A stretch of DNA of 64,000 nt. It comes from Campylobacterales bacterium. GTDB taxonomy: Bacteria; Campylobacterota; Campylobacteria; Campylobacterales; UBA6016. This document shows, one piece after another, positions 1 to 64,000 of the stretch. Where the stretch lies: NCBI GenBank assembly GCA_050252455.1, contig JBFWKW010000006.1, positions 926 through 64,925 of the forward strand, given 5' to 3'. Each line of letters starts with the position of its first letter. Positions within the stretch are counted from its first letter, which is position 1. A model generated the notes under the pieces. That model had not been told where the DNA came from and ran no database searches. It was given only the letters and a program-made list of their open reading frames with translations. Both the position numbers and the translations under genes were made by a program.

Positions 1-28
1 CTTTATCGCTATCTCCAAATATTCCCCC

Positions 29-1159
29 TTATCTTTCAAGTAGCTCACAAAGCCCCCTGTATGTATCGCCCAAAGCATCTTCGAGCTTGTCCAATTCGCT
101 GCACTTTAGACTTTCATGGTTTGCCAGCAAACTGGAGAGTTCGCTAGCGACGCAAAAATAACTATTTTTCACCTTCTCAAAAGAGGCTTTTTGGTTAAAT
201 ATATGTGTCCCGCTGATTAGTTTGAGCCCAAAATACGCAGGCTCAAGAGGATTATGTCCGCCAATCTCGGCAAATGCGCCGCCGAGTACGACAAGATAAC
301 TCTTTGCGTATACATTTACCAGCTCGCCTATAGCATCCACGAGCACTATATCGGCGTAAAGTGCCCTATCTTCGCTAAATCTCCTGAAGCTAAGAGAGTT
401 TTTGGCGGCAATGCTCGTTAAATATTCCGCAACAGCATCAAATCTCTCAGGATGCCTAGGGACAACCACAAGCCTCTCCTTGCCAAAAAGACCGGCAATC
501 TCAAAAGCCTCTACCATCGCCGTCTCTTCGCCGCCATGAGTACTTGCTGCCGTGAAGTTGCGTCTATTGTCGCACGGTATCTCTCTTAACTCGTAGCCAC
601 CGACCGCTTGCTTGATATTGCCTGTCACATGTATGTTCTTTGCCCCTAGCGACTCCAGCCTTCTTTTATCTGTTTCGCTTTGAGCAAATACCACATCTAC
701 AAAATAAAACAATATTTGATAAAAAAATGCAAATCTCTTGTATTTCGGATAAGATTTTTCACTAATACGGGCATTAACAAGGGCTGTTTTTGCCCCTTTA
801 GCTTTTGCTACGACAAACAAAAGCAGCCAAAGTTCAGCTTCCATGACTACCAATAGTTTATGACGTCCGACCCAAAACGGCAAAAAAATCTCATACGGCA
901 AGAAACGAGCATTTAAGCTTACCCCTAATGCCTCATTATATCCGGTAGTGGTAATTGCCGTTAGTCCAACGCTGTCAAATTTTTTTATTAGCGGGGATAT
1001 GGCTTTTGTCTCACCGAGTGAACACGAATGAAACCAAACATCACATCCATCAAGCGAAGGGTTTGAGGCTAAAAAAAATCTAGCAGGGATTGATTTTTTG
1101 TATTTTTGTTTAAAACTCAGATATACAAGGAGTGGAATCGCGACAATATAAAGCAACAA
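29..1159 (-). CDS. waaA: 3-deoxy-D-manno-octulosonic acid (Kdo) transferase, GT30
   Basis: 376-aa ORF with an N-terminal membrane anchor. 'WFHSCSLGE' and C-terminal 'GGHNPLEPA' motifs are typical of KdtA/WaaA. Confidence 0.85.
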   Translation of the reverse strand: MLLYIVAIPLLVYLSFKQKYKKSIPARFFLASNPSLDGCDVWFHSCSLGETKAISPLIKKFDSVGLTAITTTGYNEALGVSLNARFLPYEIFLPFWVGRHKLLVVMEAELWLLLFVVAKAKGAKTALVNARISEKSYPKYKRFAFFYQILFYFVDVVFAQSETDKRRLESLGAKNIHVTGNIKQAVGGYELREIPCDNRRNFTAASTHGGEETAMVEAFEIAGLFGKERLVVVPRHPERFDAVAEYLTSIAAKNSLSFRRFSEDRALYADIVLVDAIGELVNVYAKSYLVVLGGAFAEIGGHNPLEPAYFGLKLISGTHIFNQKASFEKVKNSYFCVASELSSLLANHESLKCSELDKLEDALGDTYRGLCELLER

Positions 1160-1211
1160 AGAGAGGAAAAAATATAAAGCGAGTCCGGCGTATATGCCGA
1201 ACTTTTGAATA

Positions 1212-1934
1212 TTAGCCGTTTTCGGCCTCCGTTTCGCCTAGATAAAGAATTCTTCCGCAGTTTGGACAAGTGATTATCTCTTCACTTCTAATAACTTTTC
1301 TATAGTCATTGTCGGTAATTTGAATATTGCATCCCATACAAGCCTTTCCGACAACCGGAACAACGGTTGTAGAGCCTGCCCATCTTTTTATTTTTTGATA
1401 GAACGAATAAACTTTAGGGTTGATTTCGAAAACAAGCTTATCTTTTTTGGCGTAAACCTCTTTTTTTGAACCTTCAAGCTCTTTTAGGTCTCCGGCAAGT
1501 GAGGCTTCAAAGCTTTTAATCTGCTCACTTATCTCAGCAAGAGACTCTTCAAGTTTTTTTGCTTCTTCTTTTTTTGCATGCTCTACGTTATCAAGCCTAG
1601 AAATCTCTTCGTTAGCAAAAGCCACTTGCTCTCTTGCAATTTCTTCTTCTATTTGAAGAGCTTTTATCTCTCTCTCGGTCTTTAGCGTAGCCGATTTTTT
1701 AGAGATGTCGGCAAGTTTTGCAGATAGCTCTTTTAGGTGCGCATCATGTTTATTTGCTTTGAATTTGCACTCTTTAGCCTCGTCGCTTAGCTCTTCTACT
1801 TTTGCTTTTATGCCGTTAGACTTCTCTATAAGTTTGTTCAGTTCAGACTTTAACGACTCCTCTTTCGGGCCGAACGAGTCGATTTCCGCATCAATTTGTG
1901 CAAGCTCTATAATCTTTTTAAGCTCTTGGTTCAT
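1212..1934 (-). CDS. coiled-coil zinc-ribbon protein (COG1579/DUF164, HP0958-like)
   Basis: 240 aa. A long E/K-rich heptad region is followed by a C-terminal CMGC...CPNC zinc ribbon. It lies directly downstream of a NIF3 gene, its usual partner. Confidence 0.75.
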   Translation of the reverse strand: MNQELKKIIELAQIDAEIDSFGPKEESLKSELNKLIEKSNGIKAKVEELSDEAKECKFKANKHDAHLKELSAKLADISKKSATLKTEREIKALQIEEEIAREQVAFANEEISRLDNVEHAKKEEAKKLEESLAEISEQIKSFEASLAGDLKELEGSKKEVYAKKDKLVFEINPKVYSFYQKIKRWAGSTTVVPVVGKACMGCNIQITDNDYRKVIRSEEIITCPNCGRILYLGETEAENG

Positions 1935-1964
1935 AAATCATATTTCCTTGAAGTGTTGTCTGTT

Positions 1965-2687
1965 TTAAAAATTCTTAAGCGGATTTTTTGAATTTGTAAT
2001 TATAGCTTTAATAGGCAAAATTTTCAAATTTTCATAGATACTTGCGGCAAATACGGCTTCCGTGGCATAATGCGTTGCATCAATAATCCCGATATTTTTC
2101 TCCATAGCAAAAATAGCGTCATGATATTTGACATCCCCCGTAATGAGACAATCTGCGTCAACCTTTGAGAGAAAAGATGCTCCACTGCCCGTAACTATCG
2201 CTACTTTTTTAATTTTTCCATCTCTTGATACACATTTTATATTTTCAAGTCCAAGTTTATTTTTGACAAGCAAAGCAAGCTCATCAAAACTCATATCGAT
2301 ATCTACATATACCAAAAAGCCGTCTTTTGTGATATTTTCAAAGCCCATCACTTTGGTCGCAAAATAGACGTTTAGATGTGTTTTGTCGTAGTTTGTATGC
2401 ATTGCGATAATGGATATGTTTTTTTGCACGGCAAGACGGAGAGCTTGTGCCGTAATATCGCTAAAATCAAGTCTTTTTAGCGGCGAAAAAATAAGCGGGT
2501 GATGTGTGATAAGCAGCGCACCCTCGTCCATGCCACCGAGCACTTCAAGCGTAGGCTCTAATGAAAGATATATTTTTTGCACCTCGGCGTCCATGTCGCC
2601 AACGATAAGGCCGCTGTTATCCCACGACTCGGCAAGCTCAAACGGACTTAACTCATTTAAAAAAGAGTGGATTTCGCATAGTTTCAT
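1965..2687 (-). CDS. Nif3-like dinuclear metal centre protein (GTP cyclohydrolase 1 type 2 homologue)
   Basis: 240 aa. 'ESWDNSGL' near the N-terminus, 'ITHHPLIF', and a 'TGDVKYHDA' C-terminal motif are characteristic of the NIF3/YbgI family. Confidence 0.85.
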
Positions 2688-3562
2688 TGGAAGCGTTTTA
2701 GCCTCTCTTCTCTCTCTTCCTCTTGTTCTTTGTAAAGCGTAGCGCTTGATTTTGCAAGCTCTCTGATTTTTAGGATGAAGTTTGCCCTCTCGGTAACCGA
2801 TATAGCCTTTCTCGCATCCAGCGTATTAAAACAATGCGAAGCGATAATACATTGGTCATATGCAGGTAGCGGCAAACCATGTTCTAGGCAGTTTTTGCAC
2901 TCGCCTATCGCATCGTCAAAATGCCTAAAAAGCATCTCTGTATTTGCAACCTCAAAGTTGTAAGCGCTAAATTCTCTCTCGCTCTCGAAGTGGATATCCG
3001 CGTACTTGTAGCTATCATTCCAGGCAAGTTCATACACGTTTTCGACACCTTGCAGATACATAGCAAGCCTCTCCATACCGTATGTTATCTCGACCGCCAC
3101 AGGCTCACAAGCGATACCCGCCACTTGTTGAAAATACGTAAACTGCGTAACTTCCATGCCGTCAAGCCACACTTCCCAGCCAAGACCCCATGCGCCAAGC
3201 GTCGGAGACTCCCAGTTGTCTTCTACAAATCTGATATCGTGTTCGGCAAGGTTTAGCCCCAAAAACTCAAGGCTTTTGAGGTATTTTTCTTGAATCCCCT
3301 CCGGGCTTGGTTTGATAATAACTTGAAACTGATAATACGCTCCTAGTCTATTCGGGTTTTCGCCATATCTACCGTCTGACGGTCTACGACTTGGAGCAAC
3401 ATACGCCACGCTCCAAGGTCTTCTATCGAGGCTTCTAAGAAGCGTCGCCGGATGGAAAGTCCCCGCTCCCGCCGGAAGGTCATAAGGCTGAACGATAGAA
3501 CAACCCTCTTTCATCCAAAACTCTTGAAGTTTCAAAAACATTTCACTAAAAGTTATCGCCAT
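2684..3562 (-). CDS. glyQ: glycine--tRNA ligase alpha subunit
   Basis: 292 aa. Highly conserved GlyQ blocks: 'GAGTFHPAT', '[12 protein letters not shown]', '[22 protein letters not shown]'. Confidence 0.95.
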
Positions 3563-3568
3563 TTTGTA

Positions 3569-4213
3569 TTAGTCCTTAAAAAAATCTATTATCCAGTTTA
3601 ACTCACTGCCATGGGTGAGGTTTTTATCGCCGACCGGTTTATCCTCGCCAAATCCCCACTCAACCACAACGGAAGGTATTTTGATAGCTCTCGCCGCTTT
3701 GACATCCTTGATACTATCGCCGACCATTATTACACTTGCGTCATCATCTGCACCCATACCGTCAAGCGCTTTTAGAAGCATTTCCGGATTCGGCTTTGGG
3801 AGCGCCACCCTATCGGCACCTATTATTGCATCAAAATAATTTGAAATATCAAGAGAATCAAGTATTTTTTTTGCAAATTCTGTTTTACCGTTTGTCGCTA
3901 CGGCCATTTTAAAACCGTTTGTACGAAACTCATCCAAAAAGAAGTCTATTTTTTCATAAAGTCTTACATTTTGGGCGCAAATCTCATAATAATACGGCTC
4001 AAAAATAGCCCTTTGCTCTTCCGTAAAACTTTTTGTGCCATAGAAAACATCTGCGGCATTTATGTCATCACGATTGATATTGTCAAGCACATAGTCTCTA
4101 CCTAGCGGCGATAATCCAAAAGAAGCCCTTGTATGATTGATTGCTGCAGCTATATTGTCTCCGCTATCAACTAACGTGCCGTCAAGGTCGAAAATAATAA
4201 TTTCGTTAGCCAT
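3569..4213 (-). CDS. HAD-superfamily hydrolase (phosphoglycolate phosphatase-like)
   Basis: 214 aa. HAD motif I 'IFDLDGTLVDS' and motif IV 'VGDSIKD'. Confidence 0.8.
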   Translation of the reverse strand: MANEIIIFDLDGTLVDSGDNIAAAINHTRASFGLSPLGRDYVLDNINRDDINAADVFYGTKSFTEEQRAIFEPYYYEICAQNVRLYEKIDFFLDEFRTNGFKMAVATNGKTEFAKKILDSLDISNYFDAIIGADRVALPKPNPEMLLKALDGMGADDDASVIMVGDSIKDVKAARAIKIPSVVVEWGFGEDKPVGDKNLTHGSELNWIIDFFKD

Positions 4214-4691
4214 TATTTGCGCTATTAGCGTGATTTTCTACCGTCTGATTCCACATTAATTTATATTTTCTCTTCATAAATTCAAGCTCTTCCTGAGCCG
4301 TCTCAAGCTGTCTTGTCAAGGTCTCTATCGTTTTTCTGTCCTCATCATAAATCTCTTGCATAGAGATAAGACCCTCTTTTAAAAACTTGTTTTCGCGACG
4401 GATTGCATCCAGCGTCTCCTCTTTTGCGTCAAGCACCTTTTCATGAAAAGCTATTATCGTATTGATAGTCTTTTCGGCAAAAGCGTGATCTATCTGGCGA
4501 CCGTCATGCATCTCGTCAGGCAAAAGAGCGCTATCTTTAAGTACGAGGTCGGTACCGCTACCGACCTCTATATATTTTTGACCCTCTTCATCTTTGAACT
4601 CCAGCTCGCCACTCTCGCACAGCAGTTCTATCTCTTCTCTCTCTTTACCCGATATGATTGCGAATTCATCTACCGTAATCCAAGTGGCCAC
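4206..4691 (-). CDS. hypothetical coiled-coil protein, possible N-terminal HTH
   Basis: 161 aa, co-directional and overlapping the neighbouring gene by 8 nt. The N-terminus 'ITVDEFAIISGKEREEIELLCESGEL' resembles an excisionase/MerR-type HTH and the C-terminal half is heptad-rich. Function unknown. Confidence 0.45.
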   Translation of the reverse strand: MATWITVDEFAIISGKEREEIELLCESGELEFKDEEGQKYIEVGSGTDLVLKDSALLPDEMHDGRQIDHAFAEKTINTIIAFHEKVLDAKEETLDAIRRENKFLKEGLISMQEIYDEDRKTIETLTRQLETAQEELEFMKRKYKLMWNQTVENHANSANNG

Positions 4692-4701
4692 CTGTAGCTC
4701 C

Positions 4702-5196
4702 TTAAATTCTCTTTTCTAGTGTCTTTGAGTCTTCCTCGACAGCTTTTGCTTTTTTCTCTTTGTCTTTTAGTAGTTTTTTGGCTAGTCCGTCATCCGATAA
4801 CGCCAATATCTGAATGGCTAAATATGCAGCGTTTGTAGCGCCGGCCTTACCGACAGCCACTGTAGCAACCGGCATACCGCCAGGCATTTGCACGGTAGAT
4901 AGCAAGCTATCGAGTCCATCCATAAGACCGCCCTTCATCGGAACACCGATAACAGGCTTGGTAGTAAGGCTAGCTACCACCCCTGCAAGGTGGGCAGCCA
5001 TACCCGCCGCACATACAAATACTTTGGCTCCTTTTTCTTCAGCCTCTTTTACGTATTCGTGCGTTCTATCAGGGCTTCTATGGGCGCTTGATACGAGTAT
5101 CTCATAAGCCACGTCAAACTTCTCAAGCGTCTCAGCGCAGCCCTTCATTACGTCATAGTCACTCTTTGATCCCATTATTATAGATACAAAAGCCAT
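4702..5196 (-). CDS. purE: 5-(carboxyamino)imidazole ribonucleotide mutase
   Basis: 164 aa. 'IIMGSKSD', 'SAHR.P', 'AGMAAHLAGV' PurE signature blocks. Confidence 0.93.
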   Translation of the reverse strand: MAFVSIIMGSKSDYDVMKGCAETLEKFDVAYEILVSSAHRSPDRTHEYVKEAEEKGAKVFVCAAGMAAHLAGVVASLTTKPVIGVPMKGGLMDGLDSLLSTVQMPGGMPVATVAVGKAGATNAAYLAIQILALSDDGLAKKLLKDKEKKAKAVEEDSKTLEKRI

Positions 5197-5198
5197 TT

Positions 5199-6470
5199 TT
5201 AATCCTCCTTTTTTCTTAAAAAACTAAACTTTGGAAAAGCCGTCGGCAAAAATATTTTATTTGTATTGCCGCTATGCACGCTGTCAAGCTCTTTTTCACT
5301 CTCTGTGACTATTTTTTTGAAAGATATCATGAGCTTACCGTCTTTTTTATACACTTTGCCCATATCGTTGTCACACTCCGACACATCACCGCCATGCGGC
5401 AAGAGTATCTCTATTTCATCACCGGGATATATCTTGTCTTTGCAATAAAAAAACATACCGTCTTCCGGCACAAAACCCTTGACCTGATATTCGCCGTCAC
5501 TCATTGCCGTCTCTTGATTTTGCGTTCCGTCTTTTTCAAAAGGACGAGAGACGATATAGCCGTCCATATAGCCTCTGTTTTTAAGCGTATTTAGCTCACT
5601 CTCATAATAGCTTCCGTCAAACTTTTCGTCATAATAGTCATCAATCGCTTTTCTATATGTCTTTGCCGTAACGGCCGCATAGTAAAGACTCTTTGTGCGA
5701 CCCTCTATTTTTAGGCTATCTATCACACCGCTATCAAGTATCTCTTTGATATGTTGCGAGAGGTTTAGATCTTTTGCGTTAAACAAATAAGTACCCTCGC
5801 CAGGCACCTCTTCTAGCCTCATAAGCGTCTTATGCTCCGGATTTTCAACAAACACTTCATACGGCATACGACAGTCGTTGGCACAACTCCCTCTGTTTGG
5901 CACTCTGCCCATCTGTAGCGACGAAACCAAGCATCTACCGCTATAAGCAAAGCACATAGAGCCGTGTACGAAAATCTCTATCTCAATATGCGGGAGGTGT
6001 TTTTTGATTCCCTCCAAGTCCTTCATACTGCACTCTCTGGCGGCTATGATACGAGTCACGCCCATATCGGCGTAAGCTTCGGCGTCCATATAATTAAGTA
6101 CGTTTGCCTGGGTAGAGAGGTGTATATCTATGTTTGGAGCTACTTTCTTGGCTAGCTTTATGACGCCTGGGGTCGACACGATAAAAGCATCTGGTTTTAG
6201 CTCGGCAAGGGCTGCAAGGTGCTTTTCTACAAGCGAAAGCTGCGAGTTAAAAGGAAATCCGTTGACGGTAGCGTATACTTTTTTGCCTCTGGCATGAGCA
6301 TACTCTATCGCCTCACCGAAACTTTCAAGGTCAAACTCTTTTCCGCTTCTAATTCTGAGCGAGAAGTGGCTAACCCCGCCATATACGGCGTCAGCGCCAT
6401 ATTCGAGAGCAACTCTAAATTTTTCAGGGTCTCCGGCAGGAGATAGGAGCTCGGCTCTCTTTTGAATCAT
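5199..6470 (-). CDS. peptidase U32 family protein
   Basis: 423 aa. U32 signature 'EIFVHGSMCFAYSGRCLVS' in a TIM-barrel-like N-terminal half. Confidence 0.85.
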   Translation of the reverse strand: MIQKRAELLSPAGDPEKFRVALEYGADAVYGGVSHFSLRIRSGKEFDLESFGEAIEYAHARGKKVYATVNGFPFNSQLSLVEKHLAALAELKPDAFIVSTPGVIKLAKKVAPNIDIHLSTQANVLNYMDAEAYADMGVTRIIAARECSMKDLEGIKKHLPHIEIEIFVHGSMCFAYSGRCLVSSLQMGRVPNRGSCANDCRMPYEVFVENPEHKTLMRLEEVPGEGTYLFNAKDLNLSQHIKEILDSGVIDSLKIEGRTKSLYYAAVTAKTYRKAIDDYYDEKFDGSYYESELNTLKNRGYMDGYIVSRPFEKDGTQNQETAMSDGEYQVKGFVPEDGMFFYCKDKIYPGDEIEILLPHGGDVSECDNDMGKVYKKDGKLMISFKKIVTESEKELDSVHSGNTNKIFLPTAFPKFSFLRKKED

Positions 6471-7144
6471 TTTTGTCCGAATGCGGCTATTAGCGCCTCT
6501 ATATCATCGTCTCCGACAACATCGTTATTTTCATCGCCGTGAATGTGTTTTGCGCTACTTACACGCTTTTCATCGTCAATTTTGCCCTCGAAAAGCTTGT
6601 TCATATAATTTGATAGCGCTCTCATTATATTAATTACACGTTCTATTTTTTGTCTGTGAATATCTTGATATTGCATCATATCCATAATGCTCATGCAGTT
6701 CATACCTATATTGCCGAGATTATTCATCACCTCTTCATGACTTGCTAGAGCGGCATCTATTTTTTCACTCTCGGCACCAAACGTCTCTATTTGCGGAAAT
6801 TTAGCCGAAAGTTTGGTCATCAAATCTTTTAGGGAGTTTAACGTGTCTGTTATGGACGCCATCTTTTCTTCGGCAGCCATTTGCTCATTGGAAATCTGCT
6901 CCAACATATCAAACATCTGCGTTGCTTTTTCTTCAGACTCTTTGGTTACGTCGTCAAGCTGATGTACGACTTTATTTTCCTTTAGAGGGGGCGGGGGCGG
7001 CCAGCTCTTGGTGGCGCCAAGGTCGTACTCTACCTGCGAATATTGGCTGTCTTCGTCAACAGGGGCATCTGCCGAACCAGCGTCATCGCCGCCCATATCA
7101 TCCATATCGCCGTTCATTAATTTATCGAGTTCTTCTTGGGTCAT
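6467..7144 (-). CDS. CheZ-like chemotaxis phosphatase (remote, epsilonproteobacterial type)
   Basis: 225 aa. Acidic N-terminus, a PPPPP tract, and a helical C-terminal half with 'QDIHRQ' showing the same D-x3-Q spacing as the E. coli CheZ catalytic 'QDLTGQ'. Confidence 0.5.
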   Translation of the reverse strand: MTQEELDKLMNGDMDDMGGDDAGSADAPVDEDSQYSQVEYDLGATKSWPPPPPLKENKVVHQLDDVTKESEEKATQMFDMLEQISNEQMAAEEKMASITDTLNSLKDLMTKLSAKFPQIETFGAESEKIDAALASHEEVMNNLGNIGMNCMSIMDMMQYQDIHRQKIERVINIMRALSNYMNKLFEGKIDDEKRVSSAKHIHGDENNDVVGDDDIEALIAAFGQK

Positions 7145-7275
7145 GCCATACCTTCTATATCGCTGTTGTCGCCTAAGCTTCTAACGTATCAAATTTGGCT
7201 AATTATAGCTTTTTTCGTTTATAATTTTATTTAAATAATAGGCATTCGAAAATAAAAATTTAAAAGACCAAACCA

Positions 7276-8055
7276 ATGCTTGTAGACCTACACAACCACA
7301 CCCCTTTGTGCAATCACGCAAAAGGCGAACCGATAGAATTTGTACAAAAAGCGATAGAGCACAATATATCTGTTTTTGGTTTTTCAGACCATGCACCGAT
7401 GAACTTTGACGAAGCCTATAGAATGGGTTTTGATGAGATGGATAAATACGAAAAAACCGTATTGGAATTAAAAAGTGAATACAAAAATCAGATAAATATA
7501 AAGCTTGCATATGAAGTAGACTACCTACCGGGATTCATAGATTCGAGAGTTCTTGATAGGGATGTGGATTATCTCATAGGCTCCGTGCACTTTATCGGCG
7601 GCTGGGGTTTTGATAATCCGGAGTTTATAGGTGACTACAAGGGCAAAAATCCGGATGAAACCTGGAGTGAGTACTTTAGGCTGATAGGAGATATGGCAAA
7701 GTCCGGACATTTTAATATAGTCGGGCATATGGATTTATTGAAAGTATTTAATTTTAAACCGTCAAAAGACACGGTCAAACTAGGGAGATATGCGCTCGAT
7801 GAAATCAAAAAAGCGGGCATGGCGATAGAGATTAATGCGTCGGGACTTAGAAAACCGGTAGCGGAACAGTACCCGTCAAACGAACTGCTATCCGCGGCAT
7901 TGGAACTTCAGATACCTATAACTTTTGGAAGCGACGCTCACGACCCGTCGCACATAGGCTACAAACTGACAGACAATCTACAAAAAGCTAAAGAAATCGG
8001 TTTTTTAGAATACGCAAACTTCACAGAACGCAAAATGGAATTGATTAAAATTTAA
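7276..8055 (+). CDS. histidinol-phosphatase, PHP family (HisJ/HisK type)
   Basis: 259 aa. PHP metal motifs 'DLHNHT..C.HA', 'GSVH', 'VGHMDL', 'FGSDAH'. Confidence 0.8.
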   Translation: MLVDLHNHTPLCNHAKGEPIEFVQKAIEHNISVFGFSDHAPMNFDEAYRMGFDEMDKYEKTVLELKSEYKNQINIKLAYEVDYLPGFIDSRVLDRDVDYLIGSVHFIGGWGFDNPEFIGDYKGKNPDETWSEYFRLIGDMAKSGHFNIVGHMDLLKVFNFKPSKDTVKLGRYALDEIKKAGMAIEINASGLRKPVAEQYPSNELLSAALELQIPITFGSDAHDPSHIGYKLTDNLQKAKEIGFLEYANFTERKMELIKI

Positions 8056-8132
8056 TCACACCCTCAAGAAAAGATACAGTCTTTTTTGCTACAATTTTGT
8101 CATATGTAAGTTAATTCAAAAGGAGAAGATGA

Positions 8133-9566
8133 ATGTACAGTAGTGCTGAAGACGTTAAAAAAATTTTTGACGTTATAAAAGAAAAAGAGATCGAATTTGT
8201 AGATTTCAGATTTACAGACTTTAAAGGAACTTGGCATCATGTTTCTTACAACGTAAAATCTATAGACGAAGACAGCTTCAAAGGTATACCTTTCGACGGA
8301 AGCTCTATCCCTTACTGGCAGCCGATTAACCAATCAGATATGCAACTTATCCCTGACGCTAAAGCATTTTTCGTAGATCCTTTTACGGCAGACCCTACGC
8401 TTGTAGTATTCTGTGACGCTTACAACATCTACAAAGGCGAGCTATATGCTAAATGCCCTAGATCAATAGCTAAAAAAGCTATGGAATACCTAAAAACTAC
8501 AGGACTAGGCGATGTAGCATACTTCGGTCCTGAAAATGAATTCTTCGTATTTGACGACATCAAAGTAAAAAGCGATATCAATTGCCAATACTACGAAATC
8601 GACTCTGAAGAAGGTACTTGGAACTCTGCTAAGTCTTATACGGACGGCGGCTTCAACTCAGGCCATAGACCTGGTACAAAAGGCGGTTACTTCCCGGTAG
8701 CTCCGGTTGACACAATGGTTGATTTGAGAGCTGAAATGGTTAAAGTAATGGAAGAAATCGGTCTTGAGACTTTCGTTGTTCACCACGAAGTTGCGCAAGG
8801 CCAAGGCGAAATCGGCGTTAAATTCGGCACTCTTGTAGAAGCTGCGGATAACGTACAAAAAGTAAAATATGTAGTAAAAATGGTTGCTGCTATGAACGGC
8901 AAAACTGCTACATTTATGCCAAAACCGCTTTACGGAGACAATGGTAACGGTATGCACGTTCACCAATCAATCTGGAACAAAGGTGAAAACACTTTTGCAG
9001 GCGGCGAATACCAAGGCCTTTCAAAAACAGCTCTTTATTACATCGGCGGCGTACTAAAACACGCTAGAGCTCTTGCGGCGTTTACAAACCCGTCAACAAA
9101 CTCATACAAAAGACTAATCCCAGGTTTTGAAGCTCCTTCAATCCTTGCTTACTCTGCGATGAACAGATCTGCATCTTGCAGAATCCCATACGTAAACAGT
9201 CCGAAAGCAAAAAGATGTGAATTTAGATTCCCAGATTCAACTGCTAACCCATACCTAGCATTCTCTGCAATGCTTCTTGCCGGTATCGACGGTATCAAAA
9301 ACCAAATCGATCCAGGTCAACCAAGAGAAGAAGACCTATTTGAACTTTCTCTTGATGAAATTAGAGAAAAGGGTATCAAACAAATGCCTCACACACTAAG
9401 AGGTGCTGCTGAGTCACTAATAGCAGACTGGGACTTCCTAAAATCAACAGGTGTATTCTCTGATGAAATGCTAAACGACTACAAACAATTCTTGTTTGAA
9501 ACTCAAATTTGGCCGTACGAAGCTAGACCTCATCCATTCGAGTTCCTTACTTCTTACTCTTGCTAA
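8133..9566 (+). CDS. glnA: glutamine synthetase, type I
   Basis: 477 aa. 'FDGSSI', '[12 protein letters not shown]', '[10 protein letters not shown]', 'RFPD' blocks. AGGAG RBS lies 7 nt upstream. The adenylylation-loop position reads 'DLFEL' (Phe instead of the Tyr of 'NLYDL'), so the enzyme is probably not adenylylated. Confidence 0.95.
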
Positions 9567-9572
9567 TACCCA

Positions 9573-9613
9573 CACTCTTTTGTCACAAAAAAGTGACAAA
9601 AGAGTGACTTCTT
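9573..9613 (+). terminator. rho-independent terminator of glnA
   Basis: Perfect 14-bp stem CACTCTTTTGTCAC / GTGACAAAAGAGTG (9573-9586 / 9593-9606) with an AAAAAA loop, 7 nt after the glnA stop, followed by a T-containing tail. Confidence 0.7.
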
Positions 9614-9665
9614 AATTTAAAACTTCCAATGCTACAATAAAACAAAAAAATCGAGTAATAAAAAT

Positions 9666-10436
9666 ATGAAAGAGTTTGACGTAGCGCTACAGATAGTAAA
9701 AGATAGATACCGCCCACTCATCGACATCCAAGAGGAGATGGTCTGCTTATTTGATAAAAATTTCAATATAACCTATGTAAATGAGGCTTATTGCAAACAT
9801 TTTAAAAAGCAATTTAGTGACATTCTCGGAGTAAGCATATTAGAGTTTGCTCCAAAAACAGAGCATGGCAATATTATTGAAAATCTATCCAAGATAACGC
9901 CTAAAAAACCGATTGCAAAACTAACGTTTCAAGTCAAAAATGGCGCCAAAAGCGGTATATGGCACGAGTGGAAAAACACAGCGGCGTTCAATGAAAAAGG
10001 TGAGGTCATAGAGTTTCAAGCCGTAGGCAAAGATATCACGGAGATAAAGAAACTAAAAGACGAAAACAATAAGCTAAAGTCATCTAAGGTCGTTGAACAA
10101 AAAACATCGCCATCCTTCATAGGAAAGCAAAACGGTAAAAAAATAATTATTAACGCAAGCGAAGTATGTTTCATCAAAGCTAACCTGATAAGCATAGAAG
10201 TCTCAACTCCGCAAAAAAAAGCAAAAGTATCAATGCAGATTAAAGAAGCCGAGCAACTACTAAAAGATATGAATTTTTTCAGGGTTCATAGAAGCTATCT
10301 GGTCAACCTAGACAAGATAAAGTCCATGGAATCAATGAATGAAAGCAAATATAAAATGTATTTCTACGATATGGACGAATTCGTAATAAGTAGCAAACGT
10401 GGAGCCAAAGAACTTAGAAGGCGGCTTAAGAGTTAG
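9666..10436 (+). CDS. PAS-domain / LytTR DNA-binding one-component regulator
   Basis: 256 aa. N-terminal PAS-like fold ('FDKNFNITYVNEAYCKHF ... GKDITEIKKL'). C-terminal LytTR block ('FFRVHRSYLVNLDKIKSM ... VISSKRGAKELRRRL'). No receiver domain. Confidence 0.75.
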   Translation: MKEFDVALQIVKDRYRPLIDIQEEMVCLFDKNFNITYVNEAYCKHFKKQFSDILGVSILEFAPKTEHGNIIENLSKITPKKPIAKLTFQVKNGAKSGIWHEWKNTAAFNEKGEVIEFQAVGKDITEIKKLKDENNKLKSSKVVEQKTSPSFIGKQNGKKIIINASEVCFIKANLISIEVSTPQKKAKVSMQIKEAEQLLKDMNFFRVHRSYLVNLDKIKSMESMNESKYKMYFYDMDEFVISSKRGAKELRRRLKS

Positions 10437-10875
10437 TTTTTTTGAGAATTACCGACGAAGCCGTAAGTCCAAACGCTAGTGCCGCCAAGATAAATACGCT
10501 TTTCCCGCCAAAATAAAAAAAATCAGATAGCTTGTCGGCATCGGGGGTTGCGGACGAAACAAACACAATTAGGTTTTTTATTGCCTCAAATACAAATGAG
10601 CCAGGAATCATCGGTATTCCAGCGGGAACCTTTAATATTCTTAGTTGTGTTTTCGTTTTTTTACCTATGATATCGGCCATTATACCGACGCACAATGCCC
10701 CTGCCAATACGGACAGCTCTATCCCAAATCCCATGCCGATAAAAATATTGCGTGTTAAATATCCAAAAAAGGCAAACACGCCTACGAGCCAAAGATGCTC
10801 CTTGCGAACCTTGAATACCATCGCAAAACCTATCGCCGCAACAACGGCCAAAAGCGGTTTGATTAAAATATCCAC
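10426..10875 (-). CDS. threonine/serine exporter family protein, small subunit (ThrE_2/DUF3815)
   Basis: 149 aa with 4-5 predicted TM helices. Overlaps and follows the DUF1212-type partner, the standard two-gene arrangement. Confidence 0.7.
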   Translation of the reverse strand: MDILIKPLLAVVAAIGFAMVFKVRKEHLWLVGVFAFFGYLTRNIFIGMGFGIELSVLAGALCVGIMADIIGKKTKTQLRILKVPAGIPMIPGSFVFEAIKNLIVFVSSATPDADKLSDFFYFGGKSVFILAALAFGLTASSVILKKTNS

Positions 10876-11612
10876 GCAAAACTCCTCTCGGCAACTATAG
10901 CAAGCGTAGTTCCAAACACTATACCGAAAGATAAAAACATAGCACGCAAACCTCTTGCGGCACCGTTGAGATAATGCCCTTTTAGCATATCTTCAAAGGT
11001 ATTGATAAGCTGAATTCCCGGAATCAAAAAGAATGTAGAGGCGGCTTGTGCAAAGCCTAGCTCTTCAACGCCAAAAGCCCTAGAAAACAAGTAGGCGCCC
11101 ATGGTAGCCAAAAACGCGCAAACGAGATTTACGAACATCATAGATACACCCAGTCTAACAATTCTGGATTTTACGATAAATGCAAAATACGCCGCCAAAA
11201 ATACGGCAAGCGCACCGTATATATCACATCCAAGCAACATTCCAAAAGCGGCGCAGCCGACAGGAACGGCAAAATATGACAAGCTCTCAAAAGGCGGGGC
11301 TTTTTGTAAAACAGAGGCTTTAAAGTCTGAAAATTCAGAGGTAGGCCTTGACGCATATTGAGTTATCATTGATAATCTCTCAAAATTTGGAGTTACGTCG
11401 TCAATATGCTTCATTTTTGTATGAAAACCGCCCTGATGGCTCAGAGTCACCAATACAGACTTTGGAAGAACCAATATCCCGACATTTTCAAACCCCTTGG
11501 CGCAAAGAAACGAAAGCATTGCTTCTTCTACCGATGAACTATCGGCACCGGATTCCATCATCTCCTTGCCTATCCAAAGCGCAGCGTCGGCTATCTCTGC
11601 TATACGAGTCAC
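10863..11612 (-). CDS. threonine/serine exporter family protein, large subunit (ThrE/DUF1212)
   Basis: 249 aa. Soluble N-terminal half followed by a TM-rich C-terminal half, paired with the DUF3815 gene. Confidence 0.7.
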   Translation of the reverse strand: MTRIAEIADAALWIGKEMMESGADSSSVEEAMLSFLCAKGFENVGILVLPKSVLVTLSHQGGFHTKMKHIDDVTPNFERLSMITQYASRPTSEFSDFKASVLQKAPPFESLSYFAVPVGCAAFGMLLGCDIYGALAVFLAAYFAFIVKSRIVRLGVSMMFVNLVCAFLATMGAYLFSRAFGVEELGFAQAASTFFLIPGIQLINTFEDMLKGHYLNGAARGLRAMFLSFGIVFGTTLAIVAERSFAWIF

Positions 11613-13552
11613 CCTTCAAATCCCTCTATCTTCTCTTCAATCTCAAAAAAACGCTCCATTTTAGCCTCCAATGCAGCCTCTGCCTCTTCAAGCTCAACTG
11701 AGAGCTTACTTATCCCCTCTTTTTGGTAAATCTCAGGGTCGCCGAGGGCGTTTGTAAGCCTCTTTATCTCGGCCTCCAAAGCCTCTATCTCTTTTGGCAA
11801 ACTCTCGTATTCTAGCTTCTCTTTGTAGCTAAGTTTCTTTGATTCTTTTTTTGGCTTTTCATCTTTTGGCTTTGACTCCGGTGCAGACGCTGCACTCTCC
11901 ATATCGCCAAGCTCTCTTAACTCTCTTTCTATCTCCAGATACTCGCTATACCCTTGATAGCTCTCCTCTATCCGCCCGTTCCCCTCGAAAATGAGGAGCT
12001 TATTTGCAAGCTTATCCACAAAATACCTGTCGTGGCTTACAAAAATGACGCACCCCTCGAAGTTTTGGATGTACTCCTCCAATATATTAATCGTCGGTAT
12101 ATCGAGGTCGTTCGTAGGCTCATCCAGTATCAGACAATCCACTTTTTTGGCAAACAATAAAGCGAGTGCCACACGGCTTTTCTCGCCGCCAGAGAGTATC
12201 CCGACTTTTTTATCCAAAAACTCTTTTGGGAATAGAAAGTTTTTAAGGTAGCCAAACACGTGCATATTTCTGCCTTGCACCTCTACCCTATCACCGCCGT
12301 TTGGACAAAATGTCTCCAAAATATCCTTGCTATCATCAAGCGAAGCCTTGCTTTGGTCAAAATATCCGCTGACAAAATCGCCGACACGCACGCTTCCCTT
12401 GTCTTGCCTTAGTTCACCCCGAAGAAGACGCAAAAGCGTAGACTTGCCGCTACCGTTTGGACCGACTATGGCGATACGGTCTTTTTGGAGAATTCTCGCC
12501 GTGAAGTCTCTAATAATCTCTTTACCGCCGAGTGACAAAGAGACGTTTTCAAGCCAAAACAGCTCTTTTTGACGGTTTTGAGCGCTGCCGCCGTTCCAGT
12601 TTTTCTTCTCCCTCTCCAGCTCCACGCGCATCTTGCGGATAGCAGACGGATTTTTTTTGGCCTGGTCTCTAAGGTCTAGAAGCTTTCTTTTTCGCCCCTC
12701 GTTTCGCTTTCGTCTGGCACTCACGCCTCTTTGATACCAGTTCTCCTCCTGCTTTAGAAGCCTTAGTAGATTCTCATGTTCGGTACGCATATTTTCAAGC
12801 AGTTGCGCCTTGCCTGAGAGATAGTTGGCATACCCGCCGCGAAAACTTCTGAGTTTTGCGTCGTCTATCTCTATACAGCGGGTGGCAATACGGTCTATGA
12901 AGTATCTATCGTGCGAGATAAATATCATCGTATAACCCTCTGATAGTATCAGCTCCTCCAAAAACTCAACCATATACACATCTAGGTGATTCGTCGGCTC
13001 GTCAAGCAGCAGAATATCCGGCTTTTGAAGGAGCAGGCTCGCTAGCGCCACACGCCTCTGTTCGCCGCCTGAGAGCGTAACGGTGCGTTGAGAGCGAAAC
13101 TCATCCAATTTTAGCTGTCTTACTATCCGCTCTATCTTATCCTCAAGATTCCACGCCGAGTGGTGGTCTAGAAACAGTGTCAGCTCTTCGCTTCTTTTGA
13201 GTAGCTCTTTATCGTCGTGATTTTGAGCCAACCGCTCATTCACATTCTCAAACTCTTTTAGGGCGTCAAAAAGCTCGCTTAGGCTTTTTTTGAGCGACTC
13301 TATTACATTGTCTTCGGCGTCAAATCTCGGGTCTTGGGCTAGCATCTTGATTTCGACACCGTTTTGACGGATGATTTTGCCATCATCCGAATCCATCTCG
13401 CCCATGATGATTTTGAGAAGCGTAGATTTGCCGCTACCGTTTTTGCCTAGAAGCGATACCCTCTCCCCTTTTTCTAGGACGAAGTCCACGCCGTCAAGAA
13501 TTTTTTGCGCTTCAAAGCTTTTTTTGAGTCCATTAATGTCTATAAGAGCCAT
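11609..13552 (-). CDS. ABC-F family ATPase (Uup/EttA-like translation factor type, no TMD)
   Basis: 647 aa. Two Walker A motifs (GKNGSGKST, GPNGSGKST), two ABC signatures (LSGGEQ, LSGGEK), an inter-domain linker and a C-terminal K/E coiled coil. Confidence 0.9.
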   Translation of the reverse strand: MALIDINGLKKSFEAQKILDGVDFVLEKGERVSLLGKNGSGKSTLLKIIMGEMDSDDGKIIRQNGVEIKMLAQDPRFDAEDNVIESLKKSLSELFDALKEFENVNERLAQNHDDKELLKRSEELTLFLDHHSAWNLEDKIERIVRQLKLDEFRSQRTVTLSGGEQRRVALASLLLQKPDILLLDEPTNHLDVYMVEFLEELILSEGYTMIFISHDRYFIDRIATRCIEIDDAKLRSFRGGYANYLSGKAQLLENMRTEHENLLRLLKQEENWYQRGVSARRKRNEGRKRKLLDLRDQAKKNPSAIRKMRVELEREKKNWNGGSAQNRQKELFWLENVSLSLGGKEIIRDFTARILQKDRIAIVGPNGSGKSTLLRLLRGELRQDKGSVRVGDFVSGYFDQSKASLDDSKDILETFCPNGGDRVEVQGRNMHVFGYLKNFLFPKEFLDKKVGILSGGEKSRVALALLFAKKVDCLILDEPTNDLDIPTINILEEYIQNFEGCVIFVSHDRYFVDKLANKLLIFEGNGRIEESYQGYSEYLEIERELRELGDMESAASAPESKPKDEKPKKESKKLSYKEKLEYESLPKEIEALEAEIKRLTNALGDPEIYQKEGISKLSVELEEAEAALEAKMERFFEIEEKIEGFEG

Positions 13553-13594
13553 ATTGTTCCGTAAAGTTTTTGCGTAATTATAGCCAGGCAGGGG

Positions 13595-13879
13595 TTAGTT
13601 TGGGACTATGTCCTCTAGCAGTTGTTTTAGGCGGTTGTTTCGTATCTCAATGAGACGGACGATTTCCGGCATATCAAACTCGCCGAAATAGGTCATATCA
13701 AATAGTTTTTGCAGAGGCTGGCGACAACAGGTTTTATCGCACTCGGTGACTAATTTTTTTGCTTTTTTATAAGGCAAATCCGTGCCCTGAAAGATTGAGA
13801 TAGCTTCGCCGATTGTCTTGCCGCTGCATTCGCATATTACGGTCTTGGATAGCTCGTCATCCCAACCTTTCATTGCCAA
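13595..13879 (-). CDS. small Cys-rich protein, possible BFD-like [2Fe-2S]-binding domain (nif-operon associated)
   Basis: 94 aa. The 'CEC ... C..CC' pattern ('VICECSGKT' ... 'ECDKTCCRQP') resembles the BFD-like C-x-C...C-x2-C spacing. It is the last gene of the nifB-nifV transcription unit. Confidence 0.35.
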   Translation of the reverse strand: MAMKGWDDELSKTVICECSGKTIGEAISIFQGTDLPYKKAKKLVTECDKTCCRQPLQKLFDMTYFGEFDMPEIVRLIEIRNNRLKQLLEDIVPN

Positions 13880-13882
13880 TCC

Positions 13883-14065
13883 TTACAGGTTATTTGCCTT
13901 TTTGAACTCATAATACTCGTCGATAGCCTTGATGATTTGCTCACTGAGAGGCCTAAGCTCATTATACTCCGTCCATAGCGTGTCTTCGACTATATCGTGT
14001 ATTTTTGATGCGATTTCGCTCGCCTTTCTCTTCATCGTAGCTAACTCTTTTTTTGTATCTTCCAT
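13883..14065 (-). CDS. small helical nif-associated protein (Rop-like / CCE_0567-type)
   Basis: 60 aa, all-helical. 'KIHDIVEDTL' resembles the 'LHDLAEDLP' core I recall for Rop-like proteins of nif clusters. The call rests on position in the nif operon and a remembered motif. Confidence 0.4.
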   Translation of the reverse strand: MEDTKKELATMKRKASEIASKIHDIVEDTLWTEYNELRPLSEQIIKAIDEYYEFKKANNL

Positions 14066-14100
14066 TGTAACTCCTTCGTTTAAATTTAACTGTTCAAAAA

Positions 14101-14934
14101 CTAGCCCTGTGAGCCTGCACTTGCAAATGAATACACATTTTCATATATCACTTTCAGGTCGTCACCTCTTGCCATCTGCACCGTACGCCCCACTTCCTCA
14201 AAGCCGTATCCTATGAAAAATGAGAGTATCTCGTCTATCTTTGGAGCGTCCACGAATATCTCTTTCATGCCCCGAAAATGCAAAAACTCTCGAAACATCC
14301 GCTCGGCGTCCAGATACGCCCCGCTTCGCACCTCAAAAGGTCCCACAAATGCGGCGCCACCCACCATACGAGAGTGCAAAAAACCGTTTTCGGTAGCAAA
14401 ATATATTGAACTTTTGGACGCTATATCCTCTGATAAAAGAGTGCTTCTATCCTCATGGAAAAATTCAATATCCAGCTTTGGCGCAATGACGGGCAGACTC
14501 TTTTGCTCCGTCTCCCCAAATGCACTAAACGCACGGCTCGAGAGCTCTTTTTTGCTTTTTAGCCTTATCACCTCTATGCACTCTTTGAAACCGTAGCTTT
14601 TGTAAAACTTTTTGAGCAAAGGATTTGCATTGAGATAGACGACACCCCTGTCTTTTACCTCTTTTAGCGCCGCCTCAAACAGTCTCTTGCCGTAACCTTT
14701 TTTACGAAACTTTGGAAAAATCAAAAAATTACCTATCCAGACGGACTTTTCATGCTCATAAGTCGTGATGCCGCCCGCAAGCTGGCCGTCAATAAGAAGC
14801 GCAAAACAGCCGGTCGGAAACCGCTCAATAGTTCGAAGAAGCTCAAACTCATCTATGAGCCACCCTTCCTTAATAGCCTCCGCTACAAACGGCGCCACCA
14901 AATCCGAACGAAACCATACGATTTTTACGCACAA
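14101..14934 (-). CDS. GNAT-family N-acetyltransferase with C-terminal extension
   Basis: 277 aa. Acetyl-CoA motif A 'FRKKGYGKRLFEAAL' (R-x-x-G-x-G). Overlaps the nifV stop by 10 nt. Confidence 0.7.
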   Translation of the reverse strand: MCVKIVWFRSDLVAPFVAEAIKEGWLIDEFELLRTIERFPTGCFALLIDGQLAGGITTYEHEKSVWIGNFLIFPKFRKKGYGKRLFEAALKEVKDRGVVYLNANPLLKKFYKSYGFKECIEVIRLKSKKELSSRAFSAFGETEQKSLPVIAPKLDIEFFHEDRSTLLSEDIASKSSIYFATENGFLHSRMVGGAAFVGPFEVRSGAYLDAERMFREFLHFRGMKEIFVDAPKIDEILSFFIGYGFEEVGRTVQMARGDDLKVIYENVYSFASAGSQG

Positions 14935-16043
14935 CTTGAAGCCTTTTCAAATATAGCTTTTAACTCTTTTGCGCTCAACGTTTTTTTGTCCCTCTCGGCA
15001 ATCAGACGCACCTCATCAAGCACCACGCCGAGCTCCTCTTTTTTTGCCTCTACGCCCACGCTTTCAAGGCGGTGTTTTATCGAGTCTCTGCCGGTGTGTT
15101 TGCCTATCGGGTAAGCTCTTTTGCCACCCACGGCTTTTGGAGAGAACGGTTCATATGAGGCTGAGTTTTTTAAGACCCCGCTTGCGTGTATGCCGCTCTC
15201 GTGGGCAAACAGCCTTTTGCCGATGACAGGGGCATTGACTGCGATAGATATGCCGCTTGCTTTTGCAACCTTGGATGTTAGCGCCTTGAGGGCAGCGCTA
15301 TCCATATCTCTTTGTTCACCTATTTGATATATGAGACTCATCATTACCTGCTCAAAACTTGCATTTCCGGCTCTCTCGCCGATGCCTAGCGTAGTCGTAT
15401 TGACGCTTGTCGCCCCTGCCTCGACTCCGGCGATAGCGTTTGCGGTTGCCATCCCAAAATCGTTATGAGTGTGCATCTCGATAGACAGACCGCATCCTGT
15501 AATAGAGCTAACAATTTTGTAAGTTTGTGTCGGGGTTAGTATCCCAACCGTATCGCAAAAACGAAATCTATCAGCACCGAGCGAGGCTACAAACCCTATA
15601 AGCTCTTTTAGAAACGTCTCATCCGCACGGCTCGCATCCTCCGCCCCTATGCAGACAAACAAACCCTCTTTTTTGGCCAGTGTTACGGAGCGCTCCAGAT
15701 TTGCGAATATCTTATCTTTTGAGAGGTTTTTGACTCCCATCAAAATTTCACTAGTCGGAATGGATAAATCAACCGCCCTTAGCCCGCAAGAGAGGGCATC
15801 GGATAGGTCAGACTCCATCGCTCTACACCACCCCATCTCTCTTACGCCAAGGTCAAGAGAGAGTATCTCTTTTATCGCCTCGCGCTCTTTTGTACCCATT
15901 GCGGGAATGCCGATTTCAAGCTCATCCGCTCCCGCTTCCACAAGCAGCTTTGCGATTTCTAGTTTCTCTTTTAGGCTAAAAGCCACATATGGCGCTTGTT
16001 CACCGTCTCTTAGTGTGGTATCATTAATCAGGATGCGACTCAT
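14925..16043 (-). CDS. nifV: homocitrate synthase
   Basis: 'INDTTLRDGEQ', 'ELEIGIPAMG', 'HTHNDFGMATAN' blocks. I prefer the ATG at 16043, which is preceded by a strong AAGGAGG SD, over the track start at 16079. Confidence 0.85.
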   Translation of the reverse strand: MSRILINDTTLRDGEQAPYVAFSLKEKLEIAKLLVEAGADELEIGIPAMGTKEREAIKEILSLDLGVREMGWCRAMESDLSDALSCGLRAVDLSIPTSEILMGVKNLSKDKIFANLERSVTLAKKEGLFVCIGAEDASRADETFLKELIGFVASLGADRFRFCDTVGILTPTQTYKIVSSITGCGLSIEMHTHNDFGMATANAIAGVEAGATSVNTTTLGIGERAGNASFEQVMMSLIYQIGEQRDMDSAALKALTSKVAKASGISIAVNAPVIGKRLFAHESGIHASGVLKNSASYEPFSPKAVGGKRAYPIGKHTGRDSIKHRLESVGVEAKKEELGVVLDEVRLIAERDKKTLSAKELKAIFEKASSCA

Positions 16044-16059
16044 GGCGTCCTCCTTATGG

Positions 16060-17469
16060 TTACCCTTCTTCGGACTCAAATCCGAAATACTCTTTTGCCG
16101 CCGACATTACCGCCTCTGCGATAGGCAGTTTGGCGTATTTTTCTATACTTACCACGCCCACATCTTTTAGCGTATCTTGCGGACAGCCGCCTATTTTTGC
16201 GGTCAAAAGTAGCTTCACATCATGCAAAGCCGCCTTGATGTCATCCATCGGATTTTCGCAAGAGTCAGGCCCTGCACAGTATCCCGCACCTACGGAGCGC
16301 TTAGTGAGAAATCTAAAGCCCATATCCCCCGCTTCGTAGATTAGAAACTCTTTTACCGTTCCGAAGTGCTCATTGACACTCTCCATGTCGCTCGATGTTA
16401 CAGCCATCATTACGGTCTCGCCTATTGAGGATAACATTTTTCTCTCACTCTCTGCTCTTTCGTTTGCCTCTTTGAGGATTAGCCTAAAGCCCTCGATTTT
16501 GTCTTTCTCTTTTTTGCGCCCTTCGATGTCATACAATGCAACAAGCTCATCCACACTCTTGTCGCCGAAACTCTCTGGAGTAAACTCGGCGCTTCTATCC
16601 TCACCCAGTATCCCTATCGCATCGGCACGGCACTGTTTGCAGTGAGTCATCAGACTCATATCCATCCCGCATGCCTCTTGAGCTTTTGCTAGCTGTTCTT
16701 CCGTCGCCGAGGGAACGCCGTTTAGTCCATAGTATGTGCCAAACTCAGGCTCCGAGAGAAGCGGCATGATATTGTGAAGAAATACACCCATCTCTTTTAG
16801 TTTTTTGGAGACATTTGGCAAGTCATCTTCGTTTACACCCGGTATTAGCACGGAGTTTGCCTTGATAAGGATGCCTGCTTCTACGCATTTTTTGATACCT
16901 TCGAGCTGTTTTGATAGCAGCAACGCCGCCGCCTCTTCACCTTTGTATCTTTTGCCCTCAAAGTACACCCACGGATAAATCTGAGCGCCCACTTTCGGGT
17001 CTATCGTGTTGATAGTTACAGTTATGTGATCTACGCCCGCCTCTTTTATCTGTTCCACAAACTCAGGCAGCTTAAGACCGTTCGTAGATAAGCAAAGCTT
17101 CAAATCAGGTGCATACTCTCGCACAAGAGCTAGCGTCTCAAACGTTTTTTGCGGATTTGCCAGAGCGTCACCCGGACCCGCTATACCGACGACTGAGAGA
17201 TTTTTGATTTCACTTCCGACAAGTAGCACTTTTTTGAGTGCGTCAAGCGGCTTTAGCTTTTGGCTAGTAACGCCCGGTCTTGACTCATTGGAGCAGTCAA
17301 ACTTTCTATTGCAGTAGTTGCACTGTATGTTACAGGCAGGAGCGACAGGCAAGTGGATTCTTGCATAAGAGTAGTGCGCATCCTTACTATAACACGGGTG
17401 GTCGTTTATCATTGAAAGTGTTTTTTCATCTATTGTCGGCGTAGTAGTACCTGAACATCCGCAGCTCAT
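16060..17469 (-). CDS. nifB: FeMo-cofactor biosynthesis radical SAM protein NifB (with C-terminal NifX-like domain)
   Basis: 469 aa. 'HPCYS', 'ARIHLPVAPACNIQCNYCNRKFDC' (CxxxCxxC) and 'TVTIN' blocks. C-terminal about 100 aa match the NifX/NafY-type domain. Confidence 0.9.
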   Translation of the reverse strand: MSCGCSGTTTPTIDEKTLSMINDHPCYSKDAHYSYARIHLPVAPACNIQCNYCNRKFDCSNESRPGVTSQKLKPLDALKKVLLVGSEIKNLSVVGIAGPGDALANPQKTFETLALVREYAPDLKLCLSTNGLKLPEFVEQIKEAGVDHITVTINTIDPKVGAQIYPWVYFEGKRYKGEEAAALLLSKQLEGIKKCVEAGILIKANSVLIPGVNEDDLPNVSKKLKEMGVFLHNIMPLLSEPEFGTYYGLNGVPSATEEQLAKAQEACGMDMSLMTHCKQCRADAIGILGEDRSAEFTPESFGDKSVDELVALYDIEGRKKEKDKIEGFRLILKEANERAESERKMLSSIGETVMMAVTSSDMESVNEHFGTVKEFLIYEAGDMGFRFLTKRSVGAGYCAGPDSCENPMDDIKAALHDVKLLLTAKIGGCPQDTLKDVGVVSIEKYAKLPIAEAVMSAAKEYFGFESEEG

Positions 17470-17501
17470 CTCGGACTCCTTTAAAATAGCTTTGAAAAAG
17501 T

Positions 17502-17548
17502 ATTTGCATTTGGTGTTCCGTAGCTTTTACGGAATCCAATATGCAAAT
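17502..17548. promoter_or_regulatory. imperfect 21-bp inverted repeat (candidate operator) in the nifB / fdx divergent intergenic region
   Basis: Arms ATTTGCATTTGGTGTTCCGTA (17502-17522) and TACGGAATCCAATATGCAAAT (17528-17548). 17 of 21 positions are complementary with a 5-nt spacer, centred between two divergent start codons. Confidence 0.35.
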
Positions 17549-17581
17549 TAAGTAAAGCACAAACCAACCAAGGAGATTACA

Positions 17582-17782
17582 ATGGCAGTATTTATCAATG
17601 AAGAGTGCATCAACTGTGCAGCCTGTGCCGACGAGTGCCCAAACGGAGCAATAGTAGACAATGACAAAAACCCTAGCGGTGCTGATATATTTTTCGTACT
17701 AGAAAACAAATGTACAGAGTGCGACGGTGGCGAATTAGCCTGTGTTTCCGTATGCCCAAGCGATGCTATCCATAAAAGATAG
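17582..17782 (+). CDS. 2x[4Fe-4S] ferredoxin (FdxN-like)
   Basis: 66 aa. 'CINCAACADECP' plus a second cluster with extended spacing, 'CTEC...ACVSVCP'. AAGGAG RBS upstream. Confidence 0.85.
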   Translation: MAVFINEECINCAACADECPNGAIVDNDKNPSGADIFFVLENKCTECDGGELACVSVCPSDAIHKR

Positions 17783-17831
17783 TTGAAAGCTATTTGACTC
17801 TACAATCCGGATAAAAAACGGAGAATAAAAT

Positions 17832-18224
17832 ATGAGAATAGCAATACCGGTACACAACGAAAGTCTAAAAATATTCAAAAATGCAGGGCATACACCGTTT
17901 TTTGCGGTTTATGAGCTGGCAGGCGGCGGAATGTTCAAAAGCTTCAAGCTAGTAGAGCTTAGAGCGAACCCGAGAATCAACGCCGACCATGAGCATGAAT
18001 GTGAAGACGCTCACGGCAAATGCCACCACGAAGGCGATGCCGAAGAGCACAAAAACGACCATAGAATAATGGCTGAAATCGTAAAAGATTGCGAAATACT
18101 AGGTGTCGACAAGGCTTGCAAAAATACAAAAATAGTATTTGAAGAGGCCGGCATAAAAGTCATAGCCACTCACGGATGTGAAAAAGCGGACGATATGCTA
18201 AGAGAGGTATCAAAAAAAATCTAG
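17832..18224 (+). CDS. NifX/NafY/NifB-C family (dinitrogenase FeMo-cofactor-binding domain) protein with His/Cys/acidic insert
   Basis: 130 aa. The 'MRIAIPV' start, 'GHTPFFAVYE' and C-terminal 'AGIKVI' are typical of PF02579-type proteins. An insert 'ADHEHECEDAHGKCHHEGDAEEHKNDH' interrupts the domain. Confidence 0.7.
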   Translation: MRIAIPVHNESLKIFKNAGHTPFFAVYELAGGGMFKSFKLVELRANPRINADHEHECEDAHGKCHHEGDAEEHKNDHRIMAEIVKDCEILGVDKACKNTKIVFEEAGIKVIATHGCEKADDMLREVSKKI

Positions 18225-18234
18225 GAGTCTTGTC

Positions 18235-19434
18235 ATGGACGAGCTACAAGTCTGTTCCTTTTGCGGTAAAAGCCGCCAAGAGGTCAAAAAAATGTTCTCC
18301 GTCGAAAATATCGCTATTTGCAACGAGTGCATAGAGACTTGCCATGCCGTCCTAGACAAAGACAGACTCAAAGAGGAAAAAGCAATATTTCAAAAGGGGC
18401 TTCCAAAGCCTGCCGAAATAGTCAAATTCCTAGACAACTACTGCATCGGCCAAGAAAAAGCCAAAATGACGCTAGCCGTCGCCCTATACAATCACTACAA
18501 ACGGATAGAAAAGCCAATCCATAGAGGCGTGGAAATAGAAAAAAGCAATATTCTGCTCATAGGTCCTACCGGAAGCGGCAAAACACTGCTCGCAAAGAGC
18601 CTAGCTCGTATCATGAACGTCCCTTTTGCCGTGGCAGACGCAACCGCACTGACGGAGGCTGGATATGTCGGTGAGGATGTGGAGAGCATACTATCAAGGC
18701 TACTTGCCGCTGCGAATTTTGATTTGGAGCTTGCAAAACGAGGTATCGTCTACATCGACGAAATAGACAAAATAGCTCGCAAATCAGAGAGCGCAATCAG
18801 CGGTAGAGATGTCTCAGGCGAGGGCGTACAACAAGGTCTTCTCAAAATCTTAGAGGGCGCCGAGGTATATGTGCCGGTCAAAGGAAGTCGCAAGAACTCT
18901 ACTACCGAGACCGTGCTGTTTGATACGACACATGTGTTATTCGTGTGCGGTGGGGCATTTGTAGGCTTGCGAGGTGAAGAGGTAAAAAAAGATATTAAAA
19001 TGGGATTTGTCTCAAAAGACGATGAGCTAAAAACAGACGATATAGAGCCAAAAGAGATAATCAAATACGGCATGATACCTGAATTTATCGGACGTCTACC
19101 GGTGATAGCCGAACTACAAGCACTAAGCGTCGAAGACCTGGTCAAAATTCTCAAAGAGCCGAAAAACGCCCTCATCAAGCAGTATAAAGCACTTTTTGAG
19201 TTTGACGGCGTGGAGCTAGAATTTACGGATGAGGCGATAGAAGAGATAGCCAAAAAAGCTTATGATAGCAAGGTTGGCGCCAGAGGACTACGAGGAATCA
19301 TTGAGAAGCTAATGCTGCCATTGGAGTATGAAGCTCCCTCAGATGAAAGTCTGGAGAAAATCATCATCACAAAAGAGTTTATAGAGGGTGAAAAGCCGAT
19401 ATTTGTAAGAAAATCGGATACGATGGAAGGCTAA
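18235..19434 (+). CDS. clpX: ATP-dependent Clp protease ATP-binding subunit ClpX
   Basis: 399 aa. C4 zinc-binding N-domain (CSFCGK...CNEC), Walker A 'GPTGSGKT', Walker B 'IVYIDEIDK', 'EFIGRLP' and 'GARGLR' sensor blocks. Confidence 0.93.
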   Translation: MDELQVCSFCGKSRQEVKKMFSVENIAICNECIETCHAVLDKDRLKEEKAIFQKGLPKPAEIVKFLDNYCIGQEKAKMTLAVALYNHYKRIEKPIHRGVEIEKSNILLIGPTGSGKTLLAKSLARIMNVPFAVADATALTEAGYVGEDVESILSRLLAAANFDLELAKRGIVYIDEIDKIARKSESAISGRDVSGEGVQQGLLKILEGAEVYVPVKGSRKNSTTETVLFDTTHVLFVCGGAFVGLRGEEVKKDIKMGFVSKDDELKTDDIEPKEIIKYGMIPEFIGRLPVIAELQALSVEDLVKILKEPKNALIKQYKALFEFDGVELEFTDEAIEEIAKKAYDSKVGARGLRGIIEKLMLPLEYEAPSDESLEKIIITKEFIEGEKPIFVRKSDTMEG

Positions 19435-19742
19435 TTGATGGTTTGGGCGTCTATCCACGTTGCAAATTTATCACTTACTCCATCGGCATTTATAGAAACT
19501 ATCGCCGGATTTTCATAAGAGTGTAATAGCAAAATTTCATCCCTAATTTGCTCAAATAATTCATGTCTACTTTTTAGTATAGCCACAACTTCGCCCTCTT
19601 CGCAAAGCTCTCCATTCCACTCATACATAGAAGTCACATTATCGAATATATTTGCGCAGGCTATCAATTTTTTATCAAGCAACACCTTTGCTATTTTCAT
19701 TGCCTCTGCTTTGTCTTTTGCCGTCATATATACCAAAATCAC
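19431..19742 (-). CDS. cutA: divalent-cation tolerance protein CutA
   Basis: 103 aa. 'KLIACANI' and 'YEWNGE' blocks typical of CutA1. Confidence 0.85.
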   Translation of the reverse strand: MILVYMTAKDKAEAMKIAKVLLDKKLIACANIFDNVTSMYEWNGELCEEGEVVAILKSRHELFEQIRDEILLLHSYENPAIVSINADGVSDKFATWIDAQTIN

Positions 19743-21910
19743 GGTAAATACGGCCTATCGGAGAGCTCTTCTTTCGGCTCTGAGAGATAAAATCCTTGAG
19801 AGTAGTCGATACCCATTGAGGCGACCTTGTCGATAACATCCTTGGAATGGACAAATTCCGCAACCGTTTTTATGCCTAGTTTTTTTGCAAAGCTTACTAT
19901 TGTCTCGACTATAACCGCGGAATGCTTGTCTATATGTAGATTTTTTATCAGGCTACCGTCTATTTTTATATAGTCAACCTTGAGCCTCAAAATATGTTCA
20001 AAATTAGAGTATCCGGTTCCAAAATCATCTATCGCTATCTCAGCGCCGTATTTTTTGGCATCAGAAATAAACTCGGACACCTCTTCATAGTTTTCTATGC
20101 CGTCCGATTCCACGATTTCAAAAATAACTTTTACCTTCCCTGCCGATTCGGATAGTTTTTGAATAATAAAATCTCTCACTCCAAGAGAGAGAATATCTTC
20201 CGTTGTTATATTGATTGATACGGCATATTTTGAGTTTTCAAACTTTTTGAAAGATTTTGCGATTACCGTTTTTGTTATGGATTGATACAGTTTGGCCTTT
20301 TTTGATACCTCCAAGAAAAAAAACGGGGACACGGCAGCCCCGTTTGTCTCAATGAGCCTCACCAGCGCTTCGTATTTTTCAACTTTTCCGCTTTTTGAGT
20401 CAACTATAGGCTGATAATAAGGGATTATTCTGTCCTCTGCAAGCGCCTCTCTGAGCTTTGCAGACCACGTGATGTTGTTTTCATATTCCTTGACTATCTC
20501 TAGCCCTTTGTCGTATACCAGATAAGGAATACGTCTTTTTTTAGCCTGCTTAAGAGCCATGTCCGCATATTCTAGCTTGCCCTCCAAGGAAGCTCCGGCG
20601 GTAAGAGAGATAATCATCTTATTCTCTTCATAGTACATAGCCTCTTTTGCAAAAGAAGTGACAAGCTTCTCCATCTCTTCTTCGCTTATATATTTTCCGG
20701 CCTCATCCCCTATAATCGCGAATTCATCGCCGGACAACTTGTATAGTTTTAGTCTTTTTGGGAGTTTCTCTTTTATCTTTTTCGCAAGCGAATACAATAC
20801 AAAATCCCCTACGGTAAAACCGTAAAGGTCGTTAATTTCTTTGAATGAGTCTATATTGATAAGGACTATAAACTTCTTTTCTTTTTTTTGCATATCCTCA
20901 AGCATCGAAAATCTATTTGGAAGCCCGGTCATAGAATCAAAATAGAGCTGTTCTCTCAGGTCTTCCTCGTTTTTGGCTATCCGCTCCATCAGATTGCCAA
21001 ACGTATATCTAAGCACCGCAAATATAATAATCAAAAGCGGAAGAGAGAAAAATATCGATTGCAGTATGCTGCTTCTTGCGCCTTCTATATCCTGCTTAAC
21101 ATCCAACGCAAAAAGCATTTTTGCTATCAGGCGTCCATTGTGATCCGTAATATTGTATTCACTCAGATTCATCATCTTATTTTCAACTTCTATCGTCGAC
21201 TCGGAAAAATTAAAATCTTTTGGAACCTTGGTAAAAATTGAATCATTTGATGTTACGACACTAAACCCGCCTATCCTATGTCCACCATCCACTTTTCCAA
21301 ACTTTTGCATAGCCTCACTATCAAAAAGTATCGCCGTTTTTGCTTTCAAATAATCGTCAAGTCTATTTTGAAGAGCTGTAACATCAACACCGACATGGAA
21401 AAAACCTATATATTTTCCCTCGTGAACGATAGGAGCCAAATACACAAAGCTAAGGCCGTAAAGTGTCGGCTCGAAGGAGTAAATTGCCTTATGATGCGTG
21501 TTTATCTCGGTTATTATGGGACGTTTTTTTGAAAGATTATCGCCATACTTTGTCGGGTCTTGCATCCGTAAAAAATGAACATTATCGTCACCTATAAACG
21601 CCATAAGTTTAAATTTATTCTTATGCTCATCAAAAAAAGGCTTTGTAAGCTCGTATAGTTTTTGTCTATCTCTTTTTGCGAAAGCCTCTTTTATCTTGTC
21701 GTTGCCGACGACAATATTTGCTTTTGCTTCAAGCTCTGAGCCTATATCCCTCATTATTACTTTATACATTAGCGAAGCATATCGCTGTTGGAGCTGAACT
21801 TTACTATCTAACTGTTTGTATTCATCTCTAGCTTTGAGCGACGTGAACAATACGACCAATACGGTTGCAACAGCCATAACCACAAGGGTGGCTTTGCCTA
21901 CGATACTCAA
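19739..21910 (-). CDS. membrane sensor with periplasmic Cache-like domain, GGDEF (SGDEF variant) and EAL domains
   Basis: 723 aa. Two TM helices flank a periplasmic region of about 260 aa. 'DSMTGLPNR', 'LSGDEFAI', then EAL blocks 'YEALVRL', 'DDFGTGYSNF', 'KIDGSLI'. Confidence 0.9.
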   Translation of the reverse strand: MSIVGKATLVVMAVATVLVVLFTSLKARDEYKQLDSKVQLQQRYASLMYKVIMRDIGSELEAKANIVVGNDKIKEAFAKRDRQKLYELTKPFFDEHKNKFKLMAFIGDDNVHFLRMQDPTKYGDNLSKKRPIITEINTHHKAIYSFEPTLYGLSFVYLAPIVHEGKYIGFFHVGVDVTALQNRLDDYLKAKTAILFDSEAMQKFGKVDGGHRIGGFSVVTSNDSIFTKVPKDFNFSESTIEVENKMMNLSEYNITDHNGRLIAKMLFALDVKQDIEGARSSILQSIFFSLPLLIIIFAVLRYTFGNLMERIAKNEEDLREQLYFDSMTGLPNRFSMLEDMQKKEKKFIVLINIDSFKEINDLYGFTVGDFVLYSLAKKIKEKLPKRLKLYKLSGDEFAIIGDEAGKYISEEEMEKLVTSFAKEAMYYEENKMIISLTAGASLEGKLEYADMALKQAKKRRIPYLVYDKGLEIVKEYENNITWSAKLREALAEDRIIPYYQPIVDSKSGKVEKYEALVRLIETNGAAVSPFFFLEVSKKAKLYQSITKTVIAKSFKKFENSKYAVSINITTEDILSLGVRDFIIQKLSESAGKVKVIFEIVESDGIENYEEVSEFISDAKKYGAEIAIDDFGTGYSNFEHILRLKVDYIKIDGSLIKNLHIDKHSAVIVETIVSFAKKLGIKTVAEFVHSKDVIDKVASMGIDYSQGFYLSEPKEELSDRPYLP

Positions 21911-22043
21911 GCTTTATCCAATTTTATAACTTTATTTTTTCTAATATTAGTCGATAAATATATCAGGTTTTAGTGGCAAAGTAAAGAAATTATTACAATT
22001 TTAGAGTACAATTTAGCACAAAAAACGCACAAAGGGGGCAAAA

Positions 22044-22352
22044 ATGTTTGGCTCTTCAATATCTTCAATGAATGCACACTCTACTTGGATGGATGTAAAT
22101 GCCAACAATGTAGCGAATGTAAACAGCGATAAATTTAAAAGCGTAGATACAAAACTGGAAGAGGGGCAAGAAAATAACCCAAAAGCGGTTTTAAGAGAGA
22201 ATGAAAGGGTGGCTGCCGAAGATAGAAGCAATACCGACCTAGCAAAAGAGCTAACAGACCAAATACCGATAGAAAAAGGATTTGGGGTAAATGCAACAGT
22301 CGTCAAAACAAAAGATGAAATGCTTGGAACGCTGATGGATATAAAAAGCTAA
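22044..22352 (+). CDS. miniature flagellar axial (rod/hook-family) protein: N- and C-terminal conserved segments only
   Basis: 102 aa. The N-terminus 'NANNVANVNSDKFK' matches the Flg_bb_rod motif (NNiANvnT.GyK). The C-terminus 'TDLAKELTDQI....GVNATVVKTKDEMLGTLMDIK' matches the axial-protein C-terminal motif (vDla.Em..li.aqr.yqAn.kvi.t.DemL.tLl.lk). Confidence 0.55.
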   Translation: MFGSSISSMNAHSTWMDVNANNVANVNSDKFKSVDTKLEEGQENNPKAVLRENERVAAEDRSNTDLAKELTDQIPIEKGFGVNATVVKTKDEMLGTLMDIKS

Positions 22353-22370
22353 GAGAGAGGCCTCTCTTAG
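22351..22370. terminator. short palindrome between convergent genes (possible weak bidirectional terminator)
   Basis: AGAGAGG/CCTCTCT abutting inverted repeat between the stop of 22044-22352 (+) and the stop of the RRM gene (-). The stem is short and has no loop. Confidence 0.25.
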
Positions 22371-22381
22371 CCGAGCGTCAA

Positions 22382-22642
22382 TTAGTCTCTTGGTTTTTTA
22401 GGAAGAGCGAAGTCTATTTTTAGTCTTCTACCCATAAACTCTTGGCCATCTAGCTCATCTTTTGATTTTTTAGCAGCTGCAGATTCTGCAAACTCAACAA
22501 ATCCGAAACCTTTTTTGATTCCGTCTTTTTCGATTAGCCTTACTTTGGCTACCTCGCCGTATTCGCCAAAAAGCGCCTCTAGGTCTTCTTTTGAAGCTTT
22601 GTAATTAAGATTGCCGACATAAAGGGTATTAAGTTCACCCAT
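22382..22642 (-). CDS. RNA-binding protein, single RRM domain
   Basis: 86 aa. RNP2 'LYVGNL' and RNP1 'KGFGFVEF'. Confidence 0.9.
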   Translation of the reverse strand: MGELNTLYVGNLNYKASKEDLEALFGEYGEVAKVRLIEKDGIKKGFGFVEFAESAAAKKSKDELDGQEFMGRRLKIDFALPKKPRD

Positions 22643-22861
22643 AAGAGAATTCCTTGAAAATGAAGTTTCCTTCGAGACGCTATGGGTAAAACGGAGATTT
22701 TAGACGCATAGGTTACGAAGCTGTAGATATTCTATAATAATAAAAATAAAAACGAAGCTTAAATTTTAATCTTTTCTTCAAAAGATGTCACAATTCATTT
22801 ACAAAGACGGATAAAAGTCGTTTATGTATAATAAATACAGATAATTATAAAAAGGGTGGAA

Positions 22862-24421
22862 ATGAGTTATCTGTTGGCTATAGATGCAGGAACCGGGAGC
22901 GGGCGTGCGGTAATATTCGATGAGCTAGGCAATCAGCTAGGCGTAGGGCAAGAGGAGTGGAGCCATAGCGGCGAAGATGGTGTAGCGGGAGCTATGAATT
23001 TTGATACCGCAAACGGTTGGGCGCTCATATGTAGATGTATCAAAAAAGCGGTTAACGAAGCCAAAATAGATGTAAAAAATATAAAAGCCGTTACCGCAAC
23101 AAGCATGAGAGAGGGTATTGTCCTTTATGACAAAGGCGGCAAAGAGATATGGGCAGTTGCCAACGTAGACTCAAGAGCGGGCGCGGAAGTAGCCGCCATG
23201 AAAAGGGAGTTTGCTGGAGTCGAAGAGCAGTTTTATGCCAGAAGCGGACAGACATTTGCCCTTGGAGCGCTACCTAGATTGATGTGGCTTAAAAACAATA
23301 GGCCAAGCATTTATGAAAAAGTAACACATCTTACGATGATAGATACATGGGTGCTGCAAAAACTTAGCGGCGTGTTTGCCTGTGACCCTTCAAACGGCGG
23401 CACGACAGGGGTTTGGGAGCTATCACAAAGAGATTTTGCAAAAGATATGGCAAATAAGGTTGGACTTAACGGCGATATTTTCCCTCAGGTTTTTGAGCCG
23501 GGAACAATAATCGGCGAAGTAAGCGCAAAGGCGGCTAATGACAGTGGGCTGTCTGCCGGAACTCCAGTGGTAATGGGCGGCGGCGACGTACAGATGGGCT
23601 CTGCCTGGCTAGGGATAGTGCGCGAGGGCGAGTGCGCCGTGCTAGGCGGAACTTTTTGGCAGCAGGTCATCAATATCAAAGACGGCACGGTAGACCCAAA
23701 TATGAATCTTCGTATCAATCCGCATGTCATCAAGGGGCTTTCACAAGCGGAGGGGATTACTTTTTTTGCCGGAATGGTAATGAGATGGTTTAGAGACACG
23801 CTGGCAAATGCACAAAAAGAAGAAGCGGCAAGGCTCGGTATCGACGCCTATGCACATCTAGAGAAGCTAGCAACCGCCGTGCCCGTCGGAAGCTACGGCA
23901 TAATACCGATATTCTCCGATGCTATGAAATACGGCAAATGGATACATGCGGCACCATCGTTTCTCAATTTGCCGTTTGACTCCGAAAAAATGGGCGTAGC
24001 CGCACTCTTTAGAAGTTTGCAAGAAAATGCGGCGATAGTTAGCGCCGTCAACTTAGAAGCTGTAGCAAAATTTAGCGGCGCAAATCCAAAAGAGATAGTC
24101 TTTGCGGGCGGAGCGGCAAAAGGGTTTTTGTGGCCGCAAATACTAGCCGACGTGACGGGGCTGCCTGTCAAAACGCCGATAGTCAAAGAGGCAACGAGCC
24201 TTGGTGCGGCATTTGCGGCGGGAAGTGCCGTAGGGATATACAAAAATATCGAAGAAGCGGCAGGTTCACTTGTGAAATGGGACAAAGAGTTTACCCCTAA
24301 TCTTGAGAACAAAAAAGTTTATGACGAGGCGAAAGAGAAGTGGCAAAGAGCATACTCAAAAATGCTAGAACTACTGGATGATGGAACGACTACGCCGATG
24401 TGGAAAGCTCCGGGGTTATAA
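22862..24421 (+). CDS. lsrK: FGGY-family kinase, LsrK-like autoinducer-2 (DPD) kinase
   Basis: About 519 aa from the ATG at 22862 (AAGGG SD 5 nt upstream; the track start GTG at 22856 is less likely). Long collinear blocks match what I recall of enterobacterial LsrK: 'AIDAGTGSGRAVIFD', 'SMREGIVLYD', 'VLGGTFWQQV', 'NPHVI.G..QAE', 'MRWFRD', 'FAGGAAKG.LW.QILADV.GLPV', terminal 'WKAPGL'. Confidence 0.75.
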   Translation: MSYLLAIDAGTGSGRAVIFDELGNQLGVGQEEWSHSGEDGVAGAMNFDTANGWALICRCIKKAVNEAKIDVKNIKAVTATSMREGIVLYDKGGKEIWAVANVDSRAGAEVAAMKREFAGVEEQFYARSGQTFALGALPRLMWLKNNRPSIYEKVTHLTMIDTWVLQKLSGVFACDPSNGGTTGVWELSQRDFAKDMANKVGLNGDIFPQVFEPGTIIGEVSAKAANDSGLSAGTPVVMGGGDVQMGSAWLGIVREGECAVLGGTFWQQVINIKDGTVDPNMNLRINPHVIKGLSQAEGITFFAGMVMRWFRDTLANAQKEEAARLGIDAYAHLEKLATAVPVGSYGIIPIFSDAMKYGKWIHAAPSFLNLPFDSEKMGVAALFRSLQENAAIVSAVNLEAVAKFSGANPKEIVFAGGAAKGFLWPQILADVTGLPVKTPIVKEATSLGAAFAAGSAVGIYKNIEEAAGSLVKWDKEFTPNLENKKVYDEAKEKWQRAYSKMLELLDDGTTTPMWKAPGL

Positions 24422-24461
24422 AAAACAGAGTAAAATAACAAAAACAAAATTGGAAAATTAA

Positions 24462-24830
24462 ATGCTTTTGACAAACGAGAATGAACACGAATATAGATTT
24501 GGCGACCACGGTCCAAAATACCTAGCAAAGGGTCCAAATATCGACTTTGGCGTGGTGGTCATCACTCCCGGAGAAGAACACCCTTGTCACGCTCACGAGA
24601 GACAAGAGGAGTCGTTTTTTGCCCTTGAGGGCGAGTGCGAAGTGTGGGTAGACGGCAAGCTAATAGTGCTAAAAGCGGGTGATTACCTACAATGCGCCCC
24701 GGGCGAATCTCACTACTTTCGAAATGTAAGCGATAAAAACTTCAAATCCGTATTCGTAAAATCAATGCACACGCCGGATAAAGACAGCGTATACATCGAG
24801 TGGAAGCCGGGGCAAGAGTTTAAGAAGTAG
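24462..24830 (+). CDS. cupin-domain protein
   Basis: 122 aa. Cupin motif 1 'PGEEHPCHAHERQEE' and motif 2 'GDYLQCAPGESHYFRN'. Confidence 0.8.
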   Translation: MLLTNENEHEYRFGDHGPKYLAKGPNIDFGVVVITPGEEHPCHAHERQEESFFALEGECEVWVDGKLIVLKAGDYLQCAPGESHYFRNVSDKNFKSVFVKSMHTPDKDSVYIEWKPGQEFKK

Positions 24831-24841
24831 CCCTACTTCTT
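24822..24841. terminator. 9-bp inverted repeat spanning two convergent stop codons
   Basis: AAGAAGTAG-cc-CTACTTCTT. Both convergent genes end in Lys-Lys-stop with identical codons, which creates the palindrome. Terminator function is uncertain (tiny loop). Confidence 0.25.
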
Positions 24842-25957
24842 GAGCTTTGCCTGCTCCAGCTCCCAGTACTCTATCGCAAAAATATCTTTGAGACCGAGGC
24901 CCTGCCATCCGCCCAGAGCCTCGGCTCTTAGCATAGCGTCTACGGTGTGAGATATGATGTCTTTTAGCGCCTTCGCCTCTTTGTCGTCTTTTGCAGCGAC
25001 GAATACACCTTTGTCCTTGACAACACCCCATCTTGGAGCCTTGTCTAGTATGATTTTTGTGCCGTCGTTATGAGCCTCAAAGTATGAGGTGTACCAATCG
25101 GCGTAAGCTTTTACGCTATTTGCTTCCTCGCCCTCCTCTACTATCACCGCCCTAGGCTTCGTGCGGATGACATGCTCCGGCGTTAGCGGTCCACCGCATA
25201 TTATCTCTTCCAGATTTGCAAGGGAAGCTAGCGTTTTTGCCGATACCGTATCGACCGTGCATATATCTACTTCACAACCTCTAATCGCAGAAATCTCATC
25301 TTTTAGCGGAGCTTTTTTTACTTCGCTTGCCAAAAAAGAGTTCTCTATCTGCGCTTTTTGCTCCAAATAATCGGAGGCTTTTTTGACTAACTCTATCATC
25401 TTTTTGTAGCTCACGTCGCCGTCGTCGTCAAAGCTGAATATCCCATGGTTAAGAAGTACGATACCTTCTATATCGCTCCACTCTCGCCCTTTGACCGCCT
25501 CCGCTATCGCTTTGGAGAGGATGAAGCCCGGCATCACATAGTCTACGACCACTACCTTGTTGCCGTAAATCTGTTTGATTAGCTCTTTGCCTTTCGGGGT
25601 ATTAGAGACCGTCACTACGGCGTCGGCGTGCGTATGGTCTACAAATTTGTACGGGATGATGGCGTGCACCACGGCCTCGATGGACGGAGCGGGGGCATTT
25701 TTGTCGGTCATCCCCTCTTTTTGCAGCCTCACTAGCTCGCTATCACTTATGGAGTCCATCTTTGAAATATCCAGCAAGGCCTCCATCTGCACAGGGGCAA
25801 ATCCGGCTTCTTCTATCGTGCCGAGGTCCCAGCCGCTACCCTTGACCCAAAGCACTCCGTCTATCTTGACCGATGTATTGCCACCGCCGTGCAGCACTAG
25901 ATTTTCATCAACCCCCAAAAGTCTTGAGGTCTCTACCCTTTTTTTCAAAGCCTCCAT
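24833..25957 (-). CDS. class II aldolase/adducin-like domain protein (N-terminal half of 'bifunctional aldolase/short-chain dehydrogenase' type, no SDR half)
   Basis: 374 aa. 'LVLHGGGNTSVK' and 'VDHTHADAV' blocks are typical of that family. Confidence 0.7.
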   Translation of the reverse strand: MEALKKRVETSRLLGVDENLVLHGGGNTSVKIDGVLWVKGSGWDLGTIEEAGFAPVQMEALLDISKMDSISDSELVRLQKEGMTDKNAPAPSIEAVVHAIIPYKFVDHTHADAVVTVSNTPKGKELIKQIYGNKVVVVDYVMPGFILSKAIAEAVKGREWSDIEGIVLLNHGIFSFDDDGDVSYKKMIELVKKASDYLEQKAQIENSFLASEVKKAPLKDEISAIRGCEVDICTVDTVSAKTLASLANLEEIICGGPLTPEHVIRTKPRAVIVEEGEEANSVKAYADWYTSYFEAHNDGTKIILDKAPRWGVVKDKGVFVAAKDDKEAKALKDIISHTVDAMLRAEALGGWQGLGLKDIFAIEYWELEQAKLKK

Positions 25958-26018
25958 TGCCGCCCTCTCTTTTATTTTTTTGCGTTAGTATAACCGAAAA
26001 CTTTTTGTAAGAGACATA

Positions 26019-27470
26019 GTGAAAAACATCGTTCTTGCCACCATAAACGCCAGATACACCCACGCCTCGCTGGCGCTTAGATACCTGCATGCAAATCTAG
26101 GGGGGCTTCGAGATGAAGCCGTCATAGAAGAGTTTGTCATAAACGAAGATATGCAACGGGTCGCCGAGAGTATACTAGCTCACGCCCCTCGTATAGTAGG
26201 CATAGGGGTGTATATTTGGAACGCCGAAGATGCCAAAGAACTAATAGAGACGATAAAAAAGGTCTCGCCGGGCACGACGGTGGTCATAGGTGGGCCCGAA
26301 GCGTCGTATCTACCTCATCGTGTAGACTTCTCAGCAGCAGACTTCGTCATATCGGGCGAGGGAGAGGAGGCTTTTGCCGCCCTTTGTCGAATGGTTTTGG
26401 CGGGAGATGCCCCAAAAGAGAGGTTTATCAAGGCTGCCCCCGTCAACCTAAAAAATATCGCCCTCCCTTACAAATACTACAGCGACGAGGATTTAGCACA
26501 TCGGTATTTGTATGTTGAAGCCTCTCGCGGTTGTCCGTTTGAGTGCGAGTTTTGCCTATCCTCTATCGACGAAAAAGTACGCTACTTCGACGCCGACGCC
26601 TTGATGGACGAGATAAATGCGATATGGGAAAGGGGCGGTAGACGGTTTAAGTTTGTCGATAGGACTTTCAATCTGAACATCACGCTCGCCACCAAGCTTC
26701 TTGATTTTTTCCTAGCCAAAGAGCTGCCTTACAAAGTCCACTTCGAGGTCATCCCCGAGGCTTTTCCATCAGCGCTAAAAGAGAAGCTGGCGTTGTTTGC
26801 GCCCGATACCTTGCAGCTAGAGGTGGGGATACAGACGCTAAATCCGCAGATTGCACAAAACATCAACCGCAAGATGGACTTTGAAAAAATCAAAGAAAAT
26901 ATCGCATTTTTAGAGCAACACACAAACGCACATCTACATGTGGACCTCATCGTGGGGCTACCGGGCGAAGACCTGACGAGCTTCGGCCAAGGACTAAATA
27001 CCCTCGCCGCCCTCACAAAAAGCGAAATCCAAATAGGCATCCTCAAAAAACTATCCGGCACGACGATGAGCAGGCACGACGAGAAATACGGGATGATATA
27101 CTCGGACAAACCGCCTTACGACATACTCCAAAGCGGCTCCGTTTCGTTCGTTGACATTCAGAGGATGAAACGGTTTGCTAGGTTTTGGGATATTACCTAC
27201 AACAGCGAAAAGTTCGTCAAAACGCTTGAGCTGATGTGGGGCGACGATGTGTTCGGCGGGTTTTTGGCATTTTCGGATTGGGTGTATAGCACGGCGCAGA
27301 TGACGCACCAGATATCATTCAAACGGATGTGTGAGCTTATTTTTGTCTATTTGACAACCGTTTTGGGACATGACGAACTAGAGAGCGCAAAGATAATAGC
27401 GGAAGATACAAAAAGCTATATGGGCAACGGGCTGCCGACAATAATAGCGGATAAACTCAAAACAAAATAA
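26019..27470 (+). CDS. B12-binding-domain radical SAM protein (DUF4080 type)
   Basis: 483 aa with a GTG start. N-terminal Rossmann-like B12-binding region, 'EASRGCPFECEFC' CxxxCxxC motif, and a C-terminal extension. Confidence 0.8.
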   Translation: MKNIVLATINARYTHASLALRYLHANLGGLRDEAVIEEFVINEDMQRVAESILAHAPRIVGIGVYIWNAEDAKELIETIKKVSPGTTVVIGGPEASYLPHRVDFSAADFVISGEGEEAFAALCRMVLAGDAPKERFIKAAPVNLKNIALPYKYYSDEDLAHRYLYVEASRGCPFECEFCLSSIDEKVRYFDADALMDEINAIWERGGRRFKFVDRTFNLNITLATKLLDFFLAKELPYKVHFEVIPEAFPSALKEKLALFAPDTLQLEVGIQTLNPQIAQNINRKMDFEKIKENIAFLEQHTNAHLHVDLIVGLPGEDLTSFGQGLNTLAALTKSEIQIGILKKLSGTTMSRHDEKYGMIYSDKPPYDILQSGSVSFVDIQRMKRFARFWDITYNSEKFVKTLELMWGDDVFGGFLAFSDWVYSTAQMTHQISFKRMCELIFVYLTTVLGHDELESAKIIAEDTKSYMGNGLPTIIADKLKTK

Positions 27471-27524
27471 TTGCTATTTGCCATATTTTTTGGCTACTTT
27501 TTTTATTTTATCTACAATTTTTCC

Positions 27525-28721
27525 ATGATTTTGGAAGAAAAACTGGAAATTCTATCGGACGCCGCAAAATACGACTCATCCTGCTCCTCCTCTGGCTCGG
27601 ATAGACCTGCCGTGAGTGGAGGCATAGGAAACGGCGCGCTTGGCGGCATCTGCCACTCCTTTAGCGCCGATGGACGATGTATTAGCCTACTCAAAGTCTT
27701 GCTTACCAACTACTGCGTATTCGACTGTGCCTACTGCAAAAACAAAGTCTCAAACGACATCAAAAGAGCCGCCTTCGCCCCAGAGGAGCTAGCACGACTT
27801 ACTATAGAGTTTTATAGGCGCAACTACATAGAGGGGCTATTTCTAAGTTCCGGCATAGTAAAGAGCGCAGACCATACGATGGAGCTGATGCTTAGGTGTG
27901 TACGGATATTGCGCGAGGAGTATCTATTCGGAGGCTATATCCACATCAAGCTTATCCCCGGAGCGTCAAACGAGCTGGTGGCCGAGGCGGCAAGGCTGGC
28001 GGATAGAGTCAGCTCAAACATAGAGCTACCTAGCGAGACAAGCCTGAAGCTCCTAGCTCCCGACAAAAACCGACAAAATGTTTTAGCCCCACTCACCATC
28101 GCTAGAGAGACCAATATATCCATGTCCACACAGATGATAGTAGGGGCTACGCCGGAGAGCGACCTAGACATCATCAGGCTCAGCGAAGGACTATATAAAA
28201 AAAGGTTTTTAAAGAGAGTCTACTACTCCGCATACATCCCCGTCAATCAAGACAAAAGACTCCCCGTGCCGCTTGATTTTAAGCCGCCGTTACTTCGTGA
28301 ACATAGGCTCTATCAGGCAGACTGGCTACTTCGTTTTTACGGATTTGCCTCCTCTGAGATACTGGATGAGGGTGCGCCGTTTTTGGATGAGAGGCTAGAC
28401 CCCAAAAGCGCATGGGCAATCCGCAATATCCATCTTTTTCCGATAGACATCAACCGTGCAAGCTACGAAGAACTCGTGAAAATCCCAGGTCTTGGGCTTA
28501 CGGGGGCCAGAAAAATCATAGAGGCTAGAAGATGGCGCAAACTGGGACTAGATGAGCTAAAAACGCTTCGCATCTCAACCAAAAAATGTAAATTTTTTAT
28601 CGTCGCAAAAGACCATTTCCCAACCTCGCCGCCGCAGGAGAGGGTCTATCTGGCGCTAGCAAACAACGAGGCAAAAACAAACGCTATCAATTTATTTTCA
28701 CTAAACGGGGAGGCTATATGA
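27525..28721 (+). CDS. putative DNA modification/repair radical SAM protein (TIGR03916 type) with C-terminal helix-hairpin-helix
   Basis: From the ATG at 27525 ('MILEEKLEILSDAAKYD'). 'LLTNYCVFDCAYC' CxxxCxxC motif and a C-terminal 'IPGLGLTGARKI' HhH. The track TTG start at 27471 adds only a T-rich hydrophobic artefact. Confidence 0.8.
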   Translation: MILEEKLEILSDAAKYDSSCSSSGSDRPAVSGGIGNGALGGICHSFSADGRCISLLKVLLTNYCVFDCAYCKNKVSNDIKRAAFAPEELARLTIEFYRRNYIEGLFLSSGIVKSADHTMELMLRCVRILREEYLFGGYIHIKLIPGASNELVAEAARLADRVSSNIELPSETSLKLLAPDKNRQNVLAPLTIARETNISMSTQMIVGATPESDLDIIRLSEGLYKKRFLKRVYYSAYIPVNQDKRLPVPLDFKPPLLREHRLYQADWLLRFYGFASSEILDEGAPFLDERLDPKSAWAIRNIHLFPIDINRASYEELVKIPGLGLTGARKIIEARRWRKLGLDELKTLRISTKKCKFFIVAKDHFPTSPPQERVYLALANNEAKTNAINLFSLNGEAI

Positions 28722-37749: not shown

Positions 37750-38319
37750 CTAGATTAGCGTCACCTTGCCGTCTGCTAGTCTATACCTACTACCGTCAGA
37801 CTCATCCGTCGCTATGCCGTCACCGTCAAACTCCAGTTTGTATCCCGCTTTTGAATACCACCCTTTTATCCTTGCTGGATTGCCGTACACTAGCGCAAAT
37901 GCCGGAACATCTTTGGTGACGGTACTGCCTGCGCCGACAAAGGCGTATTCGCCGATAGTCGTACCGCATACGATAGTGCAATTCGCCCCGAGGCTTGCGC
38001 CTTTTTTTACGACGGTTTTTTTATACTCTTCTTTGCGGACTATGAAGCTTCTAGGGTTTGTGACATTGGTAAACACGACCGACGGCCCGACAAAAGCGTC
38101 ATCTTCGATAACCACGCCGTCATACAAGCTGATATTGTTTTGCACTTTTACGCCGTTGCCGATGATAGCATTTGGACCTATGACGCAGTTTTGCCCGAAT
38201 GAGCAGTTTTTGCCTATTTTTGTACCGCTAATTACATGGGAGAAATGCCATATCTTTGTCCCCTCGCCTATCTCTACATTGTCGTCCACATACGATGATT
38301 CGTGAACAAAAAAGCTCAT
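37750..38319 (-). CDS. wbpD: UDP-2-acetamido-3-amino-2,3-dideoxy-glucuronate N-acetyltransferase-like (left-handed beta-helix)
   Basis: From the ATG at 38319 ('MSFFVHESSYVDD'), which abuts the upstream stop. Near-collinear similarity to my recollection of P. aeruginosa WbpD: 'IWHF.H', 'VFTNV.NPRS', 'KKGA.LGANCTIVCG.TIGEYAF.GAG'. Confidence 0.85.
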   Translation of the reverse strand: MSFFVHESSYVDDNVEIGEGTKIWHFSHVISGTKIGKNCSFGQNCVIGPNAIIGNGVKVQNNISLYDGVVIEDDAFVGPSVVFTNVTNPRSFIVRKEEYKKTVVKKGASLGANCTIVCGTTIGEYAFVGAGSTVTKDVPAFALVYGNPARIKGWYSKAGYKLEFDGDGIATDESDGSRYRLADGKVTLI

Positions 38320-39401
38320 TTTGTAGCCCCAAAAAATTGTTTTATTGTGTTGCATACCTGCATAGCGTCATCCTCGCTTAGATGCTCGCCTATCGGCAAA
38401 GACAAAAGCTCTTTGTCGGTGCGGCAAGCAAAAAATTCGCTCGTATCTTGCGTGTTATACGAGTATGCCGCAAGCTTCGGCAACGCTATCGGATAGTGTA
38501 TGCCGCTCTCCACTCCATGTGATGCCAAAAACTCTTTTAGCTCATCTCTTCTATCCGTGCGAACTACAAAAAGATGCCACACATGGCGCCTATCACCGTA
38601 AACCGTCGGCAATATAAGCGGCGTGTCGGCAAGCTCACGCAAATATATGCTAGCGATAGCGTTTCGTCTCTCTAGCCAGCTCTCTAGATGCGGAAGTTTG
38701 ACGCTAAGCACGGCGGCTTGAAGTCCGTCAAGTCTTGAGTTTCTACCTTCAAACTCATGGTCGTATTTGCCTGTTCTGCCGTGGTTTGCGGTCATTCTCA
38801 TTTTTTTTGCCAAGGCATCGTCGTTTGTCGTTATCGCCCCGCCGTCACCGTAAGCACCTAGATTTTTGCCCGGGTAAAAGCTAAACGATGCCGCATTCCC
38901 GAATGTGCCGACTTTGCGACCTTTGAACTGCGCCCCATGTGCTTGTGCACAGTCTTCGATGAGGGCTAGCGAATGCTCGGCACAAAACGCCGTTATCTCG
39001 TCCATGTCGCAAGGAAAGCCGTATAGATGTACGCAAATCACGGCCTTTAACCCCTCGCTCATCTCTAGCTTTATCGTGTAGTCATCTTTGGCATCTGCAA
39101 AAACCACCTCAAACCCTGCATTTGTAACCGCTTCGCTCGTAGCTATGAAGCTGTTTGCCGGGACTAAGACTTTGGAGCCATGCGGCAAACCGAGCGATTT
39201 CAGGGCTATCTCTATCGCATCCGTGCCATTGCCGACCCCGATGCAATGCTTTGCGCCGATATATGCGGCAAAATCCGCTTCAAACTTTTTGATCCTCTCG
39301 CCGCCTATGTATGCCGACTCGGCTATTACACCCGCTATTGCGGCGTCCATCTGGGGTTTTATACCGAGGTATTGTGCGTGAAGGTCCAAAAACTTAATCA
39401 A
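38316..39401 (-). CDS. DegT/DnrJ/EryC1/StrS-family sugar aminotransferase (set 1)
   Basis: 361 aa. 'GNGTDAIEIAL', PLP-lysine block 'SFYPGKNLGAYGDGGA', 'GRNSRLDGLQAAVL'. Confidence 0.85.
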   Translation of the reverse strand: MIKFLDLHAQYLGIKPQMDAAIAGVIAESAYIGGERIKKFEADFAAYIGAKHCIGVGNGTDAIEIALKSLGLPHGSKVLVPANSFIATSEAVTNAGFEVVFADAKDDYTIKLEMSEGLKAVICVHLYGFPCDMDEITAFCAEHSLALIEDCAQAHGAQFKGRKVGTFGNAASFSFYPGKNLGAYGDGGAITTNDDALAKKMRMTANHGRTGKYDHEFEGRNSRLDGLQAAVLSVKLPHLESWLERRNAIASIYLRELADTPLILPTVYGDRRHVWHLFVVRTDRRDELKEFLASHGVESGIHYPIALPKLAAYSYNTQDTSEFFACRTDKELLSLPIGEHLSEDDAMQVCNTIKQFFGATK

Positions 39402-40083
39402 TATGGCAAATCCCTATCTTTCCGAGATGTTCGCACTTGTCCGCACCAGCTTCGGCGGTTATCATCTCCCACGCCTCTTTCATCCCCTCAGACCAAGATA
39501 TATCGTCAAATGCCATCACCGAGCCTTTTGCCATAAAGGGAAGTATTTGTCGGTAGTATTTGACGGTTGCGTCTTTGTCGTGATGCCCGTCGATAAACGC
39601 AAAATCAATAGGCGCTATGTCGGCTAAGGTCTTATCAAGCACATCGGCAAACCGCCCGACTATCTGCGTGATATTCTCACATCCCGCTTTTTTGATGTTT
39701 TCGCCCGCAACTGCGGCTATCTCTTTGGCGCCCTCTATCGTATAGACTTTTGTGTCCGAGTTTGCCAAAGCCATAGTGATGGACGAAAACCCGCAACAAG
39801 TCCCAAGCTCCAAAACAACTTTCGGTTTTCGCTCCTTTATAAGCGTATAAATCCACTCGCTCCACTCGTTTTTGAGCCCTATGCCAGAGAGCTTGCCGAC
39901 GGTAGTCTGCGCCGTCTTACCCTTTGCCATCTCCTCTTCGGTGCGTTTGTCTTCAGGACTTCCTGCTCCAAAATCCAAAAATTCTATTACGCTATCGTCT
40001 TGCATTCCGCCGGCTCTCAGGCTCGCCACTAGGGCTAAGTTTTTTTTGTCATTTTCGTTTAGCATCAGTGTCCTAGCCTGCAT
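39394..40083 (-). CDS. class I SAM-dependent (O-)methyltransferase, CCoAOMT/family-3-like
   Basis: 229 aa. SAM motif I 'VLELGTCCGFS' and metal/acid motif 'FAFIDGHHD', 'MAFDDI'. Confidence 0.7.
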   Translation of the reverse strand: MQARTLMLNENDKKNLALVASLRAGGMQDDSVIEFLDFGAGSPEDKRTEEEMAKGKTAQTTVGKLSGIGLKNEWSEWIYTLIKERKPKVVLELGTCCGFSSITMALANSDTKVYTIEGAKEIAAVAGENIKKAGCENITQIVGRFADVLDKTLADIAPIDFAFIDGHHDKDATVKYYRQILPFMAKGSVMAFDDISWSEGMKEAWEMITAEAGADKCEHLGKIGICHID

Positions 40084-41123
40084 TTTTTTGGGGTAAAGTG
40101 CAAAAACACCTCTTCGCCCGTCTCAATAGACTCATAAATCGCCATGATTAGCTCCAAACTTTTCCTACCGACAAGCCCGTCTACAAGAGCTTTGCCACCG
40201 TTTTCTATACAGTCCACAACATGCTCATAGTATGCTTTGTGCCCAAAGCCGTACACATCGGGAGGGTTTGTCGAAAAGTCTCTTTTGATTATTTCATCTT
40301 CTTCGGTAGCATCCTTGAACTGCCAGTGCCTTATCTCATTGACGGCGAAACCGCCTATCTCCACGCTGCCCTTTTCACCCATGATGGAGATGGAGCCTTC
40401 AAGGTCTTTTGGCCTCGTGGCGGTGGTAGCTTCTATGATGCCAAGTGCGCCGTTTTTGAATTTGAGCACCGCAACACCCGTATCCTCAACCTCTATATTT
40501 ACGAGTTGCGTCGCACTTTTAGCAAATACGCTCTCCACATCGCCCATCAACCACTCTAGTAGGTCTATGTGATGGCTTGCCTGATTGGTGAACACTCCGC
40601 CATCCATCGCCCATGTACCTCGCCACTCGTCTTGGTCATAGTATTTTTGGTCTCTGCACCACCTAACACGCACAGTTCCCATCGTCAGTTTGCCAAAGCG
40701 TCCCGCTTGCATCGCCTCTCTTAGCTTCACCACCGGGAGGTTGTAGCGGTTTTGCTTGATTACAAAGAGTCTTACGCCGTTTTCGTCGCACGCCCTTATC
40801 ATCTTGTCGGCATCTTCTAGTGTAAGTGCCATAGGCTTTTCTACTATGATATGCTTTTTGTAAGGGGCGATTGCTAGCGTATGCGATGCGTGTACGCCGC
40901 TAGGGGTCAATATACTTACCGCATCTATATCTTTTTCGATGGCGAGCATCTCATATAGATTTGTGTAGTAGTTTACGCCATATTTTTCACCAAAACTCTT
41001 GGCTTTTGCCTCGTCGCTATCGCATACACAGGCCAGTTTTGCTCCATTGATATGCCCGCCGCCGAGGAGCTCGGCATGTCTGACCGCTATTCTCCCGCAA
41101 CCGAGTAATGCAATTTTTAACAT
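40065..41123 (-). CDS. Gfo/Idh/MocA-family NAD-dependent sugar 3-dehydrogenase (long, WlbA-like type)
   Basis: 352 aa. Rossmann 'IALLGCGRIA' and 'EKPMALT' blocks. Lies in the same operon block as an aminotransferase and the WbpD-like acetyltransferase. Confidence 0.75.
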   Translation of the reverse strand: MLKIALLGCGRIAVRHAELLGGGHINGAKLACVCDSDEAKAKSFGEKYGVNYYTNLYEMLAIEKDIDAVSILTPSGVHASHTLAIAPYKKHIIVEKPMALTLEDADKMIRACDENGVRLFVIKQNRYNLPVVKLREAMQAGRFGKLTMGTVRVRWCRDQKYYDQDEWRGTWAMDGGVFTNQASHHIDLLEWLMGDVESVFAKSATQLVNIEVEDTGVAVLKFKNGALGIIEATTATRPKDLEGSISIMGEKGSVEIGGFAVNEIRHWQFKDATEEDEIIKRDFSTNPPDVYGFGHKAYYEHVVDCIENGGKALVDGLVGRKSLELIMAIYESIETGEEVFLHFTPKKCRLGH

Positions 41124-42197
41124 CTATAATATCTCTTCTATTTTGTCTATGATGGCCTTGAAGCCGCACTCGCCGCGACAAAAATACTTTCTATTGTCCA
41201 TTTTTTTGCCGATTAGTTTTTTGGATAGCTCTAGCGCCTCATCTTCGCTGTTCGTCCAGTGCATAATGCCGTTTTGGATGAGGTATTGGTCGTGATATAG
41301 CCAAATTGAGCGGGTAGAAATAGTCGGCACACCATAATACACCGACTCCAAATTCATAGTACCACCGCCGCCGATGAACAGGTCAATAAACGGATAAAAC
41401 TCTTCCGGCTTTAGCTTCTCTTTTAGCACCGTGGCAATGTCGCCAAAATCTCTCTCCAGATATTCACTCTCATATCTAGGCATTATCACGATATTCACAT
41501 CCATCTCGGCCTTGAGCCTCGGGATGATGGAGTAAAGAAGTGGCAACTTCTCGCTCACATAGTGCGCCTTGTACTCCTCTTCCCTTACCATCACGGTCAT
41601 CTTGCCGTTGTCTATGCCGTATCTTTTTCTAAAGTCGTTTTTCTCTTCGGATTTAACATCTTTCATCCACAGGCACACATCCACAAAGTCATACGGGATT
41701 ATCTGCTCGTCACTCAGCGCCAGATTGGCAAACATCGAGCGAGGCATGATGTATGGATAAAAAAACAGCTTGGAGTACGGCAGAGTGAGCCTTGTCACGG
41801 GTGTGATGTTTTTTGGACTCTCAAGGTCACCAGGATATGTCACGGCGGGAGTGTCGTAGATATTAACAACCGGGATACCGATACCGAAAGCCACGTGTAC
41901 GCTATCTACGACGGCACCGCAGATGAGCACCTTTGGCACCCCTATCTGACGGAAAATATCCAAAAACTCTTTTTGACGGAAAATTCTAGCCTGAAACTTA
42001 TCCAAAAGCGTGCTACCGCCGTATTCACCGAGTACGGTATGCTCTATGCCGTTAAGCTCCAAAATCTCTTTCGCTTCGGTGTAGTGCGGGGCGTATCTGG
42101 TGGTTACGAATACTTTTTGACCCCTAGCTTGTAGCTCCGGAATCATCTTGCTAAAAAACATCGCATATTTAGGCGTGCCGACATCAATCCAAATCAT
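41124..42197 (-). CDS. DUF354-family protein (GT-B / 2-epimerase-like fold)
   Basis: 357 aa. The N-terminus 'MIWIDVGTPKYAMFF' is typical of DUF354 (PF04007) as I recall it. No assigned function. Confidence 0.6.
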   Translation of the reverse strand: MIWIDVGTPKYAMFFSKMIPELQARGQKVFVTTRYAPHYTEAKEILELNGIEHTVLGEYGGSTLLDKFQARIFRQKEFLDIFRQIGVPKVLICGAVVDSVHVAFGIGIPVVNIYDTPAVTYPGDLESPKNITPVTRLTLPYSKLFFYPYIMPRSMFANLALSDEQIIPYDFVDVCLWMKDVKSEEKNDFRKRYGIDNGKMTVMVREEEYKAHYVSEKLPLLYSIIPRLKAEMDVNIVIMPRYESEYLERDFGDIATVLKEKLKPEEFYPFIDLFIGGGGTMNLESVYYGVPTISTRSIWLYHDQYLIQNGIMHWTNSEDEALELSKKLIGKKMDNRKYFCRGECGFKAIIDKIEEIL

Positions 42198-43894
42198 ATA
42201 AGTTTTTTAAGCCTCTCATAAAAAAATATCCTGACATCCACGGTATCCTCGGCATCTCGCCCAAGTTCTCTCATCCATGCGATATCCGGTGCCTCAAAGC
42301 CTTTTTTGTCTTTTCTAAAGGCGATATCGTCGCCGATGTATCTTGCGAGTATTTTACGCAATAAAAACTTGCTGTAGCCGTTATGGAATTTGTATCCATT
42401 TGGCAAACTATGAGCAAACTCCACGATACGGTAGTCGGTAAATGGTGTTCTATTTTCCACGCCAAAGCGCATTGCATTGCGGTCTTCAAAGCGAAGCAAC
42501 ATCGGTAAATTGAATTTTACGGTATCGAGATAAAGCGCTTTTTGCGGACTGGGGACAAACTTTTCGAGTAGCAAATCATAGTTTGGATCATAATGTGGGA
42601 AAAGCTCTCTTATTTTTGCCAACGATTTTTTGTTATCGTCAATTATGAGCGATTTTTTAGCCTCTTTTGCCAATGCACACTTCACCCCAAGCGCATATTC
42701 GCCCTCGGCCGCATCGCCGTAGAGCGATACTCTATCTCTCAAATTTTGCTTATTTCGTGTCAAAAATCTAGCCGCATGATGGTAATAACCGCCGAAAAGC
42801 TCATCGGCCCCCTGCCCCGTGACCGCTACTTTGGAGTATTTGGATAACTCTTTAAAAACGGCATACTGCACAAAAGTGGAAAAACTCCTCGTCATGTCGG
42901 ATTGAGTCAATAGAAAATCATCCATTAGCTCTTTTAGCTCGTCTATGTGCGGCGATAGCTTGACTAGATTTAACCCAAACAGCTTTGCCACGATGTCCAT
43001 ATACTTGCTCTCATCGTTTGACGGATAAGATGGAAACACGGCGCCAAAATAACGCATATTTTTGTTGTTTTTTGCAAGAAGTGCGGCTAGTAGCGAGCTG
43101 TCTATACCCCCTGAAAGCAGTATCCCTACCTCAACATCGGAGCGAAGCCTAAGTAGTAGTGCGTCGTTTAGCAGCTCCTCAAATCCGTCGCACGCCCTCT
43201 CAAACTCTTTTTCGTCAAATTTTTTATTCGGCTCTTTACACCCATCAAGCTTCCAATATCGTTTGAGCGCTAGCTTGCCGCTTTTGGCGTCAAAGACGGC
43301 GTAATGCGCACTCGGCAGATGCTTTATACCCTTGTAAATAGTTGCTTCCGAGTAGTCATTGATATTAAAAAGTATAGAGTCACACAGTGTTTGCTCGTCA
43401 AACTCTAGCGAACAAATAGCCTTGAACGCTTTGATTTCAGAGGCAAAAAACAGCTTGCCGTCAGAGAGCTTGTAGTAAAACGGCTTGTTCCCCAGCCTGT
43501 CTCTTGCCATAAAAAGTTTTTTTGTCTTTTTGTCGTAAATACAAAACGCAAAATCACCGTTGAATTTGAGAAGAGCATCTGCGCCCCATTCTCTATAAGC
43601 CTTTAGCAGCACCTCGCTATCGCTTGAAGTGCGAAAAACTACGCCCCTACTTTGAAGCTCTCCCCTAATCTCTATGTAGTTGTATATCTCGCCGTTATAC
43701 ACGAGCACCAAATCCCCGTCAAACATCGGCTGTGACGCCTCATCGCTAAGGTCTATAATACTTAAACGATTGTGGGCTAACAACATATACTCGTCCGCAA
43801 AAATCCCGCTACCGTCGGGGCCTCTATGAGTCAGTGCATTTGAGGCTTTTTGGACAAGCTCTTTGCCGATATTTCCGCCGCAGATGGAGCACAT
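42194..43894 (-). CDS. asnB: asparagine synthase family amidotransferase, paralogue 2
   Basis: 566 aa. 'MCSICGG' Ntn Cys and PP-loop 'ILLSGGIDSS'. Confidence 0.85.
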   Translation of the reverse strand: MCSICGGNIGKELVQKASNALTHRGPDGSGIFADEYMLLAHNRLSIIDLSDEASQPMFDGDLVLVYNGEIYNYIEIRGELQSRGVVFRTSSDSEVLLKAYREWGADALLKFNGDFAFCIYDKKTKKLFMARDRLGNKPFYYKLSDGKLFFASEIKAFKAICSLEFDEQTLCDSILFNINDYSEATIYKGIKHLPSAHYAVFDAKSGKLALKRYWKLDGCKEPNKKFDEKEFERACDGFEELLNDALLLRLRSDVEVGILLSGGIDSSLLAALLAKNNKNMRYFGAVFPSYPSNDESKYMDIVAKLFGLNLVKLSPHIDELKELMDDFLLTQSDMTRSFSTFVQYAVFKELSKYSKVAVTGQGADELFGGYYHHAARFLTRNKQNLRDRVSLYGDAAEGEYALGVKCALAKEAKKSLIIDDNKKSLAKIRELFPHYDPNYDLLLEKFVPSPQKALYLDTVKFNLPMLLRFEDRNAMRFGVENRTPFTDYRIVEFAHSLPNGYKFHNGYSKFLLRKILARYIGDDIAFRKDKKGFEAPDIAWMRELGRDAEDTVDVRIFFYERLKKLI

Positions 43895-44998
43895 TTACAA
43901 TATATTCGCTATGTACTCAATCTCTGCGATGCCCAAAAACCCGTTCATCGGCAAACTGAGTATCCCTTTACTCACCATCTCGGCAATAGGAAAATCTCCA
44001 TTTTTATACCCAAGATAAGAAAAACACTCTTGTAGATGGAGGGGTAGGGGGTAGTGAATAGCCGTAGGAATTCCCGCATTCTTTAGCTTTTCTTGCAAAG
44101 AATCTCTGCTTGATGCTCTTATTGAATACTGTGCCCAGACGCTATCCCTATCCTGCTTTACAGACGGCAAGATAATATCTTTGCCAGATAAAGCCTCGTT
44201 GTATGAGTGTGCAACTTTTTGTCGCCTCTTTATCTCGGCTGTATAGTCTTTTAGTTTTACTCGCAAGACAGCGGCTTGAATAGTATCGAGCCTTCCACCG
44301 ATGCCTATGTATTTGTGATGGTATCTTTTTGTCTGCCCATGAACCCTAAGGCTTTTGATTTTGCTTGCCAGCTGATCATCGTTCGTAAATACGGCACCCC
44401 CATCACCAAAGCAACCAAGCGGCTTTGCAGGGAAAAAGCTAGTGCATCCTATATCAGATAGATTGCAACTTTTTTTGTCTTTGTAGTCGGCTCCAAAGCT
44501 TTGCGCACCATCCTCTATGACAACAAGCTTATATTTGCCAGCCAAAGCATTTATCTCATCCATATCTGCACATTGCCCGTAAAGACTTACAGGAATTATT
44601 GCTTTTGTTTTTGATGTTATCGCATTTTCTATCTTTGATACATCCATATTGTATGTATGCTCATCAATATCTACAAACACCGGTTTTGCGCCCAAATGGG
44701 CTATCATCTCTGCAGTTGCGATAAAAGTAAAAGGGGTCGTGATTACCTCATCGCCGGGCTTAATATCTATAGCCATTAACGCGAGCTGTAAAGCATCCGT
44801 GCCGCTAGAGCAAGCTATACAATATTTAGCTCCACAAAAATCAGCCAACTCACTCTCAAGTAAACCTACATCTTCGCCCATAACAAAAGAGGAGTTATTG
44901 ATAACATTTGCTATAGCATTATCAATCTCGTCCTTATAAAGCTGATATTGCTTGCCCAAATTAGCAAAATCTATGTTCACGATATCACTCTTTTGCAA
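43895..44998 (-). CDS. wbpE: UDP-2-acetamido-2-deoxy-3-oxo-D-glucuronate aminotransferase-like (DegT family, set 2)
   Basis: 367 aa. Long blocks match my recollection of P. aeruginosa WbpE: 'GAKYCI.C..GTDALQ', 'AIIPVSLYGQCADMD', 'CTSFFPAKPLGCFGDGGAVFTNDD', 'RYHH...G..GRLDTIQAAVL'. Confidence 0.88.
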   Translation of the reverse strand: MQKSDIVNIDFANLGKQYQLYKDEIDNAIANVINNSSFVMGEDVGLLESELADFCGAKYCIACSSGTDALQLALMAIDIKPGDEVITTPFTFIATAEMIAHLGAKPVFVDIDEHTYNMDVSKIENAITSKTKAIIPVSLYGQCADMDEINALAGKYKLVVIEDGAQSFGADYKDKKSCNLSDIGCTSFFPAKPLGCFGDGGAVFTNDDQLASKIKSLRVHGQTKRYHHKYIGIGGRLDTIQAAVLRVKLKDYTAEIKRRQKVAHSYNEALSGKDIILPSVKQDRDSVWAQYSIRASSRDSLQEKLKNAGIPTAIHYPLPLHLQECFSYLGYKNGDFPIAEMVSKGILSLPMNGFLGIAEIEYIANIL

Positions 44999-45936
44999 AA
45001 CTCATGCGATTCTACAGAAATACCAATAGGCACTGTCTTTCTGATATCAGAAACTATGGCTATCGAGCCTCTGGCATCCTCTAAGCCAAATCCGCCGCCG
45101 CCCAAAATATCCTCATAACTTCTGGTATGAAGGTCGGTAAAACCCTCCGAAAACTCAATCTCTTCGTTTGCCACTTTGATACTTCTAAAAGTCCTCTGCC
45201 CTTTTGCCTTTACTTCCTCCGGAATATAGTCATAATTTACGGACAAAAACCATTTTACGGTCGCATTTTTCAGCCTTAATATTCCCGCATTAGTATCTTT
45301 GGTTTTTATATGGACTATGTTTTCCAGCAAATCCCCAAATATCCAAGAGAGCATATCAAAAAAGTGTACACCGATATTTGAGGCTATGCCGCCGGACTTG
45401 CTTTCATCGCCTTTCCAGCTAACAAAATACCAATTGCCCCTTGATGTTAAATAGGTCAAATCTATGTCATATATCTTGCTTGGGTTTGCCGATAGCTCAG
45501 CGGCAACTTTCTCTTTTAGTGCTATTATTGCGGAATGTAGTCTTAACTGAAGTATCGTATATACTTTTTTATCGCTCTCTTTTTCTATGTCGGTGAGAGC
45601 GTCCAAATTCCAAGGATTGAGCACTAATGGTTTTTCACATATCGCATGAGCATTTGAACGCATGGCAAACCTAATATGTGCATCATGAAGATAGTTTGGC
45701 GAGCATATAGAAACATAGTCTATCTTTTGCCCGGCACGTCTTAATTTTTCTATATGCCTATCAAACCTCTCAAATTCAACAAAAAAATCCGCATTCGGGA
45801 AATAGCTATCTATAACCCCGACACTATCTTTTGGGTCAAATGCAGCAACAAGCGTATTACCCGTTTCTTTGATGGCTTTCATGTGACGAGGCGCTATGTA
45901 GCCTGCTGCACCTATGAGGGAAAATGACTTATGCAT
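44977..45936 (-). CDS. wbpB: UDP-N-acetyl-2-amino-2-deoxy-D-glucuronate 3-dehydrogenase-like (Gfo/Idh/MocA, short WbpB type)
   Basis: 319 aa. Matches recalled WbpB blocks: 'LIGAAGYIAPRHMKAIKETGN', 'DYVSICSPNYLH', 'ICEKPLV', 'LTYLTSRGNWY..SWKGD', 'IGVHFFDML', 'FSEGFTDLHT.SYE.IL'. Confidence 0.88.
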   Translation of the reverse strand: MHKSFSLIGAAGYIAPRHMKAIKETGNTLVAAFDPKDSVGVIDSYFPNADFFVEFERFDRHIEKLRRAGQKIDYVSICSPNYLHDAHIRFAMRSNAHAICEKPLVLNPWNLDALTDIEKESDKKVYTILQLRLHSAIIALKEKVAAELSANPSKIYDIDLTYLTSRGNWYFVSWKGDESKSGGIASNIGVHFFDMLSWIFGDLLENIVHIKTKDTNAGILRLKNATVKWFLSVNYDYIPEEVKAKGQRTFRSIKVANEEIEFSEGFTDLHTRSYEDILGGGGFGLEDARGSIAIVSDIRKTVPIGISVESHEFCKRVIS

Positions 45937-46690
45937 GCAAAACTCTCTCTAGTTCATTATATGTTGGGTATGTTATCAAAACAGCTCTATGCGGACCGTT
46001 AAACACAAAAAGGCTACCCGCACTTACGCCTCCAGCCCCTGCCTTAATAGCTTGGTCAAAATCACTTACCGCTCCAGCTCCGCCCAGCGCAACTACGGGT
46101 ATATCGACCGCTGCAGTCACGATATTTATAAGACGCAAATCATATCCGGACATTGTGCCGTCTTTGTCGACGGAATTTATAATAATCTCTCCAGCCCCAT
46201 ATGATTCCATTTCTTTTGCCAAACACACCGGATCAATGGAAGTTTTTTTTGTGCCACTGTGTGTGTAGCAAAAATATCCACCAAACAAACTTTTTTTTGC
46301 ATCTATTGAGCCAACTACGCTCTGGGAGCCATATACATCCGCTATCTCTCTAATAAGCGCACCATTGCCGACAGCATATGTATTAAGTATGATTTTTTCA
46401 AAGCCTATGGAGAAAAGCTTTTTGGCATCTTGTAGGCATGATATACCGCCTCCGTATGCAAGAGGCATAAAAGCCTCGGAAGCAATATCCCTAAGCAAAT
46501 CAAAATCCGGTGTTTTTCTATCATTTGTAGCCGATATATCCAGTATTATAAGTTCATCAACTTCTTTGTCATTAAATATCTTCACTGTATTTATAGGATC
46601 GCCAATGTATTGATGGTTTTTAAATTTTATCCCTTTATATAAGCCGCCTTTTTTTAAAAGAAGCGTTGGGATAACCCTGGTCTTTAGCAT
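45929..46690 (-). CDS. hisF: imidazole glycerol phosphate synthase cyclase-subunit homologue (WbuZ/HisF2 type, glycan amidino formation)
   Basis: 253 aa. 'RVIPTLLL', 'DELIILDI' and 'GAGEIIINSVDKDGT' blocks in glycan-locus context next to the wbpB-like gene. Confidence 0.85.
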   Translation of the reverse strand: MLKTRVIPTLLLKKGGLYKGIKFKNHQYIGDPINTVKIFNDKEVDELIILDISATNDRKTPDFDLLRDIASEAFMPLAYGGGISCLQDAKKLFSIGFEKIILNTYAVGNGALIREIADVYGSQSVVGSIDAKKSLFGGYFCYTHSGTKKTSIDPVCLAKEMESYGAGEIIINSVDKDGTMSGYDLRLINIVTAAVDIPVVALGGAGAVSDFDQAIKAGAGGVSAGSLFVFNGPHRAVLITYPTYNELERVLHA

Positions 46691-47301
46691 TCTAATTCCA
46701 TAAAATTTCTAAAAAGCTGCATACCAAACTTGTGGCTTTTTTCGGGATGGAATTGCATCCCGTATATATTTTTGCTGGATATTGCAGAGGCAAATTCATA
46801 GCCGTACATAGTAGCGCCGGCTACATTTTCATCCTTATCACATACATAGTGATAGGAATGGACGAAATAAAACCTCATTTCTTCCGGCATATCTGCAAAT
46901 AACGGTATATTTTTTTTAGGGTTTACTATATTCCATCCCATGTGCGGTATTTTTAGTTTGTTAGCATTATCTCCGAAATGAAACTTTTTTACATGCCCTT
47001 TTATGAGTCCAAGTCCTGGTAGACAGCCCTCCTCGCTAGAATCGGCAAGAAGTTGCATACCGAGACAAATCCCAAGTATTACCGCTCCGCTTTCGGCTTT
47101 TTGTTTAATAACACCTGTGAGACCTGAAGAATTTAGATTCGACATGCCGGTATCAAAAGCGCCGACTCCTGGAAGTATTATTTTGCTAGCGTCAAGTATT
47201 TCAGATGGATTTGATGATACCTTGGAATCGTATCCGACTTTTTTTATCATATTTTGGATTGAGCCTATATTGCCAAGACCATAGTCGACTATTATTGTCA
47301 C
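46684..47301 (-). CDS. hisH: glutamine amidotransferase subunit homologue (WbuY/HisH2 type)
   Basis: I prefer the GTG at 47301 ('(M)TIIVDYGLGNIGS'), which overlaps the upstream TGA, over the track ATG at 47331. Catalytic 'GICLGMQ' Cys and 'HSY'/'FHPEKS' His-Glu blocks. Confidence 0.85.
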   Translation of the reverse strand: MTIIVDYGLGNIGSIQNMIKKVGYDSKVSSNPSEILDASKIILPGVGAFDTGMSNLNSSGLTGVIKQKAESGAVILGICLGMQLLADSSEEGCLPGLGLIKGHVKKFHFGDNANKLKIPHMGWNIVNPKKNIPLFADMPEEMRFYFVHSYHYVCDKDENVAGATMYGYEFASAISSKNIYGMQFHPEKSHKFGMQLFRNFMELEC

Positions 47302-47990
47302 TCGAAATATTTCCGAAGTATATTTTCGCATATATCCAAATCATTGTGGCTATCTATGTCTATGCTTTTATCTGGGCTCATAGAAAATGGAATTGTTTTG
47401 TCCGTAAAAAAACTTTTATTCTTTAGAAATAAATCCGCCTTAACTATGTATATAGCCCCATTTGGCATGTAGGCCCTAGGCAGCGCCTGTCTTCTCATAA
47501 ATGGAGTTTTGTTGTCTACAAGACCTTGTAGGTATCCATTTTTTGACAATGTAAACATCTTATATGGGCTATGCGACGGCTCATAAACACTAATCAGTGA
47601 ATCCGCATCATGAGAAATAAAGTCAGAAATAGCATTATCTATATCAGCGGAATCGCGCAACGGAGATGTTGGCTGCAGCAAAACGATACTATCAAAATTG
47701 GAACCTTTTTTTGACAAATAATCTAGCGCATGAGAAACGGTTGGTTCCGTTGGTGCCTCGTCGGTAGCAAGCTCCGTAGGTCTTTTTATGCATTCTATAC
47801 CGTACTGATTCGCAATCCTAAGTATCTCGTCGCAATCAGATGAAACACATACAGAATCAATACTATTGGAATTCAATGCCGCTTCTATAGTCCATGCAAT
47901 AAGCGGCTTTCCGTGTAGCTGTGATATGTTTTTATTTACAATCCCCTTGGAGCCGCCTCTTGCCGGAATAACAGCTAGAAAGTTTTTCAT
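47298..47990 (-). CDS. neuA: acylneuraminate (nonulosonate) cytidylyltransferase family
   Basis: 230 aa. 'AVIPARGGSKGI.NKN' and 'LQPTSPLR' motifs of CMP-NulO synthetases. Neu vs Leg vs Pse specificity is not resolvable by eye. Confidence 0.85.
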   Translation of the reverse strand: MKNFLAVIPARGGSKGIVNKNISQLHGKPLIAWTIEAALNSNSIDSVCVSSDCDEILRIANQYGIECIKRPTELATDEAPTEPTVSHALDYLSKKGSNFDSIVLLQPTSPLRDSADIDNAISDFISHDADSLISVYEPSHSPYKMFTLSKNGYLQGLVDNKTPFMRRQALPRAYMPNGAIYIVKADLFLKNKSFFTDKTIPFSMSPDKSIDIDSHNDLDICENILRKYFE

Positions 47991-49355
47991 TTATACCGTC
48001 AGGTCGGAACTTAAGCCCGACATACTTCTCAGGTCGTCATACTTAATATCATCGCTCTCAATGGCATCTTTAAAAAATAGTTGGGCCAGCATCTCTTTGC
48101 GCTCCGCTCCGAACTCAGAGAGCGAAAATAACTCCCCGCTAATGCTATATTTTTGGAGAAACTCACCTACTTCATTTGGAACTGTAACCGTGTTTGCCCA
48201 TCTAATATTCACAAGATAAAAGCCATTTTCTTTTCTAAATCTAAGTCTTTTTGGAGCAGTAAATTTTGCATTGTTCTCTATAGCTCTATAAATCATAGGG
48301 TCATGCACTATCTTATACGGACGCACAAAGCTATCCTTGCCTGTCATAAAATTGTCTTGCCCGTTTAAATCACCGCTAAACGCATGCGCAGACATTCGAC
48401 ATCCTGTTTGGCAAATATCTATATAGTCACATCCCATACATCCCGGATATCTATAGCTCATATCATGCCAAGCATGCATCTTTTCATAACACTTATAAAT
48501 ACCGTCTTCAAATATATTTCCGTAAGCCTCTTCTTGATGTACGCATGCATGCGTATTGCCGTCAGCATTAAGACTTAAAATGTGTCCTGATTGAGCGGGG
48601 CATCCGCGACCGACAAAATCCCTGTATTTTTCAAGATCGCTGAGCAGGCACAGCGGATAGCTAACAAGCGTACCAATCATGATGCCTGTTTTCTCTTTCG
48701 CTGCAATAAGTTGGTCTACCGTCGAAAGAGCATCCTCTCTCGTTACTTTGAACTCTGATGCATTGGGATTGCATTCATTAATTGATGGAACCACCCTTGT
48801 GCCAAAAATTTTCTGGCAACCAAGAGAGTGTGCAAATAAAGCGGTATCATAAACATGCATTTTATTTCTTTCCGACACAATCATGTTCACACTAACCCTC
48901 ATATCATTTTTGATACAAGATTCTATACCGCTTACTATTTTATCAAAAGCACCGTCTTGATGTACCATATAATCGTTTGTTGCCCTATCATATGAATTTA
49001 GACTGGTAAGAATATGATCCAACCCGGCATCCCTGAGCCTCCTAATTTTATCATCCGTAGCAAGCATTAGATTGCTGTTGCAACTTATTGATATATTGTT
49101 GTCTACCAATTTTTTAAAGCCATACTCAAGAAGATCAAATCTAGCGAATGGTTCACCGCCTGTTAATACAACATGAAAAACACCGGCATCAACAAATTGC
49201 TCAATAAGCAAATCCATTTTTTCTTTTGTAAGGGAGCTAGACTTAGAACTATCCTCTCTCCAAAAGTTATAGCAATGCCTGCATTTAACATTGCAAACAT
49301 CGGTAATCTCCAAATTAACGACAGTTGGAGCACTAAATATTTTTTTTTCTCTCAC
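47991..49355 (-). CDS. radical SAM / SPASM-domain protein
   Basis: 'NLEITDVCNVKCRHC' CxxxCxxC. The C-terminal 'GCMGCDYIDICQTGC' matches the SPASM CX2CX5CX3C exactly. A GTG at 49355 with an AGAAGG SD 6-7 nt upstream avoids the 85-nt overlap implied by the track ATG at 49451. Confidence 0.8.
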   Translation of the reverse strand: MREKKIFSAPTVVNLEITDVCNVKCRHCYNFWREDSSKSSSLTKEKMDLLIEQFVDAGVFHVVLTGGEPFARFDLLEYGFKKLVDNNISISCNSNLMLATDDKIRRLRDAGLDHILTSLNSYDRATNDYMVHQDGAFDKIVSGIESCIKNDMRVSVNMIVSERNKMHVYDTALFAHSLGCQKIFGTRVVPSINECNPNASEFKVTREDALSTVDQLIAAKEKTGIMIGTLVSYPLCLLSDLEKYRDFVGRGCPAQSGHILSLNADGNTHACVHQEEAYGNIFEDGIYKCYEKMHAWHDMSYRYPGCMGCDYIDICQTGCRMSAHAFSGDLNGQDNFMTGKDSFVRPYKIVHDPMIYRAIENNAKFTAPKRLRFRKENGFYLVNIRWANTVTVPNEVGEFLQKYSISGELFSLSEFGAERKEMLAQLFFKDAIESDDIKYDDLRSMSGLSSDLTV

Positions 49356-49366
49356 GGTAAACCTTC

Positions 49367-50578
49367 TTAAACTATTTGATTTCTCAGTTTCCACATATCG
49401 CCATTTTTTTCCCACAAGTGCGGCGACCTGGCCTTGTTTATAATCTCCCAAAATTTATCTTCAGTAATATCCATATAGTTTAATATTTCACCAAGATATT
49501 TTGTAGGCAATTCGGAATCATATTTTTTAACCAAATAAACCCCTTCTTCTCTTGTTATTTTTCCGTTTCTAATCTCTTGTGCGGCATCATACGTGGCTCT
49601 ACCTATACCAAACTTTATGTATGTTGTATAGTAATGTAAAGGGTCTATTTTGTCGTCGATACTGCTATACTTGGAAAAACTACCCTCTGTCCTCTCCGTA
49701 TTTGACTGAAAGCCTGTATGCTCCGCCGCATAATAATAATTTTCTTGAGGATCCCAATTTAAGTAGTAGCTAATGTGATGAACCTCCGTTCCCACCTTTT
49801 TTAGTTTTTCACCGCTAACCGGCAAATAAGGGTTGAGGTCACTCAATCTTATATTGTGTTCTTCAGATATCTCTCTGGCAGACACTCCGCCCAAAAATAG
49901 GTTATCGATATTTGGTTCTTCTTCATAAAATTTTGGCAACATAGTAGGCCTGAACGCGCCATCCAGGTCATCACCATATTCTGCGGCATGCTCACCATAA
50001 AATACAAGCGGGATTTCATAAAGGGCAGAAAACCTAGCGGCAAGCATTTTTTGCCCTATTATAAACGGCTGAAAAGGGTGGCATAAATTTTCAAAAGCAA
50101 GCTTTGTGAGCAGTCTATGTACTTTTCCATTTGGGGTCACGAGTATATTGTCAAAACCAGAATCTATCCAACTATGAAAATTCCTAAAGCCTATATCGGT
50201 ATACATATGCGGAGACCAAGTCACAGTCAGCGGGTTCATGTTGTATTTAAACTTCAAAATATGAGACACGAAGGCACTATCTTTCCCGCCGCTACCGGGT
50301 ACTATGCAGTCGTAAGAGCCATCGCTTTTTCTATATCTATTGCACAACTCAACAAGTTCTTTTTCTCTCTCTTCCCAATTCATTTTGTTCCGCTTTATCT
50401 CTGCATACTTACAAGCACTACATACACCGTCTTCATCAAAAAAAATAGTTGGCTTTTTGCCGTTTGCCGTATTTTTAAACTCAACGACGGAGCCCGGTCT
50501 TTGATTTGACATAACGCATTTTTTGCAAAATTTTACCTCGCTGGGTAGTCCATAATAAGCGGTTAAATTATTTGTCAT
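49367..50578 (-). CDS. N-acetyl sugar amidotransferase (PP-loop; PseA/flagellin-modification type, TIGR03573-like)
   Basis: 403 aa. N-terminal Zn-ribbon 'CKKCVMSNQRP...CSAC' and PP-loop 'IVPGSGGKDS'. Confidence 0.8.
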   Translation of the reverse strand: MTNNLTAYYGLPSEVKFCKKCVMSNQRPGSVVEFKNTANGKKPTIFFDEDGVCSACKYAEIKRNKMNWEEREKELVELCNRYRKSDGSYDCIVPGSGGKDSAFVSHILKFKYNMNPLTVTWSPHMYTDIGFRNFHSWIDSGFDNILVTPNGKVHRLLTKLAFENLCHPFQPFIIGQKMLAARFSALYEIPLVFYGEHAAEYGDDLDGAFRPTMLPKFYEEEPNIDNLFLGGVSAREISEEHNIRLSDLNPYLPVSGEKLKKVGTEVHHISYYLNWDPQENYYYAAEHTGFQSNTERTEGSFSKYSSIDDKIDPLHYYTTYIKFGIGRATYDAAQEIRNGKITREEGVYLVKKYDSELPTKYLGEILNYMDITEDKFWEIINKARSPHLWEKNGDMWKLRNQIV

Positions 50579-51230
50579 TGCGATTCCTTGTACATATATC
50601 TATAAAGTTTTTGATTATCATGAGCCCATACTTGCCGCTCTTTTCTGGGTGGAACTGGCACCCGTAAATATTATCTTTTTTCACGGCCGAACAGAATGAA
50701 ATCCCAGCATAATTAGTCACCGACAAGATGCTCCTTTTGTCATTCGGAACAGCCGCATAGCTGTGTACAAAATACATATCTTCTTCGTTATTTAAATCAT
50801 TAAATATAGTGTCGCCCCAATCTGCATAAGCAGTCTTCTTGATTCCATTCCAGCCTATATGCGGCAGTTTGCCGTAAAAGTCGACAGGAAAACTATCCAG
50901 CCTGCAAACCCTGCCGTTAATCAACCCGAGTCCATTGGACATGCCAAACTCTTCACTCTCGTCAAAAAGAAGTTGCATACCTAGACATATGCCAAGTATG
51001 GGTCTACCACTGTGTGCAAACTCTATAATCGGCTTTACAAGATTTAAATCTAGCAAATTTTGCATACCATGAGCGAATGCTCCAACCCCGGGGACCACAA
51101 GACCGTCTGCTGTTTCTATCTCATGAGCGTTGCGCGTTAATATCGGAATAGTGCCATTTTTTTCAAACGCACCGTTAATGCTGCGTATATTGCCGACTCC
51201 GTAGTCCAAAACGGCAATTTTGCAACTCAT
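50568..51230 (-). CDS. hisH: glutamine amidotransferase subunit homologue (HisH-like), set 1
   Basis: 220 aa. 'IAVLDYGVGNIRSI', 'GICLGMQ', 'VHSY' and 'FHPEKS' blocks. Confidence 0.88.
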   Translation of the reverse strand: MSCKIAVLDYGVGNIRSINGAFEKNGTIPILTRNAHEIETADGLVVPGVGAFAHGMQNLLDLNLVKPIIEFAHSGRPILGICLGMQLLFDESEEFGMSNGLGLINGRVCRLDSFPVDFYGKLPHIGWNGIKKTAYADWGDTIFNDLNNEEDMYFVHSYAAVPNDKRSILSVTNYAGISFCSAVKKDNIYGCQFHPEKSGKYGLMIIKNFIDICTRNRNDK

Positions 51231-51988
51231 ATCCTTACCCCAACACCAAGCGCTCCAATTCCTGACTTAATCACACCGATTGATTCTATTTCATAATGCA
51301 AGACAGAAGCTAACGCTACGGCGTTTATATTTTTTTGCACAGACAATAACTTCTCTATATCAGACAGGCTACCGGCACCCCCACTAGCTATGACCGGTAT
51401 AGACACGGAGTCACATACGCTAGAGTACAATTCCAAATCAAACCCCTTTTTTGTCCCTTCCATATCGACCGATGTGAGCATAATCTCGCCAGCGCCAAGA
51501 TGCTCTACTTTTTTGGCCCACTCCAGCACATCCAAACCGGTAGGCTCTCTGCCGTTATCTATATATGCTTCCCATTTATCTTTGGATATTTTCTTTGCGA
51601 CTATAGACGAAACTATACACTGGGAGCCGAACACGCGAGATGCCTCCTCTATAAAAGCAGGGTTTTTTACGGCTTGCGTATTTATGGCTACCTTATCGGC
51701 ACCAATGCTCAATGCAAGTTTGATATCTGCTATGCTTCTAATCCCGCCGCCTACGGTGATTGGTACAAATATGTTTTTGCATGCCTTTTCTATAATATCG
51801 CCCAAACTATTTCTATCATAATAGGCCGCCACGGCATCCATAAAAATTATCTCATCTATACCTTGCTCGTAATACCTTAGAGCCATTTCATTTGGATTGC
51901 CGACCTTTCGCAGACCCTCCAAATGTATTCCTTTTATGACATATTCATTTTTAACATCTATTCTTGCAATAACCCTAAATTTGCTCAT
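51227..51988 (-). CDS. hisF: cyclase subunit homologue (HisF-like), set 1
   Basis: 253 aa. 'RVIARIDVK', 'DEIIFMD', 'GGGIRS' and 'GAGEIMLTSVDMEGT' blocks. Confidence 0.88.
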   Translation of the reverse strand: MSKFRVIARIDVKNEYVIKGIHLEGLRKVGNPNEMALRYYEQGIDEIIFMDAVAAYYDRNSLGDIIEKACKNIFVPITVGGGIRSIADIKLALSIGADKVAINTQAVKNPAFIEEASRVFGSQCIVSSIVAKKISKDKWEAYIDNGREPTGLDVLEWAKKVEHLGAGEIMLTSVDMEGTKKGFDLELYSSVCDSVSIPVIASGGAGSLSDIEKLLSVQKNINAVALASVLHYEIESIGVIKSGIGALGVGVRI

Positions 51989-53129
51989 TTGACCCTAGTT
52001 CCATAAACTGCTTTTGATGTTTTATATTCCAAAGATTATCAGTGTTAAGTATTTCAAAAAACATTTTATCGCTATTGCCGTCACCAAAACGCCCTGACAT
52101 ATTTGCAGCGCTACATCCATGTCCGCTATATTTTATAGCTAGCGATATTGAATTTAGAATATCGATCTTCTCATATGATGAATGAAATATAGAGGGAAGT
52201 TTCGCCCTGTTCATTTGTCTGGTTCCTATATCGACCGCAGGAACATCATAATAATGAGCCTCTCTAATACCTGCGCTAGAGTTTCCTATGATGAAATCAG
52301 CATACATCAGAAGAGATAGGAAATATTCAAATCTAATTGACGAGAATATTCTAAATGAAGAATTACCTTCAAGCCTCCTGTATTCCTCCAGTATCTCCAT
52401 GCTGCCAAGGTCATTATTGGGATATATCACTATATATTTTTTTTTACTTTCCAGCAATGCATCTACAAAATTTTTTACATGCTCCCTGATCATTCTATAT
52501 TCCGTAGTAACCGGATGAAACATAGCTATTGCGTAGCTATCAAACTCAAGATCGTAATATCTTTTTACATCATCTATATTGGTCAGCTTCTCCGGATTCA
52601 TTAAGTCTAAGTCTGGCGAGCCTATAACAAATATAGAATTTTGATTCTCACCAAGCTGAATAAGCCTTCTTCTTGCCTCTTCATTGGCCACAAAGTGCAC
52701 ATGCGACAGCTTGCTTACGGCATGCCTAATCAGCTCATCCACAGTACCTGATATTTCTCCGCCCTCTATATGGGCAACAAGCACATTATTAAGGCTTCCG
52801 ACGATGGCGCCGGCCATAGCCTCAACCCTGTCGCCATGCACGACTATAAGGTCTGGTTCTATCTCGCTTATGTATTTTGAAAAACCATCTATCGTCTTTG
52901 CCAATGTTCTATCCATATGCTCAACGATATCGTGGTTTATGAATTGGTATATATTCTTAAAGCCGGACTTGTATATTTCGTCAACAGTTTTGCCATATTT
53001 TGAATTTATATGCATACCCGTGGCAAATATATGCACATCAAAACAGCTGGAAGACTGGGTAATCCTAATCAACGATTTCAGTTTTCCAAAATCAGCCCTA
53101 GTGCCGGTTAAAAATACTATTTTCTTCAT
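51975..53129 (-). CDS. neuC: UDP-N-acetylglucosamine 2-epimerase (hydrolysing), NeuC/LegG type
   Basis: 384 aa. 'FLTGTRADFGKL', 'VHGDR.E' and 'AHIEGGE.SGT.DE..RH..SKLSH.HF' blocks of TIGR03568-type enzymes. Confidence 0.88.
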   Translation of the reverse strand: MKKIVFLTGTRADFGKLKSLIRITQSSSCFDVHIFATGMHINSKYGKTVDEIYKSGFKNIYQFINHDIVEHMDRTLAKTIDGFSKYISEIEPDLIVVHGDRVEAMAGAIVGSLNNVLVAHIEGGEISGTVDELIRHAVSKLSHVHFVANEEARRRLIQLGENQNSIFVIGSPDLDLMNPEKLTNIDDVKRYYDLEFDSYAIAMFHPVTTEYRMIREHVKNFVDALLESKKKYIVIYPNNDLGSMEILEEYRRLEGNSSFRIFSSIRFEYFLSLLMYADFIIGNSSAGIREAHYYDVPAVDIGTRQMNRAKLPSIFHSSYEKIDILNSISLAIKYSGHGCSAANMSGRFGDGNSDKMFFEILNTDNLWNIKHQKQFMELGSNEQI

Positions 53130-53791
53130 TTGACTATATATGCTATAGCATTTGAATATCTAAGTTTTTTTATCTCTATATTATTTCCAAAATAATCATC
53201 TATTGCCTTATTTGCACCGGCAAATGCGCCGTAATCGTCAAAAACAACAACGCCGCCTTTTACTACTTTGTCAAACAAACACTCTATTGACATTTTTGTA
53301 GCCTCATATATATCAACATCGATATGAAGCAATGATATCTTTAGTTGTGGATTTGCGGCTATATATTCAGGGAGTGTTTTTGCTATATCGCCCTTAATAA
53401 TTTCAATATTTTGATTTAGTTTTTGCGTATCAAGTATACAGTTTAACTCTTCTATAGAAATTCCTACGCCACCATTTGTTTCCTCTATGAACTTAAGCCT
53501 GCTTTCTTTGTCGTTTTCAAAATCAGTATCCGGAAACTCTCCAAACATATCAAATGCAATTATCTTTCTACTATATGTATTTTCAAGTAAATCTCTAAAT
53601 TTAATCCATCTAAAAAGCGAGTTTCCCTTGAAAACACCAAGCTCAACTATCTCACCCCTTAATTCTGAGGTCATCTCAAAGAACTTTAAGTGGCTTACAA
53701 ATTTACTAAACCTATTAGTTCCAGCGGTGGCATAAAAGCCGTTTTCATATTCAAATTTTTTATCAATATTGTAAAGCATATCTAACCTCAA
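53126..53791 (-). CDS. TylF/MycF-like class I SAM-dependent methyltransferase
   Basis: 221 aa. 'IVELGVFKGNS' SAM motif and the 'LLHIDVDIYEAT'...'VVFDDY' metal/acid motif typical of macrocin-O-methyltransferase-like proteins. Confidence 0.7.
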   Translation of the reverse strand: MRLDMLYNIDKKFEYENGFYATAGTNRFSKFVSHLKFFEMTSELRGEIVELGVFKGNSLFRWIKFRDLLENTYSRKIIAFDMFGEFPDTDFENDKESRLKFIEETNGGVGISIEELNCILDTQKLNQNIEIIKGDIAKTLPEYIAANPQLKISLLHIDVDIYEATKMSIECLFDKVVKGGVVVFDDYGAFAGANKAIDDYFGNNIEIKKLRYSNAIAYIVK

Positions 53792-55176
53792 GTTTGTCTA
53801 AAACCTCGGAACGAGGAATTTCTATCAACATACAAATCACTTAACTGTCGTAGCATATTTTCGTGCTGTCTTTTAAGATAATTGTCCAAAAGCATTTTAT
53901 TGGCCTCCATTAAAGCCGCATAAAATTCATCATCGCTCATATCCGTAAAATTAACGGATAGTAAATCAGAGTTAGTATGCTTATGTTCGTAAAAATCTTC
54001 TATATCTTTTAACTTCCCGTCCGCAATAGCTTTATAATACAGCGGCGAGCCTGGATATGGCGTGACAGGCCTAATTGTTCTCATCTGTGCGCCGTCGTCA
54101 TATTTAAGAAGAAATTCTACCCCCTTCATTAGGGTTTCTTTTGTTTCGCCTATATTCCCGAATATAATATTAAACCCCGGACTAATTCCTTCCGCCAAAG
54201 TAGCCTCAATTCCCTTTGTTATTTGTTTGGTGTTAAGAGCTTTATTCATATTTTTTAACGCCACGTCATCATAAGACTCTATCCCGTAATTAATAAAAAC
54301 ACATCCTGCTTTTTTCATCAGCTTCAATACTTCCGGCGAAGCATAATTTAATCTACCGTTGCAAAACCATTTGATATTCAATCTTGCTTTGATTATATCT
54401 TCGCACAACTCAATCGTTCTTTGCTTGGAAGACATAAGAAGCTCATCGTTAAACACTATATAGGTAATACCGTAGTTTTTAATTAAAAATTTAATTTCTT
54501 CAATAATAGACTCATTGCTCCTACCCCTAAAGCCCTTGTCCATTCTATAACAAAAGTTGCATGTAAATGTACAACCTCTGCCAGACAATATTGGCATAAC
54601 AAAATCTGTTTTGGAGCATTTAGGCATTCTAATAAGCCTATAGTGATGAACATTGAATTTTTCATATGCAGGCATCTGAATAGAATCCACATCTTCTATC
54701 AGCGGTCTTGCCTCATTAATATGAACTTGCCCGTTTTTTAAATATGCCATCCCTTTGACATTTTCAAAACCAAGTCTATTATCAAGATTGTGGAGCAGTT
54801 CAATTATTGTTCTCTCTCCTTCTCCCATAACAACGGCATCTGCGTTGAGTTTTTTCAAGAAATAACCCGGGTCTGGGCTTGGACCAAAACCGCCTATTAT
54901 AAAAAATGGCCTTTGTCTTGATTCGTTAATTGCATTTGATATTTTAATGGCTTTTCTATATTCGTAGTAACCGCCTATAAAACTTAGACCCACGACATCG
55001 TAATGCTCATTATTAAGAAGCTCCGTGAGATGTTCTTCCGGGTAGTGATGGATATCCTGTTCATATATATCAACCTCATGTCCGCTCGAGATCAATACCG
55101 CCGTTATATATGCCATCCCTTGCGGAAACCATTGCACCAATGACTCGTTATCATATGTTATTAATAAAATTCTCAC
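53788..55176 (-). CDS. cobalamin(B12)-binding-domain radical SAM protein
   Basis: 462 aa. N-terminal Rossmann-like B12-binding region and 'SGRGCTFTCNFC' CxxxCxxC. Confidence 0.82.
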   Translation of the reverse strand: MRILLITYDNESLVQWFPQGMAYITAVLISSGHEVDIYEQDIHHYPEEHLTELLNNEHYDVVGLSFIGGYYEYRKAIKISNAINESRQRPFFIIGGFGPSPDPGYFLKKLNADAVVMGEGERTIIELLHNLDNRLGFENVKGMAYLKNGQVHINEARPLIEDVDSIQMPAYEKFNVHHYRLIRMPKCSKTDFVMPILSGRGCTFTCNFCYRMDKGFRGRSNESIIEEIKFLIKNYGITYIVFNDELLMSSKQRTIELCEDIIKARLNIKWFCNGRLNYASPEVLKLMKKAGCVFINYGIESYDDVALKNMNKALNTKQITKGIEATLAEGISPGFNIIFGNIGETKETLMKGVEFLLKYDDGAQMRTIRPVTPYPGSPLYYKAIADGKLKDIEDFYEHKHTNSDLLSVNFTDMSDDEFYAALMEANKMLLDNYLKRQHENMLRQLSDLYVDRNSSFRGFRQT

Positions 55177-55177
55177 A

Positions 55178-56239
55178 TTACTTCACTATATTGAAATTTT
55201 CTACATCCGCCATTTTAACATGTTGATCTGCCGCTATGTCAATCAAGGCTCTTTTGCCATGCAAATCAAAATAAAACTCTGCGGGTATCTCACCAACACC
55301 TGGTCTTTTTACCCAAGTATTGCTTTCATTAAAAGTCTCCCCTTTTGATATATTACGAGTTGTAACCACCGTAGCAAAAGCAAAGTCCATTGTTACCTGC
55401 TCTTCCGGAAGCAGAGCCTTGGCGCCACCTCTCATTTTTGCAAGCTCTATACTACCGCTTATCAACTCTTTTAGTGCCACAGGATCCATGGAATTGACTA
55501 TATCAGGACCAACTCTATCCATTCTATCTGTAAAATGCCTTTCTAGTATGGACGCCCCAAGTGCAACAGCCCCAAAACATGCAAGATTTGATGTTGTGTG
55601 GTCTGATAAGCCTATAACGGCTTTCGGAAATACCTCTTGCAGCTGAACCATCGCCCCAAGTCTTACCAAATGCGACGGTGTGGGATATAGATTTGTGGTA
55701 TGAAGCAGTGCATACTGTATATTATATTTTTCCATTATTGCAACCGCTTTTGAAACAGAGTCAATAGTATTCATGCCGGTGCTAACTATCATCGGTTTTC
55801 CAAATCTCGCTATGTGCTCTATTAGCGGATAGTTATTGCACTCTCCTGAGCCTATTTTGTATGCCAATACACCCATTTTCTCTAGCCTATCGGCTGCGGC
55901 ACGAGAAAAAGGAGTACTAATAAATACCATTCCGCGAGACTCAACATGCTGTTTTAGCGCAAGCTCGTCTTTTTCGTCAAGAGCACATTTTTGCATTATT
56001 TCATATATAGATATACTAGCATTACCGGGGATTACTTGTTTTGCGGCAGCACTCATTTCGTCTTCCACTACATGTGTCTGATGCTTGATAAACTCGGCTC
56101 CACTTTTCCATGCTGCGTCAACCATTTCTATTGCCGTCTCAAGGGAGCCGTTATGGTTTATGCCCAGTTCTGCAATAACAAGAGGGTCAAAGTCATATCC
56201 TATTTTTCTGCCGGCTATTTCTATAAACTTTTCAGACAA
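55178..56239 (-). CDS. neuB: N-acetylneuraminate synthase family (NeuB/LegI type) with C-terminal SAF domain
   Basis: 353 aa. '[11 protein letters not shown]', 'KHQTH' and 'GLSDHT' blocks, plus a C-terminal SAF/antifreeze-like domain. Confidence 0.9.
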
Positions 56240-56248
56240 ACCATACCC

Positions 56249-57346
56249 CTACTTGTAAAAATTATCTTTTAAAATTTCAATATACCTACGAGTCTGTAAA
56301 TTTAAATCCAATATTATAGATAAATGCTTAGTTTGCTCAATATCGTATTTAATATTTAAAGCTTTAGCAAAAACGCCAGAAAGCTCCGATTCATTCTCAA
56401 ATAAAATTCCGTTTACATCTTTTTTTATAAATTCTGCATTATTCGGTATATCTTTGGCTATTACAATTTTGCACGCAGCCATTGACTCTAAAATACTTTG
56501 CGACAACCCATCTGTGTCTGTATAGCTAATTACATAATCACTCAAATGAATAGCCTCATGCATAAACTCATGCGGGATATGAGCAAAAAATATATCGTCC
56601 ACAAATCTGGTTTTACCAACAATCTCTATGATATCTGCCATATATTTAGGGTCGGCGTTGGAGGTGGAAATAAGCAAAATAGCATCGCTACCGGTTTGTT
56701 TTTTGAAATCCAAAAACGATTCCACTATTTCACGCTTGTGGTAAAATCTGTTCATTGACCTAATGCAAAAAAAAATTTTTCTATTATTTTTTTTAGAGGC
56801 AAGCCAATCCATATAGGTAAAAGTCTTTGAATGGTTTGCAAATCTATTTTCAACGCCCCAGCTTATAATTTTTATTTTTTCCTTATCTAGTTTGTCAAAG
56901 TTTGACAGTAGCATTTCTTTCATATACTCCGATTTAACGGTAATCAACTTACATCTTCTCAGCAACAAATATGTAAAAAACTTTTTCCAGCCACCCGCAT
57001 CCTGCTTGCCATCTATATCGCCGCCCATAGTGTGAACGATTATTTTTTTAGCAAACAAAGACAAGGCAAGACATTGCCAAATTCTACTTGCCCAGTGAAC
57101 CACTATAAGCCTTGGACGATACCTCAAAATAAGCCAAAAAGTGAAAATGGCATTTACAAGATAGCGCAATGTGCGATTTTTGAAACAGTGCGGCTTTATA
57201 ATCTTAAACTCGCTTTTCAAAACTTCTTTGCAATCTGCATTTGCAACTACGATAAGCTCGTCGTCTAGCTCTTTAAGCATAGCTATGCGAGGTGGTATTA
57301 GTGGGCTATTTACATCACCAAAAGCCAAAATCACTCTACAATCCAA
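56249..57346 (-). CDS. glycosyltransferase, GT-B fold (GT4-like)
   Basis: 365 aa. C-terminal E-x7-E-type block 'DGLSQSILESMAACKIVIA'. Confidence 0.7.
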   Translation of the reverse strand: MDCRVILAFGDVNSPLIPPRIAMLKELDDELIVVANADCKEVLKSEFKIIKPHCFKNRTLRYLVNAIFTFWLILRYRPRLIVVHWASRIWQCLALSLFAKKIIVHTMGGDIDGKQDAGGWKKFFTYLLLRRCKLITVKSEYMKEMLLSNFDKLDKEKIKIISWGVENRFANHSKTFTYMDWLASKKNNRKIFFCIRSMNRFYHKREIVESFLDFKKQTGSDAILLISTSNADPKYMADIIEIVGKTRFVDDIFFAHIPHEFMHEAIHLSDYVISYTDTDGLSQSILESMAACKIVIAKDIPNNAEFIKKDVNGILFENESELSGVFAKALNIKYDIEQTKHLSIILDLNLQTRRYIEILKDNFYK

Positions 57347-59108
57347 TATCGGTCAGCAAAACTGAGCCATGTTTGATTTGAATACTTGCAAGCCACTTGT
57401 TCAAAACTACAAAACAAAATCCCAATGTCCCGCCGCCTCGCTCAGACTCGAAAAAATCCCAAAAAGCGGCGACAGACCCATCATCAATAATCCCAAGCCT
57501 GTAAAGATAGGATTGTTCAGACAAAGCATCTTCTAGTAGCCCCCTCCACTCATTTTTCATCCAATAGTCTATAGGCGGGTTAAATCCGTGCTTCGGTCTT
57601 GAAAGTATATCGACGGGCAGCATATCTGAAAAAGCGTTTTTGAGCAGATATTTTGTCTCTTCGGTGGGGAGTAGCTCGTCATACGAAACGCTGTCCGCAA
57701 AGCCCAAAAGTTTAGGCGATACAAAAGCGGCGCGCCCTTCTACTCCATACGCCATAGTCATTCTGTCAAGCTTTGTCATCATCTCGTTTTTGAGATAAAA
57801 CTCCATATCGTGCTTCAAAAACTCTTTAGGCTGTGCCTTCAAAGGATCTTTCACAAGCAGCCTAGTCGAGCTATCGCAACTGTCAAAAAAAATTTTTGAC
57901 AAAAAAGAGCGCTTTTGAGTCTCCGTCACATAGTAATGCCACCCTTTTGGCTTGTCGGCGCTAAAAGCGTTTTGATCTGAATATCTGACCTTTATGTGCC
58001 ATCCATAGCCGCCAAAAATTTCATCGGCACCGTCGCCGGAGAGCAATACCTTAACCCCTTGATTTTTAGCTTCCTTTGCTACCGCCAACACGCCAAGCCC
58101 AGATACTACCGCAAAAGGCTGGTCGGCATAAAGGACAAAATCATCAAGCAACTCTTCAAAATCTTTTGCGCCAACCCGTATAGCCGTATGCTTAGTTTGC
58201 AGTCGTTCGCTTACTTGTATTGCATACTTTGTCTCATCTGCATATCCGGAGTACACGTCATGGTCATCCTCAAAACCAACCGAAAAAGTCGGAAAATCTT
58301 TTTTGGACTCGGCAGCAACGGCACACACTATTGAGCTATCAACCCCGCCCGACAAAAATGCACCGATAGGCACATCGGACATCAATCTATCGGCTATCGT
58401 TTTTTCAACTTTTTGTCTTACAAATTCGTTTATATTTTTTTTATAGTCATCGTCAAATTTGTTTGAATAAGGGGTGATTCTCATCTCATCGCCGTCAATA
58501 AGCAGCGTATGGCCTGGCATTAGCGCGTATATGCCCTCAAAAATTGTGTTCGGTTGCGGCACCCACAAAAAAGAGAAAAAATCCCAAATCGCCTGCCTAG
58601 AAATCCTAACATTACCCATACAACCGCTTGCCAAAATAGACTCCGTAGTCGAACCAAACACAAATGAATCGGCCAATTTTGCATAGTAAAAAGGTTTTTC
58701 ACCGGCAATATCCCTTGCCGCAAAAAGCCTCTTTTGCTTATCGTCCCATATTGCAAATGCAAACATCCCATCCAGTAGCCGAGCGCACTCCACACCAAAC
58801 TTCTCATACAGGCGCAAAACCACCTCCGTATCACTTGATGTTTTGACCGTTAACCCATAGGCAGAGATAAGCTCTTTGTAGTTGTATATTTCACCGTTAA
58901 ATACGATAGCTGCCAATCCATCGTCCGACAAAAAAGGCTGATCGGCCTCAGGTAACGGGTCGATAATGGCAAGCCTTACATGGGCAAGCAGGCAGCCTCC
59001 GAAGTCTTTTATACCATTACCGTCTGGGCCTCTGTGTCCCATGGATGCAATAACATCTTTTGTTTTTGAGCGTTCAAACTCTCCAGTTACGCCAAATATG
59101 CCGCACAT
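57336..59108 (-). CDS. asnB: asparagine synthase family amidotransferase, paralogue 3
   Basis: 590 aa. 'MCGIFGV' Ntn Cys and PP-loop 'AFLSGGVDSS'. Confidence 0.85.
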   Translation of the reverse strand: MCGIFGVTGEFERSKTKDVIASMGHRGPDGNGIKDFGGCLLAHVRLAIIDPLPEADQPFLSDDGLAAIVFNGEIYNYKELISAYGLTVKTSSDTEVVLRLYEKFGVECARLLDGMFAFAIWDDKQKRLFAARDIAGEKPFYYAKLADSFVFGSTTESILASGCMGNVRISRQAIWDFFSFLWVPQPNTIFEGIYALMPGHTLLIDGDEMRITPYSNKFDDDYKKNINEFVRQKVEKTIADRLMSDVPIGAFLSGGVDSSIVCAVAAESKKDFPTFSVGFEDDHDVYSGYADETKYAIQVSERLQTKHTAIRVGAKDFEELLDDFVLYADQPFAVVSGLGVLAVAKEAKNQGVKVLLSGDGADEIFGGYGWHIKVRYSDQNAFSADKPKGWHYYVTETQKRSFLSKIFFDSCDSSTRLLVKDPLKAQPKEFLKHDMEFYLKNEMMTKLDRMTMAYGVEGRAAFVSPKLLGFADSVSYDELLPTEETKYLLKNAFSDMLPVDILSRPKHGFNPPIDYWMKNEWRGLLEDALSEQSYLYRLGIIDDGSVAAFWDFFESERGGGTLGFCFVVLNKWLASIQIKHGSVLLTDIGL

Positions 59109-60275
59109 CTACAGATTATCCAAACTTTTTTCCAATCCTATTGTTCCGTTAATCTTGGAAAAAATACCACCGATAAAATCAATAGAGTGATAATTTTTTG
59201 TAAACTCTCTCGAGGAAGACGCAATATCGCTTAGCAAATTTCTATTGTGGTATGCCCATATAATTTTATTTTTTATGTCACTTATATTGGTATTAATCAA
59301 TGGAAATTCCAAATCAAAATCAAGCGCTGCCTTATAAAACTTAATCAAATCTTCACGCAAATAACATAAAACCGGCTTGCCTGCAGCCATCGCCTCTACG
59401 GCAAACATGCCATACCAGCCTATAACAAACTGGTCTGCAACCAAATCTGCATTTTTGATTTCGGTTAGCACGGCGCTATTTGGAAGTTTTTCCAGCAAAC
59501 GAAGCTCTATATTAAACCCCTCCAGCTTGAGCTCGTCCACAGCTTTAACTAACGCAGGAGTGCCCTTTAGAGCTCTGTGATTAGGGGCATGAACAATAAC
59601 AAAAGTAGATTGAGGCTCGCTCGATAAATCAAAAAAACTGCTATCATCTACAACCACTTGCGAGAAAAGTAGCGTATCCCAATAATACATATAATCAACC
59701 CACTCGCATCCAGCTATTACATGATCGGCATACTTTGACCACAAATCTATTTTGGCTGCTATTTGCCCCCTCTTATACTTATGCGACGGATAATCAATGG
59801 AGTATCCGTGTTTAAGTAGTAAATTCTCAGATCTACTCAAGTCCTGAACATCGGCACCATAAGGCATAACCACTATTTTAACACCCGACAAGGCATACAA
59901 TAGGGGCTCAAAACGCCACAAAATAGCAGAAATACCAAAAGCTCCGCCATTAAAGAATATATAAAGAACTTTGTACTTAAATGCAAATTTAATCATTTTT
60001 AAGTTCAAGCCTATACTACCGTATGTCGCACTTACGACATTATCAAAATCGCTACTATAGTGATATGGATTAAATACAAAAGTTTCGGCACTGTACCCAT
60101 ATCTCTCCAGAGCCTTCTTATAGTGCTTAATTTTTATTAGCGGCATAGGCCCTATGCCGACATCTATTTTTTTTGGCAACAGCCTTGAAAAAATGGCAAC
60201 TACTATCAAAAGGGGCAATATGGCAATCTCAACCAGTTGCCTAACGATGAAAATTAACTGCCATCTAAGATTCAA
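59109..60275 (-). CDS. membrane-anchored putative glycosyltransferase (GT-B-like C-terminal half)
   Basis: 388 aa with an N-terminal TM helix. 'VHAPNHRALKGT' and 'GMFAVEAMAAGKPVL' resemble GT4 donor-binding blocks. Confidence 0.5.
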   Translation of the reverse strand: MNLRWQLIFIVRQLVEIAILPLLIVVAIFSRLLPKKIDVGIGPMPLIKIKHYKKALERYGYSAETFVFNPYHYSSDFDNVVSATYGSIGLNLKMIKFAFKYKVLYIFFNGGAFGISAILWRFEPLLYALSGVKIVVMPYGADVQDLSRSENLLLKHGYSIDYPSHKYKRGQIAAKIDLWSKYADHVIAGCEWVDYMYYWDTLLFSQVVVDDSSFFDLSSEPQSTFVIVHAPNHRALKGTPALVKAVDELKLEGFNIELRLLEKLPNSAVLTEIKNADLVADQFVIGWYGMFAVEAMAAGKPVLCYLREDLIKFYKAALDFDLEFPLINTNISDIKNKIIWAYHNRNLLSDIASSSREFTKNYHSIDFIGGIFSKINGTIGLEKSLDNL

Positions 60276-60293
60276 TTTTATATACCAGCCTTT

Positions 60294-61388
60294 TCATATT
60301 TTCATTTTTTTGATTATTTTTCCGATAGCAAAATATAATCCCTGCTCTGTTCCATAGCAATCATGTTGCTTTATATTAGATGACATATATTTCTCAAAGT
60401 CCTGAGCTGACAATCCAAGCTTTTTACATACAAAATCCATATCTGTTTTTAAATCTATTTCGGATGGATAAGCTATGCCCCTTAACTTCTCCAAAGCTTC
60501 ATCCCTATTCATCTGTCCGGTGCATATAAGAGTTGAAAAATGAAGTTTTCTTTTATCTATGCCAAATTTATTCGGCAATATGTACCCTTGATAAAATCTG
60601 GTAAATATAGATTCATAATGCTTGTAAGGGTATGGTTTAAAAGCAAACTCTTTTTGCAAAAAAGCCATGGCCTCATTTTTATTATAATCTACAAAGTCCA
60701 AAAAAGATATCCATTCTATCTTTTTGACAAACTTGTAATAGTTATACTTTAGAACACTAAAATACGGAAAAGTTTTGCTTTTTACGGTGCCAAATTCTGA
60801 GTGAATGCTTCTTATATTCTTTGCGTCAAATTTAAACCAATTCCACCCATTCGGCATAGCTATTCCTTCGGTTGAACTGTTTGAGCCTGACAGAATATAC
60901 TTAATGCCATACTTTGACGCTTGCGAATAATTTACAGCTAACATGGCATTATCATATAGCAATTCCAAATCTATAACGCCGGCTTTCAAAAAAGCAAGTA
61001 GCATATCTCTGTATTCATCCCAATTTATAACATGCGTGTACAAGTCCACGCCTAGTTTTTCAACTAGATTGGCTATATTGTTTACAGCCAATTCGCTATT
61101 AAATCCATTGTCCATATGCACAGCCAGCGGCCTAAGCCCAACGCTTTTTGCAAGATACAATGAGTAGGAGCTATCTACTCCGCCGCTAACGCCGACGATA
61201 CAGTCATAAGGTTTTCCTTTGCCATCCCTCTTTACCTTCTCCGCAAACAGCCTAAGCTCATTATTTCCAATAGCATTATGAATTGATATTTTTTTCATAA
61301 AATCTGAGCAAAAATTGCACTCCCCTTGCTCATTAAATACTATATTTTTAGCACTTGTATCCATGACACATCTAGAGCATTGATTCAT
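60294..61388 (-). CDS. N-acetyl sugar amidotransferase (PP-loop; WbpG/WbuX type, TIGR03573-like)
   Basis: 364 aa. 'CSRCVMDTS...CNFC' Zn-ribbon and PP-loop 'VGVSGGVDSS'. Confidence 0.82.
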   Translation of the reverse strand: MNQCSRCVMDTSAKNIVFNEQGECNFCSDFMKKISIHNAIGNNELRLFAEKVKRDGKGKPYDCIVGVSGGVDSSYSLYLAKSVGLRPLAVHMDNGFNSELAVNNIANLVEKLGVDLYTHVINWDEYRDMLLAFLKAGVIDLELLYDNAMLAVNYSQASKYGIKYILSGSNSSTEGIAMPNGWNWFKFDAKNIRSIHSEFGTVKSKTFPYFSVLKYNYYKFVKKIEWISFLDFVDYNKNEAMAFLQKEFAFKPYPYKHYESIFTRFYQGYILPNKFGIDKRKLHFSTLICTGQMNRDEALEKLRGIAYPSEIDLKTDMDFVCKKLGLSAQDFEKYMSSNIKQHDCYGTEQGLYFAIGKIIKKMKI

Positions 61389-61462
61389 TATTATCTCCGA
61401 CCTTATTCTGTTCTATATGAATTATGCATTTATCAAACTTATTTCAAGCAGGTCAGTCACTT

Positions 61463-62956
61463 TTAAGAAAAACCTAAAAATACAAGCGCATTGTCCATAT
61501 TGCCTGTTTTTTTCACATCATAACTTTTAATTGTGTTTGTTGCATATTCTGATATTAAAGATATGGCGATATCTTCGGTTTCGGCATACTCCACAAAACC
61601 TTTTTCAATATATTCTTCAAAATTATCAAAACCTGCTCTATCCAAAATAATTGACGGCTTATTAAATATTTTTGCCTCTAAAATAACGCTAGAGGTCATT
61701 GTTATATGGATATCCACCTTGTCCAATATACTATAAAGCGGAACAGCCGAGGCTATTTTTATATTACAAAAGTTGCCAAGCCCCTCTCTTTGTATTGCAG
61801 CCTCAACCTCACTTCCCAAATGAAGTCTACATGGGTGCATCCTGATAAAGTAAAATAAATCATCATTTGCCGCAATGCTGCTTTTTACAAGCGAAATCAA
61901 CCTCTCCGTCTCATTTTCTATCAAGCCGTTATACGTATACAACAAGTTGAAACTTTTACTATCAACAATTTGCTCTATTGGACAACTCATATCTAATTGA
62001 AATTCTTGAAATTTTTCAATATACGGATGCCCGCCAACAACACTGCTATGCGAATGGTTTGCCCATTCATTTACTATTCTGGCTTCTGCATCACTCCAGC
62101 ACCAAAAGTAGTTAGGCAGCATCTCATAGCCACATTCTGGCAAGTTTATCCATTTGCTATATGCCTGATGGTATCCGCCGTAAACACCGTGCTGTATATC
62201 AACAGTTGCAATACCTAGTCGCCTACATGCGATGTTCAAAGCCAGTCCTTCATTGCCATAATAGCTTACAATAAATACGGTCTTAGGCTTGGTTTTAATA
62301 AGTATTTTTTCAAATGTTTTAGCAAAACAAAGAACATAATTAACCTGCCTATTTATATCATCTAGTGAATAGAAGCTATCTGCTATCCCAATTTTTTCAA
62401 AATATTCAACGATGAGGTCAAAATCAGGCAAGCAACTATCTTTCCTGTTAAAACAACCGACCACTAGACTTTTTAATATAGCGATATCAAGTCTTGGCTG
62501 TATCCAAAAGGACTTTGTGAATCTAGGATACAAAAACATATTTAACGGAGATATTAATAGCGTGCTATGGGCATTTGAGTTTAATTTCTCTATTATTGGG
62601 TCACAAAACTTATCATAATATTTGCCATTACGCATTTCCAATGATACGCCGTCACTATAAAACAAGGCATCTATTTGGACAAGTCTACTATTATTTTCTG
62701 CGTCAAAAAAGCACGCTTTTGCATACTTGATGTAAGTTTTAATGCTTGCCGCGATGTGAAGAAAAATTCTTTGCAGATTTGTTTTTTTTATTTTTTGCTT
62801 ATTTATTTTTAATACATTGCTACTAATGAGATTTGTTATGAAGTGAATCCTAATAAGCGGCCACACTCGCGCACCGCCAACGCACCATGTATTTACCCTG
62901 AAATTGGACTCTACGTTGGCTAGAATTTTAAAAATATTCTTTAAATCCATTTTCAA
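61463..62956 (-). CDS. hypothetical soluble protein, possible GT-B-like transferase
   Basis: 497 aa, very AT-rich. No family recognised with confidence. It contains 'IRMHP' (an HP dipeptide like the HP motif of bacterial sialyltransferases) and 'TSSVILEA'. The functional call is speculative. Confidence 0.4.
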   Translation of the reverse strand: MKMDLKNIFKILANVESNFRVNTWCVGGARVWPLIRIHFITNLISSNVLKINKQKIKKTNLQRIFLHIAASIKTYIKYAKACFFDAENNSRLVQIDALFYSDGVSLEMRNGKYYDKFCDPIIEKLNSNAHSTLLISPLNMFLYPRFTKSFWIQPRLDIAILKSLVVGCFNRKDSCLPDFDLIVEYFEKIGIADSFYSLDDINRQVNYVLCFAKTFEKILIKTKPKTVFIVSYYGNEGLALNIACRRLGIATVDIQHGVYGGYHQAYSKWINLPECGYEMLPNYFWCWSDAEARIVNEWANHSHSSVVGGHPYIEKFQEFQLDMSCPIEQIVDSKSFNLLYTYNGLIENETERLISLVKSSIAANDDLFYFIRMHPCRLHLGSEVEAAIQREGLGNFCNIKIASAVPLYSILDKVDIHITMTSSVILEAKIFNKPSIILDRAGFDNFEEYIEKGFVEYAETEDIAISLISEYATNTIKSYDVKKTGNMDNALVFLGFS

Positions 62957-64000
62957 TAAACAAATCGATTAAATCCCAATACTAGCGCCCTAGCATTTGC
63001 TTGTGCATACGAAACAGATTCTACCCTCATGGCGTTTTTTATATGGCTGCGCAATTTGGAATCAGAAATCATATTGGTTACCTTTGAAATGTAGTCTTCA
63101 ATTGACCATCCGGTGTAGTAATCTGACATATAAAGTCCATCATATGTAAAACTATCGGCATTGTCTTTTAAAAACTTTACGGAATGAGGCAAATAATCTT
63201 CGTAGACGGCAAATTTAACCGGCTTATACTCGCAAAAATTAAAATTGCCAACAATGAGATTGTCACCTAGTTCTTCAAAATAAACGTCTGTCAACATATT
63301 AAGAATTTTATTATCAACACCATCCATTAAAATGGCTCTGTCGCCAATTCTATTTTTCTCTTTTGCTGATTTTGTCAGGTATGCAATCGAATCATCCCTG
63401 GAAAGAATATGTTCAATATGTTGAATATTTTTATCATTCATGCACTCAAAATTTTGTACAGAAAATATAATTGCGTATGTCTTTGTGTTTGATTTTATAT
63501 TTTTAAAAATATTCATTTCCGTATCGTTAAGATTGTTTTTTTTACCCGTCCTTATGGATATATATACATTTCCTTTGGCGGCATACTCAAGCATACTCTC
63601 ACCCTGATTCATAGGAAATGTATCACACCACAAATCAATAATATGACCATACACATGAGCATCCACATGCCCAGGCATATAAAACCTATCGGAAATGCCT
63701 AGCTTTTCTACTTTGGCTCTTATACTATCCATATTTCCGCTACCGGCAGCTATAAATATCGTATTTTGGTTTTGACGCATTATCTCGGCTATAGTCTGTA
63801 AATACTCATCGCTATCGACTTTAACAAGCCTACCTATAACACCAAGGATAAAAGCGTCTTTTGGATACATTGACCTCTCGTGCTCTATCAGGCGAGGGTC
63901 TCTATATGGATTATAAAAAGTTTCCGTGTCCATCGGAACGGTAAAAGACTCAAAATCATAAGCACACCCCTGTAAAGCACAGTGAGTAATTTTTTTATCA
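62953..64000 (-). CDS. GT41/SPINDLY-like glycosyltransferase C-terminal domain protein, 5'-truncated by window edge
   Basis: 'FILGVIGRLVK', 'GISDRFYMPGHVD' and 'IIDLWCDTFPMNQGESMLEYAAKGNV' follow the pattern of O-GlcNAc-transferase-like bacterial proteins (DxxLDTFPYxGxTT). The reading frame stays open from 63933 to position 64000, so the N-terminus lies outside the window. Confidence 0.55.
   Translation of the reverse strand, partial: DKKITHCALQGCAYDFESFTVPMDTETFYNPYRDPRLIEHERSMYPKDAFILGVIGRLVKVDSDEYLQTIAEIMRQNQNTIFIAAGSGNMDSIRAKVEKLGISDRFYMPGHVDAHVYGHIIDLWCDTFPMNQGESMLEYAAKGNVYISIRTGKKNNLNDTEMNIFKNIKSNTKTYAIIFSVQNFECMNDKNIQHIEHILSRDDSIAYLTKSAKEKNRIGDRAILMDGVDNKILNMLTDVYFEELGDNLIVGNFNFCEYKPVKFAVYEDYLPHSVKFLKDNADSFTYDGLYMSDYYTGWSIEDYISKVTNMISDSKLRSHIKNAMRVESVSYAQANARALVLGFNRFVY

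Follow-up and report, generated by a model that had tools for sequence, protein, structure and literature searches.

A cupin and a stand-alone class II aldolase-like protein encoded beside LsrK in a Campylobacterales bacterium: a probable minimal, importer-free route for DPD removal

The canonical Lsr system of Escherichia coli and Salmonella is encoded by lsrRK and lsrACDBFG (PMC8016206, PMC3386761) and includes the importer LsrACDB, the repressor LsrR, LsrG and the thiolase LsrF, which has a class I fold and depends on CoA; its chemistry is summarised in PMC8016206. In E. coli, entry of autoinducer-2 (AI-2) is also possible without LsrACDB, along a PTS-dependent path, and whether LuxS and AI-2 serve as a signal or represent a metabolic by-product in organisms without known receptors has been debated for about twenty years (PMC3386761). 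A 'mannose-6-phosphate isomerase' gene that consistently adjoins lsrK, and that belongs to the LsrR regulon in Salmonella, was described in 2012 (PMC3420918).

In the L-fucose and L-rhamnose pathways (FucI-FucK-FucA and RhaA-RhaB-RhaD), an FGGY kinase is paired with a class II aldolase whose product is dihydroxyacetone phosphate (DHAP), which is the same pairing as in the locus described here. The DHAP shunt, which we take to consist of DrdK-DrdI-DrdA in Bacillus thuringiensis and of MtnK/MtnP-MtnA-Ald2 and to act on 5-deoxyribose and methylthioribose, converts a SAM-derived C5 by-product into DHAP by means of a kinase, an isomerase and a class II aldolase, as the present locus would likewise do. 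A further group of relatives is formed by the bifunctional aldolase/short-chain dehydrogenase (SDR) proteins, which are covered by PRK08324 models and by TIGR02632, 'bifunctional rhamnulose-1-phosphate aldolase/short-chain dehydrogenase'.

The window, which is the whole stretch of 64,000 nucleotides analysed here, comes from the 2.13 Mb genome (99.98% complete) of a free-living Campylobacterota bacterium. Its lsrK gene (22856..24421, plus strand) encodes an autoinducer-2 (DPD) kinase of the FGGY family with 521 aa, in which both the FGGY_N and the FGGY_C domains are found and which ends in WKAPGL. The kinase matches the NCBIfam equivalog NF008187, 'autoinducer-2 kinase', with 820.8 bits (cut-off 528), and the runner-up family in this profile search is XylB with 172.5 bits; the FucK and RhaB models reach 125 and 57 bits, against 821 bits for LsrK. 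It is 53% identical to E. coli K-12 LsrK over the full length and 21-27% identical to GlpK, XylB, FucK and RhaB. In the phylogenetic tree, the kinase lies within the LsrK clade (support 98/92), apart from GlpK, XylB, AraB, RhaB and FucK, with the characterised K-12 enzyme branching among those of the Campylobacterota. On this sequence evidence, the window kinase, whose gene is single-copy in the genome, is a true LsrK orthologue, which agrees with the preliminary description of the locus, where an LsrK-like kinase had been recognised partly by the same C-terminal residues and placement in the LsrK clade had been named as the check.

The ATG at 22862 is probably the start of lsrK rather than the GTG at 22856, because it is preceded by AAAGGG and because the resulting 519 aa match the same-genus relatives. 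A putative -10 box, TATAAT (22827-22832), and the AAAGGG ribosome-binding site (22851-22856), both read directly from the plus strand (22827..22856), are the probable promoter and ribosome-binding site of the gene; a consensus promoter scan does not call this box. Upstream, the neighbour of lsrK is a gene for an RRM RNA-binding protein. Downstream, after an A-rich gap of 40 nt that lacks a terminator, lies the gene of an LsrK-associated monocupin of 122 aa (24462..24830, plus strand), which is probably co-transcribed with lsrK. The third gene, which encodes a stand-alone class II (zinc) aldolase-like protein of 374 aa (24833..25957, minus strand), converges on the cupin gene, with the two stop codons 2 nt apart. 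This arrangement corresponds in its coordinates to that given in the preliminary description.

The same description had remarked that lsrACDB, lsrR, lsrF and lsrG are not adjacent to the kinase gene, and they are in fact absent from the genome, with no lsr operon elsewhere. Neither of the two results that it named as refuting its reading, a kinase outside the LsrK clade or a complete lsr operon at another site, is thus obtained. Searches of the whole genome by tblastn with E. coli LsrB, LsrC, LsrD, LsrR, LsrF and LsrG give no match at E<=1e-3, and LsrA finds generic ABC ATPases only. No ABM-domain protein (PF03992, the LsrG fold) is detected at E<=0.01 in the 99.98%-complete genome, and an MtnA-family (IF-2B, PF01008) isomerase is not found in it either. 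LuxS is encoded on a different contig, and the genome also has one Pfs-like nucleosidase.

The cupin matches Cupin_2 with an E-value of 2.3e-19 and has an intact metal site. In the alignment, His43, His45, Glu50 and His84, together with an N-terminal HEYRFG..GPKYL motif, are invariant, also in the E. coli homologue, which follows lsrK in strain DA33133 and to which the window cupin is 45.7% identical. The AF2 model (pLDDT 93) is closest in fold to KdgF and to sugar-phosphate isomerases of the cupin type. In metagenome data, LsrK is encoded in 25 of the 32 best cupin loci, mostly directly upstream of the cupin. The adjacency of lsrK and this gene is already known from the literature (PMC3420918), if the 'mannose-6-phosphate isomerase' gene of that paper is, as we read it, the LsrK-adjacent cupin. 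The cupin is shared by the window and by Salmonella-type and island-type lsr operons and comes after lsrK in many operons of canonical type, so that of the two neighbours called non-canonical in the preliminary description this one does not deserve the term.

No LsrG-fold protein occurs in this genome, which leaves the cupin as its sole dedicated candidate for the isomerisation of phosphorylated DPD. In E. coli and several Campylobacterota, the cupin coexists with LsrG or an ABM gene, so it may perform a reaction other than that of LsrG. There are also operons of canonical type with lsrK-cupin-lsrF, in which lsrG is undetectable at E<=10 in the stretch examined. A mutual exclusivity of cupin and ABM genes, first read from 7 versus 16 genomes of the order sample described below, is rejected in its strict form, as L129, L137 and L138 contain both genes, and so do 4 of 20 high-quality genomes.

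The aldolase-like protein matches PF00596 (Aldolase_II) with an E-value of 1.2e-20 and 74.6 bits, and it is the only protein of the genome to do so. It consists of an aldolase domain (residues 1-200) and a C-terminal domain of 170 aa. Its full 374 aa align with the aldolase domain and the middle domain of the bifunctional aldolase/SDR proteins, whose dehydrogenase half it lacks; in the NCBIfam model of these proteins, NF006196 ('bifunctional aldolase/short-chain dehydrogenase'), positions 16-400 of 657 are matched, with 403.9 bits, below the cut-off of 831. The zinc ligands His108, His110 and His171, the catalytic Glu94 and the phosphate-site Asn27 align with those of E. coli FucA and RhaD, although the identity to these two enzymes is only 23%. 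The AF2 model has a pLDDT of 93.5, with an N-terminal domain that has the fold of FucA and DrdA (6btg/6btd). The nearest solved structure is 3m4r (sequence E-value 8e-43; 40% identity and an rmsd of 1.9 Å in the fold comparison), which we take to be a structural-genomics entry for the class II aldolase domain at the N-terminus of a conserved protein from Thermoplasma acidophilum; this protein is uncharacterised and gives no clue to the substrate. For the C-terminal domain (residues 205-374) there is no PDB match, as the best 50 matches listed span only about 210 columns of the N-terminal domain.

A starred branch of the aldolase tree sets the stand-alone Campylobacterota proteins apart from the clade of fused ones, and certain LsrK-positive relatives have the fused aldolase/dehydrogenase in place of the stand-alone form. 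The fused relatives are 43-50% identical to the window aldolase, and 24 of 25 sampled genomes from other phyla that have them lack both LsrK and LuxS, for which reason a link of the whole aldolase family to DPD is rejected and the family is not DPD-specific. Part of the fused relatives also adjoin an MtnA-like gene, and the ancestral substrate of the family was therefore probably a 5-substituted pentulose 1-phosphate rather than P-HPD.

The distribution of these genes was followed in a phylum sample of 251 good Campylobacterota genomes and in an order sample of 61 genomes. LsrK and the aldolase occur in the same 21 genomes of the phylum sample, and neither occurs in the other 230. In the order sample, both are present in 23 genomes and both absent from 35; the remaining 3, which show a mismatch, are only 83-90% complete. 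The enzyme set is present in 25 of the 61 order genomes (about 40%) but in no more than 21 of the 251 phylum genomes, and the two largest families of the phylum sample (f26 and f11, 187 genomes) lack it throughout. Within genera g6, g12 and g17, gain or loss of LsrK goes together with that of the aldolase and the ABM gene. LsrK and the aldolase are found together in 40 distinct genomes, each of which also has the cupin or an LsrG-like ABM gene, if not both. This ABM protein, whose sole NCBIfam match is LsrG, is common in the relatives and, as a further likeness to the canonical system, its gene adjoins the aldolase gene in most of them.

The genes are clustered in many gene orders and in at least 12 genera, including ABM-aldolase-lsrK, ABM-aldolase-lsrK-cupin and a tight operon on one strand, aldolase-lsrK-cupin-luxS. 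The conservation of the neighbourhood that the preliminary description proposed to check is thus borne out. This clustering, the perfect phylogenetic profile and the intact active-site residues of all three proteins contradict the idea that LsrK is the remnant of a lost lsr operon, next to a cupin and an aldolase with unrelated jobs. Such a chance neighbourhood is very improbable, even though the aldolase gene of the window is on the opposite strand, the window contains no transporter or regulator gene, and the promoter and terminator scan, which returns fewer promoter matches than shuffled sequence does and finds no intergenic terminator, carries no information.

In a metagenome contig (L150), lsrA-C-D-B-aldolase is opposite to lsrR-lsrK-cupin, so that the aldolase gene occupies the usual place of lsrF beside a true LsrB (615.7 bits, cut-off 384). 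We propose the aldolase as a replacement of LsrF in the window genome as well, judging from its sequence and gene context. The hybrid operon indicates that the same enzymes can function behind an importer, and they might consume the external AI-2 of neighbouring cells by scavenging or quorum quenching, via a putative transporter and with something other than endogenous DPD as the main substrate. PTS-dependent entry, as known in E. coli, and the two AI-2E-family membrane proteins of the genome would suit this alternative, which we judge quite unlikely, since neither an LsrB- or RbsB-like binding protein nor an Lsr permease is detectable in the genome and none of the loci of 20 relatives has a conserved adjoining transporter. 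An internal source is indicated by luxS, which is part of the operon or adjoins it at four loci (L020, L038, L040 and L077), and by LuxS itself, which 59 of the 61 genomes of the order sample encode. As compared with the canonical system, the substrate of the three enzymes would therefore probably be made by LuxS within the cell.

The likeness to sugar pathways offers another explanation, in which a deoxy-sugar route of the fucose or rhamnose style handles the 5-deoxyribose or methylthioribose released by Pfs. In such a route the cupin would act as the aldose-ketose isomerase, phosphorylation at C1 would fall to the kinase, and the products of the aldolase would be DHAP and acetaldehyde or (methylthio)acetaldehyde. 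The layout of the trio resembles fucI-fucK-fucA and rhaA-rhaB-rhaD, the aldolase shares its fold with DrdA, which acts in 5-deoxyribose salvage, and MtnA-like isomerase genes adjoin fused relatives in LuxS-less genomes, as in the DHAP shunt. The genome itself has Pfs and lacks MtnA, which leaves it with no known handling of these by-products, and in several relatives an MqnC-like radical SAM gene lies directly 3' of lsrK. However, the kinase is orthologous to LsrK, has the E. coli enzyme inside its clade and is not FucK, RhaB or a kinase of the MtnK/DrdK type, and no FucI- or RhaA-type sugar isomerase is present. The recurring neighbour is luxS and not pfs or mtn genes, the ABM partner matches LsrG alone in NCBIfam, and in L150 the aldolase and cupin genes share an operon with true lsrB, with lsrACD and with an LsrR-like repressor gene. 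Among the sampled genomes outside Campylobacterota, the single carrier of LsrK is also the single carrier of LuxS. With these observations on both sides, a deoxy-sugar route is unlikely.

The preferred reading, to which we give a probability of roughly 0.68, is that lsrK, the cupin and the aldolase form a minimal Lsr-type pathway that removes DPD and has neither importer nor repressor. The trio is probably a short, undescribed route that returns DPD to central metabolism, and we infer for it the following reactions, with their substrates, sequence and products. DPD, which is the LuxS product and the AI-2 precursor, would be released in the cytoplasm by Pfs and LuxS, and uptake might add more. 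LsrK would phosphorylate it at C5. The resulting P-DPD would be converted by isomerisation into the 2,4-dione, present as P-HPD or as the hydrate P-TPO, with the cupin as the candidate enzyme in this genome. The aldolase-like enzyme, in the role of LsrF, would then stabilise the DHAP enediolate on zinc and split the bond between C3 and C4 to give a C2 unit and DHAP, an end product probably shared with the canonical system. Cleavage of the hydrated ketone would make this C2 unit acetate, and acetaldehyde would arise in those relatives whose fused dehydrogenase reduces C4 beforehand. To our knowledge, a beta-diketone is not directly cleavable by a retro-aldol enzyme, so the proposal requires one of these two solutions, the cleavage of the hydrated ketone or an earlier reduction. 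As a net effect, the ribose carbon of S-adenosylhomocysteine would be recycled and a reactive dicarbonyl detoxified, and the release of AI-2 would be only small or transient.

The suggestion of the preliminary description that the trio is a non-orthologous route for P-DPD thus holds as far as the functional link is concerned, with its identical profile, clustering and hybrid operon. A simple replacement of LsrG by the cupin does not hold, as the relatives usually have the ABM gene, and the biochemistry outlined above is what we infer from homology and context. Some observations run counter to the pathway: the aldolase gene of the window is convergent with lsrK-cupin and not part of the same operon, and the best homologue of the fused SDR half in the genome is only 29% identical. 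Among separate dehydrogenases that could match this half, the genome has generic SDRs only, with 24-29% identity.

A strictly co-inherited enzyme set of this kind would permit the disposal of DPD without receptor, importer or repressor, which bears on the long debate about LuxS. A more far-reaching version, which is tentative and on balance doubtful, is that free-living Campylobacterota destroy DPD inside the producing cell, with luxS as a purely metabolic gene and AI-2 release as a regulated overflow instead of a signal; the stand-alone class II aldolase fold would be a zinc-dependent, CoA-independent phospho-diketopentane cleaver, and the cupin a second, non-homologous P-DPD isomerase. If true, the class II aldolase fold would gain a type of reaction new to it, the zinc-dependent cleavage of a phospho-diketopentane. 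Searches of the literature on LsrK together with cupins, class II aldolases, Epsilonproteobacteria or Campylobacterota genera turn up no description of the module, apart from the isomerase remark in PMC3420918. Two large groups without annotation, the stand-alone aldolase branch and the cupin beside lsrK, which Salmonella-type lsr operons also contain, would receive from the proposal a first hypothesis on their function.

The kinase gene (lsrK), an open reading frame of the FGGY family, lies at 22856-24421 on the forward strand and encodes 521 amino acids. Translation probably begins at the ATG at 22862, which lies 3' of a probable TATAAT -10 box and of an AAAGGG ribosome-binding site and gives 519 residues, the length found in same-genus relatives. 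The cupin gene (24462-24830, forward strand, 122 amino acids), which has Cupin_2 as its family match, starts 40 nt 3' of the kinase gene, and no terminator was found in this 40-nt spacer. The class II aldolase-like protein (24833-25957, reverse strand, 374 amino acids) is convergent with the cupin gene, the two stop codons being 2 nt apart; it matches PF00596 and, at their first 400 positions only, "bifunctional aldolase/short-chain dehydrogenase" models. A DUF4080 B12-binding radical SAM gene (26019-27470), the head of an rSAM/DUF4130 cassette, is divergent from the aldolase gene across a gap of 61 nt (25958-26018), and this adjacency is kept within the genus (loci L024 and L026), not outside it.

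Against the NCBIfam equivalog for autoinducer-2 (AI-2) kinase, whose cut-off is 528 bits, the kinase scores 820.8 bits; no other FGGY model gives it more than 172.5 bits. A maximum-likelihood tree built from 44 FGGY kinases places all 39 LsrK-like sequences in a single clade (support 98/92), which is separate from E. coli GlpK, XylB, AraB, RhaB and FucK. The window kinase falls inside this clade, which contradicts a ribulo-/xylulokinase-type placement and confirms the LsrK identity proposed in the preliminary description. E. coli K-12 LsrK, which is biochemically characterised, is nested among the Campylobacterota sequences of the tree and shares 49-59% identity with Campylobacterota LsrKs, a range similar to that between the window kinase and the kinases of other Campylobacterota genera (53-63%). 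One relative, genome G030, has two LsrK copies, one of 855 bits and one of 756 bits, located on separate contigs (L021 and L031), with neither aldolase nor cupin nearby in the contig stretches examined.

Reference Lsr proteins from one annotated E. coli lsr locus were compared by tblastn with the whole host genome, whose assembly has 2.13 Mb and is 99.98% complete. LsrK matches over its full length with 52.7% identity and the E. coli cupin encoded after lsrK with 45.7%, while LsrB, LsrC, LsrD, LsrR, LsrF and LsrG have no match at E<=1e-3 and LsrA finds generic ABC ATPases only. The kinase, described before as an orphan without lsr partners, is thus an orphan genome-wide, with lsr genes other than lsrK absent at this threshold. 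The host genome encodes LuxS and one Pfs-like nucleosidase, has the window aldolase as its sole PF00596 gene, and contains no protein with an ABM domain (PF03992, the LsrG fold) at E<=0.01.

LsrK and the aldolase were profiled in two samples, in which related genomes are non-independent: among 251 high-quality Campylobacterota genomes both proteins are found in the identical 21 and neither in the other 230. The second sample, 61 genomes from the host's order, has 25 with LsrK and 24 with the aldolase; 23 of the 61 combine the two and 35 lack both. The three genomes of the order sample with just one of the pair are only 83-90% complete. The 21 carriers belong to 12 genera and 7 families (the window's own family counted), the two largest families of the phylum sample have none (0/81 and 0/106), and the carriers found among named MAGs are free-living Sulfurimonadaceae, Sulfurovaceae, Sulfurospirillaceae and Arcobacteraceae. 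The order sample includes three polymorphic genera (g6, g12 and g17), in each of which the gain or loss of LsrK goes together with that of the aldolase and of the ABM gene. Four gene orders are found: lsrK-cupin convergent with the aldolase, as in the window; aldolase-lsrK-cupin on the same strand; ABM-aldolase-lsrK; and ABM-aldolase-lsrK-cupin. In some genomes the LsrK and aldolase genes are hundreds of kilobases apart and are co-inherited all the same. The shared 21 genomes and the recurrence of the clusters in several orders support the functional link between kinase, cupin and aldolase that had been proposed from their adjacency.

Five observations point to DPD, the LuxS product and AI-2 precursor, as the probable substrate of the module, in preference to another sugar. 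luxS directly adjoins the cluster in four loci and in two arrangements, following aldolase-lsrK-cupin on one strand in L020 and being divergent from the aldolase in L038, L040 and L077. In L020 (1332-5644, genome G044) a 2OG-Fe(II) oxygenase gene stands before the aldolase on the same strand. Most relatives have a 95-aa ABM-domain gene 5' of the aldolase, and LsrG is the sole NCBIfam model that its product matches (E 4e-7, below the cut-off). The cupin, used as the query of a metagenome scan, lies 3' of lsrK in canonical lsr operons and in orphan modules alike; locus L147 has lsrBDCA opposite lsrR-lsrK-cupin-lsrF and L149 has lsrK-cupin-lsrF, and lsrG has no match at E<=10 in the contig stretches examined of these two. 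In L150 (1-8917, metagenome contig JAABUN010006328.1) lsrA-lsrC-lsrD-lsrB-class II aldolase is divergent from lsrR-lsrK-cupin, so the aldolase, directly after lsrA-C-D-B, occupies the usual place of lsrF; lsrF and lsrG are absent from this stretch. LsrB and LsrK of L150 score 615.7 bits (cut-off 384) and 818 bits, its LsrR-like repressor gene scores 319 bits, below the 486-bit cut-off, and its aldolase, partial at the end of the contig stretch, is 54% identical to the window aldolase over the N-terminal 175 aa compared. Of 25 genomes from other phyla that carry an aldolase homologue, LsrK occurs in one, a Shewanella with aldolase-lsrK-cupin, and LuxS occurs in this genome alone. We estimate a probability of roughly 0.7 that the trio is a DPD-breakdown module.

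The cupin was regarded as a non-canonical neighbour of the kinase, a view that does not hold, since it follows lsrK in canonical lsr operons too, both in the metagenome scan and in E. coli DA33133. In the locus of this strain (NZ_CP029574.1, L002:343-10241), lsrG is followed by an lsrE-like epimerase gene and lsrK by a gene for a 116-aa cupin, both of which E. coli K-12 (L116) lacks, and the LsrK of the strain is 88% identical to that of K-12; of 5426 complete E. coli genomes, 125 have this locus type as a blastn match to the window lsrK DNA. A "mannose-6-phosphate isomerase" gene, which belongs to the LsrR regulon, was reported by Quan and Bentley consistently beside lsrK in Salmonella, the B. 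cereus group and S. smaragdinae (PMC3420918), and if this gene is taken as the cupin, the lsrK-cupin association is already known. Among 40 distinct genomes with both LsrK and the aldolase, 14 have the cupin only (host's genus included), 20 the ABM gene only, six both and none neither, and the six with both reject the two genes as strict alternatives. LsrG and the cupin are also found together in E. coli island-type lsr operons. Since it coexists with LsrG or ABM, the cupin may be a second isomerase of phosphorylated DPD (P-DPD), or it may speed a kinase-side step such as ring opening or a change of hydration state. The host genome offers no dedicated candidate for this isomerisation other than the cupin. 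Its model (pLDDT 93) resembles KdgF and cupin-type phosphosugar isomerases, the His-x-His...Glu...His metal site is kept, and the N-terminal basic motif (R12, K19), which is invariant, would suit a phosphorylated ligand.

The AF2 model of the aldolase (pLDDT 93.5) has an N-domain with the FucA/DrdA/3m4r fold, while the C-terminal 170 residues have no PDB match among the best matches listed. In alignments with E. coli FucA and RhaD, H108, H110 and H171 fall on zinc-binding residues, E94 on the catalytic base and N27 on a phosphate-site residue, and 35 homologues show no variation at these five positions. As a family, these aldolases are not specific to DPD: there are more than 598 matches over many phyla at 43-50% identity, and those outside Campylobacterota are nearly always fused to a short-chain dehydrogenase in a protein of 655 aa. 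This form is widespread in Bacteroidota, Gamma- and Zetaproteobacteria, Omnitrophota, Planctomycetota, Gemmatimonadota and Chloroflexota (loci L042, L063, L073, L081, L094 and L115; also L052, L061, L062, L074, L079 and L104). In the aldolase tree, a starred branch (SH-aLRT 100) separates 59 fused sequences as one clade, of which 57 are without a nearby LsrK; Campylobacterota account for all the remaining 36 sequences, 30 of which share their locus with LsrK. Some LsrK-positive Campylobacterota, even in the host's genus, have the fused form instead. LsrK and LuxS are lacking in 24 of the 25 sampled fused-form genomes of other phyla and an MtnA-like (IF-2B) gene adjoins the fused aldolase in six loci, so the general role of the family is probably the cleavage of 5-substituted pentulose 1-phosphates. 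The fused-form neighbourhoods, which in Bacteroidota have a conserved set of four genes (abhydrolase, aldolase/dehydrogenase, PEP_hydrolase-like and UPF0261), may represent an undescribed DHAP-shunt-like pathway. The main rival reading, in which the trio salvages another by-product of SAM by a deoxy-pentose route, has this broader family on its side and against it the ties to luxS and lsr genes; we consider it unlikely. No MtnA-family isomerase was found in the host genome.

In the canonical route, LsrG makes P-TPO and LsrF moves the acetyl group to CoA, yielding DHAP (PMC8016206). Compared with this processing pathway, the trio is a stripped, partly non-orthologous variant. As a DPD-breakdown module, it would receive DPD from LuxS and convert it by LsrK to P-DPD, which would then be isomerised to P-HPD/P-TPO. 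The isomerase would be the cupin in the host and ABM, the cupin or both in relatives; the zinc aldolase-like enzyme would split the C3-C4 bond to give DHAP and a C2 unit. By chemical reasoning, a class II aldolase would stabilise the same DHAP enediolate leaving group as the LsrF route, cleavage of the hydrated C4 carbonyl would give acetate with no CoA, and the fused dehydrogenase of some relatives could reduce C4 first and give acetaldehyde. A source of DPD internal to the cell is favoured because an importer is not detectable and luxS is often within the cluster; DPD may also be taken up by a carrier of another kind than the Lsr importer. If DPD is internal, the module would recycle carbon and detoxify a dicarbonyl in chemolithotrophs with small genomes.

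In the literature, no paper was found that joins LsrK to a class II aldolase, nor any description of orphan LsrK modules in Campylobacterota. The present analysis contributes the exact phylogenetic profile of LsrK and aldolase, the distribution of the ABM and cupin genes, the occurrence of luxS beside the cluster, the hybrid operon of L150 with its LsrB and, as a control, a fused-aldolase clade that is independent of LsrK and LuxS. In Sulfurimonas-type loci (L016:4811-8867, also L066, L083, L087, L108 and L109), an MqnC/CofH-like radical SAM gene is found directly 3' of lsrK, a GT2 glycosyltransferase gene comes next in most of them, and L016 then has a PglB-type oligosaccharyltransferase gene.

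Follow-up and report, generated by a model that had tools for sequence, protein, structure and literature searches.

Gene content of the cluster

Within the window, the whole 64,000-nucleotide stretch of DNA analysed here, from an uncultured Campylobacterales bacterium, a surface-sugar gene cluster includes a 26-gene array with no gap larger than 74 bp. It carries two PP-loop N-acetyl sugar amidotransferases (NASATs), two HisH-like and two HisF-like proteins, as the original prediction had stated. An ORF check found all six genes intact at the predicted coordinates and on the minus strand. We refer to them as set A and set B, and to WbuX1- and WbuX2-type NASATs and HisF1- and HisF2-type HisFs in general as X1, X2, F1 and F2.

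Set A
51227..51988, minus strand: HisF1, glycan-associated HisF paralogue (PF00977 His_biosynth 219 bits; F1 clade)
50568..51230, minus strand: HisH1, class-I glutaminase of set A (TIGR01855 214.9 bits)
49367..50578, minus strand: WbuX1, PP-loop NASAT, Legionella NASAT / PtmG type (TIGR03573 361.9 bits)
Set B
46684..47331, likely start 47301, minus strand: HisH2, class-I glutaminase of set B (TIGR01855 231.4 bits)
45929..46690, minus strand: HisF2, AglZ/HisF2-family paralogue (NF038364 355 bits; PF00977 200 bits; F2 clade)
60294..61388, minus strand: WbuX2, NASAT, putative catalytic subunit of set B (TIGR03573 292.6 bits)

WbuX1 and WbuX2 are the only NASATs in the genome, and both exceed the TIGR03573 (WbuX/NASAT) cut-off of 203.2 bits. 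NASATs are recognised by an SGGxDS PP-loop and a tetracysteine motif, CxxC-Xn-[GN]xCxxC (PMC10607449). Both motifs are present in WbuX1 (SGGKDS; CKKC...GVCSAC) and in WbuX2 (SGGVDS; CSRC...GECNFC), and neither PP-loop gene has an inactivating substitution. HisH1 and HisH2 both pass the TIGR01855 cut-off of 105.4 bits, a model blind to the distinction between housekeeping and glycan copies. The Cys/His/Glu triad that characterises HisH-type class-I glutaminases (PMC8115485) is kept in both, in the strings GICLGMQ (Cys) and QFHPEKS (His/Glu).

Equivalog models separate the two HisF copies. HisF1 falls under every cut-off (TIGR00735 hisF, 262.9 against 294.55 bits; TIGR03572 WbuZ, 266.9 against 299.7; NF038364 AglZ/HisF2, 184.4 against 310). 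HisF2 passes NF038364 and lies below the WbuZ (294.6) and hisF (211.1) cut-offs. The HisF1 gene shares 14 nt with NeuC and 4 nt with HisH1, and set A is contiguous with neuC. HisF2 overlaps HisH2 by 7 nt and a WbpB-like gene by 8 nt, placing the pair directly upstream of wbpB/wbpE, as had been described. HisH2 has two candidate starts, an ATG at 47331 and a GTG at 47301 that forms a GTGA overlap with the stop codon (TGA) of the cytidylyltransferase gene upstream; homologues favour 47301, the start first proposed.

The paralogues share 38% (HisF1/HisF2), 43% (HisH1/HisH2) and 22% (WbuX1/WbuX2) identity. In a tree whose outgroup was drawn from one single order, the HisF copies fell into separate, strongly supported clades, F1 (support 99) and F2 (support 100). 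WbuX1 and WbuX2 lie at opposite ends of a very long branch in the NASAT tree. Judged by sequence, the two trios are thus old paralogues that diverged anciently. This agrees with the earlier argument against a recent duplication, which had been built on the strings RVIARIDVK and RVIPTLLLK, both of which are present.

Housekeeping copies and HisF catalytic residues

Either HisH/HisF pair might in principle be the imidazole glycerol phosphate synthase of the histidine pathway: both HisH copies pass the generic model, and HisF1 shares 45% identity with the housekeeping HisF. However, a canonical hisF (362.5 bits, above the TIGR00735 cut-off, with both D11 and D130) lies on contig C1 and hisH-hisA on contig C2, both glycan HisFs score below the hisF cut-off, and each is without one catalytic Asp. 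The housekeeping copies and the missing Asp residues refute this assignment, to which we attach practically no credence.

The acid and base of the HisF cyclase reaction are D11 and D130 (PMC11350729). HisF1 keeps D11 and has Val at position 130; HisF2 has Leu at position 11, keeps D130 and carries Glu in place of D98. These features extend to their relatives: Leu occupies position 11 in 72 of 73 F2 sequences and Glu replaces D98 in 75 of 77, and about 88 of 99 F1 representatives have Glu, Gln or another residue at position 130. The ammonia gate (R5/E46/K99/E167 in HisF1) is preserved in HisF2 and in all F1 and F2 sequences surveyed. Loss of one catalytic Asp per glycan HisF clade, with the gate kept, fits a pure ammonia-channel role, and HisF1 and HisF2 are probably the ammonia channels of set A and set B. 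In the histidine-pathway enzyme, HisH activity is increased in the fD98E mutant (PMC8115485).

Set A belongs to a nonulosonate module

Three further genes define the nonulosonate pathway of the cluster.

51975..53129, minus strand: NeuC/LegG-type hydrolysing 2-epimerase, first in the NeuC-HisF-HisH-NASAT module (TIGR03568 407 bits)
55178..56239, minus strand: NeuB-family nonulosonate synthase (PF03102 223 bits; NeuB_NnaB 370 versus PseI 213)
47298..47990, minus strand: CMP-nonulosonate synthetase (PF02348 92 bits; PseF model 158 bits, below cut-off)

The original prediction had called the protein at 49,367-50,578 a PseA-type amidotransferase. It is a NASAT, for which the PseA label may not apply. 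Because WbuX1 matches the Legionella NASAT structure (PDB 8WEX) at 510 bits across residues 5-402, its sequence assigns it to the PtmG/Cj1324 type, the kind making Leg5Am7Ac. In small-genome relatives whose genes run NASAT-HisH-HisF, the NASATs are presumed to be PseA-like; these share only 32-33% identity with WbuX1 and belong to a different clade. Homologues 65-71% identical to WbuX1 are spread over many phyla, and in the loci examined they always occur with NeuB/NeuC and F1-type HisF/HisH. Set A is conserved alongside NeuB/NeuC in Geomonas, Sporomusa and Pseudodesulfovibrio, with the identical order NeuC-HisF-HisH-NASAT in Geomonas paludis, and fusions of HisF to a HisH are present in some 25 of the 99 representative clusters of F1-type HisF. 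These results show that NeuC-HisF1-HisH1-WbuX1 is a conserved nonulosonate-linked module.

Probable pairing of set B with a displaced NASAT

WbuX2 is separated from HisH2-HisF2 by 13 kb and 12 genes. It retains every column that is invariant in an alignment of 18 homologues. Its AlphaFold model (pLDDT 87.9) has a predicted NASAT fold: the top match was 8WEX (E 2e-13, TM 0.63-0.65), compared with a TM of about 0.3 to other PP-loop enzymes. By sequence WbuX2 matches 8WEX at 26 bits only, and membership of the Legionella NASAT / PtmG subtype was rejected on that score.

Conserved synteny and type-for-type pairing elsewhere give strong support to the proposal that this distant gene serves HisH2/HisF2. 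WbuX2-type genes have HisH2/HisF2-type genes as immediate neighbours at 7 of 7 loci from other genomes and at 70 of 80 loci from metagenomes. Adjacent NASAT/HisF pairs comprised 69 X2/F2 (plus 2 borderline), 4 X1/F1 and 9 other/other, with no cross-type combination among 85 adjacent pairs; in three relatives an X1-type NASAT was unlinked from an F1-type HisF yet co-occurred with it. A further gene bears on the original position of the trio.

61463..62956, minus strand: soluble 497-aa protein, BFO_1060-family glycosyltransferase-like (NF046086 40 bits, a weak match)

No TM segment is predicted in this protein, and its gene is separated from WbuX2 by 74 bp. In other loci its relatives directly precede HisH2-HisF2-WbuX2, and the gene marks the ancestral position of the set-B trio. 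Since WbuX2 and HisF2 types adjoin and pair by type elsewhere, the long-range pairing is correct, and what is a contiguous trio elsewhere has been split in this genome.

One might instead suppose that the cluster holds a single true trio, WbuX2 being a stand-alone, ammonia-dependent enzyme and HisH2/HisF2 a spare or shared supply, for example a backup for WbuX1. The 13-kb separation is compatible with this, as are a solitary WbuX2-type gene at four metagenome loci and a relative that has three NASATs, only hisF and hisA, and no additional HisF paralogue. In the TIGR03572 description, WbuY/WbuZ are said to be dispensable for WbuX activity. The helpers are probably accessory rather than obligatory, because that relative manages three NASATs without an extra HisF; some other relatives have a single HisH/HisF pair flanked by two NASATs. 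Nevertheless, the strict absence of cross-type pairs and the tie between the F2 and X2 clades argue against a single trio, and all the genes lie in one gap-free array, so distance is no bar to co-expression of WbuX2 with HisH2/HisF2. We regard the single-trio explanation as rather improbable.

Both trios are of widespread, already known kinds, and other bacteria carry the two together as well: about 15-20% of comparable loci have double trios.

Predicted mechanism and target sugars

We propose, with a probability of about 0.72, that the cluster encodes two independent glutamine-dependent NASAT systems, set A acting on a legionaminic-type nonulosonate and set B on the adjacent 2,3-diacetamido sugar. 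The capacity for two acetamidino-forming systems that was originally suggested is thereby supported as a predicted function. In each system the HisH-like subunit would hydrolyse glutamine, and ammonia would be channelled, presumably within a physical complex, via a HisF-like barrel that has lost cyclase chemistry and retained the gate. The PP-loop NASAT would receive the ammonia and, with ATP, activate a sugar N-acetyl group at its carbonyl; replacement of O by NH would yield the acetamidino group. The most likely target of set A is N5 of the nonulosonate. Set B would most likely modify an N-acetyl of the 2,3-diacetamido sugar from its WbpB/WbpE/WbpD-like neighbours, having been split by rearrangement yet remaining within the same gap-free array.

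37750..45936, minus strand: candidate 2,3-diacetamido sugar pathway, several genes (family matches)

This region holds two 3-dehydrogenase/aminotransferase pairs, an acetyltransferase, an AsnB-like amidotransferase, a DUF354 protein and an O-methyltransferase. Elsewhere, set-B trios have orthologues of both GFO/DegT pairs as neighbours (61-71% identity), and the genes of this region are the probable source of the set-B substrate. No WbpA/WbpI-type gene was found within the cluster; sugar 6-dehydrogenases are located on another contig. A pglF-E-D locus on contig C3, unlinked to the cluster, could supply UDP-diNAcBac, and the genome has a separate Pse cluster.

Across 51 loci elsewhere, set-B trios accompany WbpB-like genes (14/51), NeuB (10/51) or FnlA-like genes (10/51). 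Set-B trios thus occur in several sugar contexts, and the target therefore cannot be read from type alone. Both trios could act on one nonulosonate, A at the N5 acetyl and B at N7, leaving the diamino sugar unamidinated. WbuX2 adjoins the soluble BFO_1060-like protein, a probable nonulosonate transferase, and the order transferase-HisH-HisF-WbuX2 recurs in NeuB loci showing no WbpB-like gene (L012, L013, L082, L109, L121), which often hold a second NASAT trio. Conversely, HisH2-HisF2 is translationally coupled to the WbpB-like gene, such genes are found in the set-B loci counted above, and the named AglZ/HisF2-family members, from P. aeruginosa O5 and M. maripaludis, act on ManNAc3NAcA. 5,7-Diacetamidino nonulosonates are so far not known. 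We consider action of both trios on one nonulosonate unlikely, and doubt a little more that set B amidinates the second N-acetyl of set A's nonulosonate to give a 5,7-diacetamidino product. If it did, the order transferase-HisH-HisF-WbuX2 would mark a widespread pathway to doubly cationic nonulosonates.

Comparison with known systems

For set A, the closest counterparts are Legionella pneumophila ORF28 (lpg0748, LpNASAT, 8WEX), with which WbuX1 aligns over its full length, and Campylobacter PtmG (Cj1324). WbuX1 and LpNASAT share the SGGKDS loop, the tetracysteine motif and a long insert between the CxxC halves (PMC10607449). ORF28, a homologue of PtmG, produces CMP-Leg5Am7Ac, and both it and WbuX1 are encoded in operons that contain neuA/neuB/neuC-type genes (PMC3766260). 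Unlike in the Legionella/PtmG systems, the module here adds a B12-radical SAM protein, a TylF-like methyltransferase and a SPASM radical SAM protein, and diNAcBac genes are unlinked. With radical SAM and methyltransferase genes lying inside its module, the nonulosonate may be a sugar other than plain Leg or Neu and is probably further tailored.

C. jejuni PseA (Cj1316c) with Cj1315c/Cj1314c (Pse5Ac7Am) likewise combines a NASAT with HisH/HisF in a Campylobacterales nonulosonate locus, whereas WbuX1 groups with the Legionella/PtmG type. Two NASATs and one HisH/HisF pair are known from C. jejuni, compared with two pairs here.

Set B is likened, through the HisF2 model score and the neighbouring genes, to HisH2-HisF2-WbpG of P. 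aeruginosa O5 and AglX/AglY/AglZ of Methanococcus maripaludis, since HisF2 passes the AglZ/HisF2 equivalog cut-off. Both systems form a 3-acetamidino group on ManNAc3NAcA. The order usual among relatives, HisH-HisF-NASAT, is also that of hisH2-hisF2-wbpG (PA3152-PA3150). The WbpB/WbpE/WbpD-like and AsnB-like neighbours parallel ManNAc3NAmA and archaeal ManNAc3NAmA6Thr, which is part of the M. maripaludis glycan structure (PMC11407970). In contrast to these systems, the NASAT is 12 genes away, and a DUF354 protein stands in place of WbpA/WbpI. E. coli O145 WbuX/WbuY/WbuZ (L-FucNAm) follows the same three-protein logic: both NASATs here pass its TIGR03573 model, and FnlA-like genes accompany some set-B trios elsewhere. 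However, neither HisF reaches the WbuZ cut-off, although both would function in the manner of WbuZ, and no FucNAc pathway genes lie within the window.

Implications

Acetamidino groups add positive charge to otherwise acidic surface sugars, with effects on antigenicity, phage binding and host interaction in Legionella, Pseudomonas and Campylobacter. We predict that this organism makes a glycan with two amidino groups at different places. For the enzyme class, NASAT and HisF/HisH clades pair strictly by type, even when unlinked, and each glycan HisF clade has lost a different cyclase Asp while retaining the ammonia gate. In the AglZ/HisF2 clade Glu occurs naturally at position 98, where the D98E mutation of the histidine enzyme increases HisH activity. 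These patterns offer simple sequence rules for annotating HisH/HisF/NASAT paralogues, and testable hypotheses on how the glutaminase may be activated without PRFAR.

Two sets of amidotransferase genes in one array

The original prediction placed six genes in this region of the window, and ORF and family matches located all six there. They belong to a single array of 26 ORFs (35,968-64,000), all on the minus strand, with gaps of at most 74 bp between neighbours. Set A comprises HisF1, HisH1 and WbuX1 behind NeuC, and set B comprises HisH2, HisF2 and the distant WbuX2; both WbuX proteins are PP-loop N-acetyl sugar amidotransferases (NASATs).

Genes of the two sets, with family matches
49367-50578, minus strand: WbuX1, NASAT of set A; TIGR03573, 362 bits (cut-off 203)
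60294-61388, minus strand: WbuX2, NASAT of set B; TIGR03573, 293 bits (cut-off 203)
50568-51230, minus strand: HisH1; TIGR01855, 215 bits
46684-47331, minus strand: HisH2; TIGR01855, 231 bits
51227-51988, minus strand: HisF1; PF00977, 219 bits
45929-46690, minus strand: HisF2; PF00977, 200 bits

The HisH2 start predicted earlier, 47301, is a GTG that shares bases with the stop codon (TGA) of the cytidylyltransferase gene; an alternative ATG lies at 47331. Counted from its first TTG, a SPASM radical SAM ORF (47991-49451, minus strand) shares 85 nt with the end of WbuX1, and its real start is probably later.

HisF1 and HisF2 are 38% identical, HisH1 and HisH2 43%, and WbuX1 and WbuX2 22%. In the HisF tree, glycan HisFs form one clade in which the F1 and F2 types are separate subclades (support 99 and 100), and in the NASAT tree a very long branch lies between the X1 and X2 types. 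The claim that the HisF copies are not a recent duplication thus holds, and the set-A and set-B paralogues are, judged by their sequences, old.

Both sets are intact and separate from histidine biosynthesis

In the source genome (2.13 Mb, 48 contigs), contig C1 has a canonical hisF, whose 362 bits exceed the TIGR00735 cut-off, and contig C2 has a hisH adjoining hisA. Together with the HisF residues described below, these housekeeping copies rule out that either pair in the window serves histidine biosynthesis. The genome has exactly two NASAT genes. In both, the family-defining SGGxDS PP-loop and CxxC...[GN]xCxxC tetracysteine motif (PMC10607449) are intact, and WbuX2 has the conserved residue at all invariant columns of an alignment of 18 members; no inactivating PP-loop substitution was found in either. 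The motifs of the HisH glutaminase triad, Cys and His/Glu (PMC8115485), are present in HisH1 and HisH2 alike.

In the HisF cyclase, D11 is the general acid and D130 the general base (PMC11350729). We compared these positions and position 98 across an alignment of 103 sequences.

Residues at three HisF positions
Housekeeping HisF (n=6): position 11 Asp; position 98 Asp; position 130 Asp
F2 type (n=77): position 11 Leu 72/73; position 98 Glu 75/77; position 130 Asp 76/77
F1 type (n=10): position 11 Asp 10/10; position 98 Asp 10/10; position 130 Glu 7, Gln 2, Val 1 (window)

HisF1 was also searched against 1.84 billion representative proteins. Among the best 150 matches, 99 resemble HisF1 more than the housekeeping copy, and these have mostly Glu or Gln at position 130 (Asp in about 11); of the 51 housekeeping-like matches, 41 have all three Asp. 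Assembly error or decay as the source of Val130 in HisF1 is ruled out by the variability of this position within the clade (Glu, Gln, Ala, Thr, His, Val), where a second representative also carries Val. Every glycan HisF in the alignment keeps both phosphate-site glycine motifs and R5, E46, K99 and E167, the residues that form the ammonia gate in T. maritima HisF.

A model of glutaminase, HisF channel and NASAT has already been proposed for WbuXYZ, AglXYZ and WbpG/HisH2/HisF2. Here, an HisH-type glutaminase would come first, a catalytically dead HisF barrel would form the channel, and the NASAT would follow that channel. About one quarter of F1-type representatives (P0241, P0243, P0244 and about 22 others) are single-chain fusions, 470-530 aa long, in which HisF precedes HisH. 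This is the gene order of set A and the reverse of the eukaryotic HisH-HisF fusion, and it supports a physical HisF/HisH complex. In the histidine enzyme, HisH is more active when HisF carries the fD98E mutation (PMC8115485), so the natural Glu98 of the F2 clade may, by analogy, be a route to switching on HisH without PRFAR.

WbuX2 pairs with the distant HisH2 and HisF2

NASAT types were named from curated HMM cut-offs, the crystal structure of the NASAT from Legionella pneumophila (PDB 8WEX) and papers. On the AglZ/HisF2 family model, HisF2 scores 355 bits and passes the equivalog cut-off of 310, whereas HisF1 scores 184 bits. A WbuX2 scan of genome contigs returned only 5 loci, and a metagenome scan plus alignment were added. 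WbuX2-type NASATs (44-60% identity) lie directly beside HisH2-/HisF2-type genes in all seven genome loci (Methylophilus, a Myxococcales MAG, Pelomonas, a Pseudomonadota MAG and two Campylobacterales relatives), and an F2-type HisF is adjacent in 70 of 80 further loci from the metagenome scan. Of the metagenome loci, 64 extend upstream by 1 kb or more, and just four of these are clear exceptions.

Adjacent HisF-NASAT pairs by type (n=85)
X2 with F2: 69 (+2 borderline)
X1 with F1: 4
Other NASAT with other HisF: 9
Other NASAT with F2: 1
X1 with F2, or X2 with F1: 0

The proposed partnership of WbuX2 with HisH2/HisF2 is borne out by this contiguity and by the lack of any crossed pair. The split of set B is unusual, not unique. 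Three relatives have an X1-type NASAT (59% identity) without a linked HisF, and each has a third His_biosynth gene, of F1 type, elsewhere.

In the window, a soluble 497-aa protein (61463-62956, minus strand) precedes WbuX2 by 74 bp; in 16 other loci its soluble relatives, about 480 aa long and usually found after a Wzx-like gene, directly precede HisH-HisF-NASAT trios, including HisH2-HisF2-WbuX2. Because these relatives precede the whole trio elsewhere and WbuX2 directly here, HisH2-HisF2 must have been relocated between the CMP-nonulosonate synthetase and WbpB-like genes. The 497-aa protein, whose only family match is a weak C-terminal one to the BFO_1060 glycosyltransferases, is possibly a nonulosonate transferase; it and its 479-aa relatives are without transmembrane segments, which rules out a Wzy-like polymerase.

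By sequence, WbuX2 matches 8WEX with only 26 bits. Its AlphaFold model (pLDDT 87.9) has 8WEX as top structural match (TM 0.63-0.65), with other PP-loop enzymes far behind. A blastn search with WbuX2 DNA against E. coli genomes, aimed at wbuXYZ of O145, gave no match.

Target sugars of the two sets

WbuX1 had been labelled PseA-type. This name is not supported: WbuX1 matches 8WEX with 510 bits (residues 5-402), and it is just 32-33% identical to the NASATs of small-genome relatives that are presumed to be PseA-like, which fall in a separate clade. With this one subtype correction, the two-set observation is confirmed and its interpretation supported.

ORF28 of the Legionella LPS locus, cotranscribed with neuA/B/C, is a homologue of Campylobacter ptmG (Cj1324), whose enzyme converts CMP-Leg5Ac7Ac to CMP-Leg5Am7Ac (PMC3766260). 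WbuX1 homologues at 65-71% identity occur across many phyla. In Geomonas, Sporomusa and Pseudodesulfovibrio they lie beside NeuB, NeuC, CMP-synthetase and HisF/HisH genes, these last with 51-58% identity to HisF1 and 46-53% to HisH1, and Geomonas shares the window's order, NeuC-HisF-HisH-NASAT. A pglF-pglE-pglD-type N-glycosylation locus with a pglB-like gene (C3:4898-11143) could be a source of UDP-diNAcBac. Given the likeness to 8WEX and PtmG, the NeuB/NeuC linkage and this possible supply, set A is best read as the putative 5-acetamidino step of a legionaminic-type nonulosonate. The 2.1-Mb genome has three nonulosonate synthases, with a separate Pse cluster (PseB-PseC-PseF-PseI) at C24:1223-6398 and a third NeuB with its own CMP-synthetase at C2:154955-160931.

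Assignment of target sugars is the weakest part of this reading; for both sets the targets are putative. The case for a 2,3-diacetamido sugar as the set-B target has three parts: HisF2 and the WbpB-like gene share 8 nt; set-B trios at other loci are flanked by orthologues, at 61-71% identity, of both GFO/DegT pairs and of the acetyltransferase; and ManNAc3NAcA is the sugar on which the named AglZ/HisF2-family members act. Mixed neighbours count against it: in the 51 set-B loci that span 9 kb or more, we found WbpB-like genes in 14, NeuB in 10, FnlA-like genes in 10 and none of these in 24. The cluster has no WbpA or WbpI gene; three sugar 6-dehydrogenases are on C2, and the genome's only Epimerase_2 is NeuC.

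The array also encodes three AsnB-like amidotransferases, each with its Cys2 glutaminase intact.

35968-37743, minus strand: AsnB-like amidotransferase
42194-43894, minus strand: AsnB-like amidotransferase
57336-59108, minus strand: AsnB-like amidotransferase

All three begin MCG or MCS and so have their own Ntn glutaminase, which rules out HisH2/HisF2 as their feeder. By analogy with ManNAc3NAmA6Thr of M. maripaludis, they may make uronamides or amino-acid amides.

Double sets and other ammonia supplies

At least two NASATs occur in 11 of 51 loci, and two NASATs with two HisF genes in 7 of 51. The exact combination of A and B was found in a Myxococcales MAG, Pelomonas caseinilytica and one metagenome contig. 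A full-text literature search, not exhaustive, found no description of a glycan with two amidino sugars.

A relative of the same order (G031) has two divergent NASATs around one pair, NASAT-HisF-HisH-NASAT (L039:8653-12488, minus strand), an arrangement that suggests one ammonia supply common to both. Another of that order, G056, has three NASAT genes in a complete 1.59-Mb genome (L041, L042, L043, L068, L076); its only His_biosynth genes are hisF and hisA, with no HisF paralogue, so its NASATs are without a dedicated HisF-like partner. Taken together, the shared pair and these partnerless NASATs suggest that HisH/HisF helpers are probably accessory. In two relatives, proteins of about 610 aa (L044:7933-9774, minus strand; L053:1164-2984, plus strand) join an N-terminal Ntn-type glutaminase (GATase_6/7) to a NASAT-like region that reaches 144-148 bits on TIGR03573, short of the cut-off. 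Such fusions may be a third way of supplying ammonia to NASAT-type enzymes.

Follow-up and report, generated by a model that had tools for sequence, protein, structure and literature searches.

We report a gene for a radical SAM enzyme of the SPASM type on the minus strand of a 64,000-nucleotide stretch of Campylobacterales DNA, which we call the window. The gene is real and well conserved, and the observation made from the sequence is confirmed. In our view its product is probably a functional enzyme, with two predicted auxiliary Fe-S clusters, that tailors a nonulosonic acid (NulO) or a related ulosonic or nucleotide sugar, acting most probably on the free acid or on the CMP-activated sugar. 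Because members of its family occur almost only within nonulosonic-acid clusters, usually by a methyltransferase, the enzyme probably performs radical chemistry on a bacterial surface sugar.

The ORF originally proposed at positions 47991-49451, with its strand left unsaid, does exist and is read from the minus strand. This mechanical frame opens with a TTG at 49451, so that its first 85 nt fall within the upstream gene. In all likelihood translation begins instead at the GTG at 49355, which has a ribosome binding site ahead of it (AGAAGG), lies 11 nt past the stop of the upstream gene and agrees with the N-termini of 29 aligned homologues. The gene then spans 47991..49355 (minus) and encodes 454 amino acids plus the stop, the same length as an identical database protein from a Campylobacterales MAG. 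The Pfam model Radical_SAM (PF04055) matches the window protein with an E value of 1e-23 and 84.7 bits, against a cutoff of 29.5.

Two cysteine motifs had been read from the sequence by the original prediction, and both were located and proved invariant among the relatives. One is CNVKCRHC (CX3CX2C; C21, C25 and C28; 49272..49295, minus strand, as are all features given below), the predicted site of the radical-SAM [4Fe-4S] cluster; the other is the exact second SPASM half-motif CX2CX5CX3C, CMGCDYIDICQTGC (C306, C309, C315 and C319; 48399..48440). The first half-motif, CX13GX4C (C252...G266...C271; 48543..48602), had been missed; it falls within the family-specific signature DFVGRGCPAQSG. Ten cysteines occur without exception in 30 close homologues and in 128/128 distant ones, apart from C21, which is kept in 127/128 of the latter. 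The auxiliary-cluster cysteines, whose retention had been left to a careful alignment, are strictly kept in the same 30 close and 128 distant relatives, all seven cysteines of the SPASM region being unchanged. The GGEP motif expected to bind SAM (G66-G67-E68-P69) is also invariant in the alignment. In the canonical signature (CX9-15GX4C...CX2CX5CX3C...C) a last cysteine follows after a gap, but the window protein has no cysteine after C319 and instead has an invariant extra one upstream, C236 (in YPLC; 48648..48650), which is conserved in 128/128 distant relatives. Judging from this pattern, C236 could substitute for the absent final cysteine and is a candidate for the fourth ligand of an auxiliary cluster.

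The window protein shows no match to the SPASM models PF13186 and TIGR04085 even at E <= 10; PF13186 is matched by 17 of the 30 family members (best E value, 5e-8), and in a profile search of the PDB the alignment of the family extends across the SPASM regions of PqqE, SuiB and anSME. The AF2 model (pLDDT 88.8, pTM 0.89) has a confident radical SAM and SPASM fold, for which Foldseek returned SkfB, SuiB, PqqE and anSME at E values of ~1e-12.

The gene had been described as flanked by sugar-nucleotide enzymes at distances of zero and 11 nt, and this description holds. Upstream lies a WbuX-type N-acetyl sugar amidotransferase (49367..50578; TIGR03573, 362 bits against a cutoff of 203), a type of enzyme that forms acetamidino groups. 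Downstream, with 0 nt of spacing, lies a CMP-nonulosonate cytidylyltransferase (47298..47990; CTP_transf_3, Pfam E 8e-26), whose best NCBIfam match, PseF, reaches 158 bits and stays below cutoff. The same operon includes a NeuC/LegG-type hydrolysing 2-epimerase (51975..53129; TIGR03568, 407 bits against a cutoff of 236), a TylF-family sugar O-methyltransferase (53126..53791; Pfam TylF E 4e-21) whose best PDB relative is the TDP-rhamnose 3'-O-methyltransferase CalS11 (E 8e-16), a second radical enzyme of the B12-binding type (53788..55176; Pfam B12-binding and Radical_SAM) and a NeuB-type nonulosonate synthase (55178..56239; Pfam NeuB E 5e-66; TIGR03569, 370 bits). The composition of this glycan island is mosaic.

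Homologues with at least 43% identity were found in about 45 loci, with hosts as distant as Pelagibacter, Prochlorococcus, Desulfobacteraceae and one archaeon. Of these loci, 36 from more than ten phyla form the full-flank set, with at least 4 kb on each side of the radical SAM gene. A gene for NeuB, CMP-ulosonate synthetase (CTP_transf_3) or both lies within 10 kb in 34/36 full-flank loci; taken separately, each of the two was found within this distance in 32/44 loci. The link to any single route for hexosamine precursors is far weaker (NeuC in 12/44 loci, DegT in 9/44 and WbuX in 9/44), and B12-binding radical SAM relatives are present in 16/44. Four further loci (L050-L053), for which we used precomputed Pfam annotation, show the same nonulosonic-acid context. 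The proximity of the radical SAM gene to the genes for NeuB and CMP-ulosonate synthetase is therefore conserved, and this genomic pattern suggests a new accessory family of nonulosonic-acid clusters.

The most consistent partner, overlooked in the original prediction, is a methyltransferase, which is encoded directly next to the radical SAM gene in 24/44 loci and within 10 kb in 37/44. These partners belong to four families: TylF, two class-I forms of the Methyltransf_11 type (one of about 305-315 aa and the other of about 439 aa) and an NDP-hexose C-methyltransferase type (Methyltransf_13/14). The pairing persists to relatives at 37-40% identity. In the window the TylF gene is five genes away from the radical SAM gene rather than adjacent, which counts against a coupling of the two, but genes of the TylF family are direct neighbours in many other genomes.

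In the neighbourhood survey that the original prediction had called for, homologues at 43% identity or above consistently reside among sugar genes. Sequence clustering and a scan for Cys-rich ORFs in about 50 family loci found no recurrent or Cys-rich small ORF beside the gene, and no sulfatase was seen in any surveyed family locus. The same Cys-rich scan detected precursors in 3/3 loci of a sister clade used as a positive control. Two neighbourhood clusters (c19 and c25) were discarded as antisense ORFs of high-GC genomes, and an apparent small ORF family of three loci turned out to be antisense to the 5' end of the radical SAM gene itself.

The C-terminal part of the protein is a winged-helix domain with an RRE-like fold, whose core (residues 372-428; 48072..48242) is arranged as beta-beta-beta-alpha-alpha-alpha in AF2 models with pLDDT of 88.8 and 82.3. 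Its top Foldseek matches are the RRE domains of McbB, TbiB1 (with leader peptide), PbtF (TM 0.55), LynD, TruD, NisB and MccB, all at E > 0.01 (best 0.046, probability 0.96). At the sequence level, the Pfam model PqqD matches 0/30 family members. Within the domain, the motif N383-x-R385-W386-x-N388 is specific to the family and has no counterpart in the sister clade. R374 and E376 are invariant clade-wide, the peptide-linked sisters included, and therefore provide no argument for a fixed sugar ligand, an interpretation that we dropped. The domain is followed by a tail (residues 429-454; 47994..48071) with the conserved motif G-[LV]-S-x-[DN], in which G447 is invariant in the family; the motif is missing from far sisters, and residues 444-454 are predicted to be disordered (AF2 pLDDT < 50).

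The sister clade, at 25-33% identity and mostly from Patescibacteria, has all ten cysteines, the C-terminal domain and R374/E376 in common with the family. Its radical SAM genes lie directly upstream of genes for precursor peptides with Cys/Asp repeats, and these relatives are evidently peptide maturases. Given the RRE-like fold and these precursor-linked relatives, the family looks like a peptide-maturase lineage that was recruited into sugar pathways. The original prediction had argued that there was no room for a precursor ORF. Indeed, none was found in the family loci, but with relatives adjoining precursor peptides and an RRE-like domain in the protein itself, lack of room alone cannot dismiss a peptide or protein substrate. 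The sugar substrate proposed on that ground thus keeps the support of the gene context, the cysteines and the missing small ORF, while the RRE-like domain and the distant precursor-linked relatives weigh against it.

Our best guess for the reaction is a radical hydrogen abstraction on a nonulosonic acid or its CMP derivative, coupled to methylation; what we infer for the substrate, the site of abstraction and the outcome is as follows. The radical-SAM cluster would cleave SAM reductively, and the resulting 5'-deoxyadenosyl radical would remove a hydrogen from a carbon atom, either in the sugar itself or in an N-acyl or other side-chain substituent. The auxiliary clusters may then accept an electron or give it back, and the outcome could be an epimerisation, a newly formed C-X bond or a net two-electron oxidation that yields a keto or enol intermediate. 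A dedicated SAM-dependent methyltransferase would act on the same intermediate, either methylating the new nucleophile or setting the methyl group for the radical enzyme, and the pathway would yield a surface nonulosonic acid in modified form. The C-terminal domain was probably inherited from an RRE-bearing peptide-maturase ancestor and remodelled (N383, R385, W386 and N388, with G447 in the tail), presumably so as to bind, in place of a leader peptide, a sugar nucleotide or a partner protein. It is possible, if doubtful, that an RRE-bearing SPASM lineage was exapted as a whole to CMP-nonulosonic acids, with the methyltransferase as an obligatory partner and with radical chemistry that is new to such sugars; candidates would be the formation of C-C bonds or C-branches, chain extension and oxidation-enabled C- or O-methylation.

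Alternatively, the enzyme may still be a peptide or protein maturase, its RRE-like domain docking a segment of a target protein and the sugar genes being linked to it via a glycosylation system. Such a target, encoded in the island or elsewhere, may be a surface protein that carries the glycan, one of the pathway enzymes or the neighbouring methyltransferase, and the product may be a thioether or an epimerised or oxidised residue, as with the RiPP-type relatives. Such a role would agree with the fold of the C-terminal domain and its RRE matches, with the sister clade, where the same architecture and cysteines come with Cys/Asp-repeat precursors directly downstream, and with the fact that all solved SPASM-aligned relatives act on a peptide or protein; the conserved disordered tail with G447 could even be a substrate in cis or a docking peptide. 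Nevertheless, we consider it unlikely. In about 50 loci we found neither a small ORF that is conserved or rich in Cys, nor a sulfatase, nor any other protein that recurs as a candidate substrate; the RRE matches all have E > 0.01 with no PqqD match in Pfam, and N383, R385, W386 and N388 are family-specific and absent from the peptide-linked sisters. Moreover, the adjacent methyltransferases represent four different families, a variety that speaks against a specific maturation of one protein by another, and the hosts, from Pelagibacter and Prochlorococcus to an archaeon, have very different surface proteins.

A sugar-directed enzyme could also modify a substituent or a later intermediate instead of the sugar skeleton, for instance by C-H functionalisation of an N-acetyl, acetimidoyl or other N-acyl group that is then capped by the methyltransferase, or by acting on a lipid-linked or polymerised glycan. 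The gene stands beside the amidination genes WbuX/HisH/HisF in the window and in about nine further loci (for example in the order target-TylF-WbuX), formyltransferase and deacetylase genes adjoin it in some others, and the known diversity of NulOs lies mostly in their N-acyl groups, as in data from C. jejuni and Kuenenia (bioRxiv 10.64898/2026.04.20.719630). However, WbuX is present in only 9/44 loci and no N-acyl-forming enzyme is universal, the constant partners being NeuB, the CMP-synthetase and the methyltransferase. The sequence gives no discrimination between skeleton and substituent, and we regard this possibility as quite unlikely. It is very improbable, finally, that the protein is an inactive or structural remnant, such as a degraded maturase that travels with a mobile glycan island. 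The mosaic composition of the island and the score of the window protein below the Pfam SPASM threshold would fit a remnant, but the cluster ligands and the GGEP motif are all invariant, full-length identity is 43-72% across phyla with no truncations in long contigs, and the gene is preceded by a good RBS and closely spaced within its operon.

In the literature on radical SAM/SPASM enzymes with nonulosonic, pseudaminic or nucleotide sugars we found no paper that describes the present family. A published list for C. fetus includes phase-variable radical SAM genes without assigned function, and a paper on Legionella LPS mentions an uncharacterised radical SAM "ORF 13-c". Tailoring of NulOs by amidination, formylation and methylation has been detected at the level of the CMP-sugar, and environmental bacteria hold unexplained O-methylated and C10 CMP-ulosonic acids (bioRxiv 10.64898/2026.04.20.719630). 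A close orthologue was not detected in Magnetospirillum gryphiswaldense, Kuenenia or C. jejuni, all makers of methylated NulOs; therefore O-methylation alone needs no such enzyme. Nor can the C10 ulosonic acid of M. gryphiswaldense be ascribed to the enzyme, as a search with the orthologue of Magnetospirillum sp. 64-120 found no named orthologue from M. gryphiswaldense.

That Pelagibacter, Prochlorococcus, sulfate reducers and an archaeon all have a conserved radical enzyme with a methyltransferase partner in such clusters implies that nonulosonic acids undergo a modification that is widespread and as yet undescribed. In pathogens, and likewise in the most abundant bacteria of the sea, these sugars cover flagella, capsules, LPS and S-layers; immune recognition, phage adsorption and surface charge all depend on their fine structure. 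If the lineage was indeed exapted to CMP-nonulosonic acids, the reaction scope of SPASM enzymes, so far mostly peptides, would extend to a sugar nucleotide, and no earlier full-SPASM enzyme would share this type of substrate. It would also mean that a peptide-recognition domain was repurposed for a sugar nucleotide, a clear switch of substrate class, and it would account for some unassigned NulO masses of environmental bacteria, such as C10 or +14 Da CMP-ulosonic acids. The hypothesis lends itself to a direct test, as mass spectrometry now profiles CMP-NulOs.

Neither the target nor any of ten representatives of the sister clade scores above the cutoff of an NCBIfam model, and Pfam recognises only the generic radical SAM core in the window protein. 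The best relatives, PqqE, NirJ2/AhbD, SuiB and anSME, share 15-19% identity with it, and every solved or curated SPASM-aligned relative acts on a peptide or protein (PqqE, SuiB, anSME) or is placed by name in a tetrapyrrole pathway (NirJ2/AhbD), none being a sugar enzyme. PqqE (6c8v) is the best solved structure for the family profile (E 4e-19; residues 4-335, from CX3CX2C through SPASM) and has the same overall fold (Foldseek E 2e-12). It differs in sequence (about 18% identity; TIGR02109 at 69 bits against a cutoff of 381) and works with a PqqD-type RRE, whereas in the target an RRE-like domain is fused C-terminally, and the gene lies in a nonulosonic-acid cluster with no PqqA-like peptide or pqq genes nearby. 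NirJ2 and AhbD are the best NCBIfam matches (97 bits over residues 13-334 and 90 bits, respectively) and are placed in tetrapyrrole pathways by their model names; together with AhbC and NirJ they serve heme d1 and heme b, being SPASM enzymes with a small molecule rather than a peptide as substrate. Membership in these families was rejected, since the scores fall well short of the cutoffs of 500 and the neighbourhood has nonulosonic-acid genes in place of genes for heme d1 or alternative heme; unlike the target, they have no C-terminal winged-helix domain.

The maturases CteB, PapB, SkfB and SuiB, among the top fold matches, combine radical SAM and SPASM/twitch domains with an RRE, and the target combines the first two with its RRE-like domain. 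In known ranthipeptide, sactipeptide and streptide maturases, however, the RRE is N-terminal, and the target family further differs from RiPP maturases by its lack of a precursor peptide, its sugar-cluster setting and its own signature residues. An anSME was rejected as well: TIGR03942 is not among the best 25 NCBIfam matches listed, the anSME match in the PDB has 31 bits, and none of the surveyed loci has a sulfatase.

The comparison with BtrN made in the original prediction did not stand, as the enzyme has what looks like a full SPASM region and is nearest to PqqE, NirJ/AhbD and the RiPP maturases. BtrN, SpeY, HygY and NeoN are twitch enzymes that oxidise or epimerise carbohydrate C-H positions on aminoglycoside sugars or cyclitols in antibiotic pathways; they lack an RRE-like domain, and their likeness to the target is a functional analogy only. 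The target carries a set of SPASM-region cysteines predicted to serve two clusters, as opposed to the single auxiliary cluster of the BtrN type, and BtrN was absent from the PDB matches at E <= 0.001 in both single-sequence and profile searches. The best single-sequence match in the PDB is the cytosylglucuronate decarboxylase BlsE (7vob; E 6e-12), which acts on a cytosine-nucleoside sugar acid; this likeness covers residues 15-165, the radical SAM core, and does not extend into the SPASM region. For the methyltransferase partner, TunB/TunM and C10P/C10Q provide an analogy only, as pairs of a radical SAM enzyme with a methyltransferase-fold protein, and in tunicamycin biosynthesis such a radical SAM and methyltransferase-like pair builds a higher-carbon sugar.

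The radical SAM/SPASM open reading frame predicted at 47991-49451 proved to be real and lies on the minus strand, which the original prediction had left unstated. In its mechanical form it begins at a TTG and shares 85 nt with the upstream gene. A GTG at 49355 is more likely the real start, since AGAAGG stands in front of it, the upstream stop lies 11 nt before it, the resulting 454-aa protein equals P0001 (a database protein from a Campylobacterales MAG) in length and sequence, and the N-termini of 29 homologues agree. Both motifs first read from the sequence, CNVKCRHC (49272-49295) and the SPASM half-motif CMGCDYIDICQTGC (48399-48440), were found in the frame together with the other half-motif, CX13GX4C (48543-48602), all on the minus strand. 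The Pfam Radical_SAM match (E 1e-23) and ten conserved cysteines (C21, C25, C28, C236, C252, C271, C306, C309, C315 and C319) show that these motifs are not a product of chance. The cysteines, those of the auxiliary clusters included, are invariant in 30 homologues at 49-71% identity and are also kept in 128 full-length representatives at 24-48% identity (C21 in 127 of them). The last "gap-C" cysteine of the canonical SPASM signature is absent, and the invariant C236 upstream may replace it. Judged from its sequence, the radical SAM scaffold is intact, with three putative clusters.

By superfamily the protein is a radical SAM enzyme, and its family as a whole falls into the SPASM group. Taken alone, its sequence hits no Pfam models other than the generic Radical_SAM and Fer4_12 and reaches no curated NCBIfam cutoff. 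PF13186 (SPASM) is matched by 17 of 30 family members, and the family profile aligns with PqqE over a stretch that starts at the N-terminus and takes in the SPASM region (E 4e-19), as it does with SuiB and anSME; on these profile matches, the SPASM status holds for the family. The AlphaFold2 model is confident (pLDDT 88.8, pTM 0.89) and superposes on SkfB, SuiB, PqqE, anSME and TigE at E ~1e-12, with identities of only 15-19%. Membership of the anSME group failed its test, and so did that of NirJ/AhbD, the best NCBIfam matches being NirJ2 (97 bits) and AhbD (90 bits) against cutoffs of 500. An exhaustive profile search returned 743 cluster representatives at E <= 1e-30; none of ten sampled from the wider clade reached a curated cutoff, and no description of such an enzyme was found in the literature searched. 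The protein is best described as representing a new, uncurated SPASM family.

The original prediction placed the gene between sugar-nucleotide enzymes, and this was borne out by the gene of a WbuX N-acetyl sugar amidotransferase upstream (TIGR03573, 362 bits) and a CTP_transf_3 CMP-nonulosonate synthetase abutting downstream. We surveyed the context of homologues by scanning one genome per species, which gave 47 loci, with ORF calling, clustering and HMMs for recurrent neighbours. The hosts comprise Omnitrophica, Planctomycetia, Pelagibacteraceae, Prochlorococcus, Azospirillum, Magnetospirillum, Nitrospinota, Krumholzibacteriota, Latescibacterota, Desulfobacteraceae, Dehalococcoidia and one Thermoplasmata archaeon. 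Within 10 kb of the homologue, a NeuB-type synthase was found in 32 of 44 loci, a CTP_transf_3 CMP-synthetase likewise in 32, a B12-binding radical SAM gene in 16, NeuC in 12, and DegT and WbuX in nine each. Where at least 4 kb of flank was available on both sides, 34 of 36 loci had at least one of NeuB and the CMP-synthetase at a distance of up to 10 kb. Nonulosonic acid genes are thus far more constant than those of the precursor routes, which ties the family to the stage of the ulosonic acid and its CMP activation and not to a single hexosamine pathway. Four further contigs with precomputed, independent Pfam annotation have the same context, one of them in the order TylF, homologue, CTP_transf_3, NeuB; in Ca. 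Wunengus the order is TylF, B12-binding radical SAM, an unknown gene, the homologue, TylF, CMP-synthetase and NeuB.

Some of these loci have peculiarities of their own. In L050 (11170-13470) and L051 (10799-13048) the NeuB-type synthase beside the homologue is fused to AP_endonuc_2, a xylose-isomerase-like TIM barrel, giving 749-766 aa, and in L052 and L053 the associated NeuB is short (~290 aa) and devoid of the SAF domain. Transketolase-like genes split into N and C halves occur in L050 (2321-3154 and 1383-2324) and L052 (2981-4767), a hint of two-carbon transfer steps in these pathways. In five alphaproteobacterial loci of Pelagibacteraceae and Magnetospirillum (L025, L026, L027, L036 and L047) a gene for a small XRE-like HTH protein of ~78-100 aa immediately precedes the radical SAM gene.

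Methyltransferases are the closest companions of the family, being immediately beside the homologue in 24 of 44 loci and anywhere within 10 kb in 37. Those directly adjoining are either of the TylF family or a 315-aa class-I Methyltransf_11 protein. Among PDB entries, the TylF protein of the window comes closest to CalS11, an O-methyltransferase of TDP-rhamnose and hence one that acts at the nucleotide-sugar level. Relatives at 37-40% identity also have sugar contexts and an adjacent methyltransferase: one lies beside Methyltransf_11, with a formyltransferase, and another beside a Methyltransf_13/14 protein of the NDP-hexose C-methyltransferase type, with RmlA/RmlC-like genes. The recruitment of four methyltransferase families argues that the coupling is chemical rather than protein-specific.

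The glycan island of the window (35968-64000) is unusually rich in amidotransferases, with three AsnB-type genes (35968-37743, 42194-43894 and 57336-59108), two WbuX/PP-loop genes (49367-50578 and 60294-61388) and two HisH/HisF pairs (50568-51988 and 45929-47331). It also holds three methyltransferase-type genes and one DUF354 gene, and no flagellin or Maf gene was seen in it. Its GC content is 0.46-0.51 from 32 to 44 kb and 0.35-0.40 from 44 to 64 kb (32001-64000), a mosaic suggesting that it was put together from modules gained by horizontal transfer. A B12-binding radical SAM gene (53788-55176, minus strand) stands between those for NeuB and the TylF methyltransferase, and its product is a candidate for C-methylating the nonulosonic acid. 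Outside the island, a B12-binding radical SAM gene with DUF4080 (26019-27470) and a radical SAM gene with an HHH_3 motif (27471-28721) stand in tandem on the plus strand. On the minus strand, a NifV-like homocitrate synthase gene (14925-16079) lies beside one for a NifB-like radical SAM protein with a Nitro_FeMo-Co domain (16060-17469), a putative pair that indicates a capacity for nitrogenase-cofactor biosynthesis in this Campylobacterales genome.

The conserved C-terminal 110 residues are predicted to adopt a beta-beta-beta-alpha-alpha-alpha fold. Compared in isolation, the domain best matches the fold of RiPP recognition elements (RREs), namely McbB, TbiB1 with its leader peptide, the PbtF RRE (TM 0.55), LynD, TruD, ThcOx, NisB, MibB and MccB, each match being individually weak (E 0.05-1); Pfam PqqD was matched by none of 30 family members. 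Because of these matches we examined distant relatives, and a search from a representative at 30% identity retrieved mostly Patescibacteria proteins. In all three contexts of this sister clade that were examined, small Cys-rich ORFs follow the radical SAM gene: L056 has one at 9315-9521 (MASQIISLVDEEQAVGTCDNCDTCDTGANCDNCDGCDTCDNGANCDNCD...) and a similar one at 9636-9776, L054 one at 9384-9539 (...AACDNNGGGCDNSGCDICQSGCEGGTDGCDGSTG), and L055 (9428-10448) a Peptidase_MA_2 gene and then a Pro/Cys-rich ORF of 97 aa. The putative precursors have CDNCD/CDTCD/GCD repeat cores and lie directly after a radical SAM/SPASM gene with a C-terminal RRE-like domain, with Peptidase_MA_2 in two of the three loci. 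The sister clade (25-33% identity, mostly Patescibacteria) looks like an undescribed RiPP system.

Such relatives raise the possibility that the substrate of the enzyme is a peptide or protein, which we regard as unlikely. The proposed absence of a peptide substrate gene stands for the family proper, in which a scan of ~50 loci found no Cys-rich ORF adjoining the gene, and fails for the sister clade. Clustering of the 20-80-aa ORFs within 6 kb of family genes gave nothing recurrent besides an antisense artefact and the XRE-like HTH gene, and membership among precursor-linked RiPP maturases failed its test, a peptide gene being absent near family members. The two groups also differ in residues: N14, H61, D113, H114, R153 and the DFVGRGCPxQ segment, among others, are invariant in the family and not in the far sisters, as are N383/R385/W386/N388, which the RRE-like domain carries in its beta2-beta3 hairpin. 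Conservation of R374 and E376 extends over the whole clade and is uninformative on the ligand. A tail motif, [KR]-x-G-[LV]-S-x-[DN] (47994-48071, minus strand; columns ~455-480 of the family alignment), lies in a segment predicted to be disordered, is conserved in the family with G447 invariant, and does not occur in the peptide-linked sister clade; its role could be that of a lid, of a docking segment or of a cis-substrate. All this is most simply explained by descent from a line of peptide maturases that carried a C-terminal RRE, dispensed with their peptide and joined nucleotide-sugar and nonulosonic acid pathways.

The substrate is probably a sugar or sugar nucleotide, likely a new class of substrate. 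We infer that a (CMP-)nonulosonic acid or related nucleotide sugar would lose a hydrogen to the enzyme, that its auxiliary clusters would serve a two-electron oxidation or a different radical reaction, and that the partner methyltransferase would work on the same intermediate. Action on an N-acyl substituent or after assembly of the glycan seems quite improbable. In Maridesulfovibrio hydrothermalis the pair formed by TylF and the radical SAM gene adjoins a formyltransferase and a deacetylase, near kdsA/kdsC/lptC. Amidination, formylation and methylation of nonulosonic acids are seen on the CMP-sugars themselves (bioRxiv 10.64898/2026.04.20.719630).

The family is strongly conserved and widespread, with the most abundant marine bacteria among its hosts. 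It displays an apparent switch from peptide to sugar and would imply that an important group of surface sugars undergoes unrecognised chemistry. Methylated and C10 CMP-ulosonic acids that lack an explanation are on record (bioRxiv 10.64898/2026.04.20.719630). M. gryphiswaldense, Kuenenia and C. jejuni gave no detectable close orthologue, and their methylated or C10 sugars are therefore not attributable to this enzyme; the B12-binding radical SAM enzyme may bear on the unexplained +14 Da/C10 series of CMP-ulosonic acids reported for Magnetospirillum gryphiswaldense. BtrN, which the original prediction had offered as the sugar precedent, has no detectable sequence relationship to the protein at E <= 0.001, so BtrN-type membership was rejected. 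The best single-sequence PDB match is BlsE, a radical SAM enzyme working on a cytosine-nucleoside sugar acid, with an alignment confined to the core.

Follow-up and report, generated by a model that had tools for sequence, protein, structure and literature searches.

Nonulosonic-acid locus of a Campylobacterales bacterium with a TylF-type methyltransferase gene and a B12-binding radical SAM gene

Gene order and junctions

The window, that is the whole stretch of 64,000 nucleotides that was analysed, carries four minus-strand genes transcribed in the order neuB, B12-binding radical SAM, TylF-type methyltransferase and neuC. They form a block within a single-strand glycan operon of about 28 kb. 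The genes considered here are the following.

61463..62956, minus strand: candidate nonulosonic-acid transferase, a weak assignment (C-terminal part of NF046086, BFO_1060 family)
55178..56239, minus strand: NeuB, sialic-acid synthase, most likely of the Neu5Ac type (PF03102, 223 bits, plus SAF domain; TIGR03569, 370 bits)
53788..55176, minus strand: B12-binding-domain radical SAM enzyme, 462 aa (PF02310, 56 bits; PF04055, 74 bits)
53126..53779, minus strand, ORF extending to a TTG at 53791: predicted TylF/MycF/NovP-type SAM- and metal-dependent O-methyltransferase, 217 aa (PF05711, 76 bits)
51975..53129, minus strand: NeuC, hydrolysing UDP-sugar 2-epimerase (TIGR03568, 407 bits for a cut-off of 236 bits)
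51227..51988, minus strand: WbuZ/HisF-like cyclase subunit of an acetamidino-forming system (TIGR03572, 267 bits)
50568..51230, minus strand: HisH-like glutaminase subunit of an acetamidino-forming system (TIGR01855, 215 bits)
49367..50578, minus strand: WbuX-family N-acetyl sugar amidotransferase (TIGR03573, 362 bits for a cut-off of 203 bits)
47991..49451, minus strand: second radical SAM enzyme, SPASM type (PF04055, 85 bits)
47298..47990, minus strand: CMP-nonulosonic acid synthetase (PF02348, 92 bits; PseF model, 158 bits, below its cut-off)

The gene order and domains read by the first-pass annotation were recovered, together with the 1-nt gap between neuB and the radical SAM gene and the 4-nt ATGA overlap between the TylF-type gene and neuC. 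The further 4-nt overlap it had placed between the radical SAM and TylF-type genes is real only if the latter starts at TTG 53791. With ATG 53779, the start in the NCBI annotation and in all 217-219-aa homologs, an 8-nt spacer containing GAGG lies between the two genes. The GTG start of the B12-radical SAM gene is backed by invariant M1, L4 and L5 in the family alignment.

The CMP-synthetase is named acylneuraminate cytidylyltransferase family protein by NCBI. The HisF-like gene occupies the equivalent position in two Paremcibacter loci (L084 and L090; 64-69% identity), in which the HisH-like and WbuX genes are syntenic as well. The translation of the SPASM gene, whose true start is probably downstream of the first start codon of the ORF, shows CxxxCxxC and a C-terminal Cys-rich SPASM motif; among solved proteins, it is closest to the cytosylglucuronate decarboxylase BlsE (E 5e-12). 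The candidate transferase matches NF046086 with E 2.7e-10 and 40 bits, far under the 200-bit cut-off, and weak homologs of its product (22-27% identity) are found near the B12-radical SAM gene in three loci (L038, L041 and L054). The BFO_1060 family includes Tannerella forsythia transferases of Pse/Leg derivatives for which there is knock-out evidence (PMC5420450). The operon also holds other amino-sugar pathway genes (GFO, DegT, acetyltransferase and three AsnB-type amidotransferases). Neither a cobalamin riboswitch nor any other Rfam family was detected in the window.

The neuB-TylF-neuC cassette and the core sugar

Both the TylF-type and the B12-radical SAM genes had been described as wedged among the neu genes. 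For the former, this view is not borne out by the 40 orthologous loci: NeuB is encoded immediately upstream in 30 of 33 and NeuC immediately downstream in 27 of 28, and both direct flanks are present in 22 of the 24 loci complete on both sides, from several phyla. The TylF-type gene is a fixed, integral member of a widespread neuB-TylF-neuC cassette, and no insertion. Often, this cassette is a stand-alone set of four genes with the CMP-synthetase. In Paremcibacter, the module of the window occurs without either radical SAM gene. For the B12-radical SAM gene, the description as an addition stands: it is the only one at the neuB-TylF junction here, and the SPASM gene is a second addition to the cassette. 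The TylF-type and B12-radical SAM genes have separate histories. Elsewhere, the neuB-TylF junction holds other tailoring genes, an O-acyltransferase gene in L119 and PhyH plus a second TylF-type gene in L085. In L128-L132, SPASM orthologs (49-58% identity) immediately precede TylF homologs. TylF homologs and B12-radical SAM orthologs are found together again in L132 and L143, and L132 unites NeuB, NeuC, SPASM, TylF-type, CMP-synthetase and B12-radical SAM genes.

The TylF homologs share 65-75% identity and are 217-219 aa long. The window's protein passes the PF05711 cut-off of 23 bits and bears the NCBI name TylF/MycF/NovP-related O-methyltransferase; it matched no NCBIfam equivalog. The solved protein that it matches best is the TDP-rhamnose 3'-O-methyltransferase CalS11 (E 8e-16). 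An Asp triad (HID...FDD, spacing 27/28) aligns with FDLD...FDE of CalS11 and corresponds to the metal-binding D, D+27, D+28 of MycF. These features make O-methylation of a sugar hydroxyl the likely activity, and the natural reading given at first is retained. No paper joining TylF with nonulosonic sugars surfaced in the literature search. O-methylated CMP-nonulosonic acids have since been reported from mass spectrometry (bioRxiv 10.64898/2026.04.20.719630), which makes O-methylation less unprecedented than had been supposed.

The modification had been discussed in the frame of legionaminic and pseudaminic acids. NeuB of the window scores 453 bits against N. meningitidis NeuB (1xuu; 60.5% identity over 342 columns), vs 161 bits against SpsE and 136 bits against PseI. 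Because of this identity, and because the window (from a contig of 65 kb only) has no LegB-like or PtmE-like gene, its core sugar is most likely of the Neu5Ac type, as judged by homology; a legionaminic or pseudaminic core is probably not to be expected. The synthase is orthologous to a proven Neu5Ac synthase and is accompanied by no 4,6-dehydratase gene in the window. The full legionaminic set (dehydratase, LegC aminotransferase, acetyltransferase and guanylyltransferase in addition to NeuB and NeuC) is absent from the window and present in most other loci with a B12-radical SAM ortholog. NeuB and NeuC of the window are 63-72% and 54-67% identical to those of the TylF cassettes, in whose loci LegB-/PtmE-like genes are rare. 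Typing by NeuC is ambiguous, with PDB matches of 194 bits to an LegG-type epimerase and 180 bits to the human GNE epimerase domain. A Campylobacterales pgl pathway elsewhere in the genome could be a source of a diNAc-bacillosamine precursor.

The B12-radical SAM family and its possible chemistry

The B12-radical SAM family comprises at least 120 homolog clusters (66-79% identity, all about 462 aa), and its loci come from at least 80 species of many bacterial and archaeal phyla (61-76% identity). A search of other genomes for neu loci with such a gene, suggested by the first-pass annotation, was rewarding: among the loci of at least 8 kb, a nonulosonic-acid core gene (NeuB, NeuC or CMP-synthetase) lies within 10 kb of the radical SAM gene in 59 of 69. 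Where 5 kb or more is available on each side (49 loci), NeuB is encoded in 40, CMP-synthetase in 38, DegT in 35, a PtmE-like NTase in 32 and NeuC in 32. The commonest immediate neighbour is the CMP-synthetase gene (13 upstream, 6 downstream). These home clusters are mostly of the legionaminic type; in Campylobacterota, the ortholog is found directly after Maf flagellin-nonulosonic-acid transferases. Carriers of the radical SAM gene include the cultured strains Geomonas silvestris Red330 and Desulfoscipio geothermicus DSM 3669. Nonulosonic-acid clusters carry the B12-radical SAM gene as an accessory that is strongly conserved and moves separately. Dozens of genomes that are not related link this gene, and likewise the TylF-type gene, with nonulosonic-acid genes, far more than chance would allow. 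The dedication of both enzymes to nonulosonic-acid tailoring, as first proposed, is well supported.

Several further leads were not upheld. A discrete family boundary could not be drawn, as the identity of the relatives in a representative search declines gradually from 63% to 30%, with no gap. Composition gives no sign of a recent insertion (GC3 of 0.35, in line with that of the neighbours). The one locus suggestive of a pseudaminic-type association (L007, without NeuC) is of the Leg type, with an LegC-family aminotransferase and an NeuB_NnaB-type synthase. A link to the +14 Da nonulosonic-acid variants of Kuenenia found no backing, with no Kuenenia-named protein among the top 120 matches of a Brocadiaceae ortholog. 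No curated family was reached among NCBIfam equivalogs. A full-text literature search returned no paper tying radical SAM or cobalamin chemistry to nonulosonic, legionaminic or pseudaminic acids; where papers on Legionella, Leptospira and ANME used the word 'radical', it had no bearing on the question or referred to other genes.

The enzyme belongs to the radical SAM superfamily and has the two-domain architecture of class B. PF04055 is matched above its cut-off of 29.5 bits and PF02310 above its cut-off of 32.1 bits (residues 14-127), the CxxxCxxC motif (C202/C206/C209) is invariant across 30 homologs, the core fold resembles many radical SAM structures, and the AF2 model (pLDDT 86) shows class-B architecture. 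Cobalamin binding is predicted, indirectly, from the N-terminal domain and its invariant beta1-alpha1 loop (Y8 D9 N10 S12 W16 F17 P18 Q19). Whole-length fold matches were obtained with TsrM, MgmA, OxsB, CysS and TokK, Foldseek scores being similar for methylases (TsrM, MgmA, CysS, TokK) and non-methylases (AprD4, OxsB).

The proposed C-methylation is plausible. Nevertheless, the curated models do not place the enzyme in a methylating clade: the scores are far below the cut-offs for PhpK (114 vs 600 bits), Sden_1168 (114 vs 575), RiPP C-MT (83 vs 282), MJ_0865 (75 vs 360), HpnR (75 vs 650), KedN5 (60 vs 700) and TsrM (21 vs 500). The top NCBIfam scores, also far below cut-offs, are those of BchE (146 bits), the ladderane enzyme (140) and HpnJ (129), none of which is known to us to methylate. 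Moreover, among solved proteins AprD4 is the best match by sequence (E about 5e-20) and ranks first by TM-score (0.73-0.75); this radical SAM diol dehydratase acts on an aminosugar and, despite its similar fold, is not known to use cobalamin. Because neither sequence nor fold tells the enzyme apart from relatives that do not methylate, AprD4 among them, C-methylation is put no higher than plausible. It is possible, though we hold it only tentatively, that the enzyme tailors the nonulosonic acid otherwise, by AprD4-like dehydration/deoxygenation, oxidation, epimerisation or rearrangement; the C7-C9 triol of Neu5Ac could be the target of a diol dehydratase. However, legionaminic acid, the product of the clusters that are the usual home of the family, has hydroxyls only at C4 and C8 and no vicinal diol. 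No AprD3-like reductase or other partner was found co-conserved among the family loci, the AprD4-type dehydratase model NF033070 scores 87 vs 500 bits (core only), and the N-terminal domain aligns with cobalamin-binding members (it is included in the matches to BchE, HpnJ, PhpK and OxsB/TokK/CysS), not with AprD4.

A different glycan sugar, for instance a 6-deoxyhexose, as the substrate of either enzyme or of both, with an incidental position among the neu genes, is improbable. The name 'dTDP-6-deoxy-L-hexose 3-O-methyltransferase' borne by some TylF homologs and the other amino-sugar genes of the operon would fit, but the constant place of the TylF-type gene between NeuB and NeuC and the tracking of nonulosonic-acid genes by the radical SAM gene across phyla argue against it, and genes of the rhamnose type (rml) were not encountered in the window. 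Finally, a CysS-like extension of the TylF-made O-methyl group itself to O-ethyl or O-isopropyl, to which the adjacent, probably translationally coupled genes, the sequence and fold matches to CysS and the co-occurrence in L132 and L143 might point, is very improbable, since a TylF homolog, and a weak one (30% identity, L063), is present in only 1 of 83 radical SAM loci, so that the conserved function of the family cannot need a TylF-made methoxy group.

Proposed pathway and comparison with known systems

Our main reading, to which we give a probability of about one half, is that the window encodes a CMP-sialic-acid pathway with tailoring by acetamidino formation, TylF-type O-methylation and methylation of an unactivated carbon by the B12-radical SAM enzyme. 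According to the HMM assignments, NeuC would convert UDP-GlcNAc to ManNAc, NeuB would condense ManNAc with PEP to Neu5Ac (the Neu5Ac type resting on its homology with the N. meningitidis enzyme), and the CMP-synthetase would activate the product. By family, WbuX/HisH/HisF may turn an N-acetyl into an acetamidino group, and the TylF-type enzyme would O-methylate a hydroxyl of the sugar or of its nucleotide-activated form. The B12-radical SAM enzyme would most likely abstract a hydrogen through the 5'-deoxyadenosyl radical and transfer a methyl group from methylcobalamin to the unactivated carbon. Because it serves Neu-type and Leg-type clusters, both D-glycero-D-galacto, its target may be a position common to both sugars, C4-H, C8-H or the 5-N-acyl methyl. 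Given the frequent adjacency of the CMP-synthetase gene, it probably acts on the CMP-activated sugar.

Nonulosonic acids are capping sugars of flagella, S-layers, capsules and LPS, and shape phage and immune recognition and surface charge. To our knowledge, no C-methyl group has been proven in any nonulosonic acid, and no glycan has been solved for any cultured host of the radical SAM family. Mass spectra of Magnetospirillum gryphiswaldense and Methanococcus have shown higher-carbon, apparent C10 CMP-ulosonic acids of unexplained biosynthesis. It is doubtful, though worth considering, that the B12-radical SAM enzyme is the missing enzyme that adds the carbon, by C-methylation of the backbone or side chain of CMP-Neu/Leg. 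If it is, C-methylated sialic-acid-like sugars would be a widespread surface decoration of more than 100 anaerobic bacterial and archaeal species. Methylation of carbon would define a new class of sialic-acid-like sugars and supply a concrete gene for the C10 marker ions and the +14 Da series that recent mass spectrometry has left unexplained. In the searchable literature, the biosynthesis of nonulosonic acids had not been connected with a cobalamin-type radical SAM step. The neuB-TylF-neuC cassette, for its part, leads one to expect O-methyl sialic acids in bacteria and singles out cultured strains that might contain them, and both enzymes would be useful for chemoenzymatic synthesis of modified CMP-sialic acids.

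With GenK and GenD1 (gentamicin), which methylate carbinol carbons of aminosugars, and Fom3 (fosfomycin), the enzyme shares a B12-binding domain and a radical SAM core, and the CMP-activated substrate of Fom3 parallels the CMP-synthetase adjacency. Unlike them, it shows no sequence-level membership (as the score of the related PhpK model indicates), has a nine-carbon alpha-keto acid sugar as proposed substrate and occurs in many phyla, archaea included, without being tied to antibiotic clusters. AprD4 (apramycin, 1,2-diol dehydratase) is similar in length, the closest solved protein, and acts on an aminosugar, but aligns only over core residues 161-408 and works with an AprD3-like partner that is lacking here. 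CysS, which extends a methoxy group in cystobactamid biosynthesis, is likewise encoded beside an O-methyltransferase gene; it is, however, a 645-aa enzyme of about 17% identity with a carrier-bound aromatic methoxy substrate, whereas an O-methyltransferase gene is absent from the surroundings of most members of the present family.

Tailoring genes embedded among core nonulosonic-acid genes are also known from Campylobacter jejuni (PtmG/PtmH, Cj1324-Cj1326), where acetamidino and N-methylacetimidoyl legionaminic acid are formed, the modification taking place on the nucleotide sugar (bioRxiv 10.64898/2026.04.20.719630). Amidotransferase genes, of the WbuX/HisH/HisF type, are likewise present in the window. 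The C. jejuni tailoring differs in relying on conventional amidotransferase and methyltransferase enzymes for N-linked changes, without radical SAM or TylF-type enzymes. Lastly, CalS11, NovP and MycF belong to the same Pfam family as the TylF-type enzyme and have the same Asp triad spacing, and CalS11 methylates a nucleotide-activated sugar; they act on 6-deoxyhexoses of secondary metabolites, whereas the subfamily of the window is locked between neuB and neuC.

Operon around the methyltransferase and radical SAM genes

The source is the MAG of an uncultured 'Campylobacterales bacterium', and the window spans nearly all of one of its contigs (65,240 bp). A run of 26 minus-strand genes, overlapping or with short gaps, extends from 63933 to 35968. 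Within this operon, the stretch highlighted by the first-pass annotation takes in exactly two genes, named by NCBI just 'radical SAM protein' and 'TylF/MycF/NovP-related O-methyltransferase', with NeuB and NeuC on either side as was reported:

55178-56239, minus strand, NeuB, flanking the pair
53788-55176, minus strand, B12-radical SAM (rSAM), 462 aa; PF02310 and PF04055; cluster motif C202/C206/C209
53126-53791, minus strand, TylF-family methyltransferase; PF05711, 76 bits
51975-53129, minus strand, NeuC, flanking the pair

The junctions are as described there, except for the 4-nt overlap between rSAM and TylF. Homolog lengths and the NCBI model indicate that TylF starts at ATG 53779, and the two genes are therefore separated by an 8-nt spacer holding GAGG. 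Upstream are glycosyltransferases and an ORF weakly matching a Tannerella nonulosonic-acid transferase family. Downstream come HisF-like, HisH-like and WbuX genes, which together form an acetamidino-forming system, then a SPASM radical SAM, a CMP-synthetase, a second HisH/HisF pair and other amino-sugar genes.

Amidotransferases of the WbuX family and of the AsnB type are encoded three times each in the operon (35968-63933, minus strand), along with two HisH/HisF pairs, and the glycan probably bears many amidino and amide groups. GC3 shifts sharply at about 42200-43900, from 0.52-0.58 for genes 35968-42197, which are like the adjoining moaA in this respect, to 0.27-0.45 for 43895-63933. Judging by this shift, the nonulosonic-acid part looks horizontally acquired. 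Outside the glycan operon lies a further B12-binding radical SAM (26019-27470, plus strand); it ends in a DUF4080 domain and is unrelated to the rSAM family. A NifB-like protein with radical SAM and Nitro_FeMo-Co domains (16060-17469, minus strand) hints at nitrogenase cofactor synthesis in the host.

A neuB-TylF-neuC cassette

The TylF homologs are a tight family: of 1110 protein matches, the best 120 share 65-75% identity and measure 217-219 aa. Their genomic context was examined in 40 loci, 37 from metagenomes and 3 from genomes, whose TylF ortholog reaches 60% identity or more. NeuB lies immediately upstream in 30/33 loci, NeuC immediately downstream in 27/28, and both in 22/24; TylF is thus part of a fixed neuB-TylF-neuC cassette. 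In the alphaproteobacterium Paremcibacter congregatus, the order NeuB-TylF-NeuC-HisF-HisH-WbuX-CMP-synthetase is the module of the window without both radical SAM genes. This seven-gene cassette recurs in L090, where a Maf glycosyltransferase and a flagellin gene come next. NeuB-TylF-NeuC is also found in Winogradskyella (Bacteroidota) and in a Helicobacteraceae MAG, where NeuB and the orthologous TylF are separated by genes for a PhyH dioxygenase and a further TylF-like protein.

Loci that depart from this order at the NeuB/TylF junction have other tailoring genes there, an Acyl_transf_3 O-acyltransferase (L119) or a PhyH dioxygenase and a second TylF (L085), which makes this junction a recurrent insertion point for tailoring enzymes. 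Within this sample, a B12-radical SAM is inserted there in the window only. The set of tailoring genes in L085 (548-10867, Helicobacteraceae) is unusually dense, with three TylF-like methyltransferases, a PhyH dioxygenase, a formyltransferase, a deacetylase and MptE-like (Maf-related) genes round NeuB, NeuC and CMP-synthetase.

The SPASM-type radical SAM of the window (47991-49451, minus strand) lies between WbuX and CMP-synthetase as a second gene added to the cassette, and among solved proteins it best matches the sugar decarboxylase BlsE. In L128-L132, its orthologs (49-58% identity) immediately precede TylF homologs, an adjacency which suggests that the two form a functional pair.

Distribution of the B12-radical SAM

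The rSAM protein search gave more than 4400 matches, the best 120 of which all show 66-79% identity and nearly all have 462 aa. Among contigs from one genome per species, 240 stretches carry a relative. The best 80 of these (61-76% identity) belong to Campylobacterota, Desulfobacterota, Nitrospirota, Omnitrophota, Planctomycetota (anammox lineages included), Bacillota, Actinomycetota, Spirochaetota, Chloroflexota, Bacteroidota and Cyanobacteriota, as well as to Methanolobus and Promethearchaeota. NeuB, NeuC or CMP-synthetase is encoded within 10 kb of rSAM in 59/69 loci of at least 8 kb. For the 49 loci that extend 5 kb or more to each side, the neighbours are NeuB (40/49), CMP-synthetase (38/49), DegT aminotransferase (35/49), PtmE-like CBS-nucleotidyltransferase and NeuC (32/49 each), LegB-like dehydratase (25/49), LegH-like acetyltransferase (24/49) and WbuX, HisH and HisF (13-15 of 49). 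This gene set is that of legionaminic acid synthesis. The most frequent direct neighbour is CMP-synthetase (13 upstream, 6 downstream). The Campylobacterota orthologs come after Maf flagellin glycosyltransferases, close to flagellin and FliD genes.

A B12-radical SAM between NeuB and NeuC, an arrangement that the first-pass annotation proposed to seek in other genomes, was found in L049 and L073; the ortholog directly adjoins NeuB or NeuC in L007, L012, L053, L057, L059 and L082. No TylF ortholog was found in the rSAM loci examined, save one 30% match. A TylF homolog and an rSAM ortholog occur together in two more distant loci, L143 and L132 (NeuB-NeuC-SPASM-TylF-deacetylase-formyltransferase-CMP-synthetase-B12-rSAM-flippase). 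In nonulosonic-acid clusters, the B12-radical SAM is a conserved accessory in its own right.

The Marinarcus locus L007, which lacks NeuC, likewise proved to be Leg-type, with an aminotransferase of the LegC family and a synthase of NeuB_NnaB type. A DUF354 protein that recurs beside nonulosonic-acid genes (window 41124-42197, minus strand; 39% identity to L007 16017-17075) might replace NeuC there. In a representative search, the rSAM family shades off into a broad array of B12-radical SAMs of ~450 aa (30-50% identity), several of which occur in the same glycan loci as rSAM. Paralogs recur in many fetched loci; L003 (5103-17078, Thermodesulfovibrionales) has four B12-radical SAM genes among glycosyltransferases, one the ortholog and three at 26-28% identity. 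In the closest named-genome relative, L001 (GCA_002327465.1), a flagellar island beside the ortholog (12905-21389) comprises a split transketolase, two SPASM radical SAMs, an HldE-like kinase/nucleotidyltransferase, an epimerase and a 641-aa B12-radical SAM, and may serve the synthesis of a further higher-carbon sugar. Two ~630-aa families without Pfam match, directly downstream of rSAM in 4 loci and 3 loci, respectively (L034 2353-4242; L019 2301-4196), are candidates for transferring or polymerising the modified sugar.

Core sugar and proposed tailoring chemistry

Neisseria meningitidis NeuB is a proven Neu5Ac synthase. Window NeuB is 60.5% identical to it (342 columns, 453 bits), as compared with 161 bits for SpsE and 136 bits for a pseudaminic acid synthase. 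LegB-type dehydratase and PtmE-type nucleotidyltransferase were not found in the window, and both are rare round the cassette (5/26 and 2/26 loci of at least 12 kb, respectively). On sequence grounds, the core sugar is assigned to the sialic-acid type. Since the NeuC type is ambiguous and the genome is seen in the window only, a bacillosamine-derived precursor is still conceivable.

In its architecture, rSAM agrees with cobalamin-dependent (class B) radical SAM enzymes. Its AF2 model (pLDDT 86) matches TsrM, AprD4, MgmA, OxsB, CysS and TokK over the whole length at 16-18% identity. No NCBIfam model reaches its curated family cut-off; the top scores, far under it, are BchE (146 bits), ladderane enzyme (140), HpnJ (129) and PhpK (114). 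A loop following the first strand, invariant across 30 homologs, fits a putative cofactor site. No co-conserved reductase or other partner was found in the rSAM loci.

If one activity must be guessed for rSAM, it is methylation at an unactivated carbon (probability about 0.5). Its chief rival, other radical chemistry, appears distinctly less likely. The best solved sequence match is AprD4, a diol dehydratase, with the core alone aligning, whereas the OxsB, TokK and CysS matches and the BchE, HpnJ and PhpK models reach into the B12 domain. Moreover, legionaminic acid, the presumed usual substrate class, has no vicinal diol, which counts against AprD4-type chemistry as the family function. As to the methylated position, rSAM occurs in both Leg- and Neu-type clusters, whose sugars share the D-glycero-D-galacto configuration. 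A target common to both is thus suggested, which would be C4-H, C8-H or the 5-N-acyl methyl.

Altogether, the pairing noticed in the first-pass annotation is real, and the cassette and rSAM locus counts speak strongly for a role of both genes in nonulosonic-acid tailoring. O-methylation by the TylF-type enzyme is likely; C-methylation by rSAM is plausible but unproven. Within the searchable literature, no paper was found that ties a radical SAM or TylF enzyme to nonulosonic acids. A search with a Brocadiaceae rSAM ortholog gave no Kuenenia-named protein among the best 120 matches listed. In two mass-spectrometry studies, O-methylated CMP-nonulosonic acids were detected in several organisms, while Magnetospirillum gryphiswaldense and Methanococcus gave ulosonic acids of 'higher-carbon' (C10) type that are as yet unexplained (PMC8157484; bioRxiv 10.64898/2026.04.20.719630). 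Kuenenia glycans give nonulosonic-acid fragments of m/z 261, 275 and 289 (bioRxiv 10.1101/2020.12.03.409086). A C-methylating enzyme, if real, would account for the C10 and Kuenenia data. Cultured strains exist for a direct test of the tailoring: Geomonas silvestris Red330 and Desulfoscipio geothermicus DSM 3669 carry rSAM, and Paremcibacter congregatus and Winogradskyella psychrotolerans carry the TylF cassette. What would be new here is the application of known enzyme kinds to sialic-acid-like sugars.
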